Positions 1-64,000 of a DNA stretch of 64,000 nucleotides are shown here, in pieces. Positions within the stretch are counted from its first letter, which is position 1; the number at the start of each line of letters is the position of its first letter. A model generated the notes under the pieces. The model had not been told where the DNA came from. It was given only the letters and a program-made list of their open reading frames with translations, and made no database searches. The position numbers and the translations under genes were made by a program. This DNA comes from a virus (lineage: Duplodnaviria; Caudoviricetes). The DNA lies in IMG/VR virus record IMGVR_UViG_3300011989_000257, positions 288,001-352,000 of that record. One strand, written 5' to 3'.

Positions 1-25
1 TTTATCAATTTTTTTTCATTTACAA

Positions 26-60
26 TGCAAAGATATATCTTTTTTTTGTAAATTCCAAAT
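26..60 (-). promoter_or_regulatory. Bacteroidota-type primary-sigma promoter (TTTG -33 / TAnnTTTG -7); first of 16 copies
   Basis: Minus strand ATTTGG-N19-TATCTTTGCA. The same 35-nt architecture recurs at 2372, 6607, 10540, 10858, 14245, 15072, 18843, 22010, 23558, 25362, 27654, 31177, 33776 and 37838 (minus) and at 50330 (plus). Confidence 0.85.
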
Positions 61-81
61 TTTTTGGGAACTTTTTTTCAT

Positions 82-441
82 TTATTCACTTAAAACTGCT
101 TCCCATTCACTTTCCATTTGGTTTACATACTCATTTTCATCATCTTCACAATCACTATCTGTTATTTTAGATAAATGCTCAATAATCTTTTTTGTGCCAA
201 TTTTAGATGCATATAACTCACGCACACCTTTCAGTCTAATTCTTCGGTTACAAGTATATCCATCTACAGTACCACTTACCCAACAATCTGAATTTGAAGT
301 TGTGGATGCACAAAATGTAATTTTATCGCCCTCAATTGCTTCATATTCATTCGTGTTAGTGTTGAACAGTCTTCCATTTTTAATAATAAGACACTTTTCA
401 AACACATTAAGAACAAGACAATTGTTTATCTCTATTATCAT
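82..441 (-). CDS. hypothetical protein
   Basis: 119-aa ORF with ATG start, same orientation as neighbours. Confidence 0.7.
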   Translation of the reverse strand: MIIEINNCLVLNVFEKCLIIKNGRLFNTNTNEYEAIEGDKITFCASTTSNSDCWVSGTVDGYTCNRRIRLKGVRELYASKIGTKKIIEHLSKITDSDCEDDENEYVNQMESEWEAVLSE

Positions 442-466
442 AACATTTTTCTAAAAATAAAAACAG

Positions 467-538
467 TACTCCCAGAAGGAATTGCACCCTCATCATGACA
501 TCCGTAGTGTCGCATTCTATCTGTTGAACTATGGGAGC
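467..538 (-). tRNA. tRNA-Arg(ACG)
   Basis: Acceptor GCTCCCA/TGGGAGT; anticodon loop CTACGGA; T arm GAGGG-TGCAATT-CCTTC. Confidence 0.85.
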
Positions 539-545
539 AAATCAA

Positions 546-687
546 GGAAGCGTAGGTTTATTATGACTATTGTTTCCCTTTAATCACTTTCACTGCTACT
601 ATACTTCACAATTACAGTGTGGTACTTCAGCCCTTTGCCTAATTTCAAGAAGTAACGTTAATTATTATTCAACTGCTGTACGCTTCC
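546..687 (-). ncRNA. CAGCA-stem ncRNA element 1 (contains a Tyr-like anticodon hairpin)
   Basis: GGAAGCGTA-CAGCAG ... TACGCTTCC 9-bp closing stem; internal CACA-CTGTAAT-TGTG. Confidence 0.7.
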
Positions 688-711
688 AAAAGTATTTTTG
701 TGTCAATTGCG

Positions 712-978
712 TCAACCATAATGTCTAGCAAACTCTATCTCTGCGTCAGCTTCCTCCCTAGGGTTAACTTCTATACCATTATTGCCGTAATATTCACACT
801 TATTATAAATATTGCTAGCAATATTTGGCGATACATGTAGAGTTCTTGCCATATCAATGATTTTTTCTATTTTAGTTTTTGTGGGTGCTTGTTTTCTTTT
901 CTTTTTTACACCACTTCCAAACATTTTTTCTGCTCCATCAAAATAATAATACATATGTTGCTTATGTTTTAAATCCAA
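712..978 (-). CDS. hypothetical protein (start uncertain)
   Basis: 88-aa ORF between ncRNA elements. Confidence 0.55.
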   Translation of the reverse strand: MDLKHKQHMYYYFDGAEKMFGSGVKKKRKQAPTKTKIEKIIDMARTLHVSPNIASNIYNKCEYYGNNGIEVNPREEADAEIEFARHYG

Positions 979-986
979 AATAAAAA

Positions 987-1140
987 AGGAACGGTCAATT
1001 TACTGTCGTGACTAGACATTTGCTCTTTCGAGCGAATGGATAAGTGCCTCGCAATTATGATTTAGTGCTTCGCTTACCCTCATACAAATCTAATTAACAA
1101 AAAGCTTTAATTTAAATTAATAAGACTGCTGTACGTTCCT
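987..1140 (-). ncRNA. CAGCA-stem ncRNA element 2
   Basis: AGGAACG-TACAGCAG ... CGTTCCT followed by a T tract; internal hairpin CATTCGCTC-GAAA-GAGCAAATG. Confidence 0.7.
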
Positions 1141-1294
1141 AAAAAAAATTCCATACGAAGTTCCACCATATGTGGATTTTCTTAACTTGAATGGAATGAT
1201 ATTTCTCCACATCGTGCTCGGAGTCTAACCTTGCGACAGTGAACTTTGATGTGTGCTCTTCTGTTCCATATATCGATTCCGATGTGGAGATTTG

Positions 1295-1898
1295 TGATGG
1301 GGGTGGGATTCGAACCCACGACCTGAAGCTTCATACCACTCTATGTTACCATAGCCAACAAACGATGTTTTTAAACAGCTTATTACACAGCCTCCGCTTA
1401 CTGAGACGTTTGTTGTTGTAGTCTGGAATACATTTTTACCACATTGAAATTCTTGCAAGATACCAATCAGATTCCTATTCCAAGATGTGTTTTCTACTAA
1501 GTACACGGCATTGATAAATTTCAACTTAGGCATTCTTATCAGATGCATCTGAATAGAATGTGAGGGTATTCAATATATTTCCCTCATAACTCCTATATAC
1601 TCTCTACACGTTTATGAGCCTGTGACATTCCAACCTGAATATTACACGAGGTATTCACAGTATTTCATCTTACTCAATTTAGCACGGTATTATCCTCACA
1701 CATTATTGGTTAGTGCCGAGATAAAGTCGCAGACTCGAACCTTGGTCTTCACTATAAGTGACGTGTTTCCTATTACACCAAAATTATCTCGTACAAGGAT
1801 TTCCACCGTTTTAGGGAGTTTCTACTATGGGATTTCTCGCCATAGCATCCAATTTATTTATAGAAGGCTCCTGCTCTGTCCAACTGAGCTACCCCACC
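1295..1898 (-). tRNA. tRNA-Arg(TCT) interrupted by a group I intron (exons 1862-1898 and 1295-1331)
   Basis: 5' exon GGTGGGGTAGCTCAGTTGGACAGAGCAGGAGCCTTCT joined to 3' exon AAGCTTCAGGTCGTGGGTTCGAATCCCACCCCCATCA gives a complete cloverleaf with loop CTTCTAA. Confidence 0.9.
1332..1861 (-). mobile_element. group I intron (530 nt, no homing endonuclease ORF)
   Basis: Follows an exon U and ends in G. Core-like motifs AAAACGGTGGAAATCC (P), AATACCGTGCTAA (Q), GTGTAGAGAGTATA (R) and AAAATGTATTCC (S); R/S can pair GAGTATA/TGTATTC. Confidence 0.85.
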
Positions 1899-1905
1899 AT
1901 TTTTT

Positions 1906-2175
1906 TTATTTCGGTTCAAAATAACTTTCTTTTTTGCATTTGCCAATGCTTTCATATGTAATTGCCCCAAAGTTCTTACTTAGCAGACACATATCATAAT
2001 TATCAAAGTATTTGCAATTTGAGCAAAAACTATTTTCATAACTCTTTACATAATCCTCATCAATAAATGAATAAGAATCATCAACTAATGGCGCTTTTTT
2101 AATTTCATATACAATTATAAGAATCGACACAACAAATAATGATATAATAGTGCCAAGTAAAATTGTCCAAATCAT
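1906..2175 (-). CDS. small membrane-anchored Cys-containing protein
   Basis: Hydrophobic N-terminus followed by CxxC and further Cys. Confidence 0.65.
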   Translation of the reverse strand: MIWTILLGTIISLFVVSILIIVYEIKKAPLVDDSYSFIDEDYVKSYENSFCSNCKYFDNYDMCLLSKNFGAITYESIGKCKKESYFEPK

Positions 2176-2351
2176 ATCCCTTTTCTCATCTTAATTTTTT
2201 TAGCCACAGCCTCAATATCATTATCGAAAGATTTTCTTCTCTCTTCTTCTGACATTGGCTTACTATCTTTCTTATTAAGATAATTGCTTATCACCACAAG
2301 TACAAGTACCATAATAAAGGCAACAAACAATATAAATAATATCCTTCCCAT
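2172..2351 (-). CDS. small membrane protein (59 aa, not in the ORF track)
   Basis: MGRILFILFVAFIMVLVLVVISNYLNKK..., just downstream of promoter 2372-2406; ATGA overlap with the next gene. Confidence 0.6.
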   Translation of the reverse strand: MGRILFILFVAFIMVLVLVVISNYLNKKDSKPMSEEERRKSFDNDIEAVAKKIKMRKGI

Positions 2352-2425
2352 ATACTATAATATTTTCACAATGCAAAGATACTAAAAAAAATTGGAATAA
2401 CCAAATTTTATTAGAACTTTTTTTG

Positions 2426-2513
2426 TGCCCCTAGTAGGACTCAAACCTACACGCTACTATTACTTCACACTAGATTCTAATTCTAGGGTGTCTATCAATT
2501 CCACCATAGGGGC
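2426..2513 (-). tRNA. tRNA-Leu(TAG)
   Basis: Acceptor GCCCCTA/TAGGGGC; CTAGA-ATTAGAA-TCTAG; long variable arm. Confidence 0.85.
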
Positions 2514-2519
2514 AAATAC

Positions 2520-2668
2520 GGAAACAACTTTCGTTTTTAACTGCCGTGTCTACCACTCCACCACCACTTGATATCTAATACTAATAGTGTCAAGTGGGTA
2601 GGATTCGAACCTACGAACCTTTCGGTAGCAGTTCCCTCATAAAAGAAATAATATTGCTGTATGTTTCC
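2520..2668 (-). ncRNA. CAGCA-stem element 3: circularly permuted Leu-like tRNA body opened at the anticodon loop
   Basis: GGAAACA-TACAGCAA ... AACTGC-variable arm-GTAGGTTCGAATCCTAC-CCACTTG-linker-CAAGTGG-TGGTGGAGTGGTAGACAC-GGCAGTT ... TGTTTCC. Confidence 0.85.
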
Positions 2669-2675
2669 TTAAAGG

Positions 2676-2748
2676 TGGGCCCACCCAGATTCGAACTGGG
2701 GATACAGGATTATGAGTCGTGCGTTTTAACCTATTGAACTACAGGCCC
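2676..2748 (-). tRNA. tRNA(CAT), probably Ile2-type
   Basis: Acceptor GGGCCTG/TGGGCCC; loop CTCATAA; one C-C mismatch in the anticodon stem. Confidence 0.8.
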
Positions 2749-3309
2749 TTATTCATTTAATTTTCTTAGACGTTGAATGATTTTTCTAGTTATACCAAAA
2801 TGTTTGGCAACTTTTTCCCAAGATTTCAACTCATTATATTTTTCTACTAATTCATTGTATGATGGATATTTTTCATTTATTTCAGCTTCTCTGCACTCTT
2901 TAGAACAATAAAGTTTACCAGCTACATAATCAAATTCCTTTCCACAGTGCTTACATATCGCTTTTCTTTTTATGCTAGAAAATACTGAGGAATGCTTTGA
3001 CTGCATTTCTTCAATTAAATTATCTATGTTATCTTTATCAAACTGAGGGTTGTGTAACTCTCTATGACAATTTGAACATACAATAATACATTTATCAAGT
3101 TCCTCAAGAATTTTTCCTTTGGTTGTATTCGATAAGTGCCTTGAGTCTAACTGAAAACTCTTAATGCTAGGGTCTAAATGGTGAAATTCTAATGCTGCAA
3201 TATTTTTATCATATCCACACCTTTCACATTTCCCCCCTTTTAATCTGATAATTTCTAATTTCCTACTTAATGCTCTTTCTTTTTGTTTCAAATAATCATT
3301 TGGATTCAT
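2749..3309 (-). CDS. HNH homing endonuclease-like protein
   Basis: CERCG...LEFHH...CSNCHRELH HNH motif, a second CxxC...CxxxC, and a C-terminal HTH-like segment. Confidence 0.85.
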   Translation of the reverse strand: MNPNDYLKQKERALSRKLEIIRLKGGKCERCGYDKNIAALEFHHLDPSIKSFQLDSRHLSNTTKGKILEELDKCIIVCSNCHRELHNPQFDKDNIDNLIEEMQSKHSSVFSSIKRKAICKHCGKEFDYVAGKLYCSKECREAEINEKYPSYNELVEKYNELKSWEKVAKHFGITRKIIQRLRKLNE

Positions 3310-3419
3310 AATACTATTCTTTTTATATATAAATAGTACTTAAACCTCAAAAGTTATTATGATATACATAATTAATTAGTAATATGTTCTAATCATTTTA
3401 TAAATTTAGGCGCTTTAAC

Positions 3420-3452
3420 GTCTGCTGCTCTGACCAACTGAGCTAAAGGCCC
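3420..3452 (-). pseudogene. orphan 5' half of a tRNA (Ile2-like), truncated at the anticodon loop
   Basis: GGGCCTTTAGCTCAGTTGGTCAGAGCAGCAGAC followed by unrelated sequence upstream of the HNH gene. Confidence 0.75.
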
Positions 3453-3462
3453 CTTTATAATT

Positions 3463-3666
3463 TTAAATCATATTATTCCAATATGGATAATTTTTTCTTT
3501 CAGATAATGGTGTATCATACAATTCATAACTTGCACCACAATAAGGGCAACTTGCATTTGTCACCATTGCATCGTCTTCTTCTGACAATTCTTCTCCATT
3601 AATTTCACTGAGCATAAAATTACCTCCAATAATGAGGTCATGCCCACAACGCATACATTTTTCCAT
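3463..3666 (-). CDS. small zinc-ribbon protein (67 aa)
   Basis: MEKCMRCG...CPYCG; the longer ORF-track version runs through tRNAs. Confidence 0.7.
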   Translation of the reverse strand: MEKCMRCGHDLIIGGNFMLSEINGEELSEEDDAMVTNASCPYCGASYELYDTPLSERKNYPYWNNMI

Positions 3667-3689
3667 ATTGTTAGTTTTTAGTTTGATAG

Positions 3690-3803
3690 AGCCGTGTGCT
3701 GGATTCGAACCAACGTTTGTACTTAAACACCCCTTGTGCATATGCTGGTACCTATTGGGGTCGCCTCGTTTGCGCTGTGCTGACCGTCTTACACTAACAC
3801 GGC
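3690..3803 (-). ncRNA. tRNA-like RNA with greatly expanded anticodon domain
   Basis: Perfect GCCGTGT/ACACGGC acceptor and normal D and T arms; ~55 nt replaces the anticodon arm. Confidence 0.7.
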
Positions 3804-3812
3804 AATTTTTAG

Positions 3813-3886
3813 AGCGTGTGAGGAGGCTCGAACTCCCAGCCTTTGCCTTGGCAAGGCAACTATCTAACCAATTGATATACACACGC
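3813..3886 (-). tRNA. tRNA-Gly(GCC)
   Basis: GCGTGTG/CACACGC-T; TTGCC-TTGCCAA-GGCAA. Confidence 0.9.
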
Positions 3887-3892
3887 AAATAA

Positions 3893-4042
3893 GGAAACGT
3901 TTTTTTGTTTATTGATACTGCTCTAGCCAACTGAGCTACCGCCACATATTAGTTGTTGTATTATAGAGTGGCGGGTGGGATTCGAACCCACGACCCGTAG
4001 CTTGGAATGCTTTGTAAACGAATAACCTTGCTGCACGTTTCC
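3893..4042 (-). ncRNA. CAGCA-stem element 4: circularly permuted Gly-like tRNA body opened at the anticodon arm
   Basis: GGAAACGT-GCAGCAA ... TTCCAA-GCTAC-GGGTC-GTGGGTTCGAATCCCAC-CCGCCAC-linker-GTGGCGG-TAGCTCAGTTGGCTAGAGC-AGTATC ... ACGTTTCC. Confidence 0.85.
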
Positions 4043-4046
4043 ACTG

Positions 4047-4118
4047 AGACGATGAACGGAATCGAACCGTCATCCTTTGCTTGGGAAGCAAATACACTAG
4101 CCACTGTGCTACACCGTC
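4047..4118 (-). tRNA. tRNA-Gly(CCC)
   Basis: GACGGTG/CATCGTC-T; TTTGC-TTCCCAA-GCAAA. Confidence 0.85.
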
Positions 4119-4293
4119 AAAATAAGTTCGTTTTTTATAACCGTATAACGAAACCAAAATTCCCACACCTACGATTGGGAAATAGTTTGAAAAGTTTGCA
4201 GATGGATACAACTGGGTATTCCATATACACTTCTCAGGGACTATCCACGTTACGTTGAGCCTCAAATCTCTTTTGAGATTTTTTTTAATTTTG

Positions 4294-4371
4294 AGTGGGA
4301 TAACGGAATCGAACCGTCGCTTGCCTACACCTTGGAAGGGTGTCGTGCGCCTCCAACTACACTAATCCCAC
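4294..4371 (-). tRNA. tRNA-Gly(TCC)
   Basis: GTGGGAT/ATCCCAC-T; ACACC-CTTCCAA-GGTGT. Confidence 0.85.
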
Positions 4372-4566
4372 ATAAGTGAACTAACTTTGTGACATTGCAA
4401 AACCAATGTCTGGTTTGGTATTAGTCCATGAGCTGTTTACCATTATTGCAGCAACCGTTTATCTAACCATTGATGAAGATGAAAGGAGAATGTAGACAAA
4501 ATAAATGGCTGATAAACTTTGGGTTTTAGCATCTACCCACAAGCCTATATTTCTCCTAATTTCGAG

Positions 4567-5586
4567 TTACTGAACAGTAATTACAATGGCTGTTCTACCC
4601 TTCTCAGAGTCAACACCCTTACCTTCTGCACTAGCAACCTTAATACCCCTCTTGGTCAGAAAGTCAGCAACCTTTGCAGCTCTCATTTCAGAAAGCTTCT
4701 GATTGAACTCCTTATTACCTTCTGGTGATGCAGTAGCAGTAACATCTACAATTGAATTCTCGCCAATCTGATTAAGGATAAATACAGCGGCAGGTGTCAA
4801 TGTTGACTTACCGAATTCAAATGGAACAATCCACTTTGCAGTTCCCTCATTTACAGTAACAGTTTTCTCTACTACCTTCTCTACCTCCTTAATCTGAGGC
4901 TCACGACTCTCGCACTCCGCAATCCTACCGTTGAGGTATGAAATCTCATTAAGCATAGCACCTACGTCATAAGTCTTGAAGTGGTGTGTACCATTACCGT
5001 TCTTGAAGTGATAAATAAATGACACATTAACTGCCAACTGTGCGTTGTGCTTGTCGAAATGGATATGACCAGGCTTGTTAAGATTCCAATAAACTGCTGG
5101 AGTTACAACAATTGAAGTTGCCTTATTCTTGCCAAGGTTAAAAGCAAGGTCAAGACCAGTCTTTGCTGTCATGTAGTTCGCTGATGTGTTCCATGTGTGA
5201 AGCCAACCAATACCAGTTACGGTACTAACCTCAAAAACACGTGGCGTACCATTATACCCCCCAAAGATATTGGACAAGTTAAATACCGCATTTGCGCCAA
5301 CATTTGTAGCCTTGATAGCAGTTTTAATGTCACTGAAATGGTTGTCATTCAGTACTGCCAAACCCTCTGCTTGAATACCAAACACAGGAGAAAAATCCTT
5401 CTGTACTTTCAGTCCTACATTAGTGTTGAGTGGGAACATTGAATTGAAGTCAAGAGGTGTAGAAACACCAGCGGTCACTCCAAAACTAATGTTGTCGAAA
5501 ACACGACTGTTCTCAGTCGCAATCTGTGCGTTTGCACTCGTAAATGCACTTACCATGAGTGCAAACATCAAAACAAATTTCTTCAT
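4567..5586 (-). CDS. OmpA-family outer membrane protein (Bacteroidota type)
   Basis: Signal peptide, beta-barrel-like N-terminal region, coiled linker, and C-terminal ASPEG..NQKLSEMRA OmpA motif. Confidence 0.8.
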   Translation of the reverse strand: MKKFVLMFALMVSAFTSANAQIATENSRVFDNISFGVTAGVSTPLDFNSMFPLNTNVGLKVQKDFSPVFGIQAEGLAVLNDNHFSDIKTAIKATNVGANAVFNLSNIFGGYNGTPRVFEVSTVTGIGWLHTWNTSANYMTAKTGLDLAFNLGKNKATSIVVTPAVYWNLNKPGHIHFDKHNAQLAVNVSFIYHFKNGNGTHHFKTYDVGAMLNEISYLNGRIAECESREPQIKEVEKVVEKTVTVNEGTAKWIVPFEFGKSTLTPAAVFILNQIGENSIVDVTATASPEGNKEFNQKLSEMRAAKVADFLTKRGIKVASAEGKGVDSEKGRTAIVITVQ

Positions 5587-5636
5587 AACTTTTCTTTTTT
5601 TTTTGATTTTTGTTTAAATTATTATCACTAGAAAAA

Positions 5637-5746
5637 GGGAACTTTATTTTCGGTGGGATTCGAACCCACAAGTGCATTAAGCACAAAAGATTTCAAGTCT
5701 CTCAAGTCAACCATTCCTTCACGATGAATACTTGCTGTAAGTTCCC
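5637..5746 (-). ncRNA. CAGCA-stem element 5: Ser(TGA)-like tRNA body whose acceptor stem is replaced by the conserved stem
   Basis: GGGAACTT-ACAGCAA ... D arm, AGAGA-CTTGAAA-TCTTT, variable arm GTGC-TTAAT-GCAC, GTGGGTTCGAATCCCAC ... AAGTTCCC. Confidence 0.8.
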
Positions 5747-5755
5747 ACATATTTT

Positions 5756-6079
5756 TTACCAATCTTCAAAAGGGAGGTCATCATAATCTACCTCCTTTCT
5801 AACACCCCACTTATATAAGTAATGTGGTATACCATCAACCAAATCCTTCCTAAAAGTAGGTGTTTGCATTTCAAGTCCTTTTCTAGTAAAGGTCTTTTCT
5901 ATTAATTCAAAAGCCTCAGAACAATATGGATATGTTGTCTCAATTTCAACCTTTAGAAACTGAACATAACTTAAGTCATTCTTTGACTTATCAATCGCCT
6001 CTTGTATCTTCCTTATAAAATAAAGACAATACTTAGGAAAATTAATATCATCCTTTGTTATTTTCTTATATTCGCTCAT
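5756..6079 (-). CDS. hypothetical protein
   Basis: 107-aa ORF ending DDLPFEDW. Confidence 0.7.
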   Translation of the reverse strand: MSEYKKITKDDINFPKYCLYFIRKIQEAIDKSKNDLSYVQFLKVEIETTYPYCSEAFELIEKTFTRKGLEMQTPTFRKDLVDGIPHYLYKWGVRKEVDYDDLPFEDW

Positions 6080-6240
6080 AACATTATCAAATTAAAAACA
6101 TCAACTATCACGTCTGGGTTGCTACTAGAGACCTCACCTCCACCACTACCTCTCCAGGAAGATAACCTGGTACATTCTTTCGATTTTCACGACCCCACCG
6201 TTTATTGGACTGACATGGTAACGATTATTTGATGTTTATG

Positions 6241-6313
6241 TCGAGGTGACAGGGCTCGAACCTGCGACCTCATGGTCCCAAACCACGTGCTCTACCTACT
6301 GAGCTACGCCTCG
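6241..6313 (-). tRNA. tRNA-Pro(TGG)
   Basis: CGAGGCG/CACCTCG-A; CGTGG-TTTGGGA-CCATG; canonical D and T arms. Confidence 0.9.
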
Positions 6314-6459
6314 ATTAGTTACCTTTAATCATAAGGTACTCCTTCTTCTTCTCCAGCATAGATATAAGGGTCTTCATTATCTTTGATGTAATCCCATTCC
6401 CCATATCTATCATAATAACCATCTGCACAAGCCATAATTCATTAATTTTTAAAAAAGTC

Positions 6460-6575
6460 GGAAACATTTTTTCTTACTTAGCTATCACACCTAATGGCGT
6501 GAGTTGGACTTGAACCAACGACCCTTAAATTATGAATTTAATGCTATACCCATTATAAACTTGCTGTATGTTTCC
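6460..6575 (-). ncRNA. CAGCA-stem element 6: circularly permuted tRNA(CAT) body opened in the D loop
   Basis: GGAAACAT-ACAGCAA ... GGTATAGC-A-TTAAA-TTCATAA-TTTAA-GGGTC-GTTGGTTCAAGTCCAAC-TCACGCC-ATTA-GGTGTGA-TAGCTA ... ATGTTTCC. Confidence 0.85.
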
Positions 6576-6643
6576 TTTTATGTTTTAGCTACATTTATTT
6601 TATCTTTGCAAAGATATATATTTTTTTTGTGAATTCCAAATTT

Positions 6644-7030
6644 TTAATCAATTTTTTTCAATGGAACGAACAAATCATACCCATTATCATCTTGAAAATG
6701 ATTTATTTTGGCATCTTGCCATTCACCGAATTTATATCTTTTATATTCAAAGCACTTGCCATTCCAAGTTGCTTTATCCGCATTTCTGCAATCACCTTCA
6801 TAAGTTGTACCAATTTCAAGTTTGTCCTTTGGTATTGCTCCACAACGTATGAGGTTTTTCACAATAACCTCTTCATATATATGAGGGTCATCAACCTTTG
6901 GTATACTTGGTATGTCATCAATTGTTTTGAATGGTTTTAGGTTTTTGAACCTCTCTATTCTTTCGATGTCTTCTTTTGCTTTTCTTTCACGAAGTTTTTG
7001 TTTTATTTTTTCTAATTTCTCACTTTCCAT
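6644..7030 (-). CDS. hypothetical protein
   Basis: 128-aa ORF with ATG start. Confidence 0.75.
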   Translation of the reverse strand: MESEKLEKIKQKLRERKAKEDIERIERFKNLKPFKTIDDIPSIPKVDDPHIYEEVIVKNLIRCGAIPKDKLEIGTTYEGDCRNADKATWNGKCFEYKRYKFGEWQDAKINHFQDDNGYDLFVPLKKID

Positions 7031-7213
7031 TTATCTAACCTCTATTCTATCTCCACATTGCGGACATGTGATAAACTTTCCCATATACGTTTCACCAGCG
7101 TATGACTGTACACCGTATGAGCATTCCTTCTCCTCAATGTCAGTATCATCATACTTCAGCATTGAGCCACAGCGATAACACTTAACTACATTTCCTTTAA
7201 TCTTCCTTACCAT
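7031..7213 (-). CDS. small zinc-ribbon protein (60 aa)
   Basis: MVRKIKGNVVKCYRCG...CPQCG; the upstream ORF extension overlaps tRNA-His. Confidence 0.7.
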   Translation of the reverse strand: MVRKIKGNVVKCYRCGSMLKYDDTDIEEKECSYGVQSYAGETYMGKFITCPQCGDRIEVR

Positions 7214-7236
7214 AACACTATATATTTTGTATTTTG

Positions 7237-7310
7237 GGGGCAGTGAGGGATTCAAACCCACGTAAACAAGTGCCACAAACTTGCGCCTAAGTCTCTCGGC
7301 CAACTGTCCC
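7237..7310 (-). tRNA. tRNA-His(GTG)
   Basis: G-1:C73 pair; CAAGT-TTGTGGC-ACTTG; T arm present. Confidence 0.85.
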
Positions 7311-7498
7311 ATATTTGAACAGTAGTATATACCATTACGAGCAGATACCATTTACAGTTACTTTCAAGTTGAAACCCATCTACTTTTATGCGCACTTATT
7401 ATGTAGTCAACTTCTTCCTTTACTTGTCTGTTCTTCTGAGTGGATTGAATTTTATTCCCTACTTGGGGAAAAACCGTGCCACCATCTAAAAAAGGGTG

Positions 7499-7581
7499 TG
7501 GACTGTATCGGACTCGAACCGATGTTTCGCAGTTTGCTACGCCTTATACCGCATTTGCTCACCTGGTTGCATCAACAGCCC
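7499..7581 (-). ncRNA. tRNA-like RNA with a 14-nt anticodon-position loop
   Basis: GGGCTGT/ACAGTCC-A; ATCGG-TTCGAGT-CCGAT; TGCGGT-(14 nt)-ACTGCG. Confidence 0.65.
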
Positions 7582-7587
7582 ATAAAC

Positions 7588-7707
7588 AGGAATCTTTTTT
7601 AACTTTCGGTAGTGTTGGGCTTGAACCAACGACCTCTTGGTAAAATCCAAGGCTCTAACCAACTGAGCTAACTGTCGTGCGTTATTACCTATTGCTGTAA
7701 GATTCCT
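7588..7707 (-). ncRNA. CAGCA-stem element 7: colinear tRNA body with degenerate acceptor and a 6-nt anticodon loop
   Basis: AGGAATCTT-ACAGCAA ... TAGCTCAGTTGGTTAGAGC-CTTGG-ATTTTA-CCAAG-AGGTC-GTTGGTTCAAGCCCAAC ... AAGATTCCT. Confidence 0.8.
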
Positions 7708-7710
7708 TTG

Positions 7711-7792
7711 TCTGGAGGGTTGGATTCAAACCAACGAACTCTGCTATCTCATCACGGCTAGTTTGCAGAACTATGCTGCCGATTCCTCCAGA
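7711..7792 (-). ncRNA. tRNA-like RNA (intact acceptor and T arm, aberrant D and anticodon arms)
   Basis: CTGGAGG/CCTCCAG; GTTGG-TTTGAAT-CCAAC; TTCTGC-(20 nt)-GCAGAG. Confidence 0.55.
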
Positions 7793-7952
7793 TTTGTAAA
7801 AACCATTCTACACCCAACACTTCCAGTTGGTTCCTACATCTACGTCTCTCTCCATTATGACCCATAGATTACACGATTCCGTCTCTAACGTCTCATAGGA
7901 TTATAAAGCAGGTCATCTGTCCTATGCCTTTTAGAACCTCGAATGATTTTTG

Positions 7953-8025
7953 TCAGGGAACTTGGACTCGAACCAAGAACAGCTGGTCTCCAAAGCCAGT
8001 CGTCTACCTATTGACGTACACCCTG
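7953..8025 (-). tRNA. tRNA-Pro(TGG), second and atypical copy
   Basis: CAGGGTG/TTCCCTG-A; loop TTTGGAG; one mismatch each in the acceptor and anticodon stems. Confidence 0.7.
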
Positions 8026-8154
8026 AGTTAAAATGCCAACACTCTAGAATTCTTGCATTATATCCTCTATAGTCTTATGCTGCTCTTATTGTAATTCCAT
8101 TTATGGATACGATTCAATAATTAGAGGTTGCCTAAAGACTTGTGTTAACATTTG

Positions 8155-8240
8155 TCGGAGGAGAGGGACTCGAACCCCCAGTGTTTCTGATGTGCTGGTT
8201 TTACAGACCAGTGCTAGTCCACCATCCTAGCTGCCCTCCG
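8155..8240 (-). tRNA. tRNA-Tyr(GTA) with C1:G72
   Basis: CGGAGGG/TCCTCCG-A; CTGGT-CTGTAAA-ACCAG; long variable region. Confidence 0.85.
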
Positions 8241-8277
8241 ATTAAGCATAGGTTTCTCAACCACAATCCTTTCCTTG

Positions 8278-8634
8278 TTACTTAAATTTATATTCTATAA
8301 CATAGACATTTTTATTACCTCTGCGGTATTGTTCAATCTTTACATCATTATACATTTCTTTATGTCTTTCAGTAAAACCGCTTCTGATGAACTCAAAAAA
8401 TTTTTTCTCTTTTTCGTTGTCTGTTACGATGTATATGTCCTTAAATATATTTGTTTCTGGAACTCTACATGTCATACTTCTAACCCCTCTGAACTTGTTA
8501 TTGGTTGCCCAACCACCTTGTTCAATAAGGCCAATCGTAAACTCTTCCCAAATGGGAATATCAACTTTTAAAAATAAATTTTGTCCAAATACATCTTTTT
8601 CATTTAAATACTCTTTTGTAATTGCTTCTCTCAT
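8278..8634 (-). CDS. hypothetical protein
   Basis: 118-aa ORF. Confidence 0.7.
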   Translation of the reverse strand: MREAITKEYLNEKDVFGQNLFLKVDIPIWEEFTIGLIEQGGWATNNKFRGVRSMTCRVPETNIFKDIYIVTDNEKEKKFFEFIRSGFTERHKEMYNDVKIEQYRRGNKNVYVIEYKFK

Positions 8635-8781
8635 TTGCTTCTTTATTTAGAACTACTAATGTAACTATTAATATCTTCTAATTCACCTTCAAGTTTAGCA
8701 AGCTTTTCTTTATGCCAATTAATCTTGTTTACTATAGTATTTTTTCTGTCGTTTAATATTTTTAAGTCACTATTATTCATT

Positions 8782-9219
8782 CTATTTAAATTTTCCTAGC
8801 CTTATAGCCTCAACAAGATAGTTATATACCGTTTCCCAATCTGTCTCGGCATCGAATCCGAACTTATCGTCTATTCCTACATTAAAATACGTCTTTTCAT
8901 CAAAGCAAGACAATTCGTTATTCTTTGTCTCGCTATTGCTGTTAACCATATCGAAGCTAATGCCATTAGCTTTAAAATATTCCAGATATTCATTTATCGA
9001 TTCCTTATGACTAGATGTCCAGAGTATGAGACTGATGTTCCTAGCATAACTCATTATCTGAAGTGCCTCCTTTGAGAATGGATACCACTTATGGTTTTCC
9101 TTCTCGTGGTAGCAAGCTTCAAATATCGTATCGTGGATGTCCACAAGCACATATATATGCTCCCAATTACGGTCTTTCATACGCTTGAAAGCGTTGTCGA
9201 AACTTTTCTCTATACTCAT
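8782..9219 (-). CDS. HAD-like hydrolase (degenerate motif I)
   Basis: VDIHDTI, LILWTS and GIDDK motifs. Confidence 0.6.
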   Translation of the reverse strand: MSIEKSFDNAFKRMKDRNWEHIYVLVDIHDTIFEACYHEKENHKWYPFSKEALQIMSYARNISLILWTSSHKESINEYLEYFKANGISFDMVNSNSETKNNELSCFDEKTYFNVGIDDKFGFDAETDWETVYNYLVEAIRLGKFK

Positions 9220-9236
9220 AACATTATATTATTTGC

Positions 9237-9306
9237 CACACTAAAATGGACTCGAACCACCTACTTCAGAACGCCGTTCTGCGTGCTACCGTTACACCAT
9301 AGGTGA
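9237..9306 (-). pseudogene. degenerate Gln-like tRNA with a 5-nt anticodon loop
   Basis: TGGTGTAACGGTAGCAC D arm; CAGAA-CGGCG-TTCTG; GGTTCGAGTCC; acceptor poorly paired. Confidence 0.6.
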
Positions 9307-9439
9307 ATTGACCTCAACTTAACCATAATCTCCACGAGTTAACATTGGAAACTCATAATGTGAAAATAAGCAAGAATCGAACACTGCTTTGTTGAATTTA
9401 CCACAATCTCGGTCAGCGAACGGAGTCGAACCGTATTCG

Positions 9440-9512
9440 TTGGGATTGAGGGAATCGAACCCCCACAAGCCAAGAGCCAGAATCTTGCGTACTACCTTTA
9501 TACTAAACCCCA
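9440..9512 (-). tRNA. tRNA-Gln(CTG)
   Basis: TGGGGTT/AATCCCA; CAAGA-TTCTGGC-TCTTG. Confidence 0.85.
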
Positions 9513-9628
9513 AAGTAAGCTGAAACTCTAGCTAGTAACGTATCATGGCAGCATCCTTACCTATTCTCTCCACCTCGCAGTGACGTGGGGCAATTTAGCC
9601 AATCAACGTAGTTTCAGCTATGTTGTAA

Positions 9629-9706
9629 GGGAACAATAAAAATTCGTTTATCTAAAACCCAAATCTAGTAACTAATTTTATCAATAATTACTTGCTGTAT
9701 GTTCCC
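9629..9706 (-). ncRNA. CAGCA-stem element 8: minimal form with an isolated Pro-like anticodon hairpin
   Basis: GGGAACA-TACAGCAA ... CTAGA-TTTGGGT-TTTAG ... TGTTCCC. Confidence 0.75.
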
Positions 9707-9876
9707 ACTATAAGCGTAGCAAGGTTACTAGATTTCACTCAAATGACTTTACACATTAAACGTATCTGCATGCACCGTACACATGGTAACCATACACATG
9801 GACTTAAAGAAACCTAATAGGCTCACACTGATTTAATTCTGTCCGTTTCTTGAGACTGTCCTAGCACTTCTTGCTT

Positions 9877-9950
9877 TGGTAGCGCATAGGGGAGTCGAAC
9901 CCCTCTTCTCACATCGAAAGTGTGGTGTCCTACCGATAGACGAATGCGCC
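9877..9950 (-). tRNA. tRNA-Glu(TTC), CCA encoded
   Basis: GGCGCAT/ATGCGCT-ACCA; loop CTTTCGA. Confidence 0.9.
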
Positions 9951-10101
9951 ATATAGTAAAAGGTCAGAGCACCATAGATAACTTCGTTTTCACAATTCGG
10001 ACTTACTTACCCTCATAAGAGGTACTATTTCTTCCAAGTAAATGTGCTGTACACACACATCTCTCATGCCTAGCTATCATCATCGAATGATTAACCTTTT
10101 G

Positions 10102-10174
10102 TATTGGGTACGAGGCTCGAACTCGTAGTCTTCACAGTGAGAGTGTGATGCCTTACCAATTTGGCCAACCCAAC
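10102..10174 (-). tRNA. tRNA-Glu(CTC)
   Basis: GTTGGGT/ACCCAAT-A; TCACA-CTCTCAC-TGTGA. Confidence 0.85.
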
Positions 10175-10353
10175 ATATGTAGTGTTTTAAAAGTGGAGGG
10201 TGGGCAGTTTGTACCTGCATTCTATGAGTAGTATAATCTACAAGTGTCCTAACATTTAGATGACCTACAACACACTTGAATTTATAATGCTACTATTTCA
10301 AGCACTGTTCGCATTGGCATTGAACCATCAGTGTGTTATCCCTCCAATTATGT

Positions 10354-10518
10354 TTATGCCCCCATATCACAATCTTCTGCTAGTCCGTTCTCAACCAAAT
10401 CAATATATGTCATATTGTCTAGTTCTTCGTCGGAATAGGAACTCAGCAGTTTGAGATACTTTTGGTGACGTTCTTTCTCTTTATTTTGCAATTCTTTTCT
10501 TTTTGAAATCCCTTCCAT
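10354..10518 (-). CDS. small hypothetical protein
   Basis: MEGISKRKE..., just downstream of promoter 10540-10574. Confidence 0.55.
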   Translation of the reverse strand: MEGISKRKELQNKEKERHQKYLKLLSSYSDEELDNMTYIDLVENGLAEDCDMGA

Positions 10519-10909
10519 AATATCATTTTTTAATTTCGATGCAAAGATATGAAAAAAAATTGAGATAACCAAATTTTTATCAAGCTTTTAACGTATTTAA
10601 ACAATTTAAGGGTGAACATTCCGTAGATTGTCCACCCAATTTCATTATTATACTTTGTTTAATAAAAAAGCTCAATTATAATAACAGAATGATACAAATC
10701 TACATTAGAATAGGTACATGCCTCCACGTCTTGGATAACCATATCCAAGTTCTCTAGGCTGCTCTTCTATATGTAGACTAAATGTAATCATATTATTAAA
10801 ATATTAAACTGTTTATTATAAATATATGTTATTTTCAAAAAATATCAAGTTTTATAGTGCAAAGATATAAAAAATATTTTTAATTTCCAAATTTTTTAGA
10901 GGAAAAATG

Positions 10910-11341
10910 TTATTCCGCATTATGTTTTGCCATCATTGCTTCAATCATTTCCTCTGTTAGTTCTTGATAGATATCAGTTCCCTTTGCAATACCATAGACT
11001 TCTTTTGTCCAACCAAAGACAGAGGTTCCAGTACTGCCAATCTTAAACCAAAGTTCATTTGTATGACTAGCATCTGAAATTTCCCATACTTGATGTACCA
11101 TAGGCCATGCAACACCATCTTCCCCTTTGAGTATGCAGAACACGCAATCGCCTCTTTTAACATCACGTGGGACACAAGGCATCACCTTACAATACTCCAT
11201 ATCGTTGATTAAAGGGGTTAGACTTTTACCCATTTCCCAATGATAGAATGATTCTCCATTTTTCAATGCTTGTTCCATTTCATAGGGGTCTTGTATTACT
11301 CTAAGTCCCTCTATAGTTTTTGGTTCATTTACAATTTTCAT
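10910..11341 (-). CDS. S24/S26 peptidase-like protein
   Basis: GKSLTPLIND...VKRGDCVF...VHQV pattern. Confidence 0.55.
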   Translation of the reverse strand: MKIVNEPKTIEGLRVIQDPYEMEQALKNGESFYHWEMGKSLTPLINDMEYCKVMPCVPRDVKRGDCVFCILKGEDGVAWPMVHQVWEISDASHTNELWFKIGSTGTSVFGWTKEVYGIAKGTDIYQELTEEMIEAMMAKHNAE

Positions 11342-11346
11342 ATTTA

Positions 11347-12915
11347 CTAAAGTTTTAGAATATCAAAAATACTATTATTATTTTTATCTGTTACAGTAAA
11401 GCCATTGCCCATTAACTTGAACATTTTGTTTAAGTCATAGTTAAGCCCTTTAATTGAAGTGTCAAGAGCATCGAAATAAGCATCAAGCCCATCCATATAT
11501 AAGTTAAGTGAACTTATTCCGTTCTCTATTTTAATGTCTGGCATTTTAGGCAGTGATGGGGTTTTAATGTTATATTCCTTCATTTTGTTTATTGTTTCTT
11601 CCACCAAAGCCCTTTTTTCCCTAAGCCTTTTTTCCTCTTCTGCTATTCTTTTTTGCCTCTCTTTTTCTTCTCTTTCAATCCTCTCTTGCCTAGCTTTTTC
11701 TTTTCTAGCCTTTTCAGCCTCATATTCCTCAATGGTATATGCCCCCAATTCATCCCAAGCAATCTTGAAATGGTCATTTGGGTTAAATCCTTCAAGGAAA
11801 TGTCTTTCCACACCATTTTTACCATCTATGGAAAGTGGGTCGTTTATGTTTTTGGCAAACTTTATGAGCAAATATACTGTATCATCTTCTGAAATAAAAT
11901 TACCGTGATTATAATTCAAAATGCTAGGATATGCTATTTGAACATCTAGTCTTGTATTTGCTGGAATCATAAGTCCATTTTTCTTCTCTCCACTAGGCTT
12001 TTCATATACTATTGGTTCATCACTTACAATTCTGAGTGTTTTTACAAATTTTTCCTCTTTGATAAGTTTTCCACTAGGTGTTACAACATAACCATCAGTA
12101 TAATCCTTAAACCCACTTAATTTCAGTAATACATATCTGATAGTATTGTCAATATCACTAGTTGGAGTTGTACCTAAATTAGTTTTATCAAAGGGTATAT
12201 CATCCTTAACTCGTTTCCAATTAAGATGTTTTGGGAATAACTGCAAGCCATTCTCATATTCGATACCCATACATTCGCAATCATGTTTTGACAAAGTAAA
12301 TATTTTATCTTGGTATCCTCCTACTTGTTTAACAATTACAGAATTTATGTTAATGCCATCATATTCATCATGTATGCCAACGAGTTCGTATATCTTTTCA
12401 GGCATTTCAAACCCTTCACAAGAAACGCCACTCAACGCATATTTTTCGCCTTTTATAAATTTAGGCACATAGTTTGCATCCTCATTAACGACACCCATAT
12501 CAGTAAAATCCACTGCTTCAAATAATTCTTTTGGCTGAATGAATAGATTTTCGATATGTTCATTATTTGATGGCATGTTCATTTTCTTTTTGGTTTGCGA
12601 AAAATCAGCATCTACCATTTCAGAAATACCTTTTATTAGGCTGTCAGATAATTTCATAGAGTTCGTTTTTGTATTCCACATAGGGTCATGAATTAATTCG
12701 GATAATTTAACAGTTATCTCTCTATTATCTAATGCATTTTTCAAATGTATAGAATCACTTGTGACATATGCATCAGAAACAATCCAATCGTCACTTAGGA
12801 CGATTGGAACTTGTTCTATATTGTTAACATTATATACTTTAACCATATGCATTTTATATCCTTTTGGTACATTTGCAAATGGTCTACGTACTTTTGGTGG
12901 TGTTGGCTTACCCAT
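11347..12915 (-). CDS. hypothetical protein with C-terminal coiled coil
   Basis: 522-aa ORF with an E/K/R-rich segment. Confidence 0.8.
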   Translation of the reverse strand: MGKPTPPKVRRPFANVPKGYKMHMVKVYNVNNIEQVPIVLSDDWIVSDAYVTSDSIHLKNALDNREITVKLSELIHDPMWNTKTNSMKLSDSLIKGISEMVDADFSQTKKKMNMPSNNEHIENLFIQPKELFEAVDFTDMGVVNEDANYVPKFIKGEKYALSGVSCEGFEMPEKIYELVGIHDEYDGININSVIVKQVGGYQDKIFTLSKHDCECMGIEYENGLQLFPKHLNWKRVKDDIPFDKTNLGTTPTSDIDNTIRYVLLKLSGFKDYTDGYVVTPSGKLIKEEKFVKTLRIVSDEPIVYEKPSGEKKNGLMIPANTRLDVQIAYPSILNYNHGNFISEDDTVYLLIKFAKNINDPLSIDGKNGVERHFLEGFNPNDHFKIAWDELGAYTIEEYEAEKARKEKARQERIEREEKERQKRIAEEEKRLREKRALVEETINKMKEYNIKTPSLPKMPDIKIENGISSLNLYMDGLDAYFDALDTSIKGLNYDLNKMFKLMGNGFTVTDKNNNSIFDILKL

Positions 12916-12917
12916 TA

Positions 12918-14207
12918 TTATTCAATTAACTTTTGGTCTCTCTTACCACGAAGTTCGCTTGAAATAACTTTCTGTGTAGATTCTGCAATGCCAATAGATT
13001 TCATATGCATTTCTTTATCTAGTTTTGCGATTTCAGCCTCAGCAGCAGCACGTTTCTCAGCGCCTTCCTTCTGAGCCTTCTGTACACCCTCCACAGTTGC
13101 TACAAGCTCTTGTGTTGTTTTACGAAGAGTTTCCACATCAAGAACCATACGCTGACTCTGCTTTGCAACCTCGATAGCTTGTACCTTCATCATTTCAGCA
13201 TTCTTACGGAACAACTCATTAGTGGTATCAGTAACCTTTGTACCAATCTCAATAGCTTGTTTCTGGTCATACAATGCAACAGCTAATGACAACTGATTCT
13301 TCCAAAGAGGAATTGTCATAGCAATCTGAGACTCAGTGTTATTAGCATGCATGATGTTTGTACGTTGAATAATACGAATCTGAGTCAATGACTGCTTGAA
13401 CGCATAACGAAGAGCGATAAGGTCAGTGAGTCGCTTATCAAGAGCATTCTTATACTCATCGATGTCACTAATCTGATACTCTTCATATTCTTCTGAGCGT
13501 GACTTCATATCATCGATAAGTGCTCCAAGCTCCTCTGACTTCATCTTGCCTGCTACAATAAGGTCTTCCAATTGGTCTACATAATCACAGTTATTCTCAA
13601 ACTGCTTCTGTAAGAGATTATTATCCCTAATGGCAATCTGACGTGTAGCCTCTAGTTTCTTAACAATACCATCAATATTCTTTTCAATGGTATCATACTT
13701 TGCCTTAATCTGTTCTACAGATACGATGAGTTTTCTCAACCCAGGAATTCTACGCAAGAATCTCTTGACCGCACTTGGGGCTTCAAGGTCGCTAACGTCA
13801 ACCTCATGCAACTCTCCCAAAAGATTTGAAATCAATTGAGCTGACTCAATACCAGCTTTAGAATCAAATGACTGCTTAAGGAAATCACTTGAGTAAGAAC
13901 TCATAGCCCTCTGAAGGTCAGAACCATAACTAGTTATGGTGGACATCTCCTTTTCATTGAGGACTGATGCTATTTCTTTGTAATAAGCCTTACGACTTGG
14001 TGATAGATTAGATGTGTTAATTTCACCCCTATCATCAACACGTTTTAAGGCAGTGCTACCATTTGTGAGTTCTGCTTCAGCCTCTTCAGAGACTTCATCA
14101 ATTGTACGTCTTGTACGAACTGGAGACTTACGAGTACCTTTTTTAGCTGTTGACTTCTTTACTTCTGTCACCTCAGCATCAACCACAGTTCTTGTCTTTT
14201 TTGCCAT
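12918..14207 (-). CDS. telA: toxic anion resistance protein (TelA family)
   Basis: KYDTIEKNIDGI...LDKRLTDL...QIRIIQRTN...TIPLWKNQLSLA motifs. Confidence 0.85.
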   Translation of the reverse strand: MAKKTRTVVDAEVTEVKKSTAKKGTRKSPVRTRRTIDEVSEEAEAELTNGSTALKRVDDRGEINTSNLSPSRKAYYKEIASVLNEKEMSTITSYGSDLQRAMSSYSSDFLKQSFDSKAGIESAQLISNLLGELHEVDVSDLEAPSAVKRFLRRIPGLRKLIVSVEQIKAKYDTIEKNIDGIVKKLEATRQIAIRDNNLLQKQFENNCDYVDQLEDLIVAGKMKSEELGALIDDMKSRSEEYEEYQISDIDEYKNALDKRLTDLIALRYAFKQSLTQIRIIQRTNIMHANNTESQIAMTIPLWKNQLSLAVALYDQKQAIEIGTKVTDTTNELFRKNAEMMKVQAIEVAKQSQRMVLDVETLRKTTQELVATVEGVQKAQKEGAEKRAAAEAEIAKLDKEMHMKSIGIAESTQKVISSELRGKRDQKLIE

Positions 14208-14344
14208 TATTATTCTATTTTAAGTTATTAATATTTTGATTTTGTGCAAATATATAGTTTTTTTTTGTAATTTCAAAATTTATATTGTTAATAAAAATAA
14301 AAAATTCCACCCAAGTTATTTATTCTTAGGTGGAATCATTTTCT

Positions 14345-14776
14345 TTAGAATGGTAAATCATCCTCAGAACTTGATGCGGCTGTTGCAGCAACGGTTTCTG
14401 CCTCATTAGCCTTTTTCTTAAATGTTCCAGTATCTGCTACAGTTTCACTTGATTGTGTGTCTCCAGACTTACCTAGATTAACAAAATCCACTCTGTCTGC
14501 TATCACATCCCTAGAAACCATAGTTTCGCCATTCTTACTCTGATAAGTTCCAACAGTTTCTACACCAAGAACACTAACTGCGCTTCCTTTCTTCAAGAAT
14601 TCTAGCATCTTAGTGCCTTTCTCAGCGTAATACGAGACATTAATCCATGCTGTCCCTCTTTCACCGTTCTTGAACTCATCAGTTGCTATTCTCATGGAAA
14701 CAAACTGTTTCCCACCTTTGGAAGTCTTGAGTTCTGCATCAGCCCCAAGTCTTCCCATGAAATTGACGTTTATCAT
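14345..14776 (-). CDS. ssb: single-stranded DNA-binding protein
   Basis: GRLGADAELK OB-fold start, LKKGS, acidic DDLPF tail. Confidence 0.9.
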   Translation of the reverse strand: MINVNFMGRLGADAELKTSKGGKQFVSMRIATDEFKNGERGTAWINVSYYAEKGTKMLEFLKKGSAVSVLGVETVGTYQSKNGETMVSRDVIADRVDFVNLGKSGDTQSSETVADTGTFKKKANEAETVAATAASSSEDDLPF

Positions 14777-14798
14777 TGTTATCTAAGTTTTTAGTTGT

Positions 14799-15053
14799 TT
14801 ATATAAAGATTATAATTTTTTCTCCTTTAACACTCCAACCTTGATTTTTCATTACTTCAAATTCATCTTGTGGCATTTCAGATTCTATTAATTCGTCAAT
14901 ATCCACCTCATAATAGTAATCCAATGTATCACCATCCATCTGTAATGAAACATTGGCAAATTTTGTTATATTCGCCAAAGCTGCTGCTGAAATGTGGTTT
15001 TTAATTTCTGAACTATTATCTTTCAGAAGTTCTATTAATTCACTCTTTGTCAT
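14799..15053 (-). CDS. hypothetical protein
   Basis: ATG at 15053, downstream of promoter 15072-15106. Confidence 0.65.
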   Translation of the reverse strand: MTKSELIELLKDNSSEIKNHISAAALANITKFANVSLQMDGDTLDYYYEVDIDELIESEMPQDEFEVMKNQGWSVKGEKIIIFI

Positions 15054-15122
15054 GTTAATTAAGTTTAACGATGCAAAGATATAGTTAATTTTCGTAAATT
15101 CCAAATATTTATTAAAAAAAAT

Positions 15123-15617
15123 ATGAAACCAAGTAAGATTAATGTATTAAAAGCTAAGAAAGCACTATTTTTATTCTCAGGATTTAGAGCATTAACTTGG
15201 AAAGGAATTGCTTATTGCAAAGAAAAGTCTGATATCCAATTAATTAGCGCTCAAGATACTATAAACAGTAACTTCGAATCTCATGAAATGACTCATGTAA
15301 AACAAGCTGAAAGCACACACGACTCATGGTTCTGTTTTTATACCTTATATATATGGTATTGGATTCTCAATTTCCCATTATTTATACGTGGAAAGTTTAT
15401 GCCATATTATTTTATTCCATTTGAACTTGAAGCAATGGCACATGAAACAGATTGGAAATATCCAACCAATGGTGCTGTGTTTGAATGGAATAAATTTAAA
15501 AAATTAACACTAAAGGATAAACTTAGTTTAGCTAAAGACTATAATAAAAATTTTAAAAGAAATGGTTTTAAATGGTATGTAAGAAAGGTAATATACCCAA
15601 TGATAAATGAGGACTAG
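15123..15617 (+). CDS. putative zinc metalloprotease-like protein
   Basis: HEMTH (HExxH) plus PFELEA. Confidence 0.55.
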   Translation: MKPSKINVLKAKKALFLFSGFRALTWKGIAYCKEKSDIQLISAQDTINSNFESHEMTHVKQAESTHDSWFCFYTLYIWYWILNFPLFIRGKFMPYYFIPFELEAMAHETDWKYPTNGAVFEWNKFKKLTLKDKLSLAKDYNKNFKRNGFKWYVRKVIYPMINED

Positions 15618-15634
15618 ACAATCTAGCCCTCATT
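15606..15634. terminator. bidirectional hairpin terminator
   Basis: AATGAGGACTAG-ACAAT-CTAGCCCTCATT between convergent genes. Confidence 0.7.
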
Positions 15635-15640
15635 CTTTAT

Positions 15641-17005
15641 TTAGAAGAACTTTTTCTTATCCTCTGCTGCCTTGATGTTCATCTTTGGCTTCATGAAGAA
15701 CTTGATATCAACTGTTGGCTCAATGAGCTTAACAATCTCATCCATTGGTTTGTAGGCATCTGGTGCTTCGTCTAGTGTTTTCTCGTCAGCAGTGGTGGTA
15801 TAGATACCTGCATCTGCCATCTGCTTCTGAAAGTCCTCTACGTTAAGCTGCTGATGGGCTTTCATCCTTGAGAGCGCCCTACCACAGCCATGCGGAGCTG
15901 TACAGTTCCAATCTTCATTTGATTTGCCTTCACATATTGAAATTCCATCCCTCATATTAAATGGTATGATTACTTTCTCTCCCTCATAAGCACGAATAGC
16001 ACCCTTACGAATCATCATATTTGGTGTACCCATCAATGCCTTGAAATCATAATCAATATAATTGTGAGTAGTAGCAATAAAATCGATTGGCTTACCACCA
16101 TCTGACATCTTTCGATAAATCTCAATCAACTGTTCATGAATCACCTCATGATTAAGTTTAGCATAAGTCTGAGCAATTAACACATCTACAAGATAGCCCA
16201 TAAGCTGGTCACCGTTCAAGTATCCTGGAATCTTACGTGATAAGTACTCCTCTCTTGCTGCATCAATCTCAGCCTTAATCTTCTGCTTGTCAGTATTCTT
16301 CTCCTTGACCTTATCCTCAAGCATCTTCATTTCCTCTCTTGAAACTACCATGCTTCTTGCTATCTTGTCCCAATAGTTGAATACTGCCAAACCTAGCTTA
16401 CGTGAGCCACAGTGTACGCACATGCAGTACTTACCCAACTCATCGTTGGCATCGTACTCTACGAAGTGATTACCTCCACCAACTGAGCCTATAGCCTTGA
16501 TAAAATCACCATAACCTATACGTACACGCTTACACCACTTCTCCAAATCCATTTCGTTGTTGAAGTAGATTGCATAATCAGCAAACTTTGGATAAAGAGA
16601 ACACAATCTGTCCATAGCCGAATTAACAGCCTTGGTGATACGCTTCCACTCAATCTTGGACTTATCGTTGATAGAGAAACCAAATGGAATCTCTTTACGA
16701 ATTTTGTGCTCAAACTCCTTCATCTTCTCCTCGACAATTGGTTTATCGAAGAAAGTAGCTGATATGGTACAACCGATATCGCAACCTACGTGCTGTGGAT
16801 TAACGTGGTCTGTCTCAATATTGACAGGACATGAGAATCCAATCACAATACCCTTACCATCGTGGCAGTCAGGCATAATTCTAATCTTCTTATCCTTGAA
16901 TGCCCTACAATCTGCTATACCGTATATGGTTGATATTGCGGTCTCCTCCACGTTATCAGTAAAGACCTTCACATCCTTACAATACTGTCCTTTAATTTCT
17001 AACAT
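15641..17005 (-). CDS. rtcB: RtcB RNA ligase (3'-phosphate/5'-OH)
   Basis: MPDCH, VGCDIGC, GGGNHFVE, VHCGSR, HNY, RKGA, PHGCGR and DEAPDAYK motifs. Confidence 0.95.
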   Translation of the reverse strand: MLEIKGQYCKDVKVFTDNVEETAISTIYGIADCRAFKDKKIRIMPDCHDGKGIVIGFSCPVNIETDHVNPQHVGCDIGCTISATFFDKPIVEEKMKEFEHKIRKEIPFGFSINDKSKIEWKRITKAVNSAMDRLCSLYPKFADYAIYFNNEMDLEKWCKRVRIGYGDFIKAIGSVGGGNHFVEYDANDELGKYCMCVHCGSRKLGLAVFNYWDKIARSMVVSREEMKMLEDKVKEKNTDKQKIKAEIDAAREEYLSRKIPGYLNGDQLMGYLVDVLIAQTYAKLNHEVIHEQLIEIYRKMSDGGKPIDFIATTHNYIDYDFKALMGTPNMMIRKGAIRAYEGEKVIIPFNMRDGISICEGKSNEDWNCTAPHGCGRALSRMKAHQQLNVEDFQKQMADAGIYTTTADEKTLDEAPDAYKPMDEIVKLIEPTVDIKFFMKPKMNIKAAEDKKKFF

Positions 17006-17010
17006 AATTT

Positions 17011-17892
17011 TTAAAATAATAAACTACCCTTATCATCCCACTGTGTATACAACTTGCAGTTTGGACGCAGAATAAGATACTTCAATGTTTTCTTTTCCTC
17101 ACTCTTAGCCATACAATCCTCATCAACAACTGTAGGCATACCCATTACTGAATAACGTCTACTGCCATACTCTAGAGTATCAAGATAACGACCATTTTTC
17201 ATGATGTAATCATGTAAGCCTTTAAAATATGGTTCTGTTTTTACACCATATTTCTCAATCCACTTTGACTGAGGCGAATCGTTACCATCGGTATACATTT
17301 TGCGAAATGTAACTTGGTCAGCACCTAATACCTTGCTACAATATTCAAAAATTGCTTCGTAACTACTCTTTGGTTCATCATAAAGAAAAATACACGTTGT
17401 TATATTGAGAGATAAACGAAGATTAAATCCAAATTCTTTAATTTTATCGCAAAGCCATTTCAAATTAATCGGTGTGTGGCTACTATTGATAATATCAGAA
17501 TTAACCCCATCATCATTCAAACAAGACACTGAAAGGCTAATTGTTGTAATACCATTATTGCGAAAACAATTTAGTGTATATTCATCAATTTTGGCTCCAG
17601 TTGTTTGAATCTCAATATTTCTAAAAGGCATAACCAATTCGGAATTCATCTTGGAGAAGTTGGTGATAAACTCAAGATTTTGCTGTGGTTCGCCTTGTCC
17701 AGTGAGCATAACAGTATTACAACCATTATCTCTAGCAAAAGCCATTCGTTTCTTATAATTCTCCCTATGGAAAAAATTATCAGTAGAAACGAGGTCTTCA
17801 TATTCCTCCTTATGCATACGGCTTACACAGAACTTGCACTGATTCATGCAGCCATGTGTTGGTACAACAATTGATAGTGATTGTATATTCAT
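17011..17892 (-). CDS. radical SAM protein
   Basis: CMNQCKFC (CxxxCxxC); LTGQGEP. Confidence 0.85.
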   Translation of the reverse strand: MNIQSLSIVVPTHGCMNQCKFCVSRMHKEEYEDLVSTDNFFHRENYKKRMAFARDNGCNTVMLTGQGEPQQNLEFITNFSKMNSELVMPFRNIEIQTTGAKIDEYTLNCFRNNGITTISLSVSCLNDDGVNSDIINSSHTPINLKWLCDKIKEFGFNLRLSLNITTCIFLYDEPKSSYEAIFEYCSKVLGADQVTFRKMYTDGNDSPQSKWIEKYGVKTEPYFKGLHDYIMKNGRYLDTLEYGSRRYSVMGMPTVVDEDCMAKSEEKKTLKYLILRPNCKLYTQWDDKGSLLF

Positions 17893-18323
17893 TATTTCAA
17901 TTTATTTAGTTCGTTCAAAGCAAATTCACAAGCATTATATAACTTATCGTTATTAAAGAGTTTTTCTTCAATACGCTTTCTACCTTCTTCATTGGTTAAT
18001 CTATAACCCTTCAAAAGTCTCAGAATATTGGCAAATGGTCTTGTGTTGACAGTAATAAACTCCTTATTGCCCATCATGCGGTACACCCTATAATTGAACT
18101 GATGCATCCATATTGGACGATTCGTCTTCATCAAGGTAAGACAAGACTTGGCATCATATTCATCATGGAATTCACGAGCCTCCTTGATGTTCTCAGTAAG
18201 TTCATATTCAGTATATGTCATTAGAGTACCATTAATCATTTCTTGCTTATCAAGACCTCTTTTATAGTAGAGAATTTTACCTTCTCCATCTACTAACTCA
18301 ATAAAATATTTAGATTTTGCCAT
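17892..18323 (-). CDS. hypothetical protein
   Basis: 143-aa ORF coupled to the next gene. Confidence 0.7.
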   Translation of the reverse strand: MAKSKYFIELVDGEGKILYYKRGLDKQEMINGTLMTYTEYELTENIKEAREFHDEYDAKSCLTLMKTNRPIWMHQFNYRVYRMMGNKEFITVNTRPFANILRLLKGYRLTNEEGRKRIEEKLFNNDKLYNACEFALNELNKLK

Positions 18324-18326
18324 ATT

Positions 18327-18827
18327 TTAAACATTAAAATGGTCAATAAGATTCTTACGTGACTGTTCCTCTATCTTCTTCTTGAAAGCAGCCTTGGAAG
18401 CCTCAGTAAGAAACTCGCTCAACTCACTTGCACTAATTGAGTATTTGATACCGAACTTTTTAAATCTATCCGTATTCCTCAACTGATAATAATCAGACCT
18501 AGAATAGTATTTGGTATTGAAAGCAAATAGACGTGGTTCGCCATTTTCACCACCACCAATAAGAACCTTCAAGTAACCAAAATCAGCAACCTCAATAACT
18601 GACATCTTCTTATCAATTGGAGGACAATCGAGCATTTTAAGCATAAGCTCATTAAGCTTCTTAATCGTGCCATCCTTTGTCTCGCAACGTTCTTTCAGCT
18701 CTTGCATTGCATAATTCATTGAGTATGGGTTTGTTGTAAAGTGTACAATACACATAACAGCAAGCACCAAACAACACGCTACAAAAGCCCCCAATCCGAA
18801 TAAAAGTAAATACGTTATCATGCTCAT
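18327..18827 (-). CDS. membrane-anchored hypothetical protein
   Basis: N-terminal TM segment; ATG downstream of promoter 18843-18877. Confidence 0.65.
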   Translation of the reverse strand: MSMITYLLLFGLGAFVACCLVLAVMCIVHFTTNPYSMNYAMQELKERCETKDGTIKKLNELMLKMLDCPPIDKKMSVIEVADFGYLKVLIGGGENGEPRLFAFNTKYYSRSDYYQLRNTDRFKKFGIKYSISASELSEFLTEASKAAFKKKIEEQSRKNLIDHFNV

Positions 18828-18941
18828 AATTTTTATTTCTGCTGCAAAGTTACGAAAAAAATCTGAGGCTACCAAATTTCAGCCTCAGATTTAATATTAT
18901 TTAACAGTTAGGAATAAAGGACATGTTCGAGATGTTGCCAA

Positions 18942-19277
18942 TTAAGCGATTTCGTCCCAAATAAATTCTAGCATTTTCTCAGGTGCCTCTTTTATAAAGA
19001 TGTTGCACCATTGTCCTCTATGATTTTTGGTATTGATTCTAACGTCATCCAAAGAAGGTACACCTTCCATAGAGATTGGTTCATCACTAGTGATGCACAC
19101 CGAGACAATCTCAATCGAATTAGTAGCACTACCAAAGTCTTTGCCAATATTAATTCTCTTAGTATATACCTTATCCTCCATTGGATTTTCGCCTAAGATA
19201 TCAGCCTTTGTACTGTCTATTCCATTGGACATTATAATGCCGAGAATACCGCTTTCCAATTTAAACTTTTTATCCAT
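18942..19277 (-). CDS. hypothetical protein
   Basis: 111-aa ORF. Confidence 0.7.
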   Translation of the reverse strand: MDKKFKLESGILGIIMSNGIDSTKADILGENPMEDKVYTKRINIGKDFGSATNSIEIVSVCITSDEPISMEGVPSLDDVRINTKNHRGQWCNIFIKEAPEKMLEFIWDEIA

Positions 19278-19292
19278 ATTATTTTTCTTTAA

Positions 19293-20309
19293 TTATTTTG
19301 CCAACTCCATTAAAAGAACATTCACACGTTCCAAAAGATGTAGCCCTTCATTGGGCTGGGTTTCTCTACCTTTTTCCGTGTTATAGTTTTTAATAGTTTG
19401 ATATTCTACTTGGTCAAACACTTTGATTTTCTTTTCAGTGTCACCGACAATAACTCCATAAGATATGTCAGTAGGACCATAGCAATTTTTTCTTACATAA
19501 GCCACTCTATCTCCATAGTGAAGTTTATTGTTTTTATTATCACAATGACGAATTGGTGTACCTTTTGGTATTTTTTGCGTTTCTTCTTTTTCTTTTTTCT
19601 TTTCGGCTGTTTTTCTACTATTAATGTATTCTCTTAATGCTTTATCTGCAACAGCTCTATCCAAGTGAATAGATATCTTTGTGTTATCAAACCACTTAGT
19701 CCCACGCTTCACATAGAAATATGGGTCACTGAATTTAGAAGCATTCTCCTCATATTTCGAATTGTAACAAGTGAATTCGAAATTGGTAGTATTTATTGTG
19801 ATTTTATGAGGATGTCCTTCTTTTGCATTATTTGAAACATTTTCTACAGTTTCTTCGATGACAATCTTATTTATTTTATCTACAACATAAAGTTTATCGC
19901 CATTTTTGAGCGCCCCTAAATAATGTCCTTCATTGATTTTCCCCAATCTCTCAATAGCATCATTCATATTTGTAGCAATGAGACCATATACAGATTTATT
20001 ATACAATGCTTTGGATAATTTCATGCCATTTGGCAAACCTCTTCCATAGAATGTATTGGTACATGGTTTAAAATCATGATTTTTCTTAGCATCACAATAG
20101 CGTATCTCAACCATACCATTGCTACTTCTAACAACATATTTTGCATTACAACTATTAATTTTCTTCTCTATTGGGTCTATCTCGAAAAGAATATCGCCAA
20201 AACTAACTATGGAATATTCTTCTGGATGATTATAATATTTGCAACATTTATTACCCTCATTATCAGATAAAACAACTCCTTTTATACTATCAAATTTTTT
20301 TGTTGCCAT
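19293..20309 (-). CDS. hypothetical protein
   Basis: 338-aa ORF. Confidence 0.8.
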   Translation of the reverse strand: MATKKFDSIKGVVLSDNEGNKCCKYYNHPEEYSIVSFGDILFEIDPIEKKINSCNAKYVVRSSNGMVEIRYCDAKKNHDFKPCTNTFYGRGLPNGMKLSKALYNKSVYGLIATNMNDAIERLGKINEGHYLGALKNGDKLYVVDKINKIVIEETVENVSNNAKEGHPHKITINTTNFEFTCYNSKYEENASKFSDPYFYVKRGTKWFDNTKISIHLDRAVADKALREYINSRKTAEKKKEKEETQKIPKGTPIRHCDNKNNKLHYGDRVAYVRKNCYGPTDISYGVIVGDTEKKIKVFDQVEYQTIKNYNTEKGRETQPNEGLHLLERVNVLLMELAK

Positions 20310-20312
20310 ATT

Positions 20313-20567
20313 TTAGAGCTTAATGGTTTTCACAAATCCTTTATCCTTAAATCTGTTATAGACATCTTGAGTAAGGTCATGTTCCTCTTGTCTCATTTGA
20401 TTCACAACATTCTGCAATTCCTCAATGGATTCCCTAGACTGCTTAAGATGGATAATGGAGAAATCAAAGTCCCCATTATCCTTACCAATCTCATTATTTA
20501 CTATATTGAGGTGCATATTGAAATTATCAATGCATCCTTCAACGTTTTTCTTATCTATCATATTCAA
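20313..20567 (-). CDS. hypothetical protein
   Basis: 84-aa ORF overlapping the nadE stop. Confidence 0.6.
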   Translation of the reverse strand: MNMIDKKNVEGCIDNFNMHLNIVNNEIGKDNGDFDFSIIHLKQSRESIEELQNVVNQMRQEEHDLTQDVYNRFKDKGFVKTIKL

Positions 20568-21469
20568 CCAAAAATATTACCGTTTTTCTCACAAATCAAA
20601 CCACGATATACATCAATAATGAAAGGACGCTGCTTACGCTTAAATTCAGAACGTACAGAACGCATGATAACAGCCTCTACTGTGTCATACCCATGCTTTT
20701 CACAAAGATTCTTGAAGATGCTATAATCAAAGTGACTCTTGATTACAGTTTCCTTGATTCTCGAATCAAGACCAACCCATGCATGCAGAATTTCGTCAAC
20801 ATCGTCATAGGTTTTACCAGGGGCAATCTGTGCAAGGTCTCCACCCTCTTTGACACCGTTGCCATCGGTTGGCATAAGTGCAATAGAAGCCTCAAGAGCT
20901 TTAGAATTCTTATACACATTCTCCTTCATCCACTTTGCAAGGGCATATACCTCATGTTTCCATAATCCCCCAATTGGATTGAAATCAGACTCATCACCAT
21001 GAAGGGTCCAGAACCCTAAAAAATGTTCTGTTAAGTTATCGGTGTCAAGTACAATACCACCAACTTTTGAAGCGATATCATACAATGTAATCATACGTAG
21101 ACGTGCCTTGATATTACCTTGTGAGATTGGAGTTTTCTCTTTCCCACTAGCTTCAGCACAGAACTTCTCCATCACCTCGTAAGGCTCTTGCAGATTGACA
21201 ACCTTAAAGGTGTCGCAAAACTCCATACCAGCTTCCTTAGCAGCATTGTTTTCATCATCCATATTGGTTGAGCATGGAAGAGAAATACCAATAAGAGGAA
21301 TGCCACTAGCCTTACAAAGTGCGGCAACAACAGTTGAATCAATGCCTCCACTTAGACCAAGAACCAATACTCCAATGTGATTCTCAGTTGCATAACTCTT
21401 AATTCCCTCTGTGAGATTCTTAAATACTTTCTCCATGTCTAATGGAGTTGAACGATAAGTTTCTACCAT
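20564..21469 (-). CDS. nadE: NH3-dependent NAD+ synthetase
   Basis: GLSGGIDS, GNIKARLRM, TDNLTE..GFWTLHGD, PIGGLWKHEV, SEFKR. Confidence 0.92.
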   Translation of the reverse strand: MVETYRSTPLDMEKVFKNLTEGIKSYATENHIGVLVLGLSGGIDSTVVAALCKASGIPLIGISLPCSTNMDDENNAAKEAGMEFCDTFKVVNLQEPYEVMEKFCAEASGKEKTPISQGNIKARLRMITLYDIASKVGGIVLDTDNLTEHFLGFWTLHGDESDFNPIGGLWKHEVYALAKWMKENVYKNSKALEASIALMPTDGNGVKEGGDLAQIAPGKTYDDVDEILHAWVGLDSRIKETVIKSHFDYSIFKNLCEKHGYDTVEAVIMRSVRSEFKRKQRPFIIDVYRGLICEKNGNIFG

Positions 21470-21472
21470 AGT

Positions 21473-21994
21473 TTATTTGTTATTAATTGCATTACTTACT
21501 TTATCTTTCCTGAATTTTTCAATATCAGCATCCATCTTTATCCTTAAACATTTATTAGCAAGTTCTTTAACTTCTTCAATAGTCAATGCAACCTCCAATT
21601 GTATATCGGCTCTAGATGGTATTGTAGATGGTGATGAAACCATAAACCTTGGTTCAAGATTCTTATTGATAACAATTCTGCCTAACATTGTTCCTAAGCT
21701 ACTAAGCTGATTATGAAGTCGTTGAGTGTTGTAAATGTCATAAGGCTTTAAATCACGTTTAATATCGTCTTTGGTGAGATTTTCCATTTTATTGGCAAAG
21801 TCCATCAATGACTTGTTGTAATCATCGCCAAATCTGTTGGCATATTCAGTAATTTCCTCTAGGTCTTTTTTAACATCATTTTGTATCCCATTAATACGCC
21901 TTCTTTTAACATCTTTTTTATCCATACGGTCAGAAAATATCAATGCTGAAAAGAAAAGACCTAACATCGTAAATATAAGAATAAAAAATATCAT
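21473..21994 (-). CDS. membrane-anchored hypothetical protein
   Basis: MIFFILIFTMLGLFFSALIF TM segment after promoter 22010-22044. Confidence 0.65.
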   Translation of the reverse strand: MIFFILIFTMLGLFFSALIFSDRMDKKDVKRRRINGIQNDVKKDLEEITEYANRFGDDYNKSLMDFANKMENLTKDDIKRDLKPYDIYNTQRLHNQLSSLGTMLGRIVINKNLEPRFMVSSPSTIPSRADIQLEVALTIEEVKELANKCLRIKMDADIEKFRKDKVSNAINNK

Positions 21995-22063
21995 ATAATT
22001 TTTTTTTTTTGCAAAGATACGAAAAAAAATTGAGATAGCCAAATAACTATCCCAATTTTAATA

Positions 22064-23353
22064 CTATTTAACACAAATCATCGTATAGTCTTTCTTTCCT
22101 TTAGTTAGAAGTAGATACTTACCATTGATGAGATATTTATCAGAAATTATTTCTTTTTCAACAGTGGTTTTAATCTTGTTGATTGAGAAACCATTACTCT
22201 TTATGAGTTTTCTTGCTTCAGACTTTGAAGGTACTTTGTCGTGCATTGCTGCAAGGTCAATTGCTGTAATACCACTGTCAAACGTATCTTTACTAATCTC
22301 CACAGTAGGAACACCGTTCATCGCAGCAAGAAACGTATTCTCATCGAGTTTTTCCATATCAGCCATAGTTCCCTTACCGAAAAGGATATTTGTGGCTTCC
22401 ATAGCCTTATTGTATTCCTCCTCAGAATGCACAAGACATGTCATATACTTAGCCAATTCTTTCTGCAAATAACGAGAACTAGGATTCTCACGATGTTTTT
22501 CAATCATGGCATTAATTTCATCAAGAGGAATAAGAGTAAATTTCTTGATAAACACTTCTGCATCTACATCAGAAACATTAAGCCAATACTGCATGAACTG
22601 ATAAGGGGAAGTCTTTTTTGGGTCAAGCCATACTGAGTTTCCTTCAGTTTTGCCAAACTTACGACCATCTGCACAAGTAATCAAGTCCCAAGTCAAACCA
22701 CACACATCATCTTTACCAAGCATCTTATGAACGAGGTCTTGACCAGTTACCATATTCCCTAGGTTATCAGTTCCAGCAATTTGAAGAGTACAACCATAAT
22801 TCTGATACAAATGAACGAAATCGTAACCTTGAAGTAAACCATAGCTGAACTCTTGGAAGCTAATACCATTCCCTTCTCTCTCAAGGCGTTTTCTTACATT
22901 TTCCTTTGCCATGAGATAGTTAACAGTAATCTTCTTACCGACATCACGTATGAAATCAAGGAACTTGTAATCCTTATACCAATCCCAATTGTTAACCATA
23001 ATGGCTGCATTTGGTGCATCTGAATCGAAATCAATAATCTTTGAAATTTGTTTCTTAACGCATTCTACATTATGGAATACAGTTTCCATTGAAATGGCTT
23101 TACGCTCCTCACTCTTTCCGCTTGGGTCTCCAATAGCGCAAGTAGCACCTCCAACCAATATGATGGGTTTATGACCATATTGCTGCATAAGTCTCGATAC
23201 CATAAGTCCGACCATATGGTGGATGCCAAGAGAATCAGATGTTGGGTCAAGACCTAGATAAAAGGTTGTTGGTTTACTAAAACACTCTTCTAGATTACCA
23301 AATGTCTGAGACCATAGTCCCCTTTCTTTAAGTTCTTTAATTAATGGATTCAT
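22064..23353 (-). CDS. tyrS: tyrosyl-tRNA synthetase (bacterial type, atypical signatures)
   Basis: YLGLDPT, GDPSGKSEER, EFSYGLLQGYD, KFGKT, C-terminal S4-like domain (GKKDY). Confidence 0.95.
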   Translation of the reverse strand: MNPLIKELKERGLWSQTFGNLEECFSKPTTFYLGLDPTSDSLGIHHMVGLMVSRLMQQYGHKPIILVGGATCAIGDPSGKSEERKAISMETVFHNVECVKKQISKIIDFDSDAPNAAIMVNNWDWYKDYKFLDFIRDVGKKITVNYLMAKENVRKRLEREGNGISFQEFSYGLLQGYDFVHLYQNYGCTLQIAGTDNLGNMVTGQDLVHKMLGKDDVCGLTWDLITCADGRKFGKTEGNSVWLDPKKTSPYQFMQYWLNVSDVDAEVFIKKFTLIPLDEINAMIEKHRENPSSRYLQKELAKYMTCLVHSEEEYNKAMEATNILFGKGTMADMEKLDENTFLAAMNGVPTVEISKDTFDSGITAIDLAAMHDKVPSKSEARKLIKSNGFSINKIKTTVEKEIISDKYLINGKYLLLTKGKKDYTMICVK

Positions 23354-23653
23354 TTTAATTATATTTTTAAATACTTTCTGAAAAAACTAATAGTCTTTTT
23401 TTACTAAGCACAGCATTAGTTATTCCTACCATTTGAATCTGACTGATAGAATTCTTTTTATAAGAGTTAGCTGTAAACTTTGATTTACCCCCTTTATTTT
23501 TCTTCTTCCTTTTCTTATAGAAAAACATATTTATTCCTAATATTATATTCTTACTTTTGCAAAGATATAATTTTTTTCTGTAAATACAAAATTGTTTAAC
23601 TTAATTTAAGAAAAATGGCCATCAACTCTCGTTAATGACCATCTATCTAATTT

Positions 23654-25336
23654 CTACAACTGAATGTAGTTAAGAATCTCTTGCGTAAGAGCCTTTTCAA
23701 CAAGTTCCTCTGCGGTAAGATTCCTTGCCTTTCCAGTCTTCTCATCAATCACCTTATCCTCTCCAAGCAATGTAGTGATAATACTTCCATCAAATCCACT
23801 AAGGAAAGTACATCCTGGTTCAATGCTCTTACCCTCAAAATGAGTAATTCCATGTCTTGAAACACAATCCCACCAAATGAATTTCATGTTATCCACAAAT
23901 TCCTCTGGGAAAACTGTCTTCAACGACTTCTTGGAGTACTCATAATTGGTTTCTTGGTTACGTGGAGAGTCATACCAACGATTAGTTGGATTAAACTCCA
24001 TATCACTTACCACCAATATAGTAGTAGGATACTGCTCCAATGGAATCTCTGGATGCTGTCGCCTAATCTTAATGATTTCGTCAACGGCAGATTGGAAATT
24101 TGTACCACCACATCCAACACTTGGAAGGTTCATTACCCTTTCACAGAACGACTCACCCTTCATGTCGTATGGATAAGAGGTGTTGTCGAACATAATGAGC
24201 TTATTGTGGAAAGCTCCAGTGTTAAGGCTAGAAAAGAATATTGCCAAAGATGTTGCAATATCTGAACAGTATACGTCCTTCAATCCAGTAACTGGCTGAT
24301 TCATTGAACCACTAGTGTCAAGGCAACACCATACATTCTCTGTAATCTTGCCGCCATCACGAGCCTTATCTACAAGTCCATTAAACTGCGCATCAATGGT
24401 ATGCTTAACCTCAATAGGTAGTTTCTTATTTGAAGTAGTATAATATCTTCTTGAACCAATACCGTATTCACGAAGTTTCTTTGAAAGCTCAAATACATAA
24501 CCAGTAAACTTAGCCACTGGCTGCTGCATTATCCATTGTGTGTAATTATCTTTCAAACCATGATTTGAAAGGAACTTACTAGTGACAAGTAAGTTCAATG
24601 CACGTCCTGGAATGTGATTCCAATTCAGTTCCTTATAATTACGAGAGCAAATCAATTTTTGGAAATCATGCGCCTTACCACTCACTTTCATCTTATTGTA
24701 TTCCTTATAAGAAATACCCATTTGATTTGCAAATGCCTTTGCCAAGTCATTTGTGATAGTAGTCCACTCTGTCTTACACTTACTCTGAGACTTGATACGA
24801 GGCATATACTTCTTAATCAAATCAACATGAGTGTCACAAAGCAAACCTTGTGCAATCACCTCAAACATAGCTTTTTGGTTTAAGCACTTAACATTCTCCT
24901 TAATGTCATAGAACATCAAAGTCCACAAGTCCTTCCAAGAGCCAACAAGTGGCAATGCCCAAATGTTCTTGTAGAATGCATCTGGTTGTTCTTGAGCAAT
25001 CCAAAGCAAACGCTTGAATGACTCATCACGAGCACCTTGTCCATTCTGAACCTTATCAGTCTCATTATCCGTGTTCACCTTAACCTTGCGAGTTACCATA
25101 CGCAAATAGAATGGGAAACGAAGTGCTGCTTCAGCATTCTCACCCCAAATGGTTGCTTGGTCAGCAAATACTTCCGCAAGTGTACGCCCTCTGAAGTTAC
25201 CAGCCTTACCAAATTGGTCAACAATTGCACTTCCAGTCGAAACAAGTGTTTTTGCTCCATTCTCTGTCAATGTTGAACTCTCGAAACCTACTGCATTAAG
25301 GAATGCGTTTGTCTTTGTCGCTGTCTTTGTATTCAT
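23654..25336 (-). CDS. DUF2828-like helical protein with C-terminal vWA domain (Ro60/TROVE-like architecture)
   Basis: TLTENGA..STG N-terminus, GQGARD, VGSWKDL, KYMPR; MIDAS-type DTSGSM, GGTNF and VSDMEF. Confidence 0.75.
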   Translation of the reverse strand: MNTKTATKTNAFLNAVGFESSTLTENGAKTLVSTGSAIVDQFGKAGNFRGRTLAEVFADQATIWGENAEAALRFPFYLRMVTRKVKVNTDNETDKVQNGQGARDESFKRLLWIAQEQPDAFYKNIWALPLVGSWKDLWTLMFYDIKENVKCLNQKAMFEVIAQGLLCDTHVDLIKKYMPRIKSQSKCKTEWTTITNDLAKAFANQMGISYKEYNKMKVSGKAHDFQKLICSRNYKELNWNHIPGRALNLLVTSKFLSNHGLKDNYTQWIMQQPVAKFTGYVFELSKKLREYGIGSRRYYTTSNKKLPIEVKHTIDAQFNGLVDKARDGGKITENVWCCLDTSGSMNQPVTGLKDVYCSDIATSLAIFFSSLNTGAFHNKLIMFDNTSYPYDMKGESFCERVMNLPSVGCGGTNFQSAVDEIIKIRRQHPEIPLEQYPTTILVVSDMEFNPTNRWYDSPRNQETNYEYSKKSLKTVFPEEFVDNMKFIWWDCVSRHGITHFEGKSIEPGCTFLSGFDGSIITTLLGEDKVIDEKTGKARNLTAEELVEKALTQEILNYIQL

Positions 25337-25452
25337 ATTTTTCTCCTATTTTTATTTCTTGTGCAAAGATATGAAAAAAAAATGAGATAACCAAATATTT
25401 TAATACTTTTTTACAATAAAAAGATATTTATAGTATATAATTAAAGAAAATT

Positions 25453-25893
25453 ATGGACGGTAAGAGAGTAAATGCAATTATAACTGAAGAAATTAACAAA
25501 GTTATTAACGAAGACTTCATGGGCGAAAAAAGTAACCATATACAAGACCTTGTTCAGAAATACTTTGGTCATAAAAAGAAAAAGAATGATAAACCAAAGA
25601 AAAAGATGAAAATGCGTAAAATGGTTGGAGGTGGCGAAAAAATGTATGATTATGACGAGTACGAAAGGAAAAACAGAAAGATTTCCAATGGTGATGCGGA
25701 CTCAATACGTAGAACCATTGACACTGAGAAAACCAACATTGCTGCTGTTGCAAGGGAACTGTTTCCAGACCATACAGATGAAGGCGCTCAGTCTCAGTTT
25801 AGAAAAATAATTAATGGTGAGAGACCTATGACAAAAAATATCGCATCTAAAGTTGAGAAAATGATATCAAGTGGGCAAATTGCTGTTAAATAA
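25453..25893 (+). CDS. hypothetical protein, possible C-terminal HTH
   Basis: 146 aa; IAAVARELF..SQFRKIINGERP. Confidence 0.65.
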   Translation: MDGKRVNAIITEEINKVINEDFMGEKSNHIQDLVQKYFGHKKKKNDKPKKKMKMRKMVGGGEKMYDYDEYERKNRKISNGDADSIRRTIDTEKTNIAAVARELFPDHTDEGAQSQFRKIINGERPMTKNIASKVEKMISSGQIAVK

Positions 25894-25900
25894 AATTTAA

Positions 25901-25929
25901 AATGGGTAGTACTAGTTGTACTACCCATT
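25901..25929. terminator. bidirectional hairpin terminator
   Basis: AATGGGTAGTAC-TAGTT-GTACTACCCATT between convergent genes. Confidence 0.75.
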
Positions 25930-25935
25930 CTTTAT

Positions 25936-26841
25936 TCAATCAAGTTTTTTAATCTTCCTCAGATATTCTGCTTTCATTTCATCCATTGCTTCAAGTTCAA
26001 GTTGTCTTACTCGCTCAGAAGTTAATCCAATGATTTGTCCTATTTCCTCACGTTCATATTCTCTTCTAAGACCATTATCACCCTCATACATTCCAAAGCG
26101 CATCTTAATGATTTGCTGTTTACGTGGAGAGAGTTTGCTAAGTAATGATGAGACTACTTTCTTGTTGAACTCTTCCTCTTCCTTTTCCTCATATTCATTG
26201 TATGAAGCGCTTGCTCTATTATAGGCTGCTACATCGCCATAATTAGGAGATTCATCTTCATCATTGGCTGATTCATCGACATAACTAACCTTTAAATCTA
26301 ATATATCATTCTTATCTTTAATATCCTTACCATACTTCACGGTAACAATATCAAATAATTCATCTGGACTTGGAGTTCTTTCGTTTTTCTGCAAGAAATC
26401 ATTTGTTGCCTTTGACAAAACATGAAATGTCTTTGAATAATTTGGCCTCTTAACCACTTGCAAATCACCACAGATATACTTGTTAATTGCACGTTTGATG
26501 AACCACATTGCATAACTTGCAAACTTGACGTTGTGAGTTGTATCGAACCTATCCATTGCTTCGAGCAAACCAAAATTGGCCTCATTGACATAATCCATTA
26601 AAGTATCAGTCTTAGCCCATTTCTTTGCTGCTGCTATAATCATCCTTTGGTTGCATAGCATAATGTAGTCTCTTGCAATTTCCTTCTCTTCCTTAGTGCC
26701 ATGCTTATACTTTGTAAACCACTCTATTTCCTCTTCTCTAGTGAGTGTTGGAAAATCCTTAACATCTTTAAGAAATCTAGTGGTGTTTTCTGAACGGTCT
26801 ACAAGACCAGTGTCTGCTTTAAGATTAATTACTAAACTCAT
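25936..26841 (-). CDS. sigma70-family RNA polymerase sigma factor
   Basis: Region 1.2 (PTLTREEE), region 2 (GLLEAMDRFD..KFASYAMWFI), region 4 (EIGQIIGLTSERVRQLE). Confidence 0.92.
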   Translation of the reverse strand: MSLVINLKADTGLVDRSENTTRFLKDVKDFPTLTREEEIEWFTKYKHGTKEEKEIARDYIMLCNQRMIIAAAKKWAKTDTLMDYVNEANFGLLEAMDRFDTTHNVKFASYAMWFIKRAINKYICGDLQVVKRPNYSKTFHVLSKATNDFLQKNERTPSPDELFDIVTVKYGKDIKDKNDILDLKVSYVDESANDEDESPNYGDVAAYNRASASYNEYEEKEEEEFNKKVVSSLLSKLSPRKQQIIKMRFGMYEGDNGLRREYEREEIGQIIGLTSERVRQLELEAMDEMKAEYLRKIKKLD

Positions 26842-26851
26842 TAAATTATTT

Positions 26852-27388
26852 TTATTTATTATTGTTTTTCTTTTTTAATGTTACAACTGTCTTATTCCCT
26901 TCATCACGTAGAGCTGCCTCTGGAACTGCAATATCTTCCAACAAGACAATGAACTCAAGAATGGATTTCTTGTTTTCTTCTCTTCTAGATAATTCACGTC
27001 CTTTCATGGAAAGTGTAACTCTAACACGGCTTCCGTCTTCAAGAAACTTACGAGCATTATTAGCTTTAGTTTCAAGGTCATGTTTTGCAATGTTCACACT
27101 TAATTGAATCTCCTTCAGAGGTTTAACTGATTGTTTGCTCTTCTTTGAAGCCTTTTTAAGTTCATACATCATCTTCTCATAGTTACAGATTCGTATGATG
27201 GGCATAACACCATTTCCTTGAATTTCAACTAAGTCTAAATTCATGCCATTTGCAATACTCCTTGCTTCTGACATAGTTACAACTTTACTTTCGATGTCAT
27301 TTCCAACGATTCTAACATTCCCATTGAATCTGATTTCATCGTTCACACGGAACTTTGAAGAAAAATCATTCTTCTTCTGCTTTACCAT
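26852..27388 (-). CDS. infC: translation initiation factor IF-3
   Basis: RVNDEIR..VRIV, LDLVEI, KEIQLSVNIAKHDLETK...FLEDGSRVRV...GRE. Confidence 0.92.
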   Translation of the reverse strand: MVKQKKNDFSSKFRVNDEIRFNGNVRIVGNDIESKVVTMSEARSIANGMNLDLVEIQGNGVMPIIRICNYEKMMYELKKASKKSKQSVKPLKEIQLSVNIAKHDLETKANNARKFLEDGSRVRVTLSMKGRELSRREENKKSILEFIVLLEDIAVPEAALRDEGNKTVVTLKKKNNNK

Positions 27389-27734
27389 TCTTTTCCTTTA
27401 AAATTTTGATTTTATCTTTTAACTTGTTTATTCTTTCCTTTCTCACCTCAATGGCTCTAAGGTCATCTTCCAAGAAAAACTCCTCATACATTAATTGTTT
27501 TTCAAGTTCTTCAATAGTTGGAGGGGTATTTCTTCTGCGTTCTGCTGCTTCATCAGCTTCTTTCATCCTTTGTAAAAATCGACAAGCTGATTCACCACTT
27601 AATATTATTGGTTTCCCAACATCAGTTGCAAGTGCAGTAGGCTCACAATCTGATGCAAAGTTACGAAAATTTTCTGTTTTAGCAAAATTTTTTTTGTTAA
27701 ATTTCCTTAAAGATTCTTTTTTTGCTTTATTCAT
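27366..27734 (-). CDS. hypothetical coiled-coil protein (start may be internal)
   Basis: ORF with a promoter copy inside it at 27654-27688. Confidence 0.55.
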   Translation of the reverse strand: MNKAKKESLRKFNKKNFAKTENFRNFASDCEPTALATDVGKPIILSGESACRFLQRMKEADEAAERRRNTPPTIEELEKQLMYEEFFLEDDLRAIEVRKERINKLKDKIKILKEKNGKAEEE

Positions 27735-28098
27735 CTTTTTCTTTCCATATCATTTCATTATCCTTACATATATATTCAGTGTTTGGCTTTATACCTTCAA
27801 ACACTTTTTGATGCAATAATGACTCAATGAGATAGAGATTATCAGACACATAATGGTATGTATCAAGCATATATTTCTCCACATCATCTGGATATGCACT
27901 TCCATCTGCATCTTCAGTGGTATTCTTAATTGCCTTATCCCTCAATCCTAGAATCATCGCAACATCATCCAAGATATGAGTTTGCATTGTAAGCATCACC
28001 TTTTTATTAATTGTAAGCACATCGTCATCGTTGTCTTCGATGTTTAAAAATCTGACCAATTTCAAATGGTCTTCTGTTAGGTTTAAATGTAATATCAT
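27727..28098 (-). CDS. hypothetical protein
   Basis: 123-aa ORF. Confidence 0.7.
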   Translation of the reverse strand: MILHLNLTEDHLKLVRFLNIEDNDDDVLTINKKVMLTMQTHILDDVAMILGLRDKAIKNTTEDADGSAYPDDVEKYMLDTYHYVSDNLYLIESLLHQKVFEGIKPNTEYICKDNEMIWKEKDE

Positions 28099-28104
28099 AT
28101 TTAA

Positions 28105-28518
28105 TTAAAATTTGAATACATCATAATTATGTTCTACTAAAAAATTATTCCATTTTCGACTTAAATTATTCATGTACTGACAGTCAACGTCTTTTTCACT
28201 CCATGAAAAAGAAAATGGTATATATGTGAATACACTGCCCCACAATCGGTCAATTTTATTTGGCAAATCGTTATTGACTAATACACTACTATAGTTTACT
28301 TTATTAATCAAAGCAAACAAATAAAATGGGTTAATACCTTTATCGAGAAACATTAGTTTCTTGAAAAAAACATATTTTTTTTCAAGTTTAATAAACCATA
28401 CGAACAGCCTATAATTGTGCCAATGTCTCTCAATATCTTCTATGCCCGTTTTTGTTAAATCTTTCATCTGCTTTTCTTTTACGTTCAGATACCATTTCGT
28501 AATAAGCCTTTCTATCAA
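28105..28518 (-). CDS. hypothetical protein (start uncertain)
   Basis: ORF fills the gap; its 5' part overlaps the upstream gene. Confidence 0.5.
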   Translation of the reverse strand: MIERLITKWYLNVKEKQMKDLTKTGIEDIERHWHNYRLFVWFIKLEKKYVFFKKLMFLDKGINPFYLFALINKVNYSSVLVNNDLPNKIDRLWGSVFTYIPFSFSWSEKDVDCQYMNNLSRKWNNFLVEHNYDVFKF

Positions 28519-29035
28519 CTTTTTTCACTGCTAGCTCATTATCTCTTACTTCCTTCATTTCTTCGGCTCTAGACTTCTGGAAATAGTCATACACTGTAAT
28601 ATCTACATCTGTTAATATATTATTGAACATCTCCATTATCTTATCCCTATCGCCATTCCCATCAAATCTGCTAGACCCTAACAATGTAGTTGCTATTTTC
28701 TTACCCTTATATAAAATATTAACTAATTTAAGGCATTTTTCAAGACTTTCATAAGATAAATAATCTTTTATTATGTCAGGTCTAAAATTACCCTCATATA
28801 TAAAACATAAACAAAATGTAGGCTCATTATCCTTTTTGCATTCAAGTATTGTGCCTAATTTTTCCTTATCGCCATATTTTGTTTCCAAGTTTTTATTAAA
28901 AACATATGGATAATTTAACATGACTTTAAGCTGTATTCCTTGGGACATTGTACAGTAAGTTCCTGTCCCAATTAATACAGCTTCGTATTCTGAAAAATGT
29001 TCAAATAAATCAACATCTTTAATTATCTTTATCAT
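28430..29035 (-). CDS. macro-domain-like (ADP-ribose-binding/processing) protein
   Basis: DLF..CTMSQGI..YP..LGTI..SYESLEKCL..IATTLLGS..GNGD..ITVY pattern. Confidence 0.6.
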   Translation of the reverse strand: MIKIIKDVDLFEHFSEYEAVLIGTGTYCTMSQGIQLKVMLNYPYVFNKNLETKYGDKEKLGTILECKKDNEPTFCLCFIYEGNFRPDIIKDYLSYESLEKCLKLVNILYKGKKIATTLLGSSRFDGNGDRDKIMEMFNNILTDVDITVYDYFQKSRAEEMKEVRDNELAVKKVDRKAYYEMVSERKRKADERFNKNGHRRY

Positions 29036-30045
29036 CCTCCAAATCCACTAACCTTTATTTTATTTCTAGCGGGAGTTTGTTCCACCACACGAGCTGCTGA
29101 TTCTTTGCAGTCATTTGATTCAGTAACTCCAGAATTAAAACCAATTTTCTTAGTAGCATCCTCTGTAATCTTTACTTTACCGTCTTTTTTAATTAATTCT
29201 TCGAGTCTTTCAAACAATTCTACTTCAGTAAACCCATCTACATAAATTCCTTGTATCACTTCTTTCAAGAAATCAAAAGTATATCCTTCTGTTTTTTTGA
29301 CATATCTCTCAATATCCTTCTTGACATTAGCATCATTTATATCAATTCCACTATCAGAAAGTTTATTTTCAATATAAGTTTTTCTAACTTCTGCGCTAGG
29401 TTTCTTATATTCAATTACGAGATTGAATCTGCTTGGTCTACATGTAAATCTTTTTTCAAGTATTTCTGGATAATTAGTAGTTGCAATTGTAACCACATTA
29501 TCAAACTGACTATTTCCATCCAATAACTGCAATAGCATGGCTGAATAATAATCGTCTTTTGCCAAACGCTCAAAGTCCTCAATAAGTGTAATCACTCTAC
29601 GGTTAGGCTCTATACTCCTAAGTCTATCCATACAAGGACCATAACTAGTTAACTCATCTGTATTATCAATACAAATAACAACACCATCATAATCATCAAT
29701 AAGTGTTTTACAAATAATATTGATTAGAGAAGTCTTTCCATTACCTGGTAGAGAATATAACAATATATTCCTTTTATATACTTGCCCAAATTGTCTATAA
29801 CGCTCTTCTGATTTCCAAAATCTCTTGATGTCATCAAGAATACTTATCTGTGTATCATTTGGCAACACATATAACTTAGGCATTACTACTTCCTTACTAG
29901 TAAAGAAAAATCTACCATTATATCTATCCCATACTGGTTTATAAAAGCCACTAGGCAATACTTCCTTTGTTACACCTATTGGCTCATATATGTTACCATT
30001 CTTTTCGTAACGTGTGAAGTTTCTTTCTTTTGCTTCTTTCGCCAT
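29032..30045 (-). CDS. AAA+ ATPase
   Basis: Walker A PGNGKT, Walker B LIEDFE, LLDG, ATTNYPE, RPSRF. Confidence 0.9.
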   Translation of the reverse strand: MAKEAKERNFTRYEKNGNIYEPIGVTKEVLPSGFYKPVWDRYNGRFFFTSKEVVMPKLYVLPNDTQISILDDIKRFWKSEERYRQFGQVYKRNILLYSLPGNGKTSLINIICKTLIDDYDGVVICIDNTDELTSYGPCMDRLRSIEPNRRVITLIEDFERLAKDDYYSAMLLQLLDGNSQFDNVVTIATTNYPEILEKRFTCRPSRFNLVIEYKKPSAEVRKTYIENKLSDSGIDINDANVKKDIERYVKKTEGYTFDFLKEVIQGIYVDGFTEVELFERLEELIKKDGKVKITEDATKKIGFNSGVTESNDCKESAARVVEQTPARNKIKVSGFGG

Positions 30046-30056
30046 AACTTATTTTA

Positions 30057-31148
30057 TTAAGTAAAATGTTCTTGTTTTTTTAACTCGTCTATAATTTTTC
30101 TCTCATTTGCGTTAATTGACTGCGGCACTGTTATACTTACAATGCCAATCATATTTCCAGGTGAGCCAATTGTATTACCATATCTAGGCAAACCATATCC
30201 TTTAAACCTTAATGTATGCCCACTACTAGTACCTTGCGGTATCTTGACCTTAATTGTTTTACCATCCAAGGTCTTTATCTCTTTTGTGCATCCAAGAATA
30301 GCTTCTATAACATTAATATTTAAATCAAATACAAGGTCTCTTCCTTGTTTTTCAAATGTATCATGCTCTTCAATCTCAATTGTTACTACCAAACTTCCAT
30401 TAGTGCCTTTTCCATGAGGTGCTGCATTACCAAGTCCAGCATACTCAATCTGCATACCATCTTCAACTCCCCTTGGTATAGCAAATGAGATTTCAGAACT
30501 AGAATTCTGAACAACACCATGTCCATTACAATGACTACATGGATTTTCGATTATATATCCACTACCACCACAAGTAGGACATTTTTGATGCATCATGAAT
30601 CCATTAGGGTCGAAAGCAGTTCCAGTGCCACCACAAGTTTTACAAGTCCTCCTACGAGACTCGGCAGTCATTCCTGTGCCATTACAATGAGGACAAGGCT
30701 CAAATCTCTTAATCCTAATTTTCTTGGTGCATCCAGTCATAACATCTTCAAGTTTCATTTTAATGGTAATCCTAATATTACTACCATTTATTGATTTTTC
30801 TTGCTGTTTATCAAAACCAAAATCACTAAATGGGTTTGCAAATGGATTTCCACGACTCCTGAAATGTCTGAATATCTCTTCCATATTCATATTTCCAAAA
30901 TCTGGACCACCACTAGAATGAAATTCAAACCTTGTTTTTGGGTTATCATACTCCTTTCGTTTGGTTTCATCCCCCAAAACCTCATAAGCTTCAGCAATCT
31001 CCTTAAACTTAGCTTCAGCCTCCTTAGAACCGTTATTACGGTCTGGATGCCACTTCACACTAAGCTTACGGAAAGCTTTCTTAATATCGTCTTGAGAAGC
31101 ACTTTTATCAACACCAAGAATCTTATAATAGTCCTTTCTCTCAGCCAT
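30057..31148 (-). CDS. dnaJ: chaperone DnaJ
   Basis: J domain with HPD, G/F-rich region, four CxxCxGxG repeats. Confidence 0.95.
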   Translation of the reverse strand: MAERKDYYKILGVDKSASQDDIKKAFRKLSVKWHPDRNNGSKEAEAKFKEIAEAYEVLGDETKRKEYDNPKTRFEFHSSGGPDFGNMNMEEIFRHFRSRGNPFANPFSDFGFDKQQEKSINGSNIRITIKMKLEDVMTGCTKKIRIKRFEPCPHCNGTGMTAESRRRTCKTCGGTGTAFDPNGFMMHQKCPTCGGSGYIIENPCSHCNGHGVVQNSSSEISFAIPRGVEDGMQIEYAGLGNAAPHGKGTNGSLVVTIEIEEHDTFEKQGRDLVFDLNINVIEAILGCTKEIKTLDGKTIKVKIPQGTSSGHTLRFKGYGLPRYGNTIGSPGNMIGIVSITVPQSINANERKIIDELKKQEHFT

Positions 31149-31288
31149 TATTCTTATATTAAGTTATAAACCTTTTTGCAAAGATATATTTTTTATTTTT
31201 AAATTCCAAATAAAATACTAAAAATCTGAGGAACTTATTGGGAAAGCCCCTCAGATTTAAAAAATATTTAACAACCTTGCCAAGTCAC

Positions 31289-33187
31289 TTACTTCACTTC
31301 CTCAAAGTCTGCGTCTTGTACATCCTCTGTAGAAGCTGTAGCAGAGTCAAAATCATTTGGCTGCTGTGCAGTGCCATTCTGCTGCTGATTCTGACTGTAA
31401 ACACGCTGCGAAACAGCTTGCCATACCTCATTGATGGCTGTTTCTGTCTCATTAATCTTATCTACGTCTTTTGCACTAACAGCAGACTTCATCTGAGCGA
31501 TAAGGTTCTCAATCTTACCCTTCTCGTCTTCAGTGATGTTGTTCTTCTGCTCCTCAAGCATCTTCTCTTGGGTAAATACAATGGTATCACCCTTATTAAC
31601 AGCCTCGGCAGTCTCACGTTCCTTCTTATCAGATTCAGCATTAGCCTCTGCCTCTGCTTTCATGCGCTCAATCTCTTCTTTTGAAAGACTGCTAGAACCC
31701 TCAACACGGATAGATTGAGCCTTACCAGTACCCTTATCAGTTGCGCTAACCTCAACAACACCATTGGCATTAATTGATATCTTCACACTGATTTGTGGAA
31801 TTCCACGCTTAGCTGGGAGTATTCCCGTTAGATTGAAACGACCAAGTGACCTATTCTGCGCTGCCATTGGACGATTACCTTGCAATAGGTTAATTGTCAC
31901 CTCAGTTTGGTTATCTGCTGCGGTTGAGAAAACTTGTTCCTTATCGCAAGGAATTGTTGTATTTGCGTCAATAAGTGTTGTCATAACTCCACCAAGTGTT
32001 TCAATACCTAGGTTAAGTGGAGTTACATCAAGAAGCACAATGTCTCCTACACCTTTCTCGCCTCCAAGTACTGCACCTTGAATACATGCACCAAGTGATA
32101 CTGCTTCATCTGGATTAACGGCCTTTGATGGGTCTTTCTGGAACACGCTTTTTGCAGCCTCAACGACCTTTGGTATACGTGTAGAACCACCAACAAGTAT
32201 AACCTCGTCAATATCTTTAACCTCAAGTTTAGAAAGTTTTAATGCTTCATTACAAAGGTCAACTAGTTTCTTGTATAAAGGCTCAATTAGTTGCTCAAAT
32301 TTAGCACGTGTCAATGTGGCAACAAAATGTTTTGGAGTACCATTCACTGGAGCCAAATAAGGCAAGTTAATCTCAGTTGACATTGTTGTAGAAAGTTCAA
32401 TTTTTGCCTTCTCAGCAGCTTCCTTAATACGCTGCATTGCCATAGAATCAGTACTTACATCAGCACCCTCTTGTTTTTTGAACTCATCAACAACCCAACC
32501 AACGATTGCTTGGTCAAAGTCCTCACCACCAAGGTGTGAATCGCCATTGGTAGAAATGACCTCGAATACGCCACCACCGAAATTAAGAATAGAAACGTCC
32601 GATGTGCCACCACCGATGTCGTACACAACAATATTCATATCCTTGTCTGACTTGTCGATACCATAAGCTAATGCTGCTGCTGTAGGCTCATTAATAATAC
32701 GTTTCACATCAAGTCCAGCAATCGTACCAGCCTCCATAGTAGCTTTACGTTGGTCATCATTAAAATATGCAGGGACTGTAATTACAGCCTCCTTAACCTC
32801 AGTTCCTAGATAATCTTCGGCAGTTTTCTTCATCTTCTGAAGAATTGTAGCCGAAATCTCTTGTGGAGTGTATTTCTTGTTGTCAATATTCACACGTGGG
32901 AAACCACCCTCATTAATCACATCATAAGTAACACGTTTTACTTCATCTGCAACGTTAGCATATGGCATACCCATGAAACGCTTAATGGCATATACAGTAT
33001 TCTTAGGGTTTGTAATAGCTTGTCTACGAGCAGCGTCACCAACCTTACGTTCACCATCCTTAATTCCTACAACTGATGGAGTTGTACGATTACCTTCACT
33101 ATTCACAATAACAGTAGGCTGACCTCCTTCAAAAACTGATACGCAAGATGTTGACGTACCAAGGTCAATTCCAATAATTTTACTCAT
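31289..33187 (-). CDS. dnaK: chaperone DnaK
   Basis: [36 protein letters not shown]. Confidence 0.97.
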
Positions 33188-33209
33188 TGTCTTTTAATAT
33201 TTTTTTAAT

Positions 33210-33470
33210 TTACATTATTTTTTCCCAATCTTTAAATAGTATTCCTTTTGAATCCCTAAATGGTATTGAAGAGCGTGGTCCTGAATTATTAGCTTTTCCG
33301 TAATAAAGTCTAGTACCATACCCACAATCTTCAATTTGTGGATTTAGTTCATCAATAGTATGGTTTTCATAGCACCATTTTAATTCTAAAGTTCCATCTT
33401 CCATTATATACAGAAGATATTTCGAACCTTTGGTTATACCATCGCAAGAATATATCTCCTTTGCATCCAT
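33210..33470 (-). CDS. hypothetical protein (paralog of the adjacent gene)
   Basis: Shares GSK..L..LELKWC.EN..PQ..PF..WEKIM with 33472-33750. Confidence 0.7.
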   Translation of the reverse strand: MDAKEIYSCDGITKGSKYLLYIMEDGTLELKWCYENHTIDELNPQIEDCGYGTRLYYGKANNSGPRSSIPFRDSKGILFKDWEKIM

Positions 33471-33471
33471 A

Positions 33472-33750
33472 CTACATTATCTTCTCCCAACAAGGTTCAA
33501 GTTGTCCTTGTTCATTTTGGAATGGTAATGTTTGCCTTATTTGGAAAAGGTTAGGTTCTCCATACTCAAGTTTCATAGCCCTACCAACTTTAACAAATTG
33601 AGGACATATCTGTTTTTCTACAACATTCTCGCAACACCATTTAAGTTCCAAATCGCCTTTATCATATATGATTAATACGTTTTTAGAACCTTTGATGCTA
33701 CTATCACTAACATATATTTCCCTTACATCACCTTGCAAATTCTGTGCCAT
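33472..33750 (-). CDS. hypothetical protein (tandem paralog)
   Basis: ATG at 33750 after promoter 33776-33810. Confidence 0.7.
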   Translation of the reverse strand: MAQNLQGDVREIYVSDSSIKGSKNVLIIYDKGDLELKWCCENVVEKQICPQFVKVGRAMKLEYGEPNLFQIRQTLPFQNEQGQLEPCWEKIM

Positions 33751-33853
33751 ATTTCGCAATATATTTTTAATCTTGTGCAAAGATACAAAAAAAAATTGAG
33801 ATAGCCAAATAACTATCCCAATTTTTAATTTTTTTTAAGATAAAATTGTATTT

Positions 33854-34258
33854 TTATGGCAGATAATCCTCTATATTAGCCATTATCCAATTCAACTTTG
33901 TCATCAATTCAGCGAATATCGCATCTTCTGTAAGCATTGTAACATCGTTTGTCTCAACAGAACCCAATACTAGTCCATTCTTAATTCTAGATTTGGCAAT
34001 TTCTACGCCAACTTCCTCATCGAATGTGTCAAGAGGGTGACAAATTGACATACTAAGTGTCAGTTTTCTATGAAGTTTCTTAACCTTATACTTAAGTTCG
34101 CCCTTAACAGTACCCCCATTTGGAGTATCAACGTCCATCTCTTCAGTGATTTCAGTAGGCTTCCTACTCTGCTCTAGTTTTCCGACAACTGTCACAACAT
34201 GCTCTTCTCCGTCATCTGTCTTTACTTTTCCATAAACATGATAAAATTTAGTATTCAT
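33854..34258 (-). CDS. hypothetical phage protein
   Basis: 134 aa; CHPLDTFDEEVGVEIAKSR motif. Confidence 0.75.
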   Translation of the reverse strand: MNTKFYHVYGKVKTDDGEEHVVTVVGKLEQSRKPTEITEEMDVDTPNGGTVKGELKYKVKKLHRKLTLSMSICHPLDTFDEEVGVEIAKSRIKNGLVLGSVETNDVTMLTEDAIFAELMTKLNWIMANIEDYLP

Positions 34259-34281
34259 AACTATATAGTTTTTTTAATTAC

Positions 34282-34629
34282 TTATTTTTCGCTGAACTCG
34301 TCTTCAAGAGAAGCAAGCTCTTTCATCCTTCTCTCATAAGCCTTGTCCCTCTTCTCTATCTCGTCGAATGGGGAGACTCCTGGAGGTAGTGTGGTAATCT
34401 TCTCAAACCCATTTTCCTCTGTAATAAGAGATTCCTTCTCTGAAGCACACCCTTCATATCTATCGCCATAACTACCAGTCATTTTCTTTGTTGCAGGGTC
34501 TAGGTCTCCCCAATCAGCAGAGTGGGCGCTCCCAATAACCTCTACAAAGTATTTCTTTCCTGTTACCTTTGATTTCACTATGAATCTTCCAGTGTTATCG
34601 CTGTCTTTCAAAAATCTATTCGTGTCCAT
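34282..34629 (-). CDS. hypothetical protein
   Basis: 115-aa ORF. Confidence 0.75.
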   Translation of the reverse strand: MDTNRFLKDSDNTGRFIVKSKVTGKKYFVEVIGSAHSADWGDLDPATKKMTGSYGDRYEGCASEKESLITEENGFEKITTLPPGVSPFDEIEKRDKAYERRMKELASLEDEFSEK

Positions 34630-34829
34630 TAAAATTGATTTTTCGAAATCTTTACTTTCCTTACATATTCTGGGTTCTTAATCACTTTTCCAAGCATACC
34701 ATTATATGATGGTGGAACTGGACCTCCATTAACCCAAAATTGTCCTCTAAAATAGATTATTTCGCTTCCCTCTGGAAGTGTGCCTTCTCCAGCTTGATAA
34801 GGCTTAATCAATACATACTTTTCATTCAT
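34629..34829 (-). CDS. hypothetical protein
   Basis: 66-aa ORF coupled to both neighbours. Confidence 0.65.
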   Translation of the reverse strand: MNEKYVLIKPYQAGEGTLPEGSEIIYFRGQFWVNGGPVPPSYNGMLGKVIKNPEYVRKVKISKNQF

Positions 34830-35314
34830 AATCTCACTTTTTTTAAGGTGGCACTTATATACTCCAATATAGGTGTCATTATTTTATCAACAGCCTCCCA
34901 ATCAACATATGGACGATTACAGCCATCAAACCATTTATGTGGTATACCTACACAACGGTCATCAATTGTGAATACGGCAAATGTCTTACTTACCTCATCA
35001 TCCTTTTGCCTTGGGTGTTTTCTTAAATTATAAAGTTTTACACCTTCTTTTTCAAGAGTTATTAAAGGTTCTTTTAAAATTTCATCATGTCTCATTGAAT
35101 TTAGAATCCAACCAACGTTATAATCCTTAGTCCAACGCTTCATAACGTCAAAAGCCTCATAATTTAACTCCATTGTTCCATCTTCCCAACATGAACATTT
35201 GGTTAATGTATAATCCCAATCCACTTCAATTGGGATTATCCACCTACCATCTTCACTCCTCTCACTATAATATAGAATTTCATCTACAATCCCATTATAC
35301 TTATCCATAATCAA
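34826..35314 (-). CDS. HAD-superfamily hydrolase
   Basis: VDWDYTL (DxDxT), WILNSMR, TIDDR. Confidence 0.7.
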   Translation of the reverse strand: MIMDKYNGIVDEILYYSERSEDGRWIIPIEVDWDYTLTKCSCWEDGTMELNYEAFDVMKRWTKDYNVGWILNSMRHDEILKEPLITLEKEGVKLYNLRKHPRQKDDEVSKTFAVFTIDDRCVGIPHKWFDGCNRPYVDWEAVDKIMTPILEYISATLKKVRL

Positions 35315-35441
35315 AATATTTTGTGCAGTCGCTTGCTATTACATACAATATTTGAATTGGTATTTTACCGTCATCATCTTTAAAAATATCAAGTATCGGA
35401 CATTCAGCAAAGCTAGTGCAATTTAAACAACTTTTTTCCAC

Positions 35442-36023
35442 TTAATCTGTATTTACTATCCTTATTTTCGGCTCTGCCAAATCATTCGGATATTCAGCAT
35501 TACCGTCTTTATATTCATTCATATTATGCTTTTTCCAATACGCATGATTGAGCCTTCTTAATACACCTTGATTGAGCACCGTAGTATAGTCATTCCTATC
35601 TTCATACTCAACGTCTATGTCATGCTCTTGACAATACCTATATATAAATTCTCCAAATGCTCTTGACCTAGAATAACCAGCTCTACAATGAATTTTTATT
35701 TCATTAACCCCATTATCAACCATTTCCTCAATGAAGTCAACTGATTCCTCAGCTTGTTCCATTGTCATTGTCTTAAACAAATGTCCATTAAACATCACGT
35801 CTGAATCTATGTCATCAAAATCAAGATTCAGTACATTAGGGTGATTGGCAAAGTAGTGCTTGGTATCACCTTCATCAAGGTAATACTTAAGGCACTCTGG
35901 TGTTCCTATAATTGATATAAATGCTTTGTTAGAGTCCTCTACATTTGTATCGTTTAGACCCATTTTTCTCATATCTTCATCAAAAAGATAATGAGATAAT
36001 ACTATTAATTTAATCTTAGCCAT
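35442..36023 (-). CDS. Cys-based protein-tyrosine/dual-specificity phosphatase-like protein
   Basis: HCRAGYSRS (HCxxGxxRS); upstream FDD. Confidence 0.8.
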   Translation of the reverse strand: MAKIKLIVLSHYLFDEDMRKMGLNDTNVEDSNKAFISIIGTPECLKYYLDEGDTKHYFANHPNVLNLDFDDIDSDVMFNGHLFKTMTMEQAEESVDFIEEMVDNGVNEIKIHCRAGYSRSRAFGEFIYRYCQEHDIDVEYEDRNDYTTVLNQGVLRRLNHAYWKKHNMNEYKDGNAEYPNDLAEPKIRIVNTD

Positions 36024-36262
36024 TTTTTAATCCTAGTTTTATACGACCACTTAAGGCTTGTTAAAAGATGTTTAACAGCCTTTTTTGCGGCTTCTTCATA
36101 TGTGCAACCATATTCCCAAAAGCCAAAAGAACCATTATGATATCTGTTATAATTTGTAATATATATCTCAAACACCATTTCTCCTTCTGTTCTTTTTACT
36201 TCCTTGGTAGTCATCTTAACATGAGTAAGACTAACCAAAATATCTAAGATTTTTCGAAACAT
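36005..36262 (-). CDS. hypothetical protein
   Basis: 85-aa ORF. Confidence 0.55.
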   Translation of the reverse strand: MFRKILDILVSLTHVKMTTKEVKRTEGEMVFEIYITNYNRYHNGSFGFWEYGCTYEEAAKKAVKHLLTSLKWSYKTRIKKWLRLN

Positions 36263-36411
36263 ATTTTTTTATTTTAAATCATCAAATTTCTTTAAACCTT
36301 CTCTCAATTTCCTCATCATTCTTCTATAAAAAGTATAGAAATACCCTGATGTTACTAAACTTGACATTAACAAACCTATAATTGCACCAAGTATAAAATT
36401 GTTTTTATTTC

Positions 36412-37263
36412 TCATAATGTTTTCCTTAATCTTTCCGTATAATCATCAATTGGTATTAATTCGTAATTGCCATCATCTTTAAGCCATATAATTCTTCTGC
36501 CAATAACCTTTAAACCAATATCCTCCAATGGTAGTTGGTATGCTGAAAGCTGTAATTTATAACTTGATAATGCCTCATCATATAAATCTCCAAATGGTTC
36601 TGCAAAATATCTATTAACGCCTCTATTGAAATCATTTGTTAATGACCCATTAGTTTTATAATCTAGTATAATTAGACCACTTTTACTATCATCAGTGGGA
36701 TGCTTATAATACCAAAGAAGGTCAAATGTCCCAGCATAATCTTGTTTCAAATTGGTAAGTTTCTTATTCTTTCCTGTATACACCTTTGTTTCAGCCAATA
36801 CAAAGTATGTATTTTCATTGCTGAATGTTTCATCCCAAAACTTTAATACAGCTTCTTCTTTTGGTCTAGTAGGTATAAGCCAATTCTTTTCCTTGATATA
36901 CTTGCATTTGTTTTCCTCGGTTATAAATTCTGGATGTCTCGCTCTTAACCACCCTAATGACTCACCATATGCATGTACCAATGTTCCAGTTGTAGTTGCC
37001 TTTAAATTCTTGAACTTCCATTGGTCTAACCAATACTGTGCTGTCTCACCATGTTTCTCAGCATATGCTGCTGCTCGTTCTTCAGAATCAAAAGGATATT
37101 GACAAAACTTATGAGTTACTTCTGATACCGATGGCAACTGTTGACCATTAAGATAATACTTATGGCCATCTTCTATAAACTGAAGGTCTTTGAATTCCTT
37201 TAATATCTTATTCCTTATGTCTGTTACTTCTTTAGGTTCTCCTTCTACAATTATTTTTTTCAT
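36412..37263 (-). CDS. PD-(D/E)XK exonuclease (RecB/Cas4-like phage exonuclease)
   Basis: HKYY..LPSVS, GTLVH, AGTFDLL, ILDYKT, YKLQLSAY. Confidence 0.85.
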   Translation of the reverse strand: MKKIIVEGEPKEVTDIRNKILKEFKDLQFIEDGHKYYLNGQQLPSVSEVTHKFCQYPFDSEERAAAYAEKHGETAQYWLDQWKFKNLKATTTGTLVHAYGESLGWLRARHPEFITEENKCKYIKEKNWLIPTRPKEEAVLKFWDETFSNENTYFVLAETKVYTGKNKKLTNLKQDYAGTFDLLWYYKHPTDDSKSGLIILDYKTNGSLTNDFNRGVNRYFAEPFGDLYDEALSSYKLQLSAYQLPLEDIGLKVIGRRIIWLKDDGNYELIPIDDYTERLRKTL

Positions 37264-37281
37264 TTTATTACTATCTCTTTT

Positions 37282-37824
37282 CTATTTTATGGTAATATCT
37301 ACATCCATTTCCTTGAATTCCACATTATCTGTAACGAATCTTGTCCATCTTTTCTTATAATCCTTTTCATCCTTGAAAAGAGTTGGATAATACCCCTTTC
37401 TCAAAATATCATATAGAAGATTCTTATATTCTTCTTTGTGTGTATCTTTATCAGAATAGTAATCTTCTATGACAAGTTTCTCCAAATTGTACAATTTCAG
37501 AAAAAGGCCATAAACATCCTCTGGCAACTCCTTTATGTATTTTTTAGAATCCATTTTTGTATCTCCATTGGTATATGTTTTGATACCGTACCAATGTCCG
37601 CTTGTATGTGTTCTATACTGTTTTGGATTGATAGATTCGTCCCAAGGATTCTCTAGTTCATACACTTCGTAGTAGTCAAGCCAATAGTCTTTTGGAAGTG
37701 ATTCTATGAAATCTTTAGTGACTTCTTCACTGTTCATACGTTTTCGAGCATTTGCTACCGTAGTATATCCAAGTGGATTGTTTGCTATATTTTTACCTTT
37801 ATAAAATGGAAATATCTTTTTCAT
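37282..37824 (-). CDS. hypothetical protein
   Basis: 180-aa ORF after promoter 37838-37872. Confidence 0.75.
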   Translation of the reverse strand: MKKIFPFYKGKNIANNPLGYTTVANARKRMNSEEVTKDFIESLPKDYWLDYYEVYELENPWDESINPKQYRTHTSGHWYGIKTYTNGDTKMDSKKYIKELPEDVYGLFLKLYNLEKLVIEDYYSDKDTHKEEYKNLLYDILRKGYYPTLFKDEKDYKKRWTRFVTDNVEFKEMDVDITIK

Positions 37825-37942
37825 CTAATTAATTTTTTGCAAAGATATATAAAAAATATTAAAAAAACAAATTTTTCTTAAAAAAAAAAAAGAAGCAACC
37901 ATCTCTGATTGCCTCTCTTTTTATCCAAGGTTAAACATATTA

Positions 37943-40159
37943 TTAAGGTAACTCTCCTTCATATGTGCCATCTAGTTCACTATCTTGACCTTGCATCTGC
38001 TTTATTAAAGCACCGTTATAATAAACCTTAAACCCATTGACGTGTATCACTGCTCCTCCGCACCATTCCGTACCTTCATCATAACTTTGTACTGAGTTAG
38101 CTGATGTTCCGCCAGTATAGTTTTGGGCAGATGTTGGTGTACAATTTTGGACAGACTTGTCATAGAAAGAACGTCTATAATACACTTCCACTTGCATTGT
38201 GGCTGATTGCCCATCTATTTTGAAATCAGTCACATCATAGCCAGTGTATCTGTTATAATCCCCAGTTACCATTGGACCTTCTTCATAATCATAGTATTTA
38301 AACTTGAAACTATAAGTATGCACCACTGGCGCAGGCTCTTGTGTTACATTTATTGTCTTGCAATGATTGCCATTTGCGTCATCAATATATACATTTGCAC
38401 TTCTAGTCGAAGTTGCTCGGCTTGTTGAATTGAATTCAAGTTTACCATTAGTTGCATTCACATCAAGCCAACCATCTGCTTCATTGTTATTAATATAAAC
38501 AGTGCAATTATGACTATAAGTTGTTTCTGCTGTAGAACCAGCTGCATATCCAAGTGTTATGGATGTAGTTCCAACTTTTACGTTTGCGTCTTCACAACTA
38601 CAGAACCCTTTGCTATTAACAGTAAAGTATGCGCATCTTGAACCATCAATTTCTATTGCATAGCTTCCTGTTCTATCTACAGTAGAAGTGTTTACCTTGC
38701 TTGCAGTAATCATGCCGTTCCTAATAGAAATAGTGCCTTCTAAAATGTTGTCTCCTTCTACTCTAACAACACTAGCTCCATCTATGCAATTAGCTGTATA
38801 CGTCGCTGCTATTACATTAACTCCTGGGTCAACTGTAGCTCCAGTCACACTGAAATTAGCAGACGAGCATGTACAAGCTTGAGGGGTTGCACCATTTTGT
38901 GTTACTGTGAAATCAGCACATTTTATATTATCAAAATACAATGAATAATATCCAGTTCTAGAAGATGTTGAAGTATTTTCATTTACAGTGGCTTTTATAT
39001 TACCATTGCTTATTGAACAAGTAGGAGTTTGTATAATCTGAGCACCATCGACGTATGCAACACTTGCGTTAGATGAACAAGAACTAGTATATGTAGCAAT
39101 CAGCACAGAAGTTGCGCTAGCATTGGCTACATTAGTTTTACCAGTAACTGAGCACGTACAAGAATCTTTTCCGTTTTGATTTATTGTTACTAACGCCCCA
39201 CATTGGCTACTGCCTAAGAATACGGCGATATTCTCACTTCTTTGGCCATATGAGTCAAGATTTGATGAACAATCTCCTGTTATTGTGTAACTAGTTGAAG
39301 AATTCCTAACTATGCCAATATTACTTATAAAATTAGAACCACTAACCCTTTTGACGATAAGAGTACTATTTTCACAATTTGTTGTGTACCTCCCTAATGT
39401 AGCAGTACCCCCAGTATTAGGTACTGTTGTTGTAAGTTGTTGTTGCGATACTCCTATTTTAGCGCAAGTATCACAAGTTGCAGGAGGAGGTGTAACATAG
39501 CCATTAAGCGTTATTGAATTATTGGCTTTAACTACACCAGTGGAAGGGCTAAATGTATATCCAGCTTTTGATATACTGACATTCTTTGAGGTTGGGTCTG
39601 TTGATGTAAGAACAGCCTTTCCTCCAGATATAGTATATGAAGAGCCTCCTATGTTAACTGAAGCGCCTTCAACGTTCGAATAAACAGTAAAGGTATAATT
39701 TGTCACTGGAGTACCCGATGCTTGAACGAATTGAATGGTTTGGCTGCAACAGCCTCCCCAAGAAGCAAATTTAAAATAAACACTCTTTTGACTAGTGGTA
39801 CTGTTTCTTGCCACATCAGCCTTTATTAAACCGTTTTCAAATTTGAAGTTACTTAAGAAATCGTCACCATAATCTTTCATAGGGGTTATTTCTTCTTGTC
39901 CGCTACCACAATTATTATAGTAGCTACCAATAACGATGCTATTTCCCCCTTCGGCTGGTATTAAGCCATTACTAGAAAATCCGCACTTAACTGGCGGGCA
40001 TGCCTTCACAGTAACATTTTTTGTTATTACAGAAGAAGTTGGTGTCTCCAAATAAGAAATTGTATACACCGTATCTTCGCTATGCATTTCAAAAGTGGCT
40101 AATCCGTTCCCATCTATACTTGCTAAACCAGTGTCTGGACTAATTGACCAAGTTCCCAT
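37943..40159 (-). CDS. virion surface/fibre protein with BACON-like Ig repeats
   Basis: Repeats ending N-x(3-5)-R...C..F/I-T-V-x-Q; Ser/Thr/Cys rich. Confidence 0.7.
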   Translation of the reverse strand: MGTWSISPDTGLASIDGNGLATFEMHSEDTVYTISYLETPTSSVITKNVTVKACPPVKCGFSSNGLIPAEGGNSIVIGSYYNNCGSGQEEITPMKDYGDDFLSNFKFENGLIKADVARNSTTSQKSVYFKFASWGGCCSQTIQFVQASGTPVTNYTFTVYSNVEGASVNIGGSSYTISGGKAVLTSTDPTSKNVSISKAGYTFSPSTGVVKANNSITLNGYVTPPPATCDTCAKIGVSQQQLTTTVPNTGGTATLGRYTTNCENSTLIVKRVSGSNFISNIGIVRNSSTSYTITGDCSSNLDSYGQRSENIAVFLGSSQCGALVTINQNGKDSCTCSVTGKTNVANASATSVLIATYTSSCSSNASVAYVDGAQIIQTPTCSISNGNIKATVNENTSTSSRTGYYSLYFDNIKCADFTVTQNGATPQACTCSSANFSVTGATVDPGVNVIAATYTANCIDGASVVRVEGDNILEGTISIRNGMITASKVNTSTVDRTGSYAIEIDGSRCAYFTVNSKGFCSCEDANVKVGTTSITLGYAAGSTAETTYSHNCTVYINNNEADGWLDVNATNGKLEFNSTSRATSTRSANVYIDDANGNHCKTINVTQEPAPVVHTYSFKFKYYDYEEGPMVTGDYNRYTGYDVTDFKIDGQSATMQVEVYYRRSFYDKSVQNCTPTSAQNYTGGTSANSVQSYDEGTEWCGGAVIHVNGFKVYYNGALIKQMQGQDSELDGTYEGELP

Positions 40160-40187
40160 ATATTATTATATTATTTAAGTTATTATT

Positions 40188-41933
40188 TTAAGGATTATCT
40201 GACTTCGGACAAGGGTTTTGTGAGTCATAATTATCATTATCTCTCTGATAGAAATAAACCTTACCTTCTGTCATCCAATCATTGCTTGTCTTGAAGCTGC
40301 AATCGCATTCTCCACCAGTAGTCGTTACTGTTACTGTTCCTATCCTTTTTTCACCAGTTGTGTTTTCGGCTACTTTATAATGGACCATTCCATGACTACA
40401 CTCTCCAGAGGTGCTTAATGTCCCTGTATATATTTCCACTGTAAATGTAATCCAGTCATCATTAGATACAATATTGAAATCTGGAGAATGATACTCTCTG
40501 CTAGCTACTGTGCTACCAGTGCCAACATTTTTGCCATATCCAAAGTATATTCCATCACCAATTGCTTCTCCGCACGCTGCGATACCACAGTCTTTACATG
40601 CCCCAGCATTACATCCATAATAGTCTCCATCATGAGGTCCAGACCACCATCCACCTCTTGGTGGGGCATAAGATTTCCAAGGTTCGCAAACTTGTTTTGA
40701 CAAGTTTGTAACTCTACCCATGTTATCCATTGTCCTATACCCAATTATAGGGTCTTCACCACCGCACTCGCCTGTCCTATATTGTGCTTCGCCTTCACAA
40801 TATATTGTACTAAAGCCATATATTGTGTTACATTCCTCTGGTGTAGGAGGCGCTTGGCAAGCTGAGTCACTTGAACAAGAATTACACCTTGCTGAAAACA
40901 CCTTCGTACATGACTCAGTTCCAAATGATACCGTAACTGGTATTTCAACCGTTATCCCATTTGTGGGTATTTCACAGCAATCCATCTCAATTCTATCAAG
41001 TGAATATGAATTTGATATATTACCCGATTCATGAGAGGTAGTAGCTGACATTCTATCATAATCAATATCACCGCAGCCATCTTTCCACACATAATTGGTA
41101 GTTATAGTTACAGAACTAATCGCTTGTACTGTTAAAGTTTGCGATGGTATATAGCAAATTTTAGACCCAGCTTCATGGACACTTTCAATCAATAGATTAG
41201 AAGGCGATGATTGGCAATTAGTTAAGCTATAACTAGATGCAGATGATGATGTTTCAATCCATTGTCCGCTACCATTCCCGTTTTGTGTTACATTTACTGT
41301 ATTACTTTTAACTGTGTTTCCTCTCCAAATTGTTGATGCATAAATGGAATCGCTCCTTTGCGAAGAAGATGAGTTTTTATCTATAGAATATGATGAACAA
41401 TTACTAATTCCACCATGTGTTAACGTCCAAGATAAATCTTCACAATTTCCATTAATAGTTTCAACGACTGTTGGTCCAACAATTGAACATGAACTGTTCA
41501 TTGACTTAGAATATCTTGTATAATTGTACGTGGTAGTAACATTTGCACTATCTCCGCAAGCATCAAGACTTGATGTTTTGCTTAATGAAATAGATATGTT
41601 ATTTAATGTTGTATATCTTATTGATAAGTCCTTCTGATTTACTTCTTGATTAGGAGCATAAGGAGTTTCAGTCGAACCCCCTGTATATGTTGAGTTAACA
41701 ACAATGCCGTCGTTATCATATCTAGCATCAGTTGGATGAATATAAGCAAGTTGTATAATAGCCCCACTAGACAATTCTCCATATGTTGGGCAATAGCTAT
41801 CGCCTTTTGAATCGTCAACAGTAAGTATACTATTATCAACACTACTATGCAAATAGTTGCCTATAAAAGATTTCAAATATCCAATTGTGATAACTTTCAA
41901 GCATTCAGTTTGTTTTTCTTGACAACATGCCAT
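40188..41933 (-). CDS. Cys-rich virion protein with BACON-like domains
   Basis: DWITF...VAENTTGEKRIGTVTV; NSSSSQRS...VTQ. Confidence 0.65.
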   Translation of the reverse strand: MACCQEKQTECLKVITIGYLKSFIGNYLHSSVDNSILTVDDSKGDSYCPTYGELSSGAIIQLAYIHPTDARYDNDGIVVNSTYTGGSTETPYAPNQEVNQKDLSIRYTTLNNISISLSKTSSLDACGDSANVTTTYNYTRYSKSMNSSCSIVGPTVVETINGNCEDLSWTLTHGGISNCSSYSIDKNSSSSQRSDSIYASTIWRGNTVKSNTVNVTQNGNGSGQWIETSSSASSYSLTNCQSSPSNLLIESVHEAGSKICYIPSQTLTVQAISSVTITTNYVWKDGCGDIDYDRMSATTSHESGNISNSYSLDRIEMDCCEIPTNGITVEIPVTVSFGTESCTKVFSARCNSCSSDSACQAPPTPEECNTIYGFSTIYCEGEAQYRTGECGGEDPIIGYRTMDNMGRVTNLSKQVCEPWKSYAPPRGGWWSGPHDGDYYGCNAGACKDCGIAACGEAIGDGIYFGYGKNVGTGSTVASREYHSPDFNIVSNDDWITFTVEIYTGTLSTSGECSHGMVHYKVAENTTGEKRIGTVTVTTTGGECDCSFKTSNDWMTEGKVYFYQRDNDNYDSQNPCPKSDNP

Positions 41934-41961
41934 AATAATATTTTTTTTATTAAATTATTTA

Positions 41962-41988
41962 ATGGTGGGTAGGAGTACTACCCACCAT
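41962..41988 (-). terminator. hairpin terminator
   Basis: ATGGTGGGTAG-GAGTA-CTACCCACCAT after the tail fibre gene. Confidence 0.7.
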
Positions 41989-41993
41989 CATTA

Positions 41994-44900
41994 TTATTTA
42001 TTTTTTTCTTCTAGCTCCTTAATTCTTTTTTCAAGTTGGGCTATTCTATAGTCAACATTAGACATATAAGCAACTAAATTATCATTAACTTTTCTCAAAT
42101 GGGCTAATTTAAGTATCATAAGTGATGTATAGTCTACTGCAAGATTTCCATCTTCGTTGGTATATACAAGTTCGTTAAGACCAGCATCTTGTACATCTTG
42201 TGCTATAACACCATAGATTTTGCTCTTATTTTCATCATTCTTGAAATTATAACTCTTATAGTTTATATTAGCCACTCTATCCATTTCATCATCTGTGACA
42301 AGACTAATATTTTCCTTAAGATTTCTATCTGATGAATAAATCTGCTGTTGTGCTGTCACAACACCATTAACGCAAAGATTTCTATTAACTGTAACGCATT
42401 GTCCAGCTGCTGTGTCAATTGTAACAATATTACTTAAATTAACATTACCATTAGTATCTAGTGCATTTGTTGTTACTTTATTACTAGCTGTAATGTTAGT
42501 GCCGCTTATCGTATCGCCTTTTACAGTTGTGCCACTTATATTTGTGCCATTAATGCTAACACCATTAATATTAGTTCCACTTATAACTGGACTCTTTATA
42601 GTAGAGGTAGCATTAATTGTTTGTGCGCTAACATTTGTTCCACTTACAGTATCAGTAGCATATAAATTAGCAGTATTAATCCTAGTATTTGCACTAATCG
42701 TATTCGCACTTACATTATTAGCCCTAATTGCAGCAGAAGCTGTAATGTTAGTGCCACTTATAGTAGGCGAAGTAACGCTTGTTGCGCTTATTGAAGAAGC
42801 AGATGTAGCTGCAAGCGTTGTATTACCAGTAGCGGTAAGAGTTCCAGCACTTACGGTTGCGCCTTTCACAGTTGTACCACTTACAGTAGCACCGCTAACA
42901 GTGTTACTAGCGTACATATTAGTAACATGCATGTTTGGAGTTGTTTCGGCAGAAATTTTATTATCTCCACTTGTTGCATCATACCAAACGCTAAGTTTCA
43001 CATTATGGTTTGCTGCTGTACCATTATCGCTTGGATTTACTGCTTCCAAATCCTTAACAAGTTCTTTTGCTGGAATATCTGTTGTTGTTTCTGATTCGGT
43101 TCTAGAATCTGGGTCAAATGTGTACCATACCAACCTTATAACCCATTCTCCGCTTGTGTCTTGAACAACCGACGCACTCTTAAGAGCCTTATCTTTTGCC
43201 ACCTCAATAGTATTAATATCAACGCCATTTTGTTTTATAGTATAAACCGTTGCAAGGCGTGTATCAGAAGGGTTAGTATTTTTCTCAATAGTAATAGCAC
43301 TTCTGTTTAATACTTCACAAAGGCTTGCGTTAACAGTAGTAGAAGTTATGCCAGTACAATCTGGCTTAAGGTATAATTTGCCTCCTATTGTTGTGTCACC
43401 ACTGATTGTTGTATTACCACTAATATAAGTTGTACCAGTAATATTGAAGTTAGCCTTATTATTAATGGTTGTAGCAGTATTGTTAATAGTGGTGAAATTA
43501 TTGTTATTGGTTGTTCCACCTTCATTAATAGTAGTACCGCTAATATTAATAGTAGTTGCTGTAGAATTATCACAAGCCTTACCGATATTTGTAGTAGGAG
43601 CACCAATACTAGCACTTGTAGAACCCTTAACACAGAAATCCTTTGCACTTATATTAGTGTTATTGGTCGATGTGATATTAACTGTTCCACCAGTCTCATT
43701 AAGTGTGTCCTTAGCAAACACCTCAACATCGCCACCAGTTCCGCTAGCTTGGATTGTAACCTTGTTGTTAGCACCATTGGTCTCTACATTCGTATTACCA
43801 GTAGACTTAATATTCGTAGTACCATTTGTGTTGATTGCAGTGTTACCACTCTCATTTACAGTAAGGTTTCCACCATTGATGTTCTGAGTTTGTGCTGTTA
43901 TACTGATTGTACCAGCAGTACCACATTGCTGTAGATTGATAGCATTGCTCTTCACAATATATTCATTACAGAACTCGAATTCAGCAGTACCACCAGTATT
44001 GCTACACTGCTTAAGTGTATACTTATCAGTTGTTACTTCAATCTTTCCGCAAGAGTTAATTGTTGTATTGGTTTCACTTATTGAAAGATTTGTACCATTA
44101 AGATTTGTATCAGTGCTATTAATTGTGCTAGTTGCTTCTGTTACATCCAAACTAGTGCCGCTCAACGTAGTAGAAGGTGTCTTAGCTGAAATGCTTGTAG
44201 TTTCATCAAATGATAATGTTTTACCACTTGCCTTTATATCAGTTTGGTTGATAACAGTCTTACCATTACCAGCAGCGCATTCTTGAATAGTGAATGCATT
44301 TGTCTTACCACTTATTCTTCCACAAGATTCAATATCTGTGTTAGTTTCTACAACGCTAAGGCTAGTACCACTCACATATGTGCTTGGGGTCTTAGCAGAG
44401 AGTCTTGTAGCCTCAGTGATGTCAAGTGTATTACCACTCAACGTTGCTGTGGTTGCAGATGTATTTGCTGTACCGATAATGGTAGTTGCAGTTGTTGCGC
44501 TTGTATATGCACTTGTTGATGTGGTATTAGCAGTTAATGCTCTCTTATTGGTTGTATTACCGCTAAGATTAAGAGTTGTTGCGCCAGTAACATTTGTAGT
44601 ATTACCACTGATTGTAGTTGTAGCGCCGCTCATATTAAGTGTAGTAGTACCAACAACAGTAGTTGCACTACCCTTTGTAGTTCCATCACAAGCGATACCT
44701 ATGTTAGTGTTTACCTTACCATAGAAATTAGCATTTGCTTGGGAATTTATACAAGTATTGCCTGTTGAATATATGCTGTGTGCGCCAGTTGTATTTTCAG
44801 CCTTGTCAGCTAGGTTTTTTTCAGTTACATTACTTGCTTTAGTTTCAGTTGTAGTACCAGTCGTATTGACAATAACATTGCCTGTTGTATTAACTGTATA

Positions 44901-45794
44901 ACCACTCTGATTGTTCTCAGTAACTTGACCCTTGAATGTCTCTGTTGTGCTACCGCTTGTTGCCCTCGTTACATTGTTCTTATTGTCCTCGGTTACAACA
45001 CCAGTTCTTGTAATATTGGTTGCTCCAGCCGTGCTCTCAGTCTTATCAGAAAAGTTATTCTCTATAACATTGCCAGTCTTATTCTCAGTCGTTGCTCCAC
45101 TAACTGTCAAGTTTTCAGTTCCTACAATAGTAGTTCTTGTGGTAGCACTTTCATTAAGAGTTGTTATCTTATTTGTCTCGTTCGTTATCGTTGATGTTCT
45201 ATTGGTGATTGTCTCAGTCCAATTGGTGTCATTTGCTGTAACGTCAGTTGTCTTGATTGCAAGGGTATGACCAATACGTGTGCCAGTACCATCGCCATTT
45301 GCGATTGTTGTGTTACCACTAAGGTCACTCTTGTCAGTTACGGTAATTGAACTGAACGATGGGTTTGCACCAATCATCGCATAACGTGACATATCAATTG
45401 CTATACCAGCACCATCAGTCTTACCACCATCAGTTGAAGGATTAACTGGCTGACCATCTATATCAACAGCTCCGTTAATCTTGTCATACTTAGGTGTGTT
45501 CTTTGCTGCCACCTGGTTAATCTTGATTTCAATGTTTGAACGGTTGGTGTCAAGATGCACATTGTCAACGACTCCACTGTAAGGCATAACCTCTTTCTTC
45601 TCAATCCAGTCAATGATGGTTGAGTCTGAAGAGAATCTTACAACTTTGTCATCTGAGTTCTTAATTGAAAGGAATTCTTTTTTTGCGGAATTGTTCACCG
45701 CAATTTCACCCACCTCAAGTGATTGTGGGGTTGGCTGCTTATCCGCAATACTGCTATGGATATGTTGCAGCTTTTTTCTGTCTTTTGTTGCCAT
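41994..45794 (-). CDS. tail fibre/spike with C-terminal intramolecular chaperone (peptidase S74-like)
   Basis: Thr/Asn-rich beta-repeat body; C-terminal SSDRNLKENI, YGVIAQDV, VDY and coiled coil. Confidence 0.85.
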   Translation of the reverse strand: MATKDRKKLQHIHSSIADKQPTPQSLEVGEIAVNNSAKKEFLSIKNSDDKVVRFSSDSTIIDWIEKKEVMPYSGVVDNVHLDTNRSNIEIKINQVAAKNTPKYDKINGAVDIDGQPVNPSTDGGKTDGAGIAIDMSRYAMIGANPSFSSITVTDKSDLSGNTTIANGDGTGTRIGHTLAIKTTDVTANDTNWTETITNRTSTITNETNKITTLNESATTRTTIVGTENLTVSGATTENKTGNVIENNFSDKTESTAGATNITRTGVVTEDNKNNVTRATSGSTTETFKGQVTENNQSGYTVNTTGNVIVNTTGTTTETKASNVTEKNLADKAENTTGAHSIYSTGNTCINSQANANFYGKVNTNIGIACDGTTKGSATTVVGTTTLNMSGATTTISGNTTNVTGATTLNLSGNTTNKRALTANTTSTSAYTSATTATTIIGTANTSATTATLSGNTLDITEATRLSAKTPSTYVSGTSLSVVETNTDIESCGRISGKTNAFTIQECAAGNGKTVINQTDIKASGKTLSFDETTSISAKTPSTTLSGTSLDVTEATSTINSTDTNLNGTNLSISETNTTINSCGKIEVTTDKYTLKQCSNTGGTAEFEFCNEYIVKSNAINLQQCGTAGTISITAQTQNINGGNLTVNESGNTAINTNGTTNIKSTGNTNVETNGANNKVTIQASGTGGDVEVFAKDTLNETGGTVNITSTNNTNISAKDFCVKGSTSASIGAPTTNIGKACDNSTATTINISGTTINEGGTTNNNNFTTINNTATTINNKANFNITGTTYISGNTTISGDTTIGGKLYLKPDCTGITSTTVNASLCEVLNRSAITIEKNTNPSDTRLATVYTIKQNGVDINTIEVAKDKALKSASVVQDTSGEWVIRLVWYTFDPDSRTESETTTDIPAKELVKDLEAVNPSDNGTAANHNVKLSVWYDATSGDNKISAETTPNMHVTNMYASNTVSGATVSGTTVKGATVSAGTLTATGNTTLAATSASSISATSVTSPTISGTNITASAAIRANNVSANTISANTRINTANLYATDTVSGTNVSAQTINATSTIKSPVISGTNINGVSINGTNISGTTVKGDTISGTNITASNKVTTNALDTNGNVNLSNIVTIDTAAGQCVTVNRNLCVNGVVTAQQQIYSSDRNLKENISLVTDDEMDRVANINYKSYNFKNDENKSKIYGVIAQDVQDAGLNELVYTNEDGNLAVDYTSLMILKLAHLRKVNDNLVAYMSNVDYRIAQLEKRIKELEEKNK

Positions 45795-45920
45795 ATTTTA
45801 ACTAAATAGTTTATTAAAGAAAAGCAAGTAAAGACTTGCTTAAATTATTAACATTTTAATATAAATATTTAGTTATTGGAAAAATACCTTATATTTTGTA
45901 AGGTATATATAATTTAAAAT

Positions 45921-46238
45921 ATGGGATTTGTTTATTTAATAGGGGAAATAGATAATAATGGAAGATATAAGATAGGTTCTACTAGGGCAAAAGATGTAAA
46001 TCACAGACTGAAACAACTTCAAACGGGTAATTCCTCTGAACTGTATATAAAGGAAGCATTTGAGACTGAACAGCCTTTCAAACTTGAAAAAATGCTCCAC
46101 AATCACTTCAAATATAAGAACCTTAATGGTGAATGGTTTGAGTTATCGGAAGCCGACATAGAGGCTTTTAAGGGCATCTGTGAGGAAAAGATAAGGATTA
46201 TTGATTCGTTGAAGGATAATCCATTTTTTAAAAAATAA
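45921..46238 (+). CDS. GIY-YIG (T5orf172/MUG113-like) nuclease-domain protein
   Basis: GFVYLI..YKIGST..RLKQLQTGN..LEKMLH..GEWF. Confidence 0.85.
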   Translation: MGFVYLIGEIDNNGRYKIGSTRAKDVNHRLKQLQTGNSSELYIKEAFETEQPFKLEKMLHNHFKYKNLNGEWFELSEADIEAFKGICEEKIRIIDSLKDNPFFKK

Positions 46239-46268
46239 AAGGAGAAGCCAAGTAGGTTTCTCCTTTTT
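46237..46268. terminator. bidirectional terminator
   Basis: AAAAGGAGAAGCC-AAGTA-GGTTTCTCCTTTT. Confidence 0.75.
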
Positions 46269-46313
46269 TTAATCATAAATTATGCTATAGATAATACTTC
46301 TTATTGCCATTTG

Positions 46314-48473
46314 TTAGGAGAATTCTCCTTCATATGTACCATCTAATTCACTATCGTGACCTTGCATCTGCTTTAATATAATGCCGTTATATTTTACCAT
46401 AAACCCATTGACGTGTATCAATGAACCTCCACACCATTTCGTACCTTCAAGGTAACTTTGTACTGAGTTAGCTGATGTTCCTCCAGTATAATTCTGGAAA
46501 GATGTTGGTATACAATCTTCATTATCACTACTAAAGAAAGAACGCCTATAATATACTTCAACTTGCATTGTGGTTGGTTGGCCATCCACCTCAAAATCAG
46601 TCACATCATAACCAGTGTATCTATTATAGTCCCCAGTTACCATTGGACCTTCTTCATAATCATAGTATTTAAACTTGAAACTATAAGTATGCACAGGTCC
46701 TTCTTGTGTTACCTTGATTGTCTCACAATGTCTGCCATCTATATCATCAATATATACATTAGCGCTCCTTTCAGAAGTTGCTTGACTAATTGAATTGAAT
46801 TCAAGTTTACCATTCGTAGAATTGACATCAAGCCAACCTTCTGCCTCGTTGTTATTAATGTATACTGTACAATCGTGGCTATATGTTGTATTTGCACTAG
46901 AATAAGCCGCATTGCCAAGTGTTATGGCTGTAGTACCTACTTGTACATTTGCCTCTTGACAAGTACAAGTTGATGGTGTTGCCCCTTGTTGAGTAAACGT
47001 ATACTGCGCACACTTAGTTGTGCCTACATATATTCCTATATCTTCTGTTCTAGCAGTAGTTTCTGTATTTGCAGCAACAGTACCATATACATTTCCATTG
47101 CTTACTGTCATATTAGTAATAAAGTCTCCACCGCTAACTCTCTTAGCAGTAAGTCCAGGGTCACAATCATATGCAAAACTTCCTATTAGGATATTAGTTC
47201 CACCTTCTGCTGTAGCTCCTCCACTTAACCCTTGTATATTTGCATCTTCACAAGTAGTACAAGGTTCAGCCCCAGCTTGCACAACAGTGAAATCATCAGA
47301 GCAATTACCAATAGTTGCAGTATATACTGACGTTCTCGTTGCACTAGTGTTAGGTACTGATACTTTTGCTGAAATTGTACCATTTGAGAAACTGAAATCA
47401 GTTAGGAAATCAGTACCACTCTTAATTGTTGCTGACCAAGTTCCACTACAAGTTGATGAGTATGTACCAAGGTCAACCCTTGATGTTGTCACAGCACTTG
47501 ATATCGGATTCTTATGACCAGTTGCATTACAAGTACAAGTTTCTGTTTTTGGATTTTGAGTTAATGTAAATGACTTAGTACAAATCTCAGACCCAGCTTT
47601 ACCCGTCACAGTTATTTCTGTTGCTCTAGTATTAGTTGTGCTAGTATTCTCATTTATAGATGCTTTAATAGAGCCATTGCTTGCTGATATGCTAGTTATC
47701 CAATCTGCTGGTTCTGATGCTGCAATGTTTGTAACGCATCCAGCAGTATAAGTTCCAATTTCAAAATTGTTTCTTGCAGATGAGTCTATTGTCTTGTCTC
47801 CACTTACCTTTAAGTCATTACACTTACAAACTAGAGCGCCCAATTGAGTTATTGTGAAATCTCTTGATGGGCATTCTTGGCTATTAACAATCCATCGTAT
47901 AGTGCAAGACCTAGGTTTGTTAGTTGGATTTGGCGCAACAGTATATCTAATTGTACCAAGAGCATGTTTATACTCACCAATTTTATTGACAGCATCTTGT
48001 ACAACCTTCGGCAATGATGTCAATGGTGGGTTATGCTCTGCATTACAAGGGTCAACTTGTGTAGTTACCAATCCAGCTTGATACATAAGGTTATTTGCCA
48101 CACAAGGATAAGAGCCATAGTTTGTACACATCATTGATGGGTCATCCGTATCCCAATAGTACTTATTTATTGTAATCCAAGTCGAAGCACTTTCTGGTGT
48201 GAACTGAGGTGTGCCATCTACCCACAAAAATGCACTGTCACAAGTTGCAGCTCCAGTTGATGGAACATTATCCCATTCACCTCCATCAACAATGAATTTA
48301 TTGCAAACATCTTCTTTTTTAACAATAATGGTTGTTTTTGATTCGCACATACCATTATTGTATATTACAGTATATTTGTCTTTTAAATTAATACATTCTT
48401 TATTAAATGTGACGATTCCATTGTCATTAATGTCTACACAATCATCATCTGGTATAATTTTCCAATCTCCCAT
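46314..48473 (-). CDS. virion surface/fibre protein with BACON-like repeats (paralog of 37943-40159)
   Basis: Same repeat type; last ~215 aa highly similar to those of 37943-40159. Confidence 0.7.
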   Translation of the reverse strand: MGDWKIIPDDDCVDINDNGIVTFNKECINLKDKYTVIYNNGMCESKTTIIVKKEDVCNKFIVDGGEWDNVPSTGAATCDSAFLWVDGTPQFTPESASTWITINKYYWDTDDPSMMCTNYGSYPCVANNLMYQAGLVTTQVDPCNAEHNPPLTSLPKVVQDAVNKIGEYKHALGTIRYTVAPNPTNKPRSCTIRWIVNSQECPSRDFTITQLGALVCKCNDLKVSGDKTIDSSARNNFEIGTYTAGCVTNIAASEPADWITSISASNGSIKASINENTSTTNTRATEITVTGKAGSEICTKSFTLTQNPKTETCTCNATGHKNPISSAVTTSRVDLGTYSSTCSGTWSATIKSGTDFLTDFSFSNGTISAKVSVPNTSATRTSVYTATIGNCSDDFTVVQAGAEPCTTCEDANIQGLSGGATAEGGTNILIGSFAYDCDPGLTAKRVSGGDFITNMTVSNGNVYGTVAANTETTARTEDIGIYVGTTKCAQYTFTQQGATPSTCTCQEANVQVGTTAITLGNAAYSSANTTYSHDCTVYINNNEAEGWLDVNSTNGKLEFNSISQATSERSANVYIDDIDGRHCETIKVTQEGPVHTYSFKFKYYDYEEGPMVTGDYNRYTGYDVTDFEVDGQPTTMQVEVYYRRSFFSSDNEDCIPTSFQNYTGGTSANSVQSYLEGTKWCGGSLIHVNGFMVKYNGIILKQMQGHDSELDGTYEGEFS

Positions 48474-48489
48474 TATAAATTATTTTTTT

Positions 48490-50133
48490 TTAATTAGTAG
48501 GTACGTCACCTTTTGCTTGGTTTAACCTATTATCATAATCTTTAACGGAGTGCGCTATTGCATTTCCAGCCGAACCAAGCACTCTACCCATAATAGTATC
48601 AGAAGTCCAATGCCATCTTGCAATAGTTCTATTTATTGCAAATTGGTTGGCTGCTTTCATTATCTTGTCAGCTTTATTTGGCATCAACTCAATCAAAGTC
48701 AATGCTCCACTCCATATTCCGCTTGAGTGTCCAGATGGATACGAGTTCGCTGGTAAAGAGTTCTTTTGCGCTTCACAATAATCCGACTTGGTATTTCCTT
48801 GGATATATGTGTAACCAACAAAGTCACCATTGGTATTATATGTCTTATATTGATTTGATGAAACACATCCATCACCATCTTCTATACCTTTATCACATAG
48901 TTCATTCCTCCTATCATCTATTTCTGAATTCTTTTTTGCTTCTTGCTCCCAAGAACAACCAGGTCTTAATCTTCCATATTGTTTTGGGTTCACATATGGA
49001 GAAAGTAATATCTTACGGTAATCACTTCCAACATCCACCATTGCATTTATCAAATTTGGTAAATTACCAGTGTCGTTTAACCTAACGCCTATTGTGTCAG
49101 TACCGAATACTGGGTGAAAAGTGTATGTACCAACAGTCCTATTGTCACCAAATAAATGTTCATTGCAAGCCTCTTTATCAGCAATTGCTTGAACTGTCAT
49201 TTGTTTTATATTAGAGTCGCTAGAATTAAGGTTATATGTTTCGACTATATGTTCGTGAATAGTTCTATCTACCTTTGTGTTACTGTATTCTTCTTTTTCG
49301 TCTGGAATAATATTTGAAGGTCTAGATTTATATCCTGGTGCGTAAGGTCCTGGGGCAGTCGGCATAAATTCCCTTAAATCAGTATAGAACCCATTTTTAT
49401 TTATCACGTAATTCTGTATTGCGCTTTCACTCTCTAAAGATAATTGCCTATAATAATCAAGGGTTTCACTATACTTGCTTCCACCTACTTCAGTTCTCAT
49501 TGTAGAAATGTTAGGACTCATTTTGCCTCTCATTGCTGCATATATTCCAGATGCTACAAGCCTAGCAACGTTTGGGTCTGTTTTGAACTTATACCCAAAT
49601 ACATTGCTTTTGTTAGTATACCCTCCAAGTTCATATCCAGTCTTAAATATGGCAACCCTGTTACTAGGTTTCAATTCTGCAAGTTGCAGTGCGAATAACC
49701 ATCCAATAAGTGTGTCAAACGCCTTTTTCTCTGTGCCATCTTCGCCATAATAATTATATACATTTGGAAAGTTTTCTTCTTTATATAATTTAGGCAAATC
49801 CTCTTCAGTGCCACCATCAAATTGTTCCTTTGCTTCGGCATATAATTTACACAAGTAATTATATGTGTTTTCATTTGGGTTAAATGTGTGTCCAACAGCC
49901 GTTTCAAATGCTTTTATATAGTCATCACAATCAGTTGGAGTTGGTGGTGTTGGACCTGGTGGAGTAGGTGGAGTTGGTTCACTTCCAACTGTAAACATTG
50001 CACTTGCTGAACAACTTTCACTAGTATATTTCACTATGTATGTATTTCCATCTGACCCATCAAGGAAAGTTGCTTTACCAGTATTTGAATCAAATTTTAC
50101 AAAATCTGTTGGACTAATTGACCAATTTCCCAT
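48490..50133 (-). CDS. PAP2/class A acid-phosphatase-like protein with a virion-type N-terminal module
   Basis: GRLRP, SYPSGHS, RTIARWHWTSD; MGNWSISP N-terminus plus a Pro/Thr linker. Confidence 0.75.
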   Translation of the reverse strand: MGNWSISPTDFVKFDSNTGKATFLDGSDGNTYIVKYTSESCSASAMFTVGSEPTPPTPPGPTPPTPTDCDDYIKAFETAVGHTFNPNENTYNYLCKLYAEAKEQFDGGTEEDLPKLYKEENFPNVYNYYGEDGTEKKAFDTLIGWLFALQLAELKPSNRVAIFKTGYELGGYTNKSNVFGYKFKTDPNVARLVASGIYAAMRGKMSPNISTMRTEVGGSKYSETLDYYRQLSLESESAIQNYVINKNGFYTDLREFMPTAPGPYAPGYKSRPSNIIPDEKEEYSNTKVDRTIHEHIVETYNLNSSDSNIKQMTVQAIADKEACNEHLFGDNRTVGTYTFHPVFGTDTIGVRLNDTGNLPNLINAMVDVGSDYRKILLSPYVNPKQYGRLRPGCSWEQEAKKNSEIDDRRNELCDKGIEDGDGCVSSNQYKTYNTNGDFVGYTYIQGNTKSDYCEAQKNSLPANSYPSGHSSGIWSGALTLIELMPNKADKIMKAANQFAINRTIARWHWTSDTIMGRVLGSAGNAIAHSVKDYDNRLNQAKGDVPTN

Positions 50134-50379
50134 TAATTATTCTCCTCGTATTTTAAATAAATAATTGTTGTATTGTCAGGTTTATTGATTCTGTTAACCT
50201 CAACTATCTTACCACAACTCTTTTTATTATTTTTTAATAATATATTAAATATTTTAAATAATATATTATATATAATATTATAAATATTCTTAAATATATT
50301 CATATATTTTAATAATTTTAAGTATAAATATTTGTTTTTTTAATATAATTTATATATCTTTGCAAAAAGTAGTTAAAAA

Positions 50380-51213
50380 ATGAGTGACATTAAACGTATA
50401 ATACACATTGCAGACGTACATATGAAGAACTTTCAACGCTTGGAAGAATATTCAGAACAATTAACGAAAGTGGTTGATAAATGTAAAGAAATTGCATCAA
50501 ACTATAATAAAGATGAAATTCGTATTGTAATTTCTGGAGATTTATTACATAGCAAAAACAACATAAGCCCAGAGTTAATTGTGTTTTCAAGTTTCTTCCT
50601 AAGACAATTAGAAGAAATTGCAAAGGTATACGTCATTGCTGGAAATCATGACCTTATAGTAGAAAACAAAAGCAGAACTGATGCTATAACTGCGATATTC
50701 GACACTGCTGAATTTGAGAATTGCACATTCCTTGATGCCGAATTCGGATATAAAAGCGGATGTGCAATAGATGAAAATGTTGTATGGTGTTTATATTCAA
50801 TTTATGAAGATTTCAATAGACCAACAAATATTGATGAAATAAAGAAAAATAATCCAAACTATAAATTCATTGGACTATTTCATGGACAAATCATAGGTTC
50901 AACGCTTAATAACGGATATGTATCAGACAGTGGTCTTGATGGTGCTGAATTTGAAGGTTGTGATTGTGTAATGGCTGGACATCTTCATAAACGCCAAGTT
51001 ATAAAAAGAGGTGACTGCGTAATAGTTTATCCAGGTTCATTGATACAACAAACATATGGAGAAACAATATCTCAACATGGTTTTGCAGTATGGAATATAG
51101 AAGATATGTCCTATGAATTTGTTGATATTGATAGTAATTATGGCTTATATGATATTGAAATAAACGATATTTCGGATATTGATGAAGATAAAGAAAGGCT
51201 GATTAATTTCTAA
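50380..51213 (+). CDS. metallophosphoesterase, SbcD/Mre11-like nuclease subunit
   Basis: ADVH, GDLLH, GNHD, FHG, GHLH, YPGS. Confidence 0.88.
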   Translation: MSDIKRIIHIADVHMKNFQRLEEYSEQLTKVVDKCKEIASNYNKDEIRIVISGDLLHSKNNISPELIVFSSFFLRQLEEIAKVYVIAGNHDLIVENKSRTDAITAIFDTAEFENCTFLDAEFGYKSGCAIDENVVWCLYSIYEDFNRPTNIDEIKKNNPNYKFIGLFHGQIIGSTLNNGYVSDSGLDGAEFEGCDCVMAGHLHKRQVIKRGDCVIVYPGSLIQQTYGETISQHGFAVWNIEDMSYEFVDIDSNYGLYDIEINDISDIDEDKERLINF

Positions 51214-51222
51214 TCAGCCTTT
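51194..51222. terminator. bidirectional hairpin terminator
   Basis: AAAGGCTGATTA-ATTTC-TAATCAGCCTTT. Confidence 0.7.
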
Positions 51223-51231
51223 AAAATAGAT

Positions 51232-52893
51232 TTATTGTATTCTAAATTGAATTTCATTTCCTATTGTGATATTAGGAGGCGTTATTATATTACAATTATG
51301 TTTTCCATCTTGACGGACTATAATGTCATCAGTACAGTTTCCAATATATATTGTGATGACATCTTCACGAGTATAATCTGTTTTTTCAACAGATAAGCCT
51401 ATAATGCCATCATCTAGCAAATCGTCATCAACCAACTTTACCCACCAAGGTAATTCAAAAAATACTTCTTTACCTTTACATTCCGTATTGGCTGATAATT
51501 GATAAGTGCCACCGCTTGCATCAAATGTTATTACATCAGCACTGAAACAATTGGTACATGTTTCTTTACATATTGTCTTATATTGGTTATAAGTAAATTC
51601 GACTATATTAGAGCATCCACTGCTAGCACATCCACCACTCTCCTTGAAAGTATAACTTATATTGCCACCACTCCAAACGCAGTCTTCAGCTTGCTTTATT
51701 GTAATACCACTTGATGGTATGTCATCATATTTAACAACAATTGTGGATTCAGAACCGCTAACACATTCGCCGCTATATGGTGGTATTGTGATGATATCTT
51801 CCCAAGTGTTTCCACTTGTGACAGCAGACGTACAATCATCATAGCATACATATGTATCATATCTCCAACGTAGTCTCACATTATCGCCATAAGATGGGAA
51901 TATGTAATTAGCAGGTAATTCTTTGCCATCCATCGTATATGCTGAAAAACTGTCCTTAACGATGCAATAACTAGTCCCAGCCGTGCATACTTGTCTGCAA
52001 TCATCTCTAGTATAGTCCCTATTACGTGTTATACTAAGTGGAATAGTTGTTGCACTACTTCCATTAATACATGATGCGTGGTCATTCCATGTATAGGATG
52101 AAACAATGTCAGACGTTATACAACATGCACTAGTTTCTTCACAATTTGGTATAGTCCAAGGTATCCTTTTACTTCTGCCATATGTAATCTTGGAGTTACA
52201 TTTGTCATCAGTATCAATCATCTTATAATCGAAATAGAAATATATTGTTCCACCACTATGTTCAACCTCAGTTATCTGTGTTCCACTAGAACCACTTGAA
52301 TCAACATATATGACATCACCTATCTCATAGCATATACCACTAGGTTTATCACAACATGTGTCTGGCATCTTGACATAAAAATCTATATCTTTTGTTTCGC
52401 TACCACATCCAATTGTTATAGCACTAGTTATCACTCTGCTATCAGCACTACAAGGCTTGTTTGTTTCGCTTGCAGTGAAGGTACATATGGCAGACCCACT
52501 AACCTTATGTCTAGTTATTTCACAATCTGCTTCATTATACTGCCAATAGGTGTAATATACGTTACTAGTACTGTCTGCGCTATATGGGATATAATATGGT
52601 GACACATACATGTCTATGAGTTCACACCAATTACTAGTTGGACATGGGTCACAATCTGTCCTAGGTAATTGGGTGATGACATATGAAATTGTTTTTCCAG
52701 ACCAATCAAATTGTCCACTATACGAGTGTTTACTACAATCACCAACGCCTATATAAATAGACTCACAAAACGTTTCCTCAACATCACCAAAACACCCACT
52801 GTCATCACCATTTACAGCAATCCAGCAAATGTTAGCATATGCACTGTCTGCCTCAACTGTCACTTTAATTGGTAATTCTGTCTTAATGTCCAT
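51232..52893 (-). CDS. Cys-rich putative virion protein
   Basis: 553 aa, many Cys, C-terminal BACON-like segment. Confidence 0.65.
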   Translation of the reverse strand: MDIKTELPIKVTVEADSAYANICWIAVNGDDSGCFGDVEETFCESIYIGVGDCSKHSYSGQFDWSGKTISYVITQLPRTDCDPCPTSNWCELIDMYVSPYYIPYSADSTSNVYYTYWQYNEADCEITRHKVSGSAICTFTASETNKPCSADSRVITSAITIGCGSETKDIDFYVKMPDTCCDKPSGICYEIGDVIYVDSSGSSGTQITEVEHSGGTIYFYFDYKMIDTDDKCNSKITYGRSKRIPWTIPNCEETSACCITSDIVSSYTWNDHASCINGSSATTIPLSITRNRDYTRDDCRQVCTAGTSYCIVKDSFSAYTMDGKELPANYIFPSYGDNVRLRWRYDTYVCYDDCTSAVTSGNTWEDIITIPPYSGECVSGSESTIVVKYDDIPSSGITIKQAEDCVWSGGNISYTFKESGGCASSGCSNIVEFTYNQYKTICKETCTNCFSADVITFDASGGTYQLSANTECKGKEVFFELPWWVKLVDDDLLDDGIIGLSVEKTDYTREDVITIYIGNCTDDIIVRQDGKHNCNIITPPNITIGNEIQFRIQ

Positions 52894-52899
52894 TGGTTA

Positions 52900-55800
52900 T
52901 TATCGTTTCTCGTATCTTATTTGTAATATTGCTGTTGAAGGTATCATCTGTGTGAGATAGTTCATAACAATATCGTCAATGTATTTCATCTCACTTGCAC
53001 CAATATCAGTTAATTTACCATTTTTAATCAAAACTTCATGTAATCTGAATGTAATTCTAATTACCTTAGTATTGAAACTACAGTTCGTTATCTCATCCTT
53101 ATGTTCGTTAACAAAGGCGTGTATTTTAGAATCACCTATATCAGTTGTTATTGAACTGAACCCATATCCATTGATGGTGTCACGATATGCATCAAAGTCA
53201 TTATAACATCTCTCATCGAACAAATCGTTTTCCAATGCGTATTTGAACAAATGCTTGTAATATTCAAAATATTCCTCACCATTGTCATACCTCATCATGC
53301 CATTATGAGGGTTGTTGCCCTTATTGCCGTTGATGATAGTGTTAATCATCTTGTACTCCCTATCGCCCAACGATAAGCGTTTCCAACCATTTCCTCCTAA
53401 TCTGTTTGAATAAGAGAAATCATTTATCTTGAAATAGTTCGTATAGTTCTCTGCATTTGGGTCAATGACAACAAACTGGTCACTACAGTTTTTAGTATCG
53501 TCATAGCATTGTATTCTGCCATTCACTATATAGCAGTTTATAGGCTGTCCATTTGGTATTTCTCTTATATTGATGCTTTTAACTGTTCCATATCTATCAT
53601 AGACTCTAATAACATCATCAAAGAAGTAGTCATCTCCAGCTTGAACAACGCCATTCGCTTTTATAAGCTCAATGTATTTTCCAAACCTATCAGATTTAAT
53701 GTTATAGACTTTTCCAGCAAGTACTGCAATATTATCTTGTATATTTGTGACATATACAATCTGGTCATCATGTATCTCATATGATGGAACTGACAACATA
53801 TCTTGCAATGTGTCAAACCTTCTTATATTCCTTACAGTTTCCTTGAATAAATCATCATTTTTAATATATATAATGTTATTGTCTGCATCAAATTGGAAAC
53901 CATAATAATTTCTACCATATTTGAATTTCTTATCTTCCCATCCTCCATTCATCTGAAAATAGAAATCACCGTCATACTTCTCGTACTTCTCGAAATTAGG
54001 ATATAGGTATCGTTTTCCATCCTTATCCTCATATTTCACAGGAAGTCCTTGATATGGGATATAATCAATGTCAGAGCCATCTCTATTGTAATTGGATATT
54101 GACCTATAATCATAGGTTATTGTCTTTGTAGAGTTAACCCAATCTATATGGTACATCTGATGAGGTGCGTCCCAACAATCGTCTATTGGATTTGTTTTAG
54201 CTATGAACTCTTCTATCTTGTAATCATAATCTTTATTATAGCACGCATTATCTCCATTTTTTTTTCTATCAACCCATTTTTCATTCCTTAGTCCAAACAT
54301 TCCAAGAATCATATCAATTCCTTCGATTGTGCCCTTATGACGCCAGATGGCACGAGAATTGAGTTTAAGCCTCCTCAAAAACTCGTTATTGACATCATGG
54401 TATGAATATACCCTTTCGTCAGAATATGACCTTATACGATTCCTTAAAATTGGAGATTTCGCACATTCGTCAAACATAGTATATTGGTTCGCACTTGCAG
54501 AAATCTTCTTATATTGCCCATTGCTATATTCACATGGAGTTTCCCCACTAGAACAGCAACTGATGAAATATCCATACTGGTCTTCTAACAAGTCTTCAGT
54601 ATAAGGAGTTACATCACCACTAGCATCAATGAAATGTGTCTCTATGGTTTCACAGTCACTATTATTGAATACAGAATTCCCACTTAAATTAAATGGTGTC
54701 ACCAACGAAACGTTCCACCCTTCATTCTCAACAGTGTCAGTCAAGAAATAGTCTGGAAGATTTCCTCTTTCGTCATATGTAACCCTATTAAGATTCTTAA
54801 TGTTGTTAATATATGATAATATCTCATCGAACTCCCTTGCAAACACTCTAAGTGCTTTCTGAACTTTTTCACCACCAAGAACGTACTCTTCCTCATCACC
54901 TTCCACAAACTCACGTGTATAAGTCCAGTCGAAGTTCTTGATTGCCTCATGGGTCATAGACCTATATAGGTTATCAGTGAAGAACTCATCGTAGAATTCT
55001 CCAATCTGTGAAAGTCTTGTCGTATATGTATTAAACCCATAAGATGTTGCATCTATATTGTATCCACCTTCAGATGTAGGGAATATGAAATCCTCGAATT
55101 CCCTATAATACCCGTTTTCATTCTCCTTGATAACTGAAAACGTTGCTTTATATTTAGGGGTAGACTTTGGATTCAGAATCAACCTTTGAAAATTATCGCA
55201 TTCATTATAGAATTCATCTAGATACTTTTTGGTTGGGCGAATATGCAATTCATTCAAACCAGTAGTTCCAGATTCTTTTTCATATAAATAATAAGGGATA
55301 TCATCATCACCAAGAAATACTCCTATATCATATTTTATTGATGGTGTTCCAACATGATTTAAATCTAATGCCCCAATACGCTCACCTTTACAAGGATAAT
55401 ATGTCACTATAGGAGTACCACTAGAGATTGTAGTAGTAACTTCACTTTCATTTATTTCTGTTATCGCTGAATATGGTATATATTTTTTGCTTTTAGAATC
55501 ATATTCTGAATAGAAATTATAGATTTTCATATCATTTATTTGATACTCTTCTCCATTTTCATCGACATATACATAATTTTTGTACCCACCTTCTGCAAAA
55601 TATTTTAATGGATTTACATCTTTAGGAAGCTTGGTTGCATACATATTTATCCCAAACGGATTCGTTAACAGATGCAAATCTGTTTCATGTGTTGTATAAC
55701 CAGTTATTCTTCCTTCAGCATCCCTACTAGGTATTTCACTGCCCAATTTTCTTCTTGTCTCTATTTGCTCTCCGTCTATCGTCTCATATGTAGTATAATA

Positions 55801-56238
55801 TACATCATAATCAGTACCGTATAATTCCCCTGGAAATCTTGCGATGGCATCAGTTATGGATGCACGGAACATCTCAGACAATGAGCCATAATAGCAGAAG
55901 TCACGGAAATCATAGTAATCTTGCTTAAGTACTATCTTCGTATCATTCTGCGTATCATCTTGAGAAACCATCCCACTGACTGCTGTTGCTGTCCATACAT
56001 CGCCACTAGACTTGTTCTCAGTCCATTTTTTTCTGTTGTATTGGTTGGATATACCACCATCATCCCTTACCGTAATAATAAAGTTATTACTACGATAGAT
56101 TGGTTTCTGTCCTTGAGCAAACTGATTCAAACCACCAATGGTTGTAATATCCCTTTCAAAAATGGTACTACCATCCCCAAGTGCTTGATGCTTTGACTTC
56201 AATACATAATTACTATGACTCTTTATATATTTTGGCAT
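52900..56238 (-). CDS. large putative structural (baseplate-region) protein
   Basis: 1112 aa; IWRHKGTIEGIDMIL resembles tail/baseplate KGT motifs; structural gene context. Confidence 0.55.
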   Translation of the reverse strand: MPKYIKSHSNYVLKSKHQALGDGSTIFERDITTIGGLNQFAQGQKPIYRSNNFIITVRDDGGISNQYNRKKWTENKSSGDVWTATAVSGMVSQDDTQNDTKIVLKQDYYDFRDFCYYGSLSEMFRASITDAIARFPGELYGTDYDVYYTTYETIDGEQIETRRKLGSEIPSRDAEGRITGYTTHETDLHLLTNPFGINMYATKLPKDVNPLKYFAEGGYKNYVYVDENGEEYQINDMKIYNFYSEYDSKSKKYIPYSAITEINESEVTTTISSGTPIVTYYPCKGERIGALDLNHVGTPSIKYDIGVFLGDDDIPYYLYEKESGTTGLNELHIRPTKKYLDEFYNECDNFQRLILNPKSTPKYKATFSVIKENENGYYREFEDFIFPTSEGGYNIDATSYGFNTYTTRLSQIGEFYDEFFTDNLYRSMTHEAIKNFDWTYTREFVEGDEEEYVLGGEKVQKALRVFAREFDEILSYINNIKNLNRVTYDERGNLPDYFLTDTVENEGWNVSLVTPFNLSGNSVFNNSDCETIETHFIDASGDVTPYTEDLLEDQYGYFISCCSSGETPCEYSNGQYKKISASANQYTMFDECAKSPILRNRIRSYSDERVYSYHDVNNEFLRRLKLNSRAIWRHKGTIEGIDMILGMFGLRNEKWVDRKKNGDNACYNKDYDYKIEEFIAKTNPIDDCWDAPHQMYHIDWVNSTKTITYDYRSISNYNRDGSDIDYIPYQGLPVKYEDKDGKRYLYPNFEKYEKYDGDFYFQMNGGWEDKKFKYGRNYYGFQFDADNNIIYIKNDDLFKETVRNIRRFDTLQDMLSVPSYEIHDDQIVYVTNIQDNIAVLAGKVYNIKSDRFGKYIELIKANGVVQAGDDYFFDDVIRVYDRYGTVKSINIREIPNGQPINCYIVNGRIQCYDDTKNCSDQFVVIDPNAENYTNYFKINDFSYSNRLGGNGWKRLSLGDREYKMINTIINGNKGNNPHNGMMRYDNGEEYFEYYKHLFKYALENDLFDERCYNDFDAYRDTINGYGFSSITTDIGDSKIHAFVNEHKDEITNCSFNTKVIRITFRLHEVLIKNGKLTDIGASEMKYIDDIVMNYLTQMIPSTAILQIRYEKR

Positions 56239-56240
56239 AA

Positions 56241-57155
56241 TTATCCTAATTTATCCTCTATTGTTTGGCTAAAATCGATACCATTCTTCTTATTTTCCTT
56301 AACTTCATACACTGGTTTACCACTATATTGGTCTTTCAATGTAAAGTGCTCTGCTTGATGATAAATTTCATTCTTTTCATTGAATGTTGTAACAAGACCA
56401 TTATCAAGGTCTCTAAGTTGACTATTCTCCAACATATAACTGATTGTATCAGCATCATGTGTTGTCATCTCTATGTCAATTTGTATTGGTTCAAATAACG
56501 TATTGGTTAGCAACACTTCTTGCCCAACTTTTCCTATGTATGGACTTTGATTATCCTTGAACATTGGCGCTGCTGAAGGTGATAATGTTATAAAGGTCAA
56601 TGTAGAACTGTCCTCGTAGCGATAAGTATAGGATTTATCGCTTGATGTTGCTGGCATTGAAACTACTGGTTCACACTTGTTATTTGATGTCACTATCCTA
56701 TAATAGTCTTGTCTCCCGCCAGTGCTGTCAAGGAATATGATACGATATCCAACAAGTTCGTTGTTTTTTAATGCCTTTTCCTTAACCAATGTATTACCGT
56801 TTATCTGTGCAGTGTCAAGAACGATTCCTCTAACATCTGGGAATGCTGTCAAATTACCAACATCAATAATCTTGGTCTTAGTCTCTTTTGGCTTTATATA
56901 TACAGTATAGAAGCCTTTCTTATTAAACTCACTAAGAGGAAGTTGAAGGTTATACATACCCTCAACCACACTGTCATTACTTTCACCTTTAGCTCTTGTC
57001 AAAACGCTAGATGGTAAAGATTTAAACCTTGCATCACTCAATGAATCATAACTCCTTGTTTCATGATAACAGAAGGAAATATCCACTAAGTTATCTATAT
57101 CTCCATCCTTGATATTAATTGGTATTGTTGTCCCGTAAGCGCCTAAAGCTCCCAT
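56241..57155 (-). CDS. putative structural protein
   Basis: 304-aa ORF in the structural operon. Confidence 0.6.
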   Translation of the reverse strand: MGALGAYGTTIPINIKDGDIDNLVDISFCYHETRSYDSLSDARFKSLPSSVLTRAKGESNDSVVEGMYNLQLPLSEFNKKGFYTVYIKPKETKTKIIDVGNLTAFPDVRGIVLDTAQINGNTLVKEKALKNNELVGYRIIFLDSTGGRQDYYRIVTSNNKCEPVVSMPATSSDKSYTYRYEDSSTLTFITLSPSAAPMFKDNQSPYIGKVGQEVLLTNTLFEPIQIDIEMTTHDADTISYMLENSQLRDLDNGLVTTFNEKNEIYHQAEHFTLKDQYSGKPVYEVKENKKNGIDFSQTIEDKLG

Positions 57156-57168
57156 GTTCTCTTATCTA

Positions 57169-59211
57169 TTATTTATCCATTATTTTAAAATATCCATTTC
57201 CATAGTTCTCCAAAGCCTCCAAACTAGTAACCTCACCAAGTTTAAGATGCTTTTCAAACGCAGAGTTTATTCCTCTGTCTATATAAATATCACCCTTAAC
57301 ACTTTCTTGCGCAGCTATGCCAAGCCTATATTCCTCCCTTATTAGAGGTACTTTAGTATCTCCTGAAATATCATAATCACTATCATATACCCTATTCATT
57401 GCGCTTATAGGGGTTTCAAAGTATGATAGGCTATCAGTATATGGCGTATCATATGTATTGTCCCTAATCGTCTCTTCATTTTGCTTAAGTCTATATACAT
57501 ATATCGGGTAACTTACAGAATGTGCAGATGGTGTTGACTTATCCGTTGGAACTGCATTTTTATCAACTTGTTTCAAGTAATACTCAACCCTAGTCTTTAT
57601 AAATTGTACTGTCTCACTGTATTCTATACCCTCACTAGACAAAATTGGGGTATTGCCGCTTAATTGGTATATGTTACCAACATGATATACAACATCACAA
57701 TATACATCATCGTCATATATTAAGTCAGCGTTCTTTTCAGCCTCTGCCGCAGTTATTGCTGACACTACAGTATAAGCACTAGTTTCTGAGTATGCGCTTG
57801 CTCGATGTTTGCTAGTGCCACTGTCACTATCTGTCAATTTATAATAGAAGTCCATAGTGTCAATAACATCACCCTTGAACATGTCATCATGCCCATCTAT
57901 ACTCATAACATTGGTAATTGCACTGACTTGATATAACGGCTCTAGAACTTCGCCTTCATTTGGCTGGTGATTAGTCTTACCACTTATGTCATATAAGCCC
58001 TCAATCATATTCCCTATATCATCAGTAAGGTAGTTATCCAAGTGTATTGTATTTAATTTCGATGTGGTGTATCCACTTACAACGCCATCTGTTTCACTTG
58101 ATAAATTAATTTCAATCCATCCATTTTCATCATCTATTTTTTCCATGAACACCTCATCGAATACATAGCCACTACCACTAGCAAGCCTCTGAACCTTGCC
58201 ATCTTTTATAACGGTAGCCCCACTATGGGTATTACCACTCTCAAAATGTATGATGGTTTCAGTTTTGGCACTTTCTGTTGGAATAGTTCTATAGTCTGTT
58301 CCAATCTCATACCTTTCACAAAATATAGAGAATTCTCCCAAATCTTCAATAGAATTCTGCAATTCAATTGGAGAAATAATATGAGGAACAAAACAATCAC
58401 TTGTATTTGCGCTTAAGGCTTTAATGTTATCTTGTATGTCATCATACCAAGTTGTCATTGCTGAATATTCATTGTATCCACCACGTCTAACATATTCAAC
58501 ACAGTCACAGCAATCTGAAGATGCTGAACAGCTTTCCTCTGATGTGTAGGCAGAATACCCATTTCTATCCTCGAACCATCCAATCCATCTTATCACATCT
58601 GGGTAATATAGTGTGTCTCTTTGCCAATAGTCTTGCAAATCACGAGGAATACTATAGGTTGGCACTATATTATCACAAATCCATTTATAAAAACCATTGT
58701 CTATGGATTCAGTGATTCCAGAAGTCTGACATGAGGTTTGGTTTCTTGTACTACAAGTTACAACACCACCCATACATTCTATCTCTTTATCTAGTTCCTC
58801 GTATGTTTCCCTAACATTGCCATAATATAAATCCTCTGGCCATCTTTTAACCTCGTTATCATAATATTGTGTTGCAGAACTATACACAGTACTACAATGT
58901 CCATAATGATTTAATAAGTTATAATATTCCTTGAACTTGTAATACCAATTGCTTAAACGTTCAAAAGAGATGACAGTACAACCACTAACTCCATTGCCAT
59001 TGGTTATTCCACTAGCATGGCAGATGCCACTAGGTAATTCCACATTACAAGGTATCAAACCCCAGTTGCTAGTATATGCATACCCCCTACCACTCAATGA
59101 CTCTTCATCAAAGGTAATGGGGGTATTAGTACCAGGGATATATGCTGGTACAACACTAGGCAATCTGCTAGTCATTGGTTCTAACGATATGGTCTTATAT
59201 ATTTTCCTCAT
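57169..59211 (-). CDS. putative structural protein
   Basis: 680-aa ORF in the structural operon. Confidence 0.6.
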   Translation of the reverse strand: MRKIYKTISLEPMTSRLPSVVPAYIPGTNTPITFDEESLSGRGYAYTSNWGLIPCNVELPSGICHASGITNGNGVSGCTVISFERLSNWYYKFKEYYNLLNHYGHCSTVYSSATQYYDNEVKRWPEDLYYGNVRETYEELDKEIECMGGVVTCSTRNQTSCQTSGITESIDNGFYKWICDNIVPTYSIPRDLQDYWQRDTLYYPDVIRWIGWFEDRNGYSAYTSEESCSASSDCCDCVEYVRRGGYNEYSAMTTWYDDIQDNIKALSANTSDCFVPHIISPIELQNSIEDLGEFSIFCERYEIGTDYRTIPTESAKTETIIHFESGNTHSGATVIKDGKVQRLASGSGYVFDEVFMEKIDDENGWIEINLSSETDGVVSGYTTSKLNTIHLDNYLTDDIGNMIEGLYDISGKTNHQPNEGEVLEPLYQVSAITNVMSIDGHDDMFKGDVIDTMDFYYKLTDSDSGTSKHRASAYSETSAYTVVSAITAAEAEKNADLIYDDDVYCDVVYHVGNIYQLSGNTPILSSEGIEYSETVQFIKTRVEYYLKQVDKNAVPTDKSTPSAHSVSYPIYVYRLKQNEETIRDNTYDTPYTDSLSYFETPISAMNRVYDSDYDISGDTKVPLIREEYRLGIAAQESVKGDIYIDRGINSAFEKHLKLGEVTSLEALENYGNGYFKIMDK

Positions 59212-62200
59212 TTCCTTCGAATTTATAGTTTATTACTGCTGTTCCATAATTACTATTTGGGTCAGTATCATTCATTATCTTTGCTTCAAAAAGGTTTAAT
59301 GTAACCACGTTATCCTTAATCATCACATACCTATTATCAAAAACATATCCATATTCCTTGTTTTTAAAGTCATACACAGCATATAATGGTATGTATGCTT
59401 GTGCATATACCCAAGACAATGGTATGCCCATCTTGAGGATTTCTAGGTCTGTCATGCCAGATGATGTATTGGCTGATAGTGTCAACATTCTTTCTGGATA
59501 TACCTCATAATATTCAGTATTTGAACTAGATGCACTGCTCGTTTCATCTACTTCAAAGCCATTCTCAGTTACTGTTATCTCATTGCTTTCATCATTTTCA
59601 GTTATCCCACTTGTCCATTTCATTGGAACTATGAATGGTATTGTTTTTCCAATTCCAGCATGGTTAAATTCAATTTTCATATAAATAGGCTTTGGATGTA
59701 GTTTTTCAGCATATTCCCTAAACATATATATGTAGAAACCTTCAGATGAAGTATCCGTAGTATATTTATTATCAATTACGAATCTAGAGTCAATCCTTTT
59801 GTCATCATCCTTAATTGAAATGTATTTTTCTTTTCCAGTTTCGCCTATTTTAATAAAATTAATTTCATCACCCTTCTCAGTCTTTTCATTCCTTAAACGT
59901 TCTGAAGTTACGTTGATTCTACTTGTTTCCACACATCCACTTAGTTCATCAGTTGAAAAACTTATATAGGTATTCATGCCTTTCCTTGAGTTATCTATGT
60001 ATCTCTTGAAGAGTTTATGCTCGTCCATGAACACTGTTGAAGTTGCCAACAATGACTGTGTTTGTGGGTCAGTGGAATCGTAATATGAGAATCTTAAGAA
60101 AGATTTTGCAATCCTTGATTTTTGGTAAAATACATCATTGTTGTTAAAATACATTAAGCCTAACAAATCTGAGGAACTAATCATCCTTTCATATTTGTCT
60201 TTCCTCTCATCTTTTTTAGTCTCTGGAATCCCAGATACGGATGCAATCATAGACCTATATGGCTCGAAATCAGTTATAAACCAGTTTGAAAAACCGCTTA
60301 ATGAAATGTCGTTATAATCTTCATTCACCTTCCAATTGTCAATGTTTCTAGTTCTGAAATGTAGGTTAACATTTATTGTATGTACTGGTGTAAAATCAGT
60401 CGTAGAACCACTGTAATTCGCATTTAGCATTATCTTTGGAGTATAAACATCTTTCTCTAAGTCAACAATCCTATTGATGGCTTTTTCTTTTTCCTTTTCG
60501 CAAAAATCTTTCTGTATTATCTCACTTTGCAATAGGTTATTAGCAACATTGACGTTTAGATTTATTGGTATGTTTACATATCCATTCTTATTCTCAATCT
60601 CAAGGTTATCGAATATATTATATGCGTCATCACTAGATATTGCGCCACTAACTGATGAAAATATTGATTGCCTTGATATCGGCTTTGAACCAAACACATT
60701 ATTGTTTATCTGTAATGAATACCCATCTTGATTGGCTATGATTTCGCTAGCCAATTCTGTCTGCATTGTATGAATGGTTCCAGATGAATATTCATTTGGA
60801 CTTATTGAGGCTTCACATATAAACAATGAGTTACCCTTAATCTCATCAACCACGAACTTTATCTTCCTTGGAATGGTCAATTCAGCAACATTGTCTCTGA
60901 TGATATATCTATTGCCTTCGATGGTAACACCAGAATATGAGTTTATATCATATGATTCATTCGTTGGTACATCCCCACTGACCATAACAAGCCCATATCT
61001 TTCTAGTTTATTACCATTTTTCTTCATTGGTACTTGTTCGTCCTCAATATTCACATATGCTATGTTAGAATTAAAATCATCATATGTAATGTCATACTCA
61101 TTACCATTAATAACTGCTTTATCAAACAAGTTAGCCTCTGCATCATATCTGTTACCATCATAAAGGATTGCATTGTCTTCAAGGTCTATATATGATTCGT
61201 CACCATTTAACGTATAAACAAATGTGATTTCATCACCTACATTGATTGTTGCCCCTTGGTTTTCTAACATAACCATTATAAACCTAGAAGCACTAGTTTC
61301 CCTATAGTCCCCCAATATTTCATATGCATCATCATTAATCTTTATAAATGCCTTGAACTTATCCAAATCATTTATGTCTTGTGCATCATTGGTAGTAATC
61401 TCAATAATACTAGTATCATCATCAGTATATGCTGATACGTTATAATTGGTTATAACAGAAGGGTCATTTTCACTTGGGACTTGGCAAACATATTTACTAC
61501 TACTAGGTATCACTGGACAATAGTCCTCACCATGTTTTGTATAGAAAAATTTCTCGCAATATTTAATGCTTTTAGGCTTATATTGTACAAATGGAATAGA
61601 ATATGCCTTGAATTTGCATACATCATGTATCAATGACACATCATCGTATGGTATACAATCTATATCTCCTAATGCTGTTATATTAGTTCCTTTGTCAGTA
61701 TATTTGATGCATCCTTTAGTACCATTTGGCTGTTGCTCATCTTTGTCGAATATGTATTTGTTACCATCAATGGTTACATATCCATCTTCAATCCAATAAA
61801 CAGTATCAAGTTTTATGAAATTACCATCTATAGTTGGCTCAACAGTTTTCTCAACTATTTTTGGTACATATTTCCCATTTTCATTTCTAGCAAATACTTC
61901 ACACTGCCAATCCTTAATAGTAAATTTACCATTATTTTTATAGAAGAACCTACCATTAAGTTCAACATAATCGTTACCGTTGAATGTTTTAATTCGATAT
62001 TTCTTACCCCTTACTATAACATATCCAAGCCTTGTAACAACCTCGCATTCGACACTTAGTACTGAGTTGTTATTAGTCAAAGGGCTTATTACAGATATTG
62101 TATCATGTTTTTCAAGATGATATGATGAGTCTGTTACACCAGAAATAAATGATAAATCTGGTGCAACATATTTTTCCCTCCAAATTATGTTATTGTCTTT

Positions 62201-62239
62201 GAAATCGTTTTCAGTAAGTCTTACTTTATATTTTAACAT
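59195..62239 (-). CDS. putative structural protein
   Basis: 1014-aa ORF in the structural operon. Confidence 0.6.
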   Translation of the reverse strand: MLKYKVRLTENDFKDNNIIWREKYVAPDLSFISGVTDSSYHLEKHDTISVISPLTNNNSVLSVECEVVTRLGYVIVRGKKYRIKTFNGNDYVELNGRFFYKNNGKFTIKDWQCEVFARNENGKYVPKIVEKTVEPTIDGNFIKLDTVYWIEDGYVTIDGNKYIFDKDEQQPNGTKGCIKYTDKGTNITALGDIDCIPYDDVSLIHDVCKFKAYSIPFVQYKPKSIKYCEKFFYTKHGEDYCPVIPSSSKYVCQVPSENDPSVITNYNVSAYTDDDTSIIEITTNDAQDINDLDKFKAFIKINDDAYEILGDYRETSASRFIMVMLENQGATINVGDEITFVYTLNGDESYIDLEDNAILYDGNRYDAEANLFDKAVINGNEYDITYDDFNSNIAYVNIEDEQVPMKKNGNKLERYGLVMVSGDVPTNESYDINSYSGVTIEGNRYIIRDNVAELTIPRKIKFVVDEIKGNSLFICEASISPNEYSSGTIHTMQTELASEIIANQDGYSLQINNNVFGSKPISRQSIFSSVSGAISSDDAYNIFDNLEIENKNGYVNIPINLNVNVANNLLQSEIIQKDFCEKEKEKAINRIVDLEKDVYTPKIMLNANYSGSTTDFTPVHTINVNLHFRTRNIDNWKVNEDYNDISLSGFSNWFITDFEPYRSMIASVSGIPETKKDERKDKYERMISSSDLLGLMYFNNNDVFYQKSRIAKSFLRFSYYDSTDPQTQSLLATSTVFMDEHKLFKRYIDNSRKGMNTYISFSTDELSGCVETSRINVTSERLRNEKTEKGDEINFIKIGETGKEKYISIKDDDKRIDSRFVIDNKYTTDTSSEGFYIYMFREYAEKLHPKPIYMKIEFNHAGIGKTIPFIVPMKWTSGITENDESNEITVTENGFEVDETSSASSSNTEYYEVYPERMLTLSANTSSGMTDLEILKMGIPLSWVYAQAYIPLYAVYDFKNKEYGYVFDNRYVMIKDNVVTLNLFEAKIMNDTDPNSNYGTAVINYKFEGNEENI

Positions 62240-63999
62240 ACTATATCTTTTTCTTTAACATAATTATTCTCATTCTCAATCTTTGCTTCCCTTCCAAGAA
62301 TATCATCATCGGAATAAAGTCCATATAAGTCATACGGGTCTTGTCTCTTTAGATATAAGTTGACTCTCTTATTGATGTAAAATGCCCCATTTGTGAAAGG
62401 ATACTCTTCAATTGTCTTATCAGAAGGATTCATACCATTGTTTATTATATCACGCCATATGAATCTGCATGTGCCATCCCTAAGAATATGGGCATAAGAA
62501 GGTATGTTCAGATTATCTATCTTAAACAGTCTATACCTTAACAGATTATCAGATGATGCGAATAAATCAGGTATTCTATCTGTCTTATTGCCTTCCTCAT
62601 CATAGATGTTACATACAAATACCTTATCGTTGTCACCACTTATAGTCACACAGTAATATAGCTCATCAGTCTCAGTATCATATATCATCGCCTTGTCACC
62701 AACCCCTAGGAAATGTTTTTCTAATACTGTTATCCTAGTTCCATTTGATGTATTTACCAAAGACCTTATATTAAGGAACATTGGCATTACAGAATTGATG
62801 GTACTGAATGTTTTTATTGGTATCTCATAGTGAGGTACATAATAATATCCCTCATTGTGATTATTGACATCTTTTTCAGTATTTGTTTTTATTTCATATT
62901 TATCATTTTTGTCGTAATCATCATTTTTAATCTCATCATAGATATATGTGTTAAAATATTCTGTCGATTCTGATTTATTCGATTCCCTCTGTGCGGTGTT
63001 GAATCTATGCAACATTGGTTGTATATGCCTCTCAACAGCATTGAATGCATCATAATAGGACAAATCACCGTAATAACTTGTATCATAGTCATACCAGATT
63101 TCTTGAGCATCTATATGATATATATCTTTATCATCATAACCCCATTCTCTTTCGCCATTGATTAAACTACAATCATACCCAATATTCATACCATTATTAT
63201 TTATCGACTTTATATTCAGTATCCTGTAATCTCTAGCAGATTCTTCGCAACAATCAAATGCACAAGTAATCTTCCCAAAACAATGTGAATACTCTATACT
63301 ATCTCCACTAACCTCACTGACATCCCAAGTATCTGCACTATTTGTAAAGCCATACCATTGTTTATACCCCTTATTGTTCTTAACCAATGTCAAATATACT
63401 GAAGATAATGGTCTTCCTAGATTATCTTTAAGATTTGATATATCTATATCATCTGTATAGACAATCTCTCCTATATCATCTGAATATATGTTCTTTGCAA
63501 AAGCTAGTCTTGATACATGGCTCTCAAAATCATATTTAGGGTCTTGATATTCCTTCAACAACCCGTTATCCTCACCATATAGGTCATATTCTGAAGTACC
63601 ACCACTTGCAAACTTGAAATTAGGGACTCTTGAGAAAATCCTGACATAATATTCGCATTCAATGCCATTCACTACCTTTTTGAATGATATGTTTTGAGCA
63701 TTTTTATCAAAATTGACATACCCATTATACCCCCTTCTTTTATTGACAATATAATATCTTTCTATAACCCCATCATCGTCATTGAACTCATAGAAGAAAT
63801 CCTTTGTCTCATCATCCAATACATATAGTGTACTTGCACTGTCACCACTTATAGTAATACCACTTATGATGTCATCATTTGACACTTCAACCCATGTATC
63901 ACTTATCTGGACATCAGCACCAAATAACGTGAAAATGTAATCATCTACGATTTCATCTACCTTTGCATTCTCAATTATCCTTTCAGTAATGGTCTCGCC
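62233..63999 (-). CDS. putative structural protein, 5'-truncated by the window edge
   Basis: Frame stays open from 63885 to the end of the window (GETITERII...). Confidence 0.7.
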   Translation of the reverse strand, partial: GETITERIIENAKVDEIVDDYIFTLFGADVQISDTWVEVSNDDIISGITISGDSASTLYVLDDETKDFFYEFNDDDGVIERYYIVNKRRGYNGYVNFDKNAQNISFKKVVNGIECEYYVRIFSRVPNFKFASGGTSEYDLYGEDNGLLKEYQDPKYDFESHVSRLAFAKNIYSDDIGEIVYTDDIDISNLKDNLGRPLSSVYLTLVKNNKGYKQWYGFTNSADTWDVSEVSGDSIEYSHCFGKITCAFDCCEESARDYRILNIKSINNNGMNIGYDCSLINGEREWGYDDKDIYHIDAQEIWYDYDTSYYGDLSYYDAFNAVERHIQPMLHRFNTAQRESNKSESTEYFNTYIYDEIKNDDYDKNDKYEIKTNTEKDVNNHNEGYYYVPHYEIPIKTFSTINSVMPMFLNIRSLVNTSNGTRITVLEKHFLGVGDKAMIYDTETDELYYCVTISGDNDKVFVCNIYDEEGNKTDRIPDLFASSDNLLRYRLFKIDNLNIPSYAHILRDGTCRFIWRDIINNGMNPSDKTIEEYPFTNGAFYINKRVNLYLKRQDPYDLYGLYSDDDILGREAKIENENNYVKEKDIVC

Positions 64000-64000
64000 A

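What the first reader, a model, noticed from the sequence alone, without database searches (positions are those of the whole stretch)
546..9706. Family of eight CAGCA-stem ncRNAs carrying tRNA-derived cargo: candidate new Y-RNA-like class
Seen: eight minus-strand elements (546-687, 987-1140, 2520-2668, 3893-4042, 5637-5746, 6460-6575, 7588-7707, 9629-9706). Each begins with a GGRA-rich arm and TRCAGCAR and ends with the exact complement of its own first 7-9 nt. The stems differ between copies but stay paired (GGAAGCGTA/TACGCTTCC, GGAAACGT/ACGTTTCC, GGGAACTT/AAGTTCCC, AGGAATCTT/AAGATTCCT), which is covariation, while the unpaired CAGCA is invariant. The interiors are unrelated to each other and mostly tRNA-derived. 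Established: bacterial Y RNAs (YrlA) have a 5'/3' terminal stem bound by Ro60/Rsr plus a tRNA-mimic module. Inference: this is a modular RNA with a constant protein-binding handle and swappable tRNA-mimic cargo. I do not recognise its motif as the known Ro-binding motif.
Basis: partly seen in the sequence, partly recalled or inferred. Interest (0 to 1): 0.95.

Follow-up and report, generated by a model that had tools for sequence, protein, structure and literature searches.

The report
Phage Ro60-like protein's partner RNAs
A giant phage scatters through its tRNA genes a dozen small RNAs that share one short "handle" and carry copies of tRNA parts; across unrelated phages this handle always lies next to a gene for a Ro60-shaped protein, so they are probably its partner RNAs, and the handle matches the unexplained "Class I" RNAs of social amoebae.

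Summary
All eight elements lie at the stated coordinates. Four more lie just outside the window, in the same tRNA array of a 412-kb phage.

Each element has a 6-9 bp helix joining its two ends, then an unpaired, invariant RCAGCAR starting at nucleotide 10, then a variable cargo. The cargo is one of:
- a complete tRNA, circularly permuted, with its acceptor stem closed by a loop and the handle entering between anticodon-stem nucleotides 29/30 or in the D-loop;
- a degenerate tRNA;
- bare anticodon-type hairpins;
- unrelated sequence.

The helix covaries strongly. The phage encodes RtcB and a DUF2828/DUF7788 protein. Its model superposes on Ro60 over its whole length (Z 20.5), although Pfam TROVE misses it. 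In all ten loci of this protein family that I examined (identity down to 28%), 1-12 RNAs with a different helix but the same CAGCAA core lie on the gene's strand, directly beside it in seven of the nine distant loci. Rfam's only match to the handle is the Dictyostelium Class I RNA, full length but below threshold.

My reading is a Y-RNA-like partner RNA of a divergent Ro60 that displays tRNA mimics. Binding, expression and function are untested. Earlier notes of this scan describe the same pairing in eight other genomes. I found no publication on it.

The parts
9629..9706 (-). Handle RNA, 78 nt. Helix GGGAACA/TGTTCCC, then TACAGCAAG. The cargo is two hairpins, one with a Pro-type anticodon loop (CTAGA-TTTGGGT-TTTAG).
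   Evidence: model R1 scores 43.3 bits
7588..7707 (-). Handle RNA, 120 nt. Helix AGGAATCTT/AAGATTCCT. The cargo is an unpermuted, degenerate Lys(UUU)-like tRNA with a 6-nt anticodon loop and a mismatched acceptor stem.
   Evidence: R1 27.3 bits
6460..6575 (-). Handle RNA, 116 nt. Helix GGAAACAT/ATGTTTCC. The cargo is a tRNA(CAU) permuted in the D-loop, with the acceptor stem closed by the loop ATTA. Orthologues in L090 and L093 carry GAU and AAU anticodons.
5637..5746 (-). Handle RNA, 110 nt. Helix GGGAACTT/AAGTTCCC. The cargo is an unpermuted Ser(UGA)-like tRNA whose acceptor stem is reduced to about 3 bp. An orthologue lies in L124.
   Evidence: R1 31.4 bits
3893..4042 (-). Handle RNA, 150 nt. 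Helix GGAAACGT/ACGTTTCC, then GCAGCAAG. The cargo is a circularly permuted Gly(UCC)-like tRNA in the order T-arm, acceptor stem closed by a loop, D-arm. The handle enters between anticodon-stem nucleotides 29 and 30.
   Evidence: (YrlA model positions 23-86, 39.2 bits). Orthologues covary: GTA+GC/GCTAC against CTA+GC/GCTAG.
2520..2668 (-). Handle RNA, 149 nt. Helix GGAAACA/TGTTTCC. The cargo is a permuted class II tRNA with a long variable arm and a closed acceptor stem.
987..1140 (-). Handle RNA, 154 nt. Helix AGGAACG/CGTTCCT, then TACAGCAG. No tRNA feature was recognised in the cargo. A T-run follows.
546..687 (-). Handle RNA, 142 nt. Helix GGAAGCGTA/TACGCTTCC. The cargo is conserved in L053 and L127 and contains a Tyr-type hairpin (CACA-CTGTAAT-TGTG). 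tRNA-Arg starts 7 nt downstream.
23654..25336 (-). Gene for the Ro60-fold protein (Pfam DUF2828 + DUF7788/vWA, about 560 aa). It is the inferred protein partner of the handle RNAs. The ORF most likely ends at the TAG at 23654-23656.
   Evidence: pLDDT 88.6; Z 20.5 to 1YVR; MIDAS residues D340, S342 and S344 are invariant
15641..17005 (-). RtcB RNA ligase gene. It lies between the RNA array and the Ro60-like gene, on the same strand.
   Evidence: PF01139, 191.9 bits

Best explanation
These elements are genes for small non-coding RNAs that act as Y-RNA-type partners of the phage's own divergent Ro60 homologue, the DUF2828/DUF7788 protein at 23654-25336.

The constant part is the handle: a 6-9 bp helix formed by the two RNA ends, the single-stranded RCAGCAR that follows the 5' strand, and an A-rich stretch opposite it. 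I infer that this is the protein-binding site, analogous to the conserved stem that Ro60 grips on Y RNAs.

The variable part displays a tRNA look-alike. It can be a whole tRNA that is circularly permuted so that the acceptor end is sealed and cannot be charged. In the smallest members it is only an anticodon stem-loop.

I infer that the particle presents these mimics to proteins that act on tRNA anticodon arms. Candidates are host anticodon nucleases, which the mimics would decoy or sense, and RNA-repair enzymes such as the neighbouring RtcB. Either way the tRNA pool would be protected or repaired during infection.

Shown here: the RNA architecture, its covariation, the Ro60 fold of the protein model, and the gene-RNA linkage across phages. 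Inferred: transcription as discrete RNAs, binding to the protein, and the biological role.
For: 1. The architecture and covariation are real.

2. The protein model has high confidence (pLDDT 88.6, pTM 0.88). Its 12 best Foldseek matches are all Ro60, Rsr or TROVE (E 7e-9). VIA-align gives Z 20.5, rmsd 3.9 A and 418 aligned residues against Xenopus Ro60, spanning residues 18-529. All Ro60 entries score Z 13.6-20.5, while the next matches, which cover the vWA domain only, reach 10.9. The MIDAS motif DxSxS is invariant.

3. Linkage. Orthologues of the protein are present in all four related records tested, each of which holds the RNAs. All nine distant homologues whose contigs I fetched (28-37% identity; L135/136, L137/138, L140, L142, L143, L144, L145, L147, L149/150) have 1-7 tandem RNAs on the gene's strand. 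These have a quite different helix but the same [A/U]CAGCAA at the same register. In seven of the nine loci they lie directly beside the gene; in L147 most and in L140 all lie 1-3.6 kb downstream. The background for my loose scan is about 0.07 hits per kb.

4. The cargo in those lineages is again often an anticodon-type hairpin. Lys CUUUUAA recurs in L142, L143, L145 and in this phage's own clade. Hairpins with a U33/R37-type 7-nt loop occur in 49 of 74 elements, against a mean of 12 after shuffling; this count includes T-loops.

5. The permuted tRNA cargo has the same module order as YrlA: T-arm, closed acceptor stem, D-arm.

6. RtcB is adjacent, which gives the same trio as the Salmonella rsr-yrlBA-rtcBA operon described in PMC4201824 and PMC7790460.

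7. The elements are followed either by a T-run or, 6-7 nt later, by a tRNA 5' end. This fits defined 3' ends.
Against: - There is no expression or end-mapping data.
- No binding test was possible.
- In this genome the Ro60-like gene lies 14-40 kb from the RNAs rather than next to them.
- The handle lacks the known Ro-binding motif GNCGAA/GGUCCGA. Pfam TROVE does not detect the protein. The parallel with Ro60 and Y RNA therefore rests on fold and gene neighbourhood.
- Many cargo hairpins do not have a canonical anticodon loop. Two of the eight window copies have little or no tRNA likeness.
- The proposed role as decoy or repair scaffold is conjecture.
Confidence: 0.68

Rival explanations
1. The permuted copies are true permuted tRNA genes, as in the red alga Cyanidioschyzon. 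In that case the ends are cut and joined (for example by the phage RtcB), the acceptor loop is opened by RNase P and RNase Z, and functional tRNAs result. The handle would be the processing signal.
For: - Elements 6575, 4042 and 2668, and two copies upstream of the window, contain every tRNA arm with matching acceptor strands, a discriminator base and sensible anticodon loops.
- The acceptor-closing loop often starts with CAA, as do the trailers of ordinary tRNAs in the array.
- RtcB is encoded nearby.
Against: - The same handle carries cargo that cannot become a tRNA: bare hairpins, a 6-nt anticodon loop, a decayed acceptor stem, or unrelated sequence.
- In distant phages the cargo I inspected was mostly one or two short hairpins, and I recognised no full tRNA body.
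- Where I could read an anticodon in the cargo, it duplicates an intact tRNA gene in the same genome.
- The junction is a 6-9 bp terminal helix with an asymmetric loop, not a bulge-helix-bulge.
- No splicing endonuclease is found in the phage.
Confidence: 0.1
2. The elements are punctuation of the tRNA operon. They would be processing or termination signals recognised by host RNases or RNA polymerase, with no partner protein of their own, and the cargo would be decaying tRNA debris.
For: - They sit between tRNA genes, typically 3-5 nt after a tRNA 3' end.
- They are followed by T-runs or by the next tRNA.
Against: - An invariant unpaired heptamer at a fixed register across phages whose Ro60-like proteins share only 28-37% identity is not expected of a terminator.
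- In several of the distant loci I saw no tRNA gene flanking the RNAs. There they form tandem sets next to the DUF2828 gene, some with their own promoter-like sequence (L142, L143, L145).
- Cargo is conserved between orthologous copies, with compensatory changes.
Confidence: 0.08
3. The handle is a small self-cleaving or self-ligating ribozyme that trims tRNA trailers or circularises its cargo.
For: - It lies immediately downstream of tRNAs.
- RtcB nearby could join ribozyme-made ends.
- From memory, gut phages are known to place minimal HDV-like ribozymes after tRNAs. I did not check this here.
Against: - No Rfam ribozyme family matches the elements, even at E up to 5-10.
- The topology does not fit an HDV-like fold, because the 5' end pairs with the very 3' end.
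- Only about 7 invariant unpaired nucleotides plus a generic helix are conserved, and the interior is free to vary.
Confidence: 0.05
4. The elements work at the DNA level, as miniature inverted-repeat mobile elements or recombination sites that shuffle tRNA cassettes.
For: They have terminal inverted repeats, occur in many copies and carry variable inserts.
Against: - All copies point the same way as the surrounding tRNA genes, 36 to 0 in the relatives.
- The conserved CAGCA lies on one arm only.
- G-U pairs occur in the helix.
- I saw no target-site duplications at the element ends (flanks).
- The RNAs are linked to a gene for an RNA-binding fold.
Confidence: 0.03

Closest known systems
Bacterial and phage Y RNAs of the YrlA type with Ro60/Rsr (Rfam RF02553; Chen et al. 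2014, PMC4201824; Thermus phage phiLo Ro60 with Yrl1/2, PMC12135203)
   Same: - Small RNAs whose 5' and 3' ends pair into a stem, next to a conserved motif.
- A second module that mimics tRNA. In YrlA the order is T-arm, closed acceptor stem, D-arm, exactly as in element 4042-3893.
- Encoded with a Ro60-fold protein that has a vWA/MIDAS domain, and often with RtcB.
   Different: - The handle motif is RCAGCAR after a 6-9 bp helix, not GNCGAA or CGAA.
- The protein belongs to DUF2828/DUF7788 and is missed by Pfam TROVE.
- The anticodon loop is kept rather than replaced by the Ro stem.
- The cargo ranges from a whole tRNA down to a single hairpin.
- There are up to 12 paralogous RNAs per genome.
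- The YrlA model scores 39 bits against a threshold of 69.
Class I RNAs of dictyostelid social amoebae (Rfam RF01414; Kjellin et al. 2021, PMC7919456)
   Same: - A roughly 6 bp helix joining the ends, whose sequence varies through compensatory changes.
- A conserved motif containing ACAGCAA immediately after the 5' strand. The Rfam consensus is GaUcuC-CUUACAGCAAU...GagAuC-UG.
- A variable middle, a length of about 60 nt in the minimal members, and many paralogues.
- Many phage copies start (A)G and end C-UG(U), like the amoebal AAG...CUGU.
- RF01414 gives full-length hits exactly on phage elements in five lineages, at 19.7-33.4 bits. The authors used 25 bits or more as their candidate cut-off.
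   Different: - All hits are below Rfam's threshold of 41.5, and none falls on this window's own copies.
- CAGCA sits one nucleotide closer to the 5' end.
- The window copies are longer (78-154 nt) and carry tRNA bodies.
- The known Class I binder is the RRM protein Rnp1A.
- Class I RNAs were reported as unique to Dictyostelia.
- I could not test whether amoebae have a DUF2828 protein.
Circularly permuted tRNA genes of Cyanidioschyzon merolae and split tRNAs of Nanoarchaeum (from my own knowledge; reviewed in PMC3400036)
   Same: - The 3' half of a tRNA lies upstream of its 5' half in one unit.
- The leader and trailer pair with each other.
- The junctions lie in the anticodon stem or the D-loop.
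   Different: - There is no bulge-helix-bulge at the junction.
- There is no splicing endonuclease.
- The anticodons are redundant with intact tRNA genes.
- The same handle sits on cargo that is not a tRNA.

Membership tests
Y RNA / YrlA (RF02553) | [quoted passage not shown] | tested here: met
   A 6-9 bp terminal helix with covariation
Y RNA / YrlA (RF02553) | Ro-binding sequence GNCGAAN0-1G (bacteria) or GGUCCGA (animals) in the stem region | tested here: not met
   The handle reads GGRARCNN-RCAGCAR. No GNCGAA is present in the first 20 nt of any copy. The motif is defined in PMC4201824.
Y RNA / YrlA (RF02553) | tRNA-like module (T-arm, closed acceptor stem, D-arm) scoring above the Rfam threshold | tested here: not met
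   The module is present in elements 4042, 2668 and 6575. The best score is 39.2 bits against a gathering score of 69, and only model positions 23-86 match.
Y RNA / YrlA (RF02553) | Encoded with a Ro60 orthologue | tested here: inconclusive
   There is no Pfam TROVE hit in the genome. A Ro60-fold DUF2828/DUF7788 protein is encoded 14 kb away, and its homologues elsewhere lie near such RNAs, directly adjacent in seven of nine distant loci.
Y RNA / YrlA (RF02553) | Bound by Ro60 in vivo | not testable with these tools
   Needs immunoprecipitation or a gel-shift assay
Dictyostelium Class I RNA (RF01414) | Short (about 6 bp) stem joining the ends, kept by compensatory changes | tested here: met
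Dictyostelium Class I RNA (RF01414) | Conserved 11-nt motif next to the 5' stem strand (consensus CCUUACAGCAA) | tested here: inconclusive
   The 7-nt core (A/G)CAGCA(A/G) is invariant and correctly placed. The preceding CCUU is not conserved, and the register is one nucleotide shorter.
Dictyostelium Class I RNA (RF01414) | Score at or above the Rfam gathering threshold (41.5 bits) | tested here: not met
   The best score is 33.4 bits (L147), with others at 19.7-28.8. There is no hit on the window's own copies at E up to 5.
Dictyostelium Class I RNA (RF01414) | Length 42-65 nt, start AAG, end CUGU | tested here: inconclusive
   Minimal members in the relatives are 45-68 nt and many read aG...Ctg(t). 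The window copies are 78-154 nt and mostly lack the CUGU end.
Permuted tRNA genes (C. merolae type) | 3' half upstream of the matching 5' half | tested here: met
   Elements 6575, 4042 and 2668, plus two copies upstream of the window
Permuted tRNA genes (C. merolae type) | Bulge-helix-bulge at the leader/trailer junction, and a splicing endonuclease | tested here: not met
   The junction is a 6-9 bp terminal helix with an asymmetric loop. PF01974 is absent from the phage. The host was not examined.
Ro60 / TROVE proteins (for the gene at 23654-25336) | HEAT-repeat ring plus vWA domain with a MIDAS motif | tested here: met
   Z 20.5 over 418 residues to 1YVR. All Ro60 entries rank on top. D340, S342 and S344 are invariant.
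Ro60 / TROVE proteins (for the gene at 23654-25336) | Match to Pfam TROVE (PF05731) | tested here: not met
   No candidate in the whole genome, while the control genomes were detected. Pfam assigns DUF2828 and DUF7788 instead.

The most novel reading that the evidence does not exclude
The phage CAGCA-handle RNAs and the Class I RNAs of dictyostelid amoebae may be one ancient RNA family whose conserved partner is the DUF2828/DUF7788 branch of Ro60. In that case Class I RNAs are not unique to Dictyostelia. Their long-unknown role would be that of Y-RNA-like cofactors of a Ro60 paralogue. Phages would have expanded the family into arrays that display tRNA anticodon arms in order to interfere with, or repair damage from, tRNA-targeting host defences.
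Probability: 0.35. Interest if true: 0.92.

Novelty: new variant of a known kind. Interest (0 to 1): 0.85.

Why it matters
Ro60 and its Y RNAs are a conserved but still poorly understood RNA-surveillance system. They are known from animals, some bacteria and a few phages.

This finding points to a second, much more divergent Ro60 branch. Pfam lists it only as domains of unknown function, and a library search found 2337 relatives. This branch has its own partner RNA family with a different recognition motif.

The RNAs are easy to find from sequence. Their cargo, which ranges from anticodon loops to whole sealed tRNAs, suggests a concrete and testable function in the contest over tRNAs between phages and bacterial defences.

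The likeness to Dictyostelium Class I RNAs gives a candidate protein partner for an abundant amoebal RNA class whose function has been open since 2004.

It also shows that tRNA scanners mis-annotate or miss these loci. ARAGORN calls two of the window's copies tRNAs: 5645-5728 as tRNA-Ser and 7606-7677 as a tRNA with an undetermined anticodon.

Tried and rejected
Hypotheses rejected:
- Known ribozymes (HDV-like or theta, hammerhead, twister, hatchet, pistol). No Rfam hit falls on any element at E up to 5-10, and the topology does not fit an HDV-like fold.
- Retron-like RNA (end repeats plus an AGC next to the stem). There is no reverse transcriptase in the genome.
- A second conserved helix between the T-rich stretch after CAGCAAG and the A-rich 3' side. 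Single-sequence folds give no consistent partner, and CAGCA is mostly unpaired.
- A handle copy on the start codon of the Ro60-like gene, a lead from an earlier scan note. It is not present here: the leader reads ACAGCGA inside the ORF only. A possible case exists in L147 at 5970.

Searches that gave nothing:
- A megablast of the region against GenBank phages found no match.
- Literature searches for permuted tRNAs in phages, for DUF2828, and for Class I RNA together with phage or Ro60 found no description of this system. Burroughs and Aravind 2016 (NAR 44:8525), which may discuss TROVE-like families, is not held in the library.

Tools that failed or were closed:
- The search for homologous proteins timed out.
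A homologue returned only viral clusters.
- The atlas fold search did not complete.
- The search for related loci could not use the protein alignments.

As a result I could not sample cellular genomes, and I could not check whether Dictyostelium has a DUF2828 protein.

Full report
**Setting.** The window is bases 288001-352000 of a 412,514-bp virus record judged complete. Its first 10 kb, read on the minus strand, belong to a tRNA array that spans about 266-298 kb of the genome. ARAGORN finds 42 tRNAs in the genome, including a CUA suppressor. An OmpA-like ORF that I read in the array sequence, and promoter-like TTTG motifs, suggest a Bacteroidota host. That is my inference and was not tested.

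**Observation.**
- Each starts (A)GGRANC-NN-RCAGCAR and ends with the complement of its first 7-9 nt.
- Four further copies lie upstream of the window, at genome coordinates 281718-281592, 277738-277605, 275328-275261 and 272729-272672.
- A scan of IMG/VR with one variant of the motif found true relatives among chance hits.
- In five related records the degenerate pattern hits 36 times, always on one strand per record. The reversed-pattern control hits 0 times.
- I collected 57 distinct copies. CAGCA starts at nucleotide 10 in every one. Pairs 1-6 are always Watson-Crick. Pairs 3, 5 and 7 covary, and positions 9 and -9 are A opposite A. Pairs 1-6 were a selection criterion, but by my tally, 45 of 46 motif hits inside arrays close in this way.
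- I built a covariance model from 36 short members of several lineages. It finds 55 copies, all on the strand of their array or of the neighbouring Ro60-like gene.
- On that alignment 85.6% of cells pair against 66.6% in shuffles. There are 95 double-sided changes against 28. The covariation score is 0.492 against 0.160, with 0/500 shuffles reaching it in each case. Slid partners reach at most 0.166. That alignment is fitted to the model. My independent end-anchored count agrees with it.

**Cargo.** Five kinds can be told apart.
- Permuted tRNA with the junction in the anticodon stem. Elements 4042-3893 and 2668-2520, and two upstream copies, contain a complete tRNA in permuted order: anticodon region, variable loop, T-arm, acceptor 3' strand, a closing loop, acceptor 5' strand, D-arm. 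In the Gly-, Thr-, Met- and Pro-like versions the handle enters between nucleotides 29 and 30 of the anticodon stem. The three nucleotides after the D-arm plus the two before the anticodon loop together pair with the 3' strand. This pairing covaries between orthologues: GTA+GC/GCTAC, CTA+GC/GCTAG, ACG+GA/TCCGT, ACG+GG/CCCGT and ACT+GC/GCAGT.
- Permuted tRNA with the junction in the D-loop. Element 6575-6460 and its orthologues in L090 and L093 are of this kind, with CAU, GAU or AAU anticodons.
- Unpermuted but crippled tRNAs. Elements 7707-7588 and 5746-5637 have a 6-nt anticodon loop and a decayed acceptor stem respectively.
- Bare hairpins. The shortest members (52-80 nt) carry hairpins with anticodon-type loops: Lys CUUUUAA, Cys CUGCAAA, Pro UUUGGGU and Thr CUUGUAA.
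- Other sequence. Elements 1140-987 and 687-546 carry conserved sequence that is not a tRNA.

Where I could read an anticodon in the cargo, it duplicates an intact tRNA gene of the same genome.

**Rfam on the window.** Rfam gives only a sub-threshold YrlA hit on the permuted tRNA module of 4042-3893: 39.2 bits against a threshold of 69, covering model positions 23-86. The YrlA stem region is not matched.

**Protein partner.**
- A Pfam TROVE search of the genome was negative.
- Pfam assigns it DUF2828 plus DUF7788, with a weak VWA_2 match.
- A library-wide phmmer search found 2337 relatives.
- A model built from 46 of them has pLDDT 88.6 and pTM 0.88.
- Its 12 best Foldseek matches in the PDB are all Ro60, Rsr or TROVE structures aligned over the full length.
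- VIA-align gives Z 20.5 to Xenopus Ro60 and Z 13.6-20.5 to all Ro60 entries. The next matches cover the vWA domain only and reach 10.9.
- The MIDAS DxSxS residues are invariant.
- RtcB lies at 15641-17005 and a TyrRS gene at 22058-23416, both on the same strand.

**Linkage, the key test.**
- Orthologues of the Ro60-like protein occur in all four related records tested, each of which holds the RNAs. RtcB occurs in three of those four.
- More telling, I fetched the contigs of nine distant homologues (28-37% identity). Every one carries tandem small elements on the gene's strand. The terminal helix has an unrelated sequence (AGATCTC, AGCACGC, AGGTCTCT, AGAAGAC, GTGTGGT and others). Then come one or two nucleotides, then [A/U]CAGCAA at the same register, a 30-60 nt variable middle that is often an anticodon-type hairpin, an A-rich stretch, the closing strand, and frequently UG(U). 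In seven of the nine loci the elements lie directly beside the gene; in L147 most and in L140 all lie 1-3.6 kb downstream.
- With this genome's clade that makes ten of ten loci. My loose scan has a background of about 0.07 hits per kb.
- Phylogenetically spread gene-RNA linkage of this kind is the usual basis for assigning a partner. It does not show binding.

**Unexpected relative.**
- When I scanned the distant loci against Rfam, the only family that matched the elements was RF01414, the Class I RNA of Dictyostelium.
- The hits are full length (model positions 1-56) and fall exactly on elements I had delimited independently, in five lineages. The scores are 33.4, 28.8, 28.1, 27.9, 25.3, 23.7, 23.4, 23.0, 22.8 and 19.7 bits, against a gathering score of 41.5.
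- The Rfam consensus GaUcuC-CUUACAGCAAU...A-rich...GagAuC-UG has the same plan.
- Kjellin et al. (PMC7919456) describe Class I RNAs as follows. They are 42-65 nt long. A 6-bp end-joining stem is kept by compensatory changes. An unpaired 11-nt motif sits beside the 5' strand. The 5'-most G is conserved, the ends read AAG...CUGU, and the middle is variable. The function is unknown, and they were reported as unique to Dictyostelia.
- The authors used 25 bits or more as a candidate cut-off. The window's own copies get no RF01414 hit.
- I could not test whether amoebae encode a DUF2828 protein.

**Interpretation.**
- The best-supported reading is a Y-RNA-like ribonucleoprotein. A divergent Ro60 ring would bind the helix-plus-CAGCA handle, and the cargo would display tRNA look-alikes.
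- This works like Ro60 with YrlA. It is not a member of the YrlA family, because the Ro-binding motif is absent and the model score is below threshold.
- The sealed acceptor end, the redundant anticodons and the bare-hairpin members argue against maturation into working tRNAs. So do the absence of a bulge-helix-bulge and of a splicing endonuclease.
- What the particle does is inferred only. The anticodon arm is the part that is kept when the cargo shrinks, and RtcB is a neighbour. From this I favour a role in decoying or sensing anticodon-directed enzymes, or in scaffolding tRNA repair.

**Limits.** There is no binding test and no sampling of cellular genomes.

**Earlier notes and literature.** Earlier notes of this scan report the same protein-RNA pairing, and the same Class I likeness, in eight other genomes. 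I read them only after reaching these results. They are not independent evidence. I found no publication that describes the system.

Noticed in passing
window 1290-1897 (-): A tRNA-Arg(UCU)-like gene is interrupted in its anticodon loop by an insert of about 540 nt. The two exons have matching acceptor strands (GGTGGGG / CCCCATC). This is probably a group I-type intron, but Rfam gives no hit here.
   Followed up: partly
window 3410-3453 (-) and ORF 2749-3309 (-): An orphan tRNA 5' half (acceptor strand, D-arm, start of the anticodon stem) is followed by an HNH-type ORF that I read from its translation. The matching 3' strand AGGCCCC is absent from the first 12 kb.
   Followed up: partly
window 7711-7800 (-): An odd tRNA-like gene with a long, irregular D/anticodon region lies directly upstream of element 7707-7588. 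Some relatives show a similar tRNA end directly before a GGAATC-type element (L120, L126).
   Followed up: no
window 23654-23656; genome 271506-271597: The Ro60-like ORF most likely stops at a TAG, since homologues end at about residue 560. Yet the genome encodes a tRNA with a CUA anticodon, so TAG may not be recoded uniformly.
   Followed up: no
window 3893-4042 (-) and orthologues in L093, L120, L126, L127: In the Gly-type elements the 5' arm (AAACG) can also pair locally with a conserved CGTTT about 15 nt downstream. This alternative hairpin would enclose the CAGCA motif.
   Followed up: no
window 9960-10100 (-): The spacer between tRNA-Glu and tRNA-Arg contains GTGTGTACAGCACAT, a CAGCA in a different context. 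I saw no closing helix for it.
   Followed up: no
L121 6500-6872 and 2020-2387; L009 2081-2433: The tRNA arrays of related phages contain a tmRNA (106.7 bits in L121, 45.6 bits in L009) and a weak group I intron match (31.1 bits).
   Followed up: no
L135 995-1059: There is a weak full-length match to the type-P1 twister ribozyme (29.7 bits against a threshold of 67.2) about 3.4 kb upstream of that phage's Ro60-like gene.
   Followed up: no
L147 5970-6020: One handle-like element overlaps the start codon of that phage's Ro60-like gene. This could indicate autoregulation. No such copy is found at the start of the gene in this window.
   Followed up: partly

What the first reader, a model, noticed from the sequence alone, without database searches (positions are those of the whole stretch)
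2520..4042. Circularly permuted tRNA bodies opened at the anticodon arm (elements 3 and 4)
Seen: in both elements the T arm and acceptor 3' strand come before the acceptor 5' strand and D arm. Perfect 7-bp acceptors (CAAGTGG/CCACTTG; GTGGCGG/CCGCCAC) are closed by ~20-nt linkers, and the anticodon stem leads into the CAGCA handle. Element 3 is Leu-like (long variable arm, TGAGGG remnant); element 4 is Gly-like (TTCCAA remnant). Established: T-before-D order with a closed acceptor is the YrlA topology. Inference: two independent captures of different tRNAs into the same scaffold. A less likely alternative is a permuted tRNA gene matured by circularisation.
Basis: partly seen in the sequence, partly recalled or inferred. 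Interest (0 to 1): 0.85.

Follow-up and report, generated by a model that had tools for sequence, protein, structure and literature searches.

The report
Rotated tRNAs on phage Ro60-type handle
Two small RNA genes in a 412-kb phage are whole tRNAs written in rotated order and clamped by a conserved "handle"; they are most likely tRNA look-alikes that partner the phage's Ro60-like protein, not working tRNAs, and their relatives appear to show how such mimics arise from tRNA genes.

Summary
Minus-strand elements at 2520-2668 (E3) and 3893-4042 (E4) have the order T arm, acceptor 3' strand, linker, acceptor 5' strand, D arm. The acceptors are perfect 7-bp helices and the linkers are 20 and 22 nt. 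Rejoined at the anticodon stem, ARAGORN calls them tRNA-Leu(GAG) and tRNA-Gly(UCC). Compensatory changes in orthologues support every arm.

One correction: the 7-nt anticodon loops are intact, not remnants. The break lies in or just after the 5' strand of the anticodon stem.

Both belong to a family of 13 RNAs in this genome, and dozens in relatives. All share a covarying terminal stem followed by RCAGCAA. The phage's only Ro60-like protein (Pfam DUF2828/DUF7788; its model matches Ro60 structures) has 29-37%-identical homologues in unrelated phages. In five of six such neighbourhoods, arrays of the same handle RNAs lie within about 0.06-1.5 kb of the gene.

Orthologues of E3 and E4 with tetraloop-closed acceptors, and E3 orthologues with no anticodon loop, argue against a translating tRNA.

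Best reading: a new variant of the Y-RNA/YrlA kind. It fails Rfam YrlA, and I found no description of it in the papers searched. This scan has noted the same handle family on other DNA before (22 findings).

The parts
2520..2668 (-). Element 3: 149-nt handle RNA carrying a circularly permuted class II tRNA body (Leu-GAG-like)
2654..2668 (-). E3 5' strand of terminal stem P1 (GGAAACA, 2668-2662) and conserved handle ACAGCAA (2660-2654)
   Evidence: P1 3' strand TGTTTCC is at 2526-2520
2634..2640 (-). E3 intact 7-nt anticodon loop ATGAGGG (U33, GAG, G37), lying as a bulge between P2 (TTTCTTTT/AAAAACGAAA) and the anticodon stem AACTGC/GCAGTT
   Evidence: The loop is absent from the G005/G007/G009 orthologues
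2564..2597 (-). E3 acceptor helix CCACTTG/CAAGTGG closed by discriminator A plus a 19-nt AU-rich spacer
   Evidence: The G004 orthologue has the compensatory pair CCACATG/CATGTGG
2598..2614 (-). E3 T arm GTAGG-TTCGAAT-CCTAC
2545..2561 (-). E3 D arm
3893..4042 (-). Element 4: 150-nt handle RNA carrying a circularly permuted class I tRNA body (Gly-UCC-like)
4028..4042 (-). E4 5' strand of P1 (GGAAACGT, 4042-4035) and handle GCAGCAA (4034-4028)
   Evidence: P1 3' strand ACGTTTCC is at 3900-3893
3997..4011 (-). E4 anticodon hairpin: AGC, loop ATTCCAA (U33, UCC, A37), GCTAC. The outer pairs 27-43 and 28-42 are made by G and T of AGT at 3919-3917, giving a three-way junction with P2 (GTTTA 4019-4015 / TAAAC 3911-3907)
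   Evidence: (both outer pairs covary)
3939..3974 (-). E4 acceptor helix CCGCCAC/GTGGCGG closed by discriminator T plus a 21-nt AU-rich spacer
   Evidence: All 7 pairs covary among orthologues
3975..3991 (-). E4 T arm GTGGG-TTCGAAT-CCCAC
3920..3936 (-). E4 D arm GCTC-AGTTGGCTA-GAGC
23654..25336 (-). 560-aa Ro60-like protein (Pfam DUF2828 + DUF7788, PHROG 850 'RNA-binding protein'); inferred partner of the handle
15641..17005 (-). RtcB RNA ligase; a possible functional associate by analogy with rsr-yrlBA-rtcBA operons
546..9706 (-). Array holding the eight handle RNAs of the window (546-687, 987-1140, 2520-2668, 3893-4042, 5637-5746, 6460-6575, 7588-7707, 9629-9706), interleaved with tRNA genes

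Best explanation
E3 and E4 are non-coding RNAs of a phage-borne Y-RNA-like family.

Shared handle. The 5' and 3' ends pair in a 6-9 bp stem (P1). A nearly invariant single-stranded RCAGCAA follows the 5' strand. By inference, this handle is the docking site for the phage's Ro60-like ring protein.

Cargo. The rest of each RNA is a complete tRNA body in rotated order, which should fold into the usual L shape. The acceptor end is closed by a 20-22-nt spacer. The handle emerges from the 5' side of the anticodon stem, so the anticodon loop stays displayed.

Release (inferred). Both RNAs sit 3-5 nt after one tRNA gene and 6 nt before the next. Ordinary RNase P/RNase Z cutting of the tRNA array would therefore release them. 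Their 7-bp acceptor plus discriminator may also be nicked by RNase P and receive CCA, as shown for M. smegmatis YrlA.

Function (inferred, not shown). They present a tRNA shape on the Ro60-like particle. This would either tether tRNA-binding enzymes or act as bait for tRNA-cutting host defence enzymes, alongside the phage RtcB ligase.

Origin (inferred). A handle RNA recombined with two tandem copies of a tRNA gene, so that the linker is the former intergenic spacer. Later streamlining removed the linker and, in the E3 lineage, the anticodon loop.
For: 1. Family. The motif occurs 13 times in the window against 4.0 expected. All 8 true copies, and 13 genome-wide, are on the tRNA strand with covarying P1. 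6-11 copies occur in each of four larger related phage records (one in an 11%-complete fragment), with 0 in the reversed-pattern control.
2. Permuted cloverleaf. It is supported by ARAGORN on de-permuted sequences, by the YrlA model core match, and by covariation.
3. Partner. The only Ro60-like protein in the genome is 23654-25336. Its AF2 model has Ro60/Rsr/phage Ro60 as the top 12 Foldseek hits, all full length, E 1e-6 to 1e-4. There is no Pfam TROVE hit in the genome. Homologues at 29-37% identity in unrelated smaller phage contigs have 3-6 handle RNAs within 0.06-1.5 kb of the gene in L076, L077/78, L079, L080 and L084. Observed counts were 4, 6 and 4 against 0.08, 0.58 and 0.22 in shuffles.
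4. Not a translating tRNA:
- E3 orthologues in G005/G007/G009 have 6-bp acceptors closed by 4-6 nt loops and lack the anticodon loop.
- The G004 E3 orthologue has lost U33.
- E4-type RNAs with 4-7 nt acceptor loops are intermixed with long-linker forms.
- The same handle carries bare anticodon hairpins and non-tRNA cargo.
- The phage already has a standard tRNA-Gly(UCC).
5. Precedent. YrlA mimics the T, D and acceptor arms. M. smegmatis YrlA has a 7-bp acceptor, is cut by RNase P in vitro, and is cleaved and receives CCA in vivo (PMC4201824). Phage Ro60 binds phage Y-like RNAs (PMC12135203).
Against: - No binding, expression or end-mapping data exist. The protein-RNA link rests on co-location only.
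- In this genome the Ro60-like gene lies 19.6-21 kb from E4 and E3, not next to them.
- The AF2 model is of moderate quality (pLDDT 70; TM 0.32-0.37 to Ro60).
- RF02553 scores are below the cut-off and the YrlA GNCGAA motif is absent.
- The intact anticodon loops, correct discriminators (A73 for Leu, U73 for Gly) and long spacers of E3 and E4 are exactly what a functional permuted tRNA gene would keep.
- In the nearest-neighbour model the proposed folds are about 8 kcal/mol above the MFE.
Confidence: 0.72

Rival explanations
1. E3 and E4 are working permuted (or split) tRNA genes. RNase P and RNase Z remove the linker, CCA is added, the handle is removed or tolerated, and the phage RtcB or another ligase joins the halves. 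The product is tRNA-Leu(GAG) and a second tRNA-Gly(UCC).
For: - Perfect 7-bp acceptors, discriminators matching Leu (A73) and Gly (U73), complete anticodon loops with U33 and R37, and 20-22-nt unstructured spacers.
- RtcB is encoded 12-13 kb away.
- The phage has no other tRNA-Leu(GAG).
- Purifying selection acts on all arms.
Against: - The termini carry no bulge-helix-bulge motif and no ribozyme. I found no route to excise about 55 nt of handle from the anticodon stem.
- Ends left by RNase P and RNase Z (5'-P, 3'-OH) are not RtcB substrates.
- Orthologues have tetraloop-closed 5-6 bp acceptors and, for E3, no anticodon loop.
- U33 is lost in G004.
- E4 orthologues read UCC, UUC or UAC, and the discriminators of the UUC and UAC forms do not fit Glu or Val.
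- A standard tRNA-Gly(UCC) is present.
- The same handle sits on non-tRNA cargo.
Confidence: 0.1
2. The Y-like RNP reading holds, but the specific role is bait. The displayed anticodon loop is a decoy substrate or inhibitor for host anticodon nucleases. It is held in place by P2, P1 and the Ro60-like ring so that RtcB can reseal it. This is a sub-hypothesis of function nested inside the best explanation, so its confidence is conditional on that reading and is not to be added to the others.
For: - The UUCCAA loop of E4-type RNAs is conserved across phages whose neighbouring protein is only 61-68% identical.
- Short family members carry only anticodon-like hairpins: 79 of 111 RNAs have a tRNA-arm-like 7-nt-loop hairpin (a count that includes T loops) against 22 in shuffles.
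- Orthologous hairpins differ mainly in the anticodon triplet: GTG, GCT, GTA, GCA, GTC.
- RtcB and a large tRNA set share the genome.
- Jumbo-phage RNA repair is read as counter-defence in PMC7824862.
Against: - E3 orthologues drop the anticodon loop altogether, so the loop is not essential for every member.
- No nuclease is identified.
- Nothing here tests cleavage.
Confidence: 0.3
3. They are decaying by-products of recombination in a tRNA array (pseudo-tRNAs flanked by a short repeat) with no function of their own.
For: tRNA arrays in these phages are fluid. Elements are gained, lost and moved between relatives, and modules such as CCTCCCC-spacer-GGGGAGG are shared between different elements.
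Against: - 14 and 9 base pairs show compensatory double changes.
- The handle is invariant across distant phages and linked to one protein family.
- Orthologues are retained in many genomes.
Confidence: 0.04

Closest known systems
YrlA-type Y RNAs with Ro60/Rsr (Rfam RF02553; Chen et al. 2014, PMC4201824; phage phiLo Ro60-Yrl, PMC12135203)
   Same: - The RNA 5' and 3' ends pair in a stem with a conserved single-stranded motif on the 5' strand.
- The tRNA-like domain runs T arm, closed acceptor, D arm.
- The genome encodes a Ro60-fold protein and RtcB.
- M. smegmatis YrlA also has a 7-bp acceptor cut by RNase P.
   Different: - The handle is RCAGCAA, not GNCGAA(N)G.
- RF02553 scores 39 and 15 bits against a cut-off of 69, matching only the tRNA core.
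- The protein is Pfam DUF2828/DUF7788, not TROVE.
- The acceptor is closed by 20-22 nt rather than 2-3 nt.
- A full anticodon loop is retained.
- There are many paralogues per genome with interchangeable cargo.
- The gene is about 20 kb from the RNAs in this genome.
Circularly permuted tRNA genes of Cyanidioschyzon merolae and some archaea (from my own knowledge: Soma et al. 2007)
   Same: The 3' half (T arm, acceptor 3' strand) precedes the 5' half, with an intervening spacer. The flanks pair with each other. The discriminator is retained and no CCA is encoded.
   Different: - Those flanks form a bulge-helix-bulge cut by the splicing endonuclease and are circularised. Here the flanks form P1, a conserved 7-nt motif and P2, with no BHB.
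- Here the orthologues tolerate loss of the free acceptor end and of the anticodon loop.
Class I RNAs of dictyostelid amoebae (Rfam RF01414; Kjellin et al. 2021, PMC7919456)
   Same: - A short RNA with a 6-bp covarying terminal stem and a conserved, unstructured 11-nt motif next to the 5' strand.
- That motif has near-invariant T, C, C, A, A at positions 3, 6, 9, 10 and 11. This fits nnTnnCnnCAA, as in ACTTACAGCAA of element 5.
- The rest of the RNA is variable.
   Different: - The RF01414 model gives no hit on any element.
- Class I RNAs are eukaryotic and their known binder is the RRM protein Rnp1A.
- They carry no tRNA cargo.
- The resemblance is a lead only.
Two-piece (permuted) tmRNA
   Same: A permuted tRNA-like domain in bacteria and phages, with the acceptor 3' piece first.
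   Different: There is no mRNA-like reading frame and no ARAGORN tmRNA call on these elements. The Rfam permuted-tmRNA score is only 14 bits. The phage has its own standard tmRNA elsewhere.

Membership tests
YrlA / bacterial Y RNA (RF02553) | tRNA-like domain in the order T arm, closed acceptor, D arm | tested here: met
   The YrlA model aligns to positions 23-86 of E4. ARAGORN calls the de-permuted RNAs as tRNAs. Covariation supports the arms.
YrlA / bacterial Y RNA (RF02553) | Score at or above the Rfam gathering threshold (69 bits) | tested here: not met
   E4 scores 39.2 bits and E3 15.5 bits. Only the tRNA core aligns convincingly.
YrlA / bacterial Y RNA (RF02553) | Ro60-binding 5'-strand motif GNCGAAN0-1G (PMC4201824) | tested here: not met
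   The 5' strand reads GGAAAC(A/G)T(A/G)CAGCAA in E3 and E4. There is no GNCGAA there, and the conserved motif is RCAGCAA.
YrlA / bacterial Y RNA (RF02553) | Encoded beside a Ro60/TROVE gene and bound by it | tested here: inconclusive
   A Ro60-fold protein is present but lies 19.6-21 kb away and has no Pfam TROVE hit. Handle RNAs are directly adjacent to its homologues in other phages. Binding cannot be tested here.
Permuted tRNA genes (C. merolae type) | 3' half, spacer, 5' half, giving a canonical cloverleaf after rotation | tested here: met
   One search gives tRNA-Leu(gag) and tRNA-Gly(tcc).
Permuted tRNA genes (C. merolae type) | Bulge-helix-bulge motif formed by leader and trailer at the junction | tested here: not met
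   The flanks form a 7-8 bp P1, a one-sided 13-15-nt loop with RCAGCAA, and P2. There is no 3-4-3 BHB.
Permuted tRNA genes (C. merolae type) | Orthologues keep a free acceptor end and a usable anticodon loop | tested here: not met
   Acceptors are closed by 4-7 nt loops in G005/G007/G009 and in L062/L068-70. The loop is deleted in three E3 orthologues. U33 is lost in G004.
Permuted tRNA genes (C. merolae type) | Circular RNA intermediate and a mature, charged tRNA | not testable with these tools
   This needs RT-PCR or RNA-seq across the junction and acid-gel Northerns.
CAGCAA-handle RNAs linked to DUF2828-type Ro60-like proteins (not found in Rfam 15 or in the papers searched) | 6-9 bp terminal stem whose sequence covaries | tested here: met
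   Examples: GGAAACAT/ATGTTTCC, GGGAACTT/AAGTTCCC, GGAAGCGT/ACGCTTCC, AGTCCGC/GCGGACT.
CAGCAA-handle RNAs linked to DUF2828-type Ro60-like proteins (not found in Rfam 15 or in the papers searched) | RCAGCAA 0-2 nt after the 5' strand of the stem | tested here: met
   E3 has ACAGCAA and E4 has GCAGCAA. The same holds across 100+ elements.
CAGCAA-handle RNAs linked to DUF2828-type Ro60-like proteins (not found in Rfam 15 or in the papers searched) | Co-occurrence with the Ro60-like gene | tested here: met
   The same genome holds both. All 10 related records hold both, although those records were found through the protein. Five of six distant neighbourhoods have handle RNAs within 1.5 kb.
Dictyostelid Class I RNAs (RF01414) | Match to the Rfam covariance model | tested here: not met
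   One search gave no hit on any element. The best genome hit scored 17.8 bits elsewhere.

The most novel reading that the evidence does not exclude
These phages keep a diversifying library of tRNA parts, from bare anticodon hairpins to whole rotated tRNAs, mounted on one handle for a Ro60-like ring protein. They use it against tRNA-targeting host immunity, as bait resealed by RtcB or as a tether that brings enzymes to damaged tRNAs. E3 and E4, together with their streamlined orthologues, would then be a living series showing how YrlA-type tRNA mimics are born from tandem tRNA genes.
Probability: 0.3. Interest if true: 0.85.

Novelty: new variant of a known kind. Interest (0 to 1): 0.66.

Why it matters
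Ro60/Y-RNA particles are conserved from bacteria to humans, yet it remains unclear why bacterial Y RNAs imitate tRNA and where that mimicry came from.

Here the mimic is still a complete tRNA. It keeps its anticodon loop, discriminator and a spacer-closed acceptor. Orthologues in sister phages have lost exactly the parts that only a translating tRNA needs. That gives a testable origin for YrlA-type domains. It also indicates which tRNA features the particle needs: the elbow and acceptor helix always, the anticodon loop only in some members.

The finding also ties an uncharacterised protein family (DUF2828/DUF7788, also present in eukaryotes) to a defined RNA ligand. That makes binding and structural experiments straightforward.

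For annotation, these loci are missed or miscalled by tRNA finders.

Tried and rejected
- Self-cleaving ribozyme flanks. I checked hammerhead, twister, pistol and hatchet by eye and scanned all of Rfam at E<=5-10. Nothing matched on the elements.
- Kink-turn in the handle. The 3' strand opposite RCAGCAA is A-rich and not conserved, with no tandem G-A pairs.
- CRISPR repeat, retron msr/msd, or terminal inverted repeats of a mobile element. There is no RT or Cas gene in the window. The terminal stems covary instead of being conserved as sequence.
- Recent copy of one of the phage's own tRNAs. The best identity is 65-76%, which is background for tRNAs.
- Megablast of 1-12000 against the phage collection gave no hit.
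- phmmer of the Ro60-like protein against PDB sequences gave nothing useful. Only the fold search worked.
- A pattern scan for more E4 orthologues in IMG/VR added only two identical new copies, both UCC. The claim that the E4 anticodon is hypervariable is therefore weak: UCC in most, with UUC and UAC once each.
- The RF01414 (Class I RNA) model gave no hit.
- Thermodynamic folding alone is weak. z-scores are -2.0 and -2.6, and the proposed folds are about 8 kcal/mol above the MFE.
- ARAGORN with the intron option on 3671-3812 gives only a doubtful tRNA-Leu(aag) with a 34-nt intron.
Full report
SETTING

The window is part of a single 412,514-bp virus record with 34.5% G+C. It encodes IF3, DnaJ, a sigma-70-type factor, TyrRS, SSB, TelA, RtcB and about 41 tRNAs, a tmRNA and an amber-suppressor-like tRNA. 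All lie on the minus strand in this region. Everything described below is on the minus strand.

THE OBSERVATION

E3 (2668..2520, 149 nt) and E4 (4042..3893, 150 nt) read as follows:
- a terminal-stem 5' strand
- RCAGCAA
- a short helix strand (P2)
- a 7-nt anticodon loop and the anticodon-stem 3' strand
- the variable region and T arm
- the acceptor 3' strand, a discriminator and a 19-21-nt AU-rich spacer
- the acceptor 5' strand and D arm
- the anticodon-stem 5' strand, the P2 3' strand and the terminal-stem 3' strand

All parts were checked base by base. The quoted acceptors (CCACTTG/CAAGTGG and CCGCCAC/GTGGCGG) are perfect 7-bp helices.

When the two halves are rejoined in a script, ARAGORN calls tRNA-Leu(gag) with a long variable arm and tRNA-Gly(tcc). 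The Rfam YrlA model aligns its T-acceptor-D core to E4 at 39.2 bits, E 1e-7 on the local search. Its consensus shows that T-before-D with a closed acceptor is indeed the YrlA layout.

The loops ATGAGGG and ATTCCAA are complete anticodon loops (U33, a purine at 37), not remnants. In E3 the loop is a 7-nt bulge between P2 and the anticodon stem, so the opening lies at about 31/32. In E4 the leader supplies pairs 29-31 (AGC/GCT) and the 5' half supplies pairs 27-28. This gives a three-way junction opened at 28/29.

IS THE FOLD REAL?

Orthologues and close paralogues were recovered from ten related IMG/VR records and from further phages, using a Ro60-like protein and an OmpA-like protein as anchors.

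On a 10-sequence E4-type alignment, 91.5% of cells pair, against 33-45% when partners are slid. Fourteen pairs carry changes on both sides. All seven acceptor pairs, three T-stem pairs and both outer anticodon-stem pairs (27-43 and 28-42) covary.

On five E3 orthologues, 92.3% pair against 35-47% slid. Nine pairs have double changes, in the acceptor, D, T, variable and anticodon stems.

Free-energy support alone is modest. z-scores are -2.0 and -2.6, and the proposed folds lie about 8 kcal/mol above the MFE. The elements recur in independent assemblies, so they are not chimeras.

THE FAMILY

E3 and E4 are two of eight elements in the window and 13 in the genome. All share a 6-9 bp terminal stem whose sequence differs between copies but stays paired, followed within 0-2 nt by RCAGCAA. 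The motif occurs 13 times against 4.0 expected. Four larger related records carry 6-11 copies each on one strand, and an 11%-complete fragment carries one. The reversed-pattern control gave none.

The cargo varies:
- whole tRNAs opened at the anticodon stem (E3, E4 and a Thr-UGU-like paralogue at genome 277605-277738)
- a tRNA opened in the D loop (6460-6575)
- colinear tRNA-like bodies (5637-5746 and 7588-7707)
- bare anticodon-like hairpins
- non-tRNA cargo

A hairpin with a 7-nt loop, U at loop position 2 and a purine at position 6 occurs in 79 of 111 distinct elements, against 22 in shuffles. This count includes T loops.

THE LIKELY PARTNER

ORF 23654-25336 (560 aa) matches PHROG 850 'RNA-binding protein' and Pfam DUF2828 plus DUF7788. 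Its AlphaFold2 model (pLDDT 70) has Ro60 structures as its top 12 Foldseek hits. These include Xenopus and human Ro60, D. radiodurans Rsr and Thermus phage phiLo Ro60. All align over the full length at E 1e-6 to 1e-4, although TM is only 0.32-0.37. The genome has no Pfam TROVE hit and no YrlA above cut-off.

The key test was the genomic context of distant homologues found by an exhaustive HMMER search. In contigs of unrelated, smaller phages the homologues are only 29-37% identical, yet handle RNAs lie close to the gene:

| Contig | Handle RNAs | Position relative to the gene |
|---|---|---|
| L076 | 4 | 62-381 nt after the stop |
| L077/L078 | 6 | 1 upstream, 5 downstream |
| L079 | 3 | from 58 nt after the stop |
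| L080 | 3, with two tRNAs | within about 400 nt |
| L084 | 3, TCAGCAAT type | about 1.1 kb downstream |

A sixth neighbourhood, L082, had none nearby. Observed counts were 4, 6 and 4, against 0.08, 0.58 and 0.22 in shuffles. The terminal stems there have quite different sequences (for example AGTCCGC/GCGGACT), while CAGCAA is kept.

That the protein binds the handle is an inference from this co-location and from Ro60/Y-RNA precedent (PMC4201824, PMC12135203). It is not shown.

WHY NOT A WORKING TRNA?

The features that look most tRNA-like are intact loops, A73 for the Leu-like body, U73 for the Gly-like body, and long spacers. These are not kept by relatives.
- E3 orthologues in G005, G007 and G009 have 6-bp acceptors closed by 4-6 nt and lack the anticodon loop altogether. 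The G004/G006 orthologue keeps the loop but has A at position 33.
- E4-type RNAs in more distant phages have 5-6 bp acceptors with tetra- to heptaloops, intermixed with long-linker forms.
- E4 orthologues read UCC in most, but UUC and UAC once each on an otherwise identical loop. The discriminators of those two do not fit Glu or Val.
- The phage already has a standard tRNA-Gly(UCC). Leu(GAG) is not needed alongside Leu UAG, AAG, UAA and CAA.
- The flanks form no bulge-helix-bulge, and no ribozyme matched. I therefore see no route to remove about 55 nt of handle from the anticodon stem.

PROCESSING AND ROLE (INFERRED)

E3 begins 5 nt after tRNA-Met and ends 6 nt (GUAUUU) before tRNA-Leu(UAG). 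E4 begins 3 nt after tRNA-Gly(CCC) and ends 6 nt (UUAUUU) before tRNA-Gly(GCC). RNase Z and RNase P acting on the neighbouring tRNAs would therefore release both RNAs.

The 7-bp acceptor with a discriminator and a free spacer may itself be nicked by RNase P and receive CCA. This is documented for M. smegmatis YrlA, the one YrlA with a 7-bp acceptor. The two halves would stay together through more than 25 base pairs.

With RtcB in the same genome, two roles are most plausible: a tRNA-shaped tether on the Ro60-like particle, or a bait for tRNA-cutting host enzymes. The Ro60/Y-RNA/RtcB operon responds to damaged tRNAs in Salmonella (PMC7790460, seen in the abstract only), and jumbo-phage RNA repair is read as counter-defence. 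I cannot separate the two roles here.

ORIGIN (INFERRED)

The cargo bodies are not recent copies of the phage's own tRNAs; identity is 76% or less. Recombination of a handle RNA with two tandem copies of one tRNA gene would give exactly this layout. The linker would be the former intergenic spacer. The partly duplicated 5' strand of the anticodon stem in E4 (AGC in the leader, GTATC in the 5' half) would be a footprint of that event.

The streamlined orthologues would then be later stages. An acceptor-plus-spacer module (CCTCCCC-ACAAAT...CTT-GGGGAGG) is shared by an E4-type RNA in one phage and by D-loop-opened RNAs in others. This shows module exchange.

COMPARISON WITH KNOWN FAMILIES, AND NOVELTY

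In working principle the closest family is YrlA/Y RNA with Ro60. Membership in RF02553 fails on score and on the GNCGAA motif, and the protein is not a Pfam TROVE member. C. merolae-type permuted tRNA genes share the gene order but not the BHB junction or the conservation pattern.

Dictyostelid Class I RNAs share the stem-plus-adjacent-motif architecture. Their conserved positions fit the handle, but RF01414 finds none of the elements.

Searches for DUF2828, DUF7788, permuted tRNA with phage, and Ro60 with phage and Y RNA found no description of this RNA family. The scan's own notebook lists 22 earlier findings of the same handle family in other genomes, and a follow-up on element 6 of this window with the same reading. 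I used those as leads. The fold, the partner and the context were re-tested here.

I class the finding as a new variant of a known kind.

Noticed in passing
window 3683-3800 (-): A tRNA-like gene with a 7-bp acceptor (GCCGTGT/ACACGGC), D and T arms and a 34-45-nt insertion in the anticodon region. Standard ARAGORN and Rfam miss it. ARAGORN with the intron option gives a doubtful tRNA-Leu(aag) with a 34-nt intron.
   Followed up: partly
window 2674-3455 (-): An orphan tRNA 5' half (3455-3405) is followed by an HNH endonuclease ORF (3309-2749; PHROG HNH, E 7e-24) and then a complete tRNA-Met(CAT) at 2748-2674. This looks like a homing-endonuclease cassette inserted at a tRNA gene.
   Followed up: partly
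window 1298-1900 (-): tRNA halves (5' half near 1900-1868, T arm and acceptor near 1340-1298) are separated by about 500 nt. This is probably a group I intron in a tRNA anticodon loop.
   Followed up: no
genome 277605-277738 (-), outside the window: A thirteenth handle RNA: a permuted Thr(UGU)-like tRNA body with a 6-nt acceptor loop and only a 6-bp P1. Its leader is 75-78% identical to that of E4, and orthologues occur in G001-G003.
   Followed up: partly
L023(-)3239-3300, L026 6948-7010, L028 5164-5226, L029(-)9115-9176, L030(-)12655-12719: Short handle RNAs that appear orthologous carry one hairpin, TCAAA-CUnnnAA-UUUGA. Its anticodon triplet differs between strains (GTG, GCT, GTA, GCA, GTC) while the stem is nearly constant.
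   Followed up: partly
L065 2790-2935; L025 5225-5351; L031(-)13259-13386; L058(-)1051-1185: The same acceptor-plus-spacer module (CCTCCCC-ACAAAT..CTT-GGGGAGG) appears in an E4-type RNA of one phage and in element-6-position RNAs of others (D-loop-opened in L025 and L031). This points to recombination between family members or a shared source tRNA pair.
   Followed up: no
genome 271506-271597 and 276262-276568 (-): The phage carries a tRNA with anticodon CTA (amber suppressor-like) and its own tmRNA with tag GENIDSPAYAMAIAA.
   Followed up: no
L077 995-1059 and L078 6510-6574: Sub-threshold twister-P1 ribozyme matches (29.7 bits, cut-off 67) lie a few kb upstream of the distant Ro60-like gene. 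A partial HEARO RNA match (44.7 bits) sits at the end of L074.
   Followed up: no
window 17011-17892 and 20564-21469 (-): A radical-SAM protein with a weak QueE-like match and an NAD-synthase-type PP-loop enzyme lie between RtcB and TyrRS. They may belong to a nucleotide or tRNA modification pathway.
   Followed up: no

What the first reader, a model, noticed from the sequence alone, without database searches (positions are those of the whole stretch)
5637..7707. Colinear tRNA bodies whose acceptor end is replaced or capped by the CAGCA stem (elements 5 and 7)
Seen: element 5 keeps the D arm, Ser(TGA) anticodon arm, variable arm and T arm but has no proper acceptor. Element 7 keeps canonical D and T arms with a mismatched acceptor and a 6-nt anticodon loop. 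Standard tools would likely call these pseudo-tRNAs. With elements 3, 4 and 6, the handle is attached at three different positions on the tRNA, which suggests selection to expose different tRNA surfaces.
Basis: partly seen in the sequence, partly recalled or inferred. Interest (0 to 1): 0.7.

Follow-up and report, generated by a model that had tools for sequence, protein, structure and literature searches.

The report
tRNA look-alikes clamped on Ro60-type handle
Two small RNA genes in a 412-kb phage are tRNA-shaped bodies whose amino-acid-accepting end is locked into a conserved stem-and-bulge "handle". That handle marks the RNA partners of a phage Ro60-like protein, so they are most likely tRNA mimics, not working tRNAs.

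Summary
Both observations are confirmed. Element 5 (5637-5746, minus strand) is a class-II tRNA body with a Ser-UGA loop, in normal order, and only 3 base pairs of its acceptor stem remain. Element 7 (7589-7706, minus strand) is a cloverleaf with a 5/7 acceptor, no nucleotide 26 and a 6-nt AUUUUA loop.

Each is enclosed by an 8-bp stem followed by ACAGCAA. They belong to a 12-copy, one-strand family in this genome.

Relatives show selection, not decay:
- Six element-5 homologues all lack acceptor pairs 1-4. Other arms show compensatory changes, and the six carry six different anticodons.
- All 13 handle-bound element-7 copies have an internal acceptor mismatch. Free-standing copies in other phages have intact acceptors.

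A 560-aa protein (23654-25336) has a Ro60 fold. In five of five cultured phages inspected and in two metagenomic phages, stem+ACAGCAA RNAs lie beside its homologue on the same strand.

Best reading: Y-RNA-like tRNA mimics that stay on the handle, a new variant of a known kind. Binding, ends and function are untested.

Earlier scan notes cover this same family in overlapping windows of this genome, not in other DNA.

The parts
5637..5746 (-). Element 5, whole: handle plus a colinear class-II tRNA-like body with no acceptor top
5739..5746 (-). Element 5 handle, 5' strand GGGAACTT
   Evidence: Pairs with 5637-5644. Pair 1 is A-U in L095 and G-C in the others.
5731..5738 (-). Element 5 ACAGCAAG bulge
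   Evidence: ACAGCAA is invariant in the six homologues.
5645..5728 (-). Element 5 tRNA-like body (D arm, UGA loop, variable arm, T arm, 3-bp acceptor remnant)
   Evidence: ARAGORN; Rfam tRNA 38.4 bits; pair table
5637..5644 (-). Element 5 handle, 3' strand AAGTTCCC, followed by TTTTT
7589..7706 (-). Element 7, whole: handle plus a colinear tRNA-like body with a 6-nt AUUUUA loop
7699..7706 (-). Element 7 handle, 5' strand GGAATCTT
   Evidence: Pairs with 7589-7596. Pair 4 covaries, A-U in 3 and G-C in 7 of 10 orthologues.
7691..7698 (-). Element 7 ACAGCAAT bulge
7606..7677 (-). Element 7 tRNA-like body (acceptor 5/7, no N26, 6-nt loop)
   Evidence: ARAGORN; Rfam tRNA 41.0 bits
7589..7596 (-). 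Element 7 handle, 3' strand AAGATTCC
23654..25336 (-). 560-aa Ro60-fold protein (DUF2828 + DUF7788 vWA; phrog_850 'RNA-binding protein'), the candidate protein partner
15641..17005 (-). RtcB RNA ligase gene
   Evidence: Pfam RtcB, 3e-56
6460..6575 (-). Sister handle element 6, which lies between the two elements of this finding (permuted body)
3893..4042 (-). Sister handle element with a YrlA-like permuted tRNA domain
   Evidence: Rfam YrlA model positions 23-86, 39.2 bits

Best explanation
Elements 5 and 7 are two members of a phage family of Y-RNA-like non-coding RNAs.

Every member has the same terminal module. A 6-10 bp helix is formed by the 5' and 3' ends. It is followed on the 5' strand by a bulged ACAGCAA, which faces an A-rich 3' strand. 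This is a stem-bulge-stem layout like the Ro60-binding end of Y RNAs.

This module is the RNA signature found beside genes for DUF2828/phrog_850 proteins. These proteins have the Ro60 fold (a ring plus a vWA domain), and this phage encodes one. It most likely binds the handle.

The variable module in elements 5 and 7 is a tRNA body in normal order, joined to the handle through a deliberately defective acceptor stem. The tRNA elbow and anticodon arm are therefore displayed. The acceptor end cannot easily be cut out, CCA-tailed or charged.

The RNAs would work as tRNA-shaped adaptors or baits on the Ro60-like ring. They would recruit or sequester tRNA-recognising proteins during infection, probably in RNA repair or counter-defence, since RtcB lies nearby.

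Shown: the structures, their conservation and covariation, the protein fold, and the gene-RNA linkage. Inferred: protein binding, that the body is not released, and the biological role.
For: 1. Family and handle. There are 12 copies on one strand and shuffles give none like them. Dozens more occur in relatives, only on the gene strand. In 73 distinct copies there is A after ACAGCA in 57 copies, U-rich sequence beyond it, and 60-74% A on the facing 3' strand.

2. Element 7. In 10 orthologues found by synteny, 90% of cells are paired and 11 pairs have changes on both sides. None of 500 shuffles reaches the observed covariation score. The 6-nt loop is kept in 9 of 10. All 13 handle-bound copies have an acceptor mismatch at 3:70 or 4:69, against 0-1 mismatches in 7 free-standing cloverleaf copies.

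3. Element 5. Six homologues all sit on the handle. Acceptor pairs 1-4 are unpaired in all six. There are compensatory changes in the anticodon stem and the variable arm. The anticodons are UGA, AAA, UAA, AGA, ACA and GCA. A separate tRNA-Ser(UGA) call at genome 285909-285996 means the phage need not rely on element 5 for this anticodon.

4. Partner. The AF2 model has pLDDT 91, and the top 12 PDB matches are all Ro60/Rsr/phiLo Ro60 over the full length, E 3.5e-9. The MIDAS residues D340, S342 and S344 are invariant. The protein is present in 5 of 5 handle-clade genomes.

5. Linkage. Stem+ACAGCAA RNAs lie within about 1.2 kb of the homologous gene, on the same strand, in Zakai, VpaE1, LMTA-57, Lbo-JY46 and EFDG1. 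They lie 0.9-8 kb and 2-4 kb from it in two metagenomic phages.

6. Literature. The Ro60-like gp130 of phage Bas63 counters the Ppl defence (PMC11482910). Listeria phage CKA15 has three very abundant RNAs less than 2 kb upstream of its Rsr-like gene (PMC12282133).
Against: - There is no expression, end-mapping or binding data for this phage.
- Pfam TROVE does not detect the protein.
- The Ro60-binding motif GNCGAAN0-1G or CGAA is absent; ACAGCAA is a different motif.
- In this genome the protein gene is 16-18 kb from elements 5 and 7.
- One complete 98.8-kb phage has the free-standing 6-nt-loop tRNA-like gene but no Ro60-like protein, so that body has a life of its own.
- RNase P could still cut element 7, because relatives have 6/7 acceptor pairs. 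M. smegmatis YrlA is cut by RNase P and CCA-tailed (PMC4201824).
- No colinear cargo was seen in the five cultured phages inspected.
- The copies in relatives share ancestry, so the counts are not independent events.
Confidence: 0.65

Rival explanations
1. They are precursors of unusual but working tRNAs. The handle is only a leader-trailer helix that stabilises or times processing. RNase P and a 3' nuclease then release a tRNA, including a special 6-nt-loop tRNA from element 7.
For: Both score above the Rfam tRNA threshold. Free-standing copies of the element-7 body with perfect acceptors sit in the tRNA arrays of other phages. Element-7 orthologues have 5-6 of 7 acceptor pairs. The phage's other tRNA genes also lack an encoded CCA (by inspection).
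Against: Element 5 has no acceptor pairs 1-4 in any of six homologues, and its anticodon is different in each. Every handle-bound element-7 copy has an internal acceptor mismatch, unlike the free copies. A 6-nt loop with no N26 cannot decode normally. The same handle encloses cargo with no tRNA features, 41-90 nt long. The other roughly 40 tRNA calls in the genome have no handle.
Confidence: 0.15
2. The cargo is decaying pseudo-tRNA with no function of its own. Only the handle matters, and the tRNA pieces are leftovers of insertions into or next to tRNA genes.
For: At the element-5 locus, sister phages carry only a hairpin plus a T-arm remnant, or a short stem-loop, or nothing. The cargo differs between orthologous slots.
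Against: Compensatory changes keep the T, anticodon, variable and D stems in both families. The elbow nucleotides and the 6-nt loop are conserved across more than 10 phages. The acceptor defect is positionally conserved, not random.
Confidence: 0.08
3. The repeat acts at the DNA level, as a miniature mobile element or recombination site, or it is a transcription terminator. It is not a structured RNA.
For: The 3' strand is often followed by a T run. Elements sharing one handle carry different cargo, and the full element-5 body sits at different loci in two sister genomes. This suggests recombination between handles.
Against: The stem arms differ between copies and change in a compensatory way. 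All copies lie on the transcribed strand. The arms are 40-250 nt apart, unlike intrinsic terminators. Handle RNAs sit beside one specific protein gene in unrelated phages.
Confidence: 0.04

Closest known systems
YrlA-type bacterial Y RNAs with Rsr/Ro60 (Rfam RF02553; Chen et al. 2014, PMC4201824)
   Same: Both have a terminal helix formed by the 5' and 3' ends, with a bulged motif on the 5' strand. Both have a tRNA-like module with canonical D and T arms. Both are encoded with a Ro60-fold protein and RtcB, and often in or beside tRNA genes. A sister element (3893-4042) matches the YrlA tRNA-like domain.
   Different: The motif is ACAGCAA, not GNCGAAN0-1G. The protein is DUF2828-type and is missed by Pfam TROVE. 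In elements 5 and 7 the tRNA body is in normal order with the handle at the acceptor end, whereas YrlA is permuted with a closed acceptor. There are 12 copies per genome. Neither element reaches the YrlA gathering score.
Deinococcus radiodurans Yrn1 (as described in PMC4201824)
   Same: It is described as having a T arm and a possible anticodon arm with a 5-bp stem and a 6-nt loop. Element 7 also has a 6-nt loop.
   Different: I compared them only through the paper's text, not sequence by sequence. Yrn1 lacks a full D arm and carries the GNCGAA-type site.
Thermus phage phiLo Ro60 with Yrl1/Yrl2 (PMC12135203)
   Same: A phage-encoded Ro60 with neighbouring stem-bulge-stem RNAs that it binds. 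The phiLo structures 9kop and 9l5y are among the top fold matches of the window protein.
   Different: The phiLo RNAs carry CGAA and no tRNA body. Binding has been shown there, but not here.
Ro60-like proteins of cultured phages: Bas63 gp130 (PMC11482910) and Listeria phage CKA15_055 (PMC12282133)
   Same: The same kind of Ro60/Rsr-like gene next to a tRNA array: relatives of these two phages (VpaE1, LMTA-57) carry homologues of the window protein. Y RNAs were proposed there. I find stem+ACAGCAA elements beside the homologues in the relatives VpaE1 and LMTA-57.
   Different: Those papers did not identify the RNAs by sequence. The cargo I saw there is short or permuted, never colinear.
Canonical tRNA genes
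   Same: D arm, T arm, elbow nucleotides and overall cloverleaf. Both elements are called as tRNAs by ARAGORN and Rfam.
   Different: Element 5 has no acceptor top and a non-conserved anticodon. Element 7 has a 6-nt loop, no N26 and a conserved acceptor mismatch. Both are embedded in the handle.

Membership tests
Stem+ACAGCAA 'handle' RNAs beside DUF2828/phrog_850 Ro60-fold genes (family delineated here; not in Rfam 15) | Terminal helix of 6-10 bp formed by the 5' and 3' ends, with compensatory changes between copies | tested here: met
   Both elements have 8 bp. There is covariation at handle pair 4 in element-7 orthologues and at pair 1 in the element-5 homologue L095.
Stem+ACAGCAA 'handle' RNAs beside DUF2828/phrog_850 Ro60-fold genes (family delineated here; not in Rfam 15) | ACAGCAA placed 0-2 nt after the 5' strand, facing an A-rich 3' strand | tested here: met
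   ACAGCAAG and ACAGCAAT follow the stem directly. The 3' linkers are GAAAATA and AAGTTAAAA.
Stem+ACAGCAA 'handle' RNAs beside DUF2828/phrog_850 Ro60-fold genes (family delineated here; not in Rfam 15) | Same strand as, and co-occurring with, a DUF2828-type gene | tested here: met
   The gene is at 23654-25336 on the same strand, 16-18 kb away. It is present in 5 of 5 clade genomes. The RNAs are adjacent to the gene in 7 other phages.
YrlA / Y RNA (RF02553) | Score at or above the Rfam gathering threshold (69 bits) | tested here: not met
   There is no YrlA hit on element 5. The 22.4-bit hit at 7620-7764 spans a different stretch and looks like a chance alignment.
YrlA / Y RNA (RF02553) | GNCGAAN0-1G (or CGAA) Ro60-binding motif near the 5' end | tested here: not met
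   The 5' region reads GGRAWCNU-ACAGCAA. The motif definition comes from PMC4201824 and PMC12135203.
YrlA / Y RNA (RF02553) | Permuted tRNA-like domain (T arm, closed acceptor hairpin, D arm) | tested here: not met
   Elements 5 and 7 are in normal order. The feature is met by sister element 3893-4042.
YrlA / Y RNA (RF02553) | Encoded within about 4 kb of, and on the same strand as, a TROVE-domain Ro60 gene | tested here: not met
   Pfam TROVE is absent from the genome. The Ro60-fold gene is on the same strand but 16-18 kb away.
YrlA / Y RNA (RF02553) | Bound by Ro60 in vivo or in vitro | not testable with these tools
   Needs RIP, CLIP or EMSA.
Canonical decoding tRNA | 7-bp acceptor stem | tested here: not met
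   In element 5, pairs 1-4 are unpaired in all six homologues. In element 7, 5 of 7 pairs form, and the mismatch at 3:70/4:69 is present in 13 of 13 handle-bound copies.
Canonical decoding tRNA | 5-bp anticodon stem with a 7-nt loop and nucleotide 26 | tested here: not met
   Element 7 has a 6-nt loop and no N26. Element 5 alone meets this feature.
Canonical decoding tRNA | Anticodon conserved among orthologues | tested here: not met
   Element 5 family: UGA, AAA, UAA, AGA, ACA, GCA.
Canonical decoding tRNA | D and T arms and a tRNA covariance-model score above threshold | tested here: met
   38.4 and 41.0 bits against a threshold of 29.
Ro60 / Rsr proteins (for the candidate partner at 23654-25336) | Ring of helical repeats plus a C-terminal vWA domain with a MIDAS motif | tested here: met
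   The AF2 model has pLDDT 91. The top 12 Foldseek PDB hits are all Ro60, full length, TM 0.43-0.56. D340, S342 and S344 are invariant in 68 homologues.
Ro60 / Rsr proteins (for the candidate partner at 23654-25336) | Pfam TROVE domain match | tested here: not met
   Only DUF2828 and DUF7788 match.

The most novel reading that the evidence does not exclude
The Ro60-like ring plus a set of handle RNAs forms a modular 'tRNA display' system used in the phage-host arms race over tRNAs. Each handle would present a different tRNA face or anticodon loop as a bait, decoy or sensor for host tRNA-targeting nucleases, or as a guide for RtcB repair.

The colinear members would be the forms that expose a complete anticodon arm and elbow while hiding the acceptor. 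On this reading, the six different anticodons in six element-5 homologues reflect diversifying selection against changing host nucleases. The invariant 6-nt AUUUUA arm would be an uncleavable mimic of a U-rich (Lys-like) anticodon loop.
Probability: 0.17. Interest if true: 0.85.

Novelty: new variant of a known kind. Interest (0 to 1): 0.62.

Why it matters
Ro60 with Y RNA is a conserved RNA-surveillance particle, and the role of its tRNA-like module is unknown. Three results bear on that.

- Phages carry a second, widespread Ro60-fold family (DUF2828/phrog_850, found in 553 cultured phage records). A recognisable RNA partner signature, stem+ACAGCAA, lies beside it. The Y RNAs proposed for Felix O1-like and P100-like phages therefore become directly testable.
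- In megaphages this scaffold has been loaded with tRNA bodies in several topologies.
- The colinear members show, through conserved acceptor defects and a free-running anticodon, that the tRNA shape itself is the selected feature, not decoding.

There is also a practical consequence. Such elements are currently annotated as tRNAs. Examples are tRNA-Ser and the undetermined 'tt' call here, and tRNA-Thr in phage Zakai. This inflates phage tRNA counts.

Tried and rejected
- Pfam TROVE search of the whole genome, also at E<=10: no match.
- Sequence search of the protein against PDB: nothing.
- Megablast of 5000-12000 against cultured phages: nothing.
- The Rfam YrlA hit over 7620-7764 (22.4 bits) does not follow the element's boundaries. 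I treated it as spurious.
- An exact search for element 5's anticodon arm in viral contigs returned only chance hits that show no tRNA or handle features, apparently in coding DNA. The D-arm pattern found the true homologues.
- The narrow pattern GGRRNYNNRCAGCAR found nothing in more distant phages. A general stem+ACAGCAA scan then did.
- Acceptor scoring from ARAGORN boundaries was mis-registered. I replaced it with scoring anchored on the D and T arms.
- I considered a kink-turn reading of the bulge and dropped it, because there are no tandem G-A pairs on the unbulged strand.
- I considered a circularise-and-ligate route as for permuted tRNA genes. It cannot apply to colinear bodies or mend a missing acceptor.
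- Literature searches found nothing on natural 6-nt anticodon loops in phages or on DUF2828.
- I did not build a covariance model of the handle. The available aligner cannot right-justify the 3' strands across cargo of 40-250 nt.
Full report
**Setting.** The window is positions 288,001-352,000 of a 412,514-bp virus record. Its first 10.6 kb, read on the minus strand, is a dense tRNA array. ARAGORN makes 15 calls in the window and 42 in the genome. By inspection the array has Bacteroidota-type promoter motifs (TTTG ... TAnnTTTG), for example just upstream of 6575.

Element 5 runs 5746->5637 on the minus strand.
- It reads GGGAACTT, ACAGCAAG, a 2-nt linker, an 84-nt tRNA body, then AAGTTCCC and a T run.
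- ARAGORN calls the body tRNA-Ser(tga).
- Rfam's tRNA model gives 38.4 bits and marks acceptor pairs 1, 3 and 4 as non-standard.

Element 7 runs 7706->7589 on the minus strand.
- It reads GGAATCTT, ACAGCAAT, a 13-nt linker, a 72-nt body, a 9-nt A-rich linker, then AAGATTCC.
- ARAGORN reports 'tRNA-??? (tt)'.
- Rfam gives 41.0 bits, with position 26 deleted, a 6-nt loop AUUUUA, and mismatches at acceptor pairs 3:70 and 4:69.
- Both bodies keep the nucleotides that build the tRNA elbow: U8, A14, G18-G19 and the UUC(R)A T loop (read).

**The handle is a real, repeated RNA feature.**
- A scan for GG...RCAGCA whose first 6-9 nt are complemented 30-260 nt downstream finds 12 copies. All are on the minus strand within 25 kb (genome 272,672-297,706).
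- Shuffled genomes give 0-4 weak six-base-pair hits.
- In 15 related loci from IMG/VR, every copy lies on the gene strand.
- In 73 distinct copies the base after ACAGCA is A in 57. The next bases are U-rich, and the 3' strand just inside the stem is 60-74% A.
- The layout is therefore helix, 5' bulge ACAGCAA, then a weak A/U helix. This is the stem-bulge-stem plan described for Y RNAs (PMC12135203).

**Element 7 is under purifying selection as a non-decoding shape.**
- Ten orthologues were found by position, not by their anticodon arm. In their alignment, 90% of cells are paired and 11 pairs have changes on both sides. None of 500 shuffles reaches the observed covariation score, and slid controls collapse to 37-50% pairing.
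- Handle pair 4 switches between A-U (3 copies) and G-C (7 copies). Four of the five T-stem pairs covary.
- The arm CUUGG-AUUUUA-CCAAG and the missing N26 are identical in 9 of 10.
- Acceptor pair 4:69 is unpaired in 8 of 10, and pair 3:70 in 4 of 10.
- An exact search for the arm found 30 viral contigs. When scored on the D and T arms, all 13 distinct handle-bound copies carry 1-2 internal acceptor mismatches. Seven free-standing cloverleaf copies in other phages' tRNA arrays have 0-1.
- The body therefore belongs to a wider class of phage tRNA-like genes. In this clade it has been built into the handle, and the acceptor is no longer kept intact.
- One complete 98.8-kb phage has the free form and no Ro60-like gene. 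The free form therefore does not depend on that protein.

**Element 5 is conserved too, but not at the same place.**
- At its locus, between a 107-aa ORF and an OmpA-like gene, sister phages hold the same handle. There it carries only a hairpin plus a T-arm remnant, or a short stem-loop, or nothing.
- Full-length homologues exist in five other large phages, directly after a tRNA-Met gene.
- In the six-way alignment, acceptor pairs 5-7 are invariant and pairs 1-4 never form. The D and T stems are invariant.
- The anticodon stem and the variable arm show compensatory changes. The anticodons are UGA, AAA, UAA, AGA, ACA and GCA, within a conserved CU-NNA-AA loop.
- ARAGORN calls a separate tRNA-Ser(UGA) elsewhere in the genome. 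It is only 62% identical to element 5.
- The slot that holds the element in a sister genome lacks it here. The element, or its cargo, has therefore moved between sites that share an identical handle.
- An acceptor that is missing in every copy, plus a free-running anticodon, argue against a decoding tRNA. The compensatory changes argue against a decaying pseudogene.

**The likely protein partner.**
- Pfam sees only DUF2828 and DUF7788. PHROGs calls it 'RNA-binding protein'.
- An AF2 model built from 68 diverse homologues has pLDDT 91. Its top 12 PDB matches are all Ro60, Rsr or phiLo Ro60 over the full length, at E 3.5e-9 to 9e-7.
- The MIDAS residues D340, S342 and S344 are invariant.
- RtcB is encoded at 15641-17005.
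- All five handle-clade genomes that I checked encode the protein.

**The handle travels with this protein far beyond this clade.**
- Homologues occur in 553 cultured phage records: Felix O1-like, Herelleviridae, mycobacteriophages annotated 'Ro-like RNA binding protein', and others.
- I inspected five: Zakai, VpaE1, LMTA-57, Lbo-JY46 and EFDG1. In all five, 2-5 stem+ACAGCAA elements lie within about 1.2 kb of the gene on the same strand.
- In a complete 192-kb metagenomic phage whose protein is 35% identical, eight such elements follow the gene within 8 kb. In another phage, two lie 2-4 kb upstream of it.
- Rfam has no family for these RNAs.
- The background for this scan is about 4-7 hits per 412 kb per strand.

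**What the literature adds.**
- In the Felix O1-like phage Bas63, the Ro60-like gp130 counters the Ppl defence system. Y RNAs among the neighbouring 'tRNAs' were only guessed at (PMC11482910).
- In Listeria phage CKA15, the Rsr-like protein is found in virions. Three very abundant unannotated transcripts lie less than 2 kb upstream of its gene (PMC12282133). This fits the three handle elements I see in the related phage LMTA-57. I could not check that they are the same regions.

**Reading.** Elements 5 and 7 are Y-RNA-like tRNA mimics on a DUF2828-type handle. They differ from YrlA in three ways:
- the motif is ACAGCAA, not GNCGAA(N)G (PMC4201824);
- Pfam TROVE does not detect the protein;
- the body is in normal order with the handle at the acceptor end.

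In the five cultured phages, the cargo was short or permuted, never colinear. The colinear form therefore looks like a speciality of this megaphage clade.

**What remains inferred.** That the protein binds the handle, that the bodies stay attached to it, and what they recruit or block.

**Main rival.** The handle may be a removable leader-trailer helix, and tRNA-like RNAs may be released. The free-standing relatives of element 7 keep this rival alive. The conserved acceptor defects, element 5's variable anticodon and the cargo-free handles count against it.

**Earlier notes of this scan.** They describe the same family in overlapping windows of this genome. I re-derived the copy list, the fold and the RtcB call myself.

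Noticed in passing
window 7712-7790 (-): A tRNA-like piece lies just 5' of element 7. It has acceptor CTGGAGG/CCTCCAG, T arm GTTGG-TTTGAAT-CCAAC and a CTGCAAA loop, but no D arm. Neither ARAGORN nor Rfam calls it.
   Followed up: no
window ~7483-7570 (-): A tRNA-like piece with a 7-bp acceptor containing G3-U70 (GGGCTGT/ACAGTCC) and a good T arm, but an aberrant D/anticodon region. It is not called by the tools.
   Followed up: no
genome 271,506-287,216 (upstream of the window): ARAGORN calls tRNAs with long variable arms for Lys(CUU), Cys(GCA) and Trp(CCA), plus a CUA suppressor labelled 'Pyl'. These are unusual shapes for those anticodons.
   Followed up: no
L025, L031, L038, L029/L043, L046, L047, L042 (viral contigs): Free-standing tRNA-like genes with a perfect acceptor, no N26 and the invariant CUUGG-AUUUUA-CCAAG arm sit in the tRNA arrays of other large phages. 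One of these phages is complete and has no Ro60-like gene. Their function is unknown.
   Followed up: partly
L097 5463-5719 (Mycobacterium phage Zakai, KX580961): Three tandem stem+ACAGCAA elements follow the 'Ro-like RNA binding protein' gene. The record's 'tRNA-Thr' is the 5' part of the middle element, and Rfam's tRNA model does not hit it.
   Followed up: partly
L098 6713-7489; L099 4654-4918; L100 6571-6922; L101 4395-4873: E. coli phage VpaE1, Listeria phage LMTA-57, Leptolyngbya phage Lbo-JY46 and Enterococcus phage EFDG1 each have 2-5 stem+ACAGCAA elements beside their DUF2828 gene. VpaE1 and EFDG1 (and Zakai, see the entry above) each include one element with a permuted tRNA body that keeps its anticodon arm.
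   Followed up: partly
L042, read on its minus strand, positions 5706-5893 counted on that reversed strand: In this handle-clade fragment, the element-7 slot carries an Ile(GAU) arm with a normal 7-nt loop. A free 'tt' tRNA-like gene with a perfect acceptor sits 5 nt upstream of it.
   Followed up: partly
window 6600-6640 (-), also ~2370-2400 and ~10540-10575: Bacteroidota-type promoter motifs (TTTG ... TAnnTTTG) are present at these sites. Elements 5 and 7 have none of their own, so they would have to be cut out of longer transcripts.
   Followed up: no
genome ~261,382-261,529: The region orthologous to the DNA downstream of the element-5 homologue in a sister genome (L080) is present here, but without the tRNA-Met gene or the element. 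This suggests relocation between sites that share an identical handle.
   Followed up: partly
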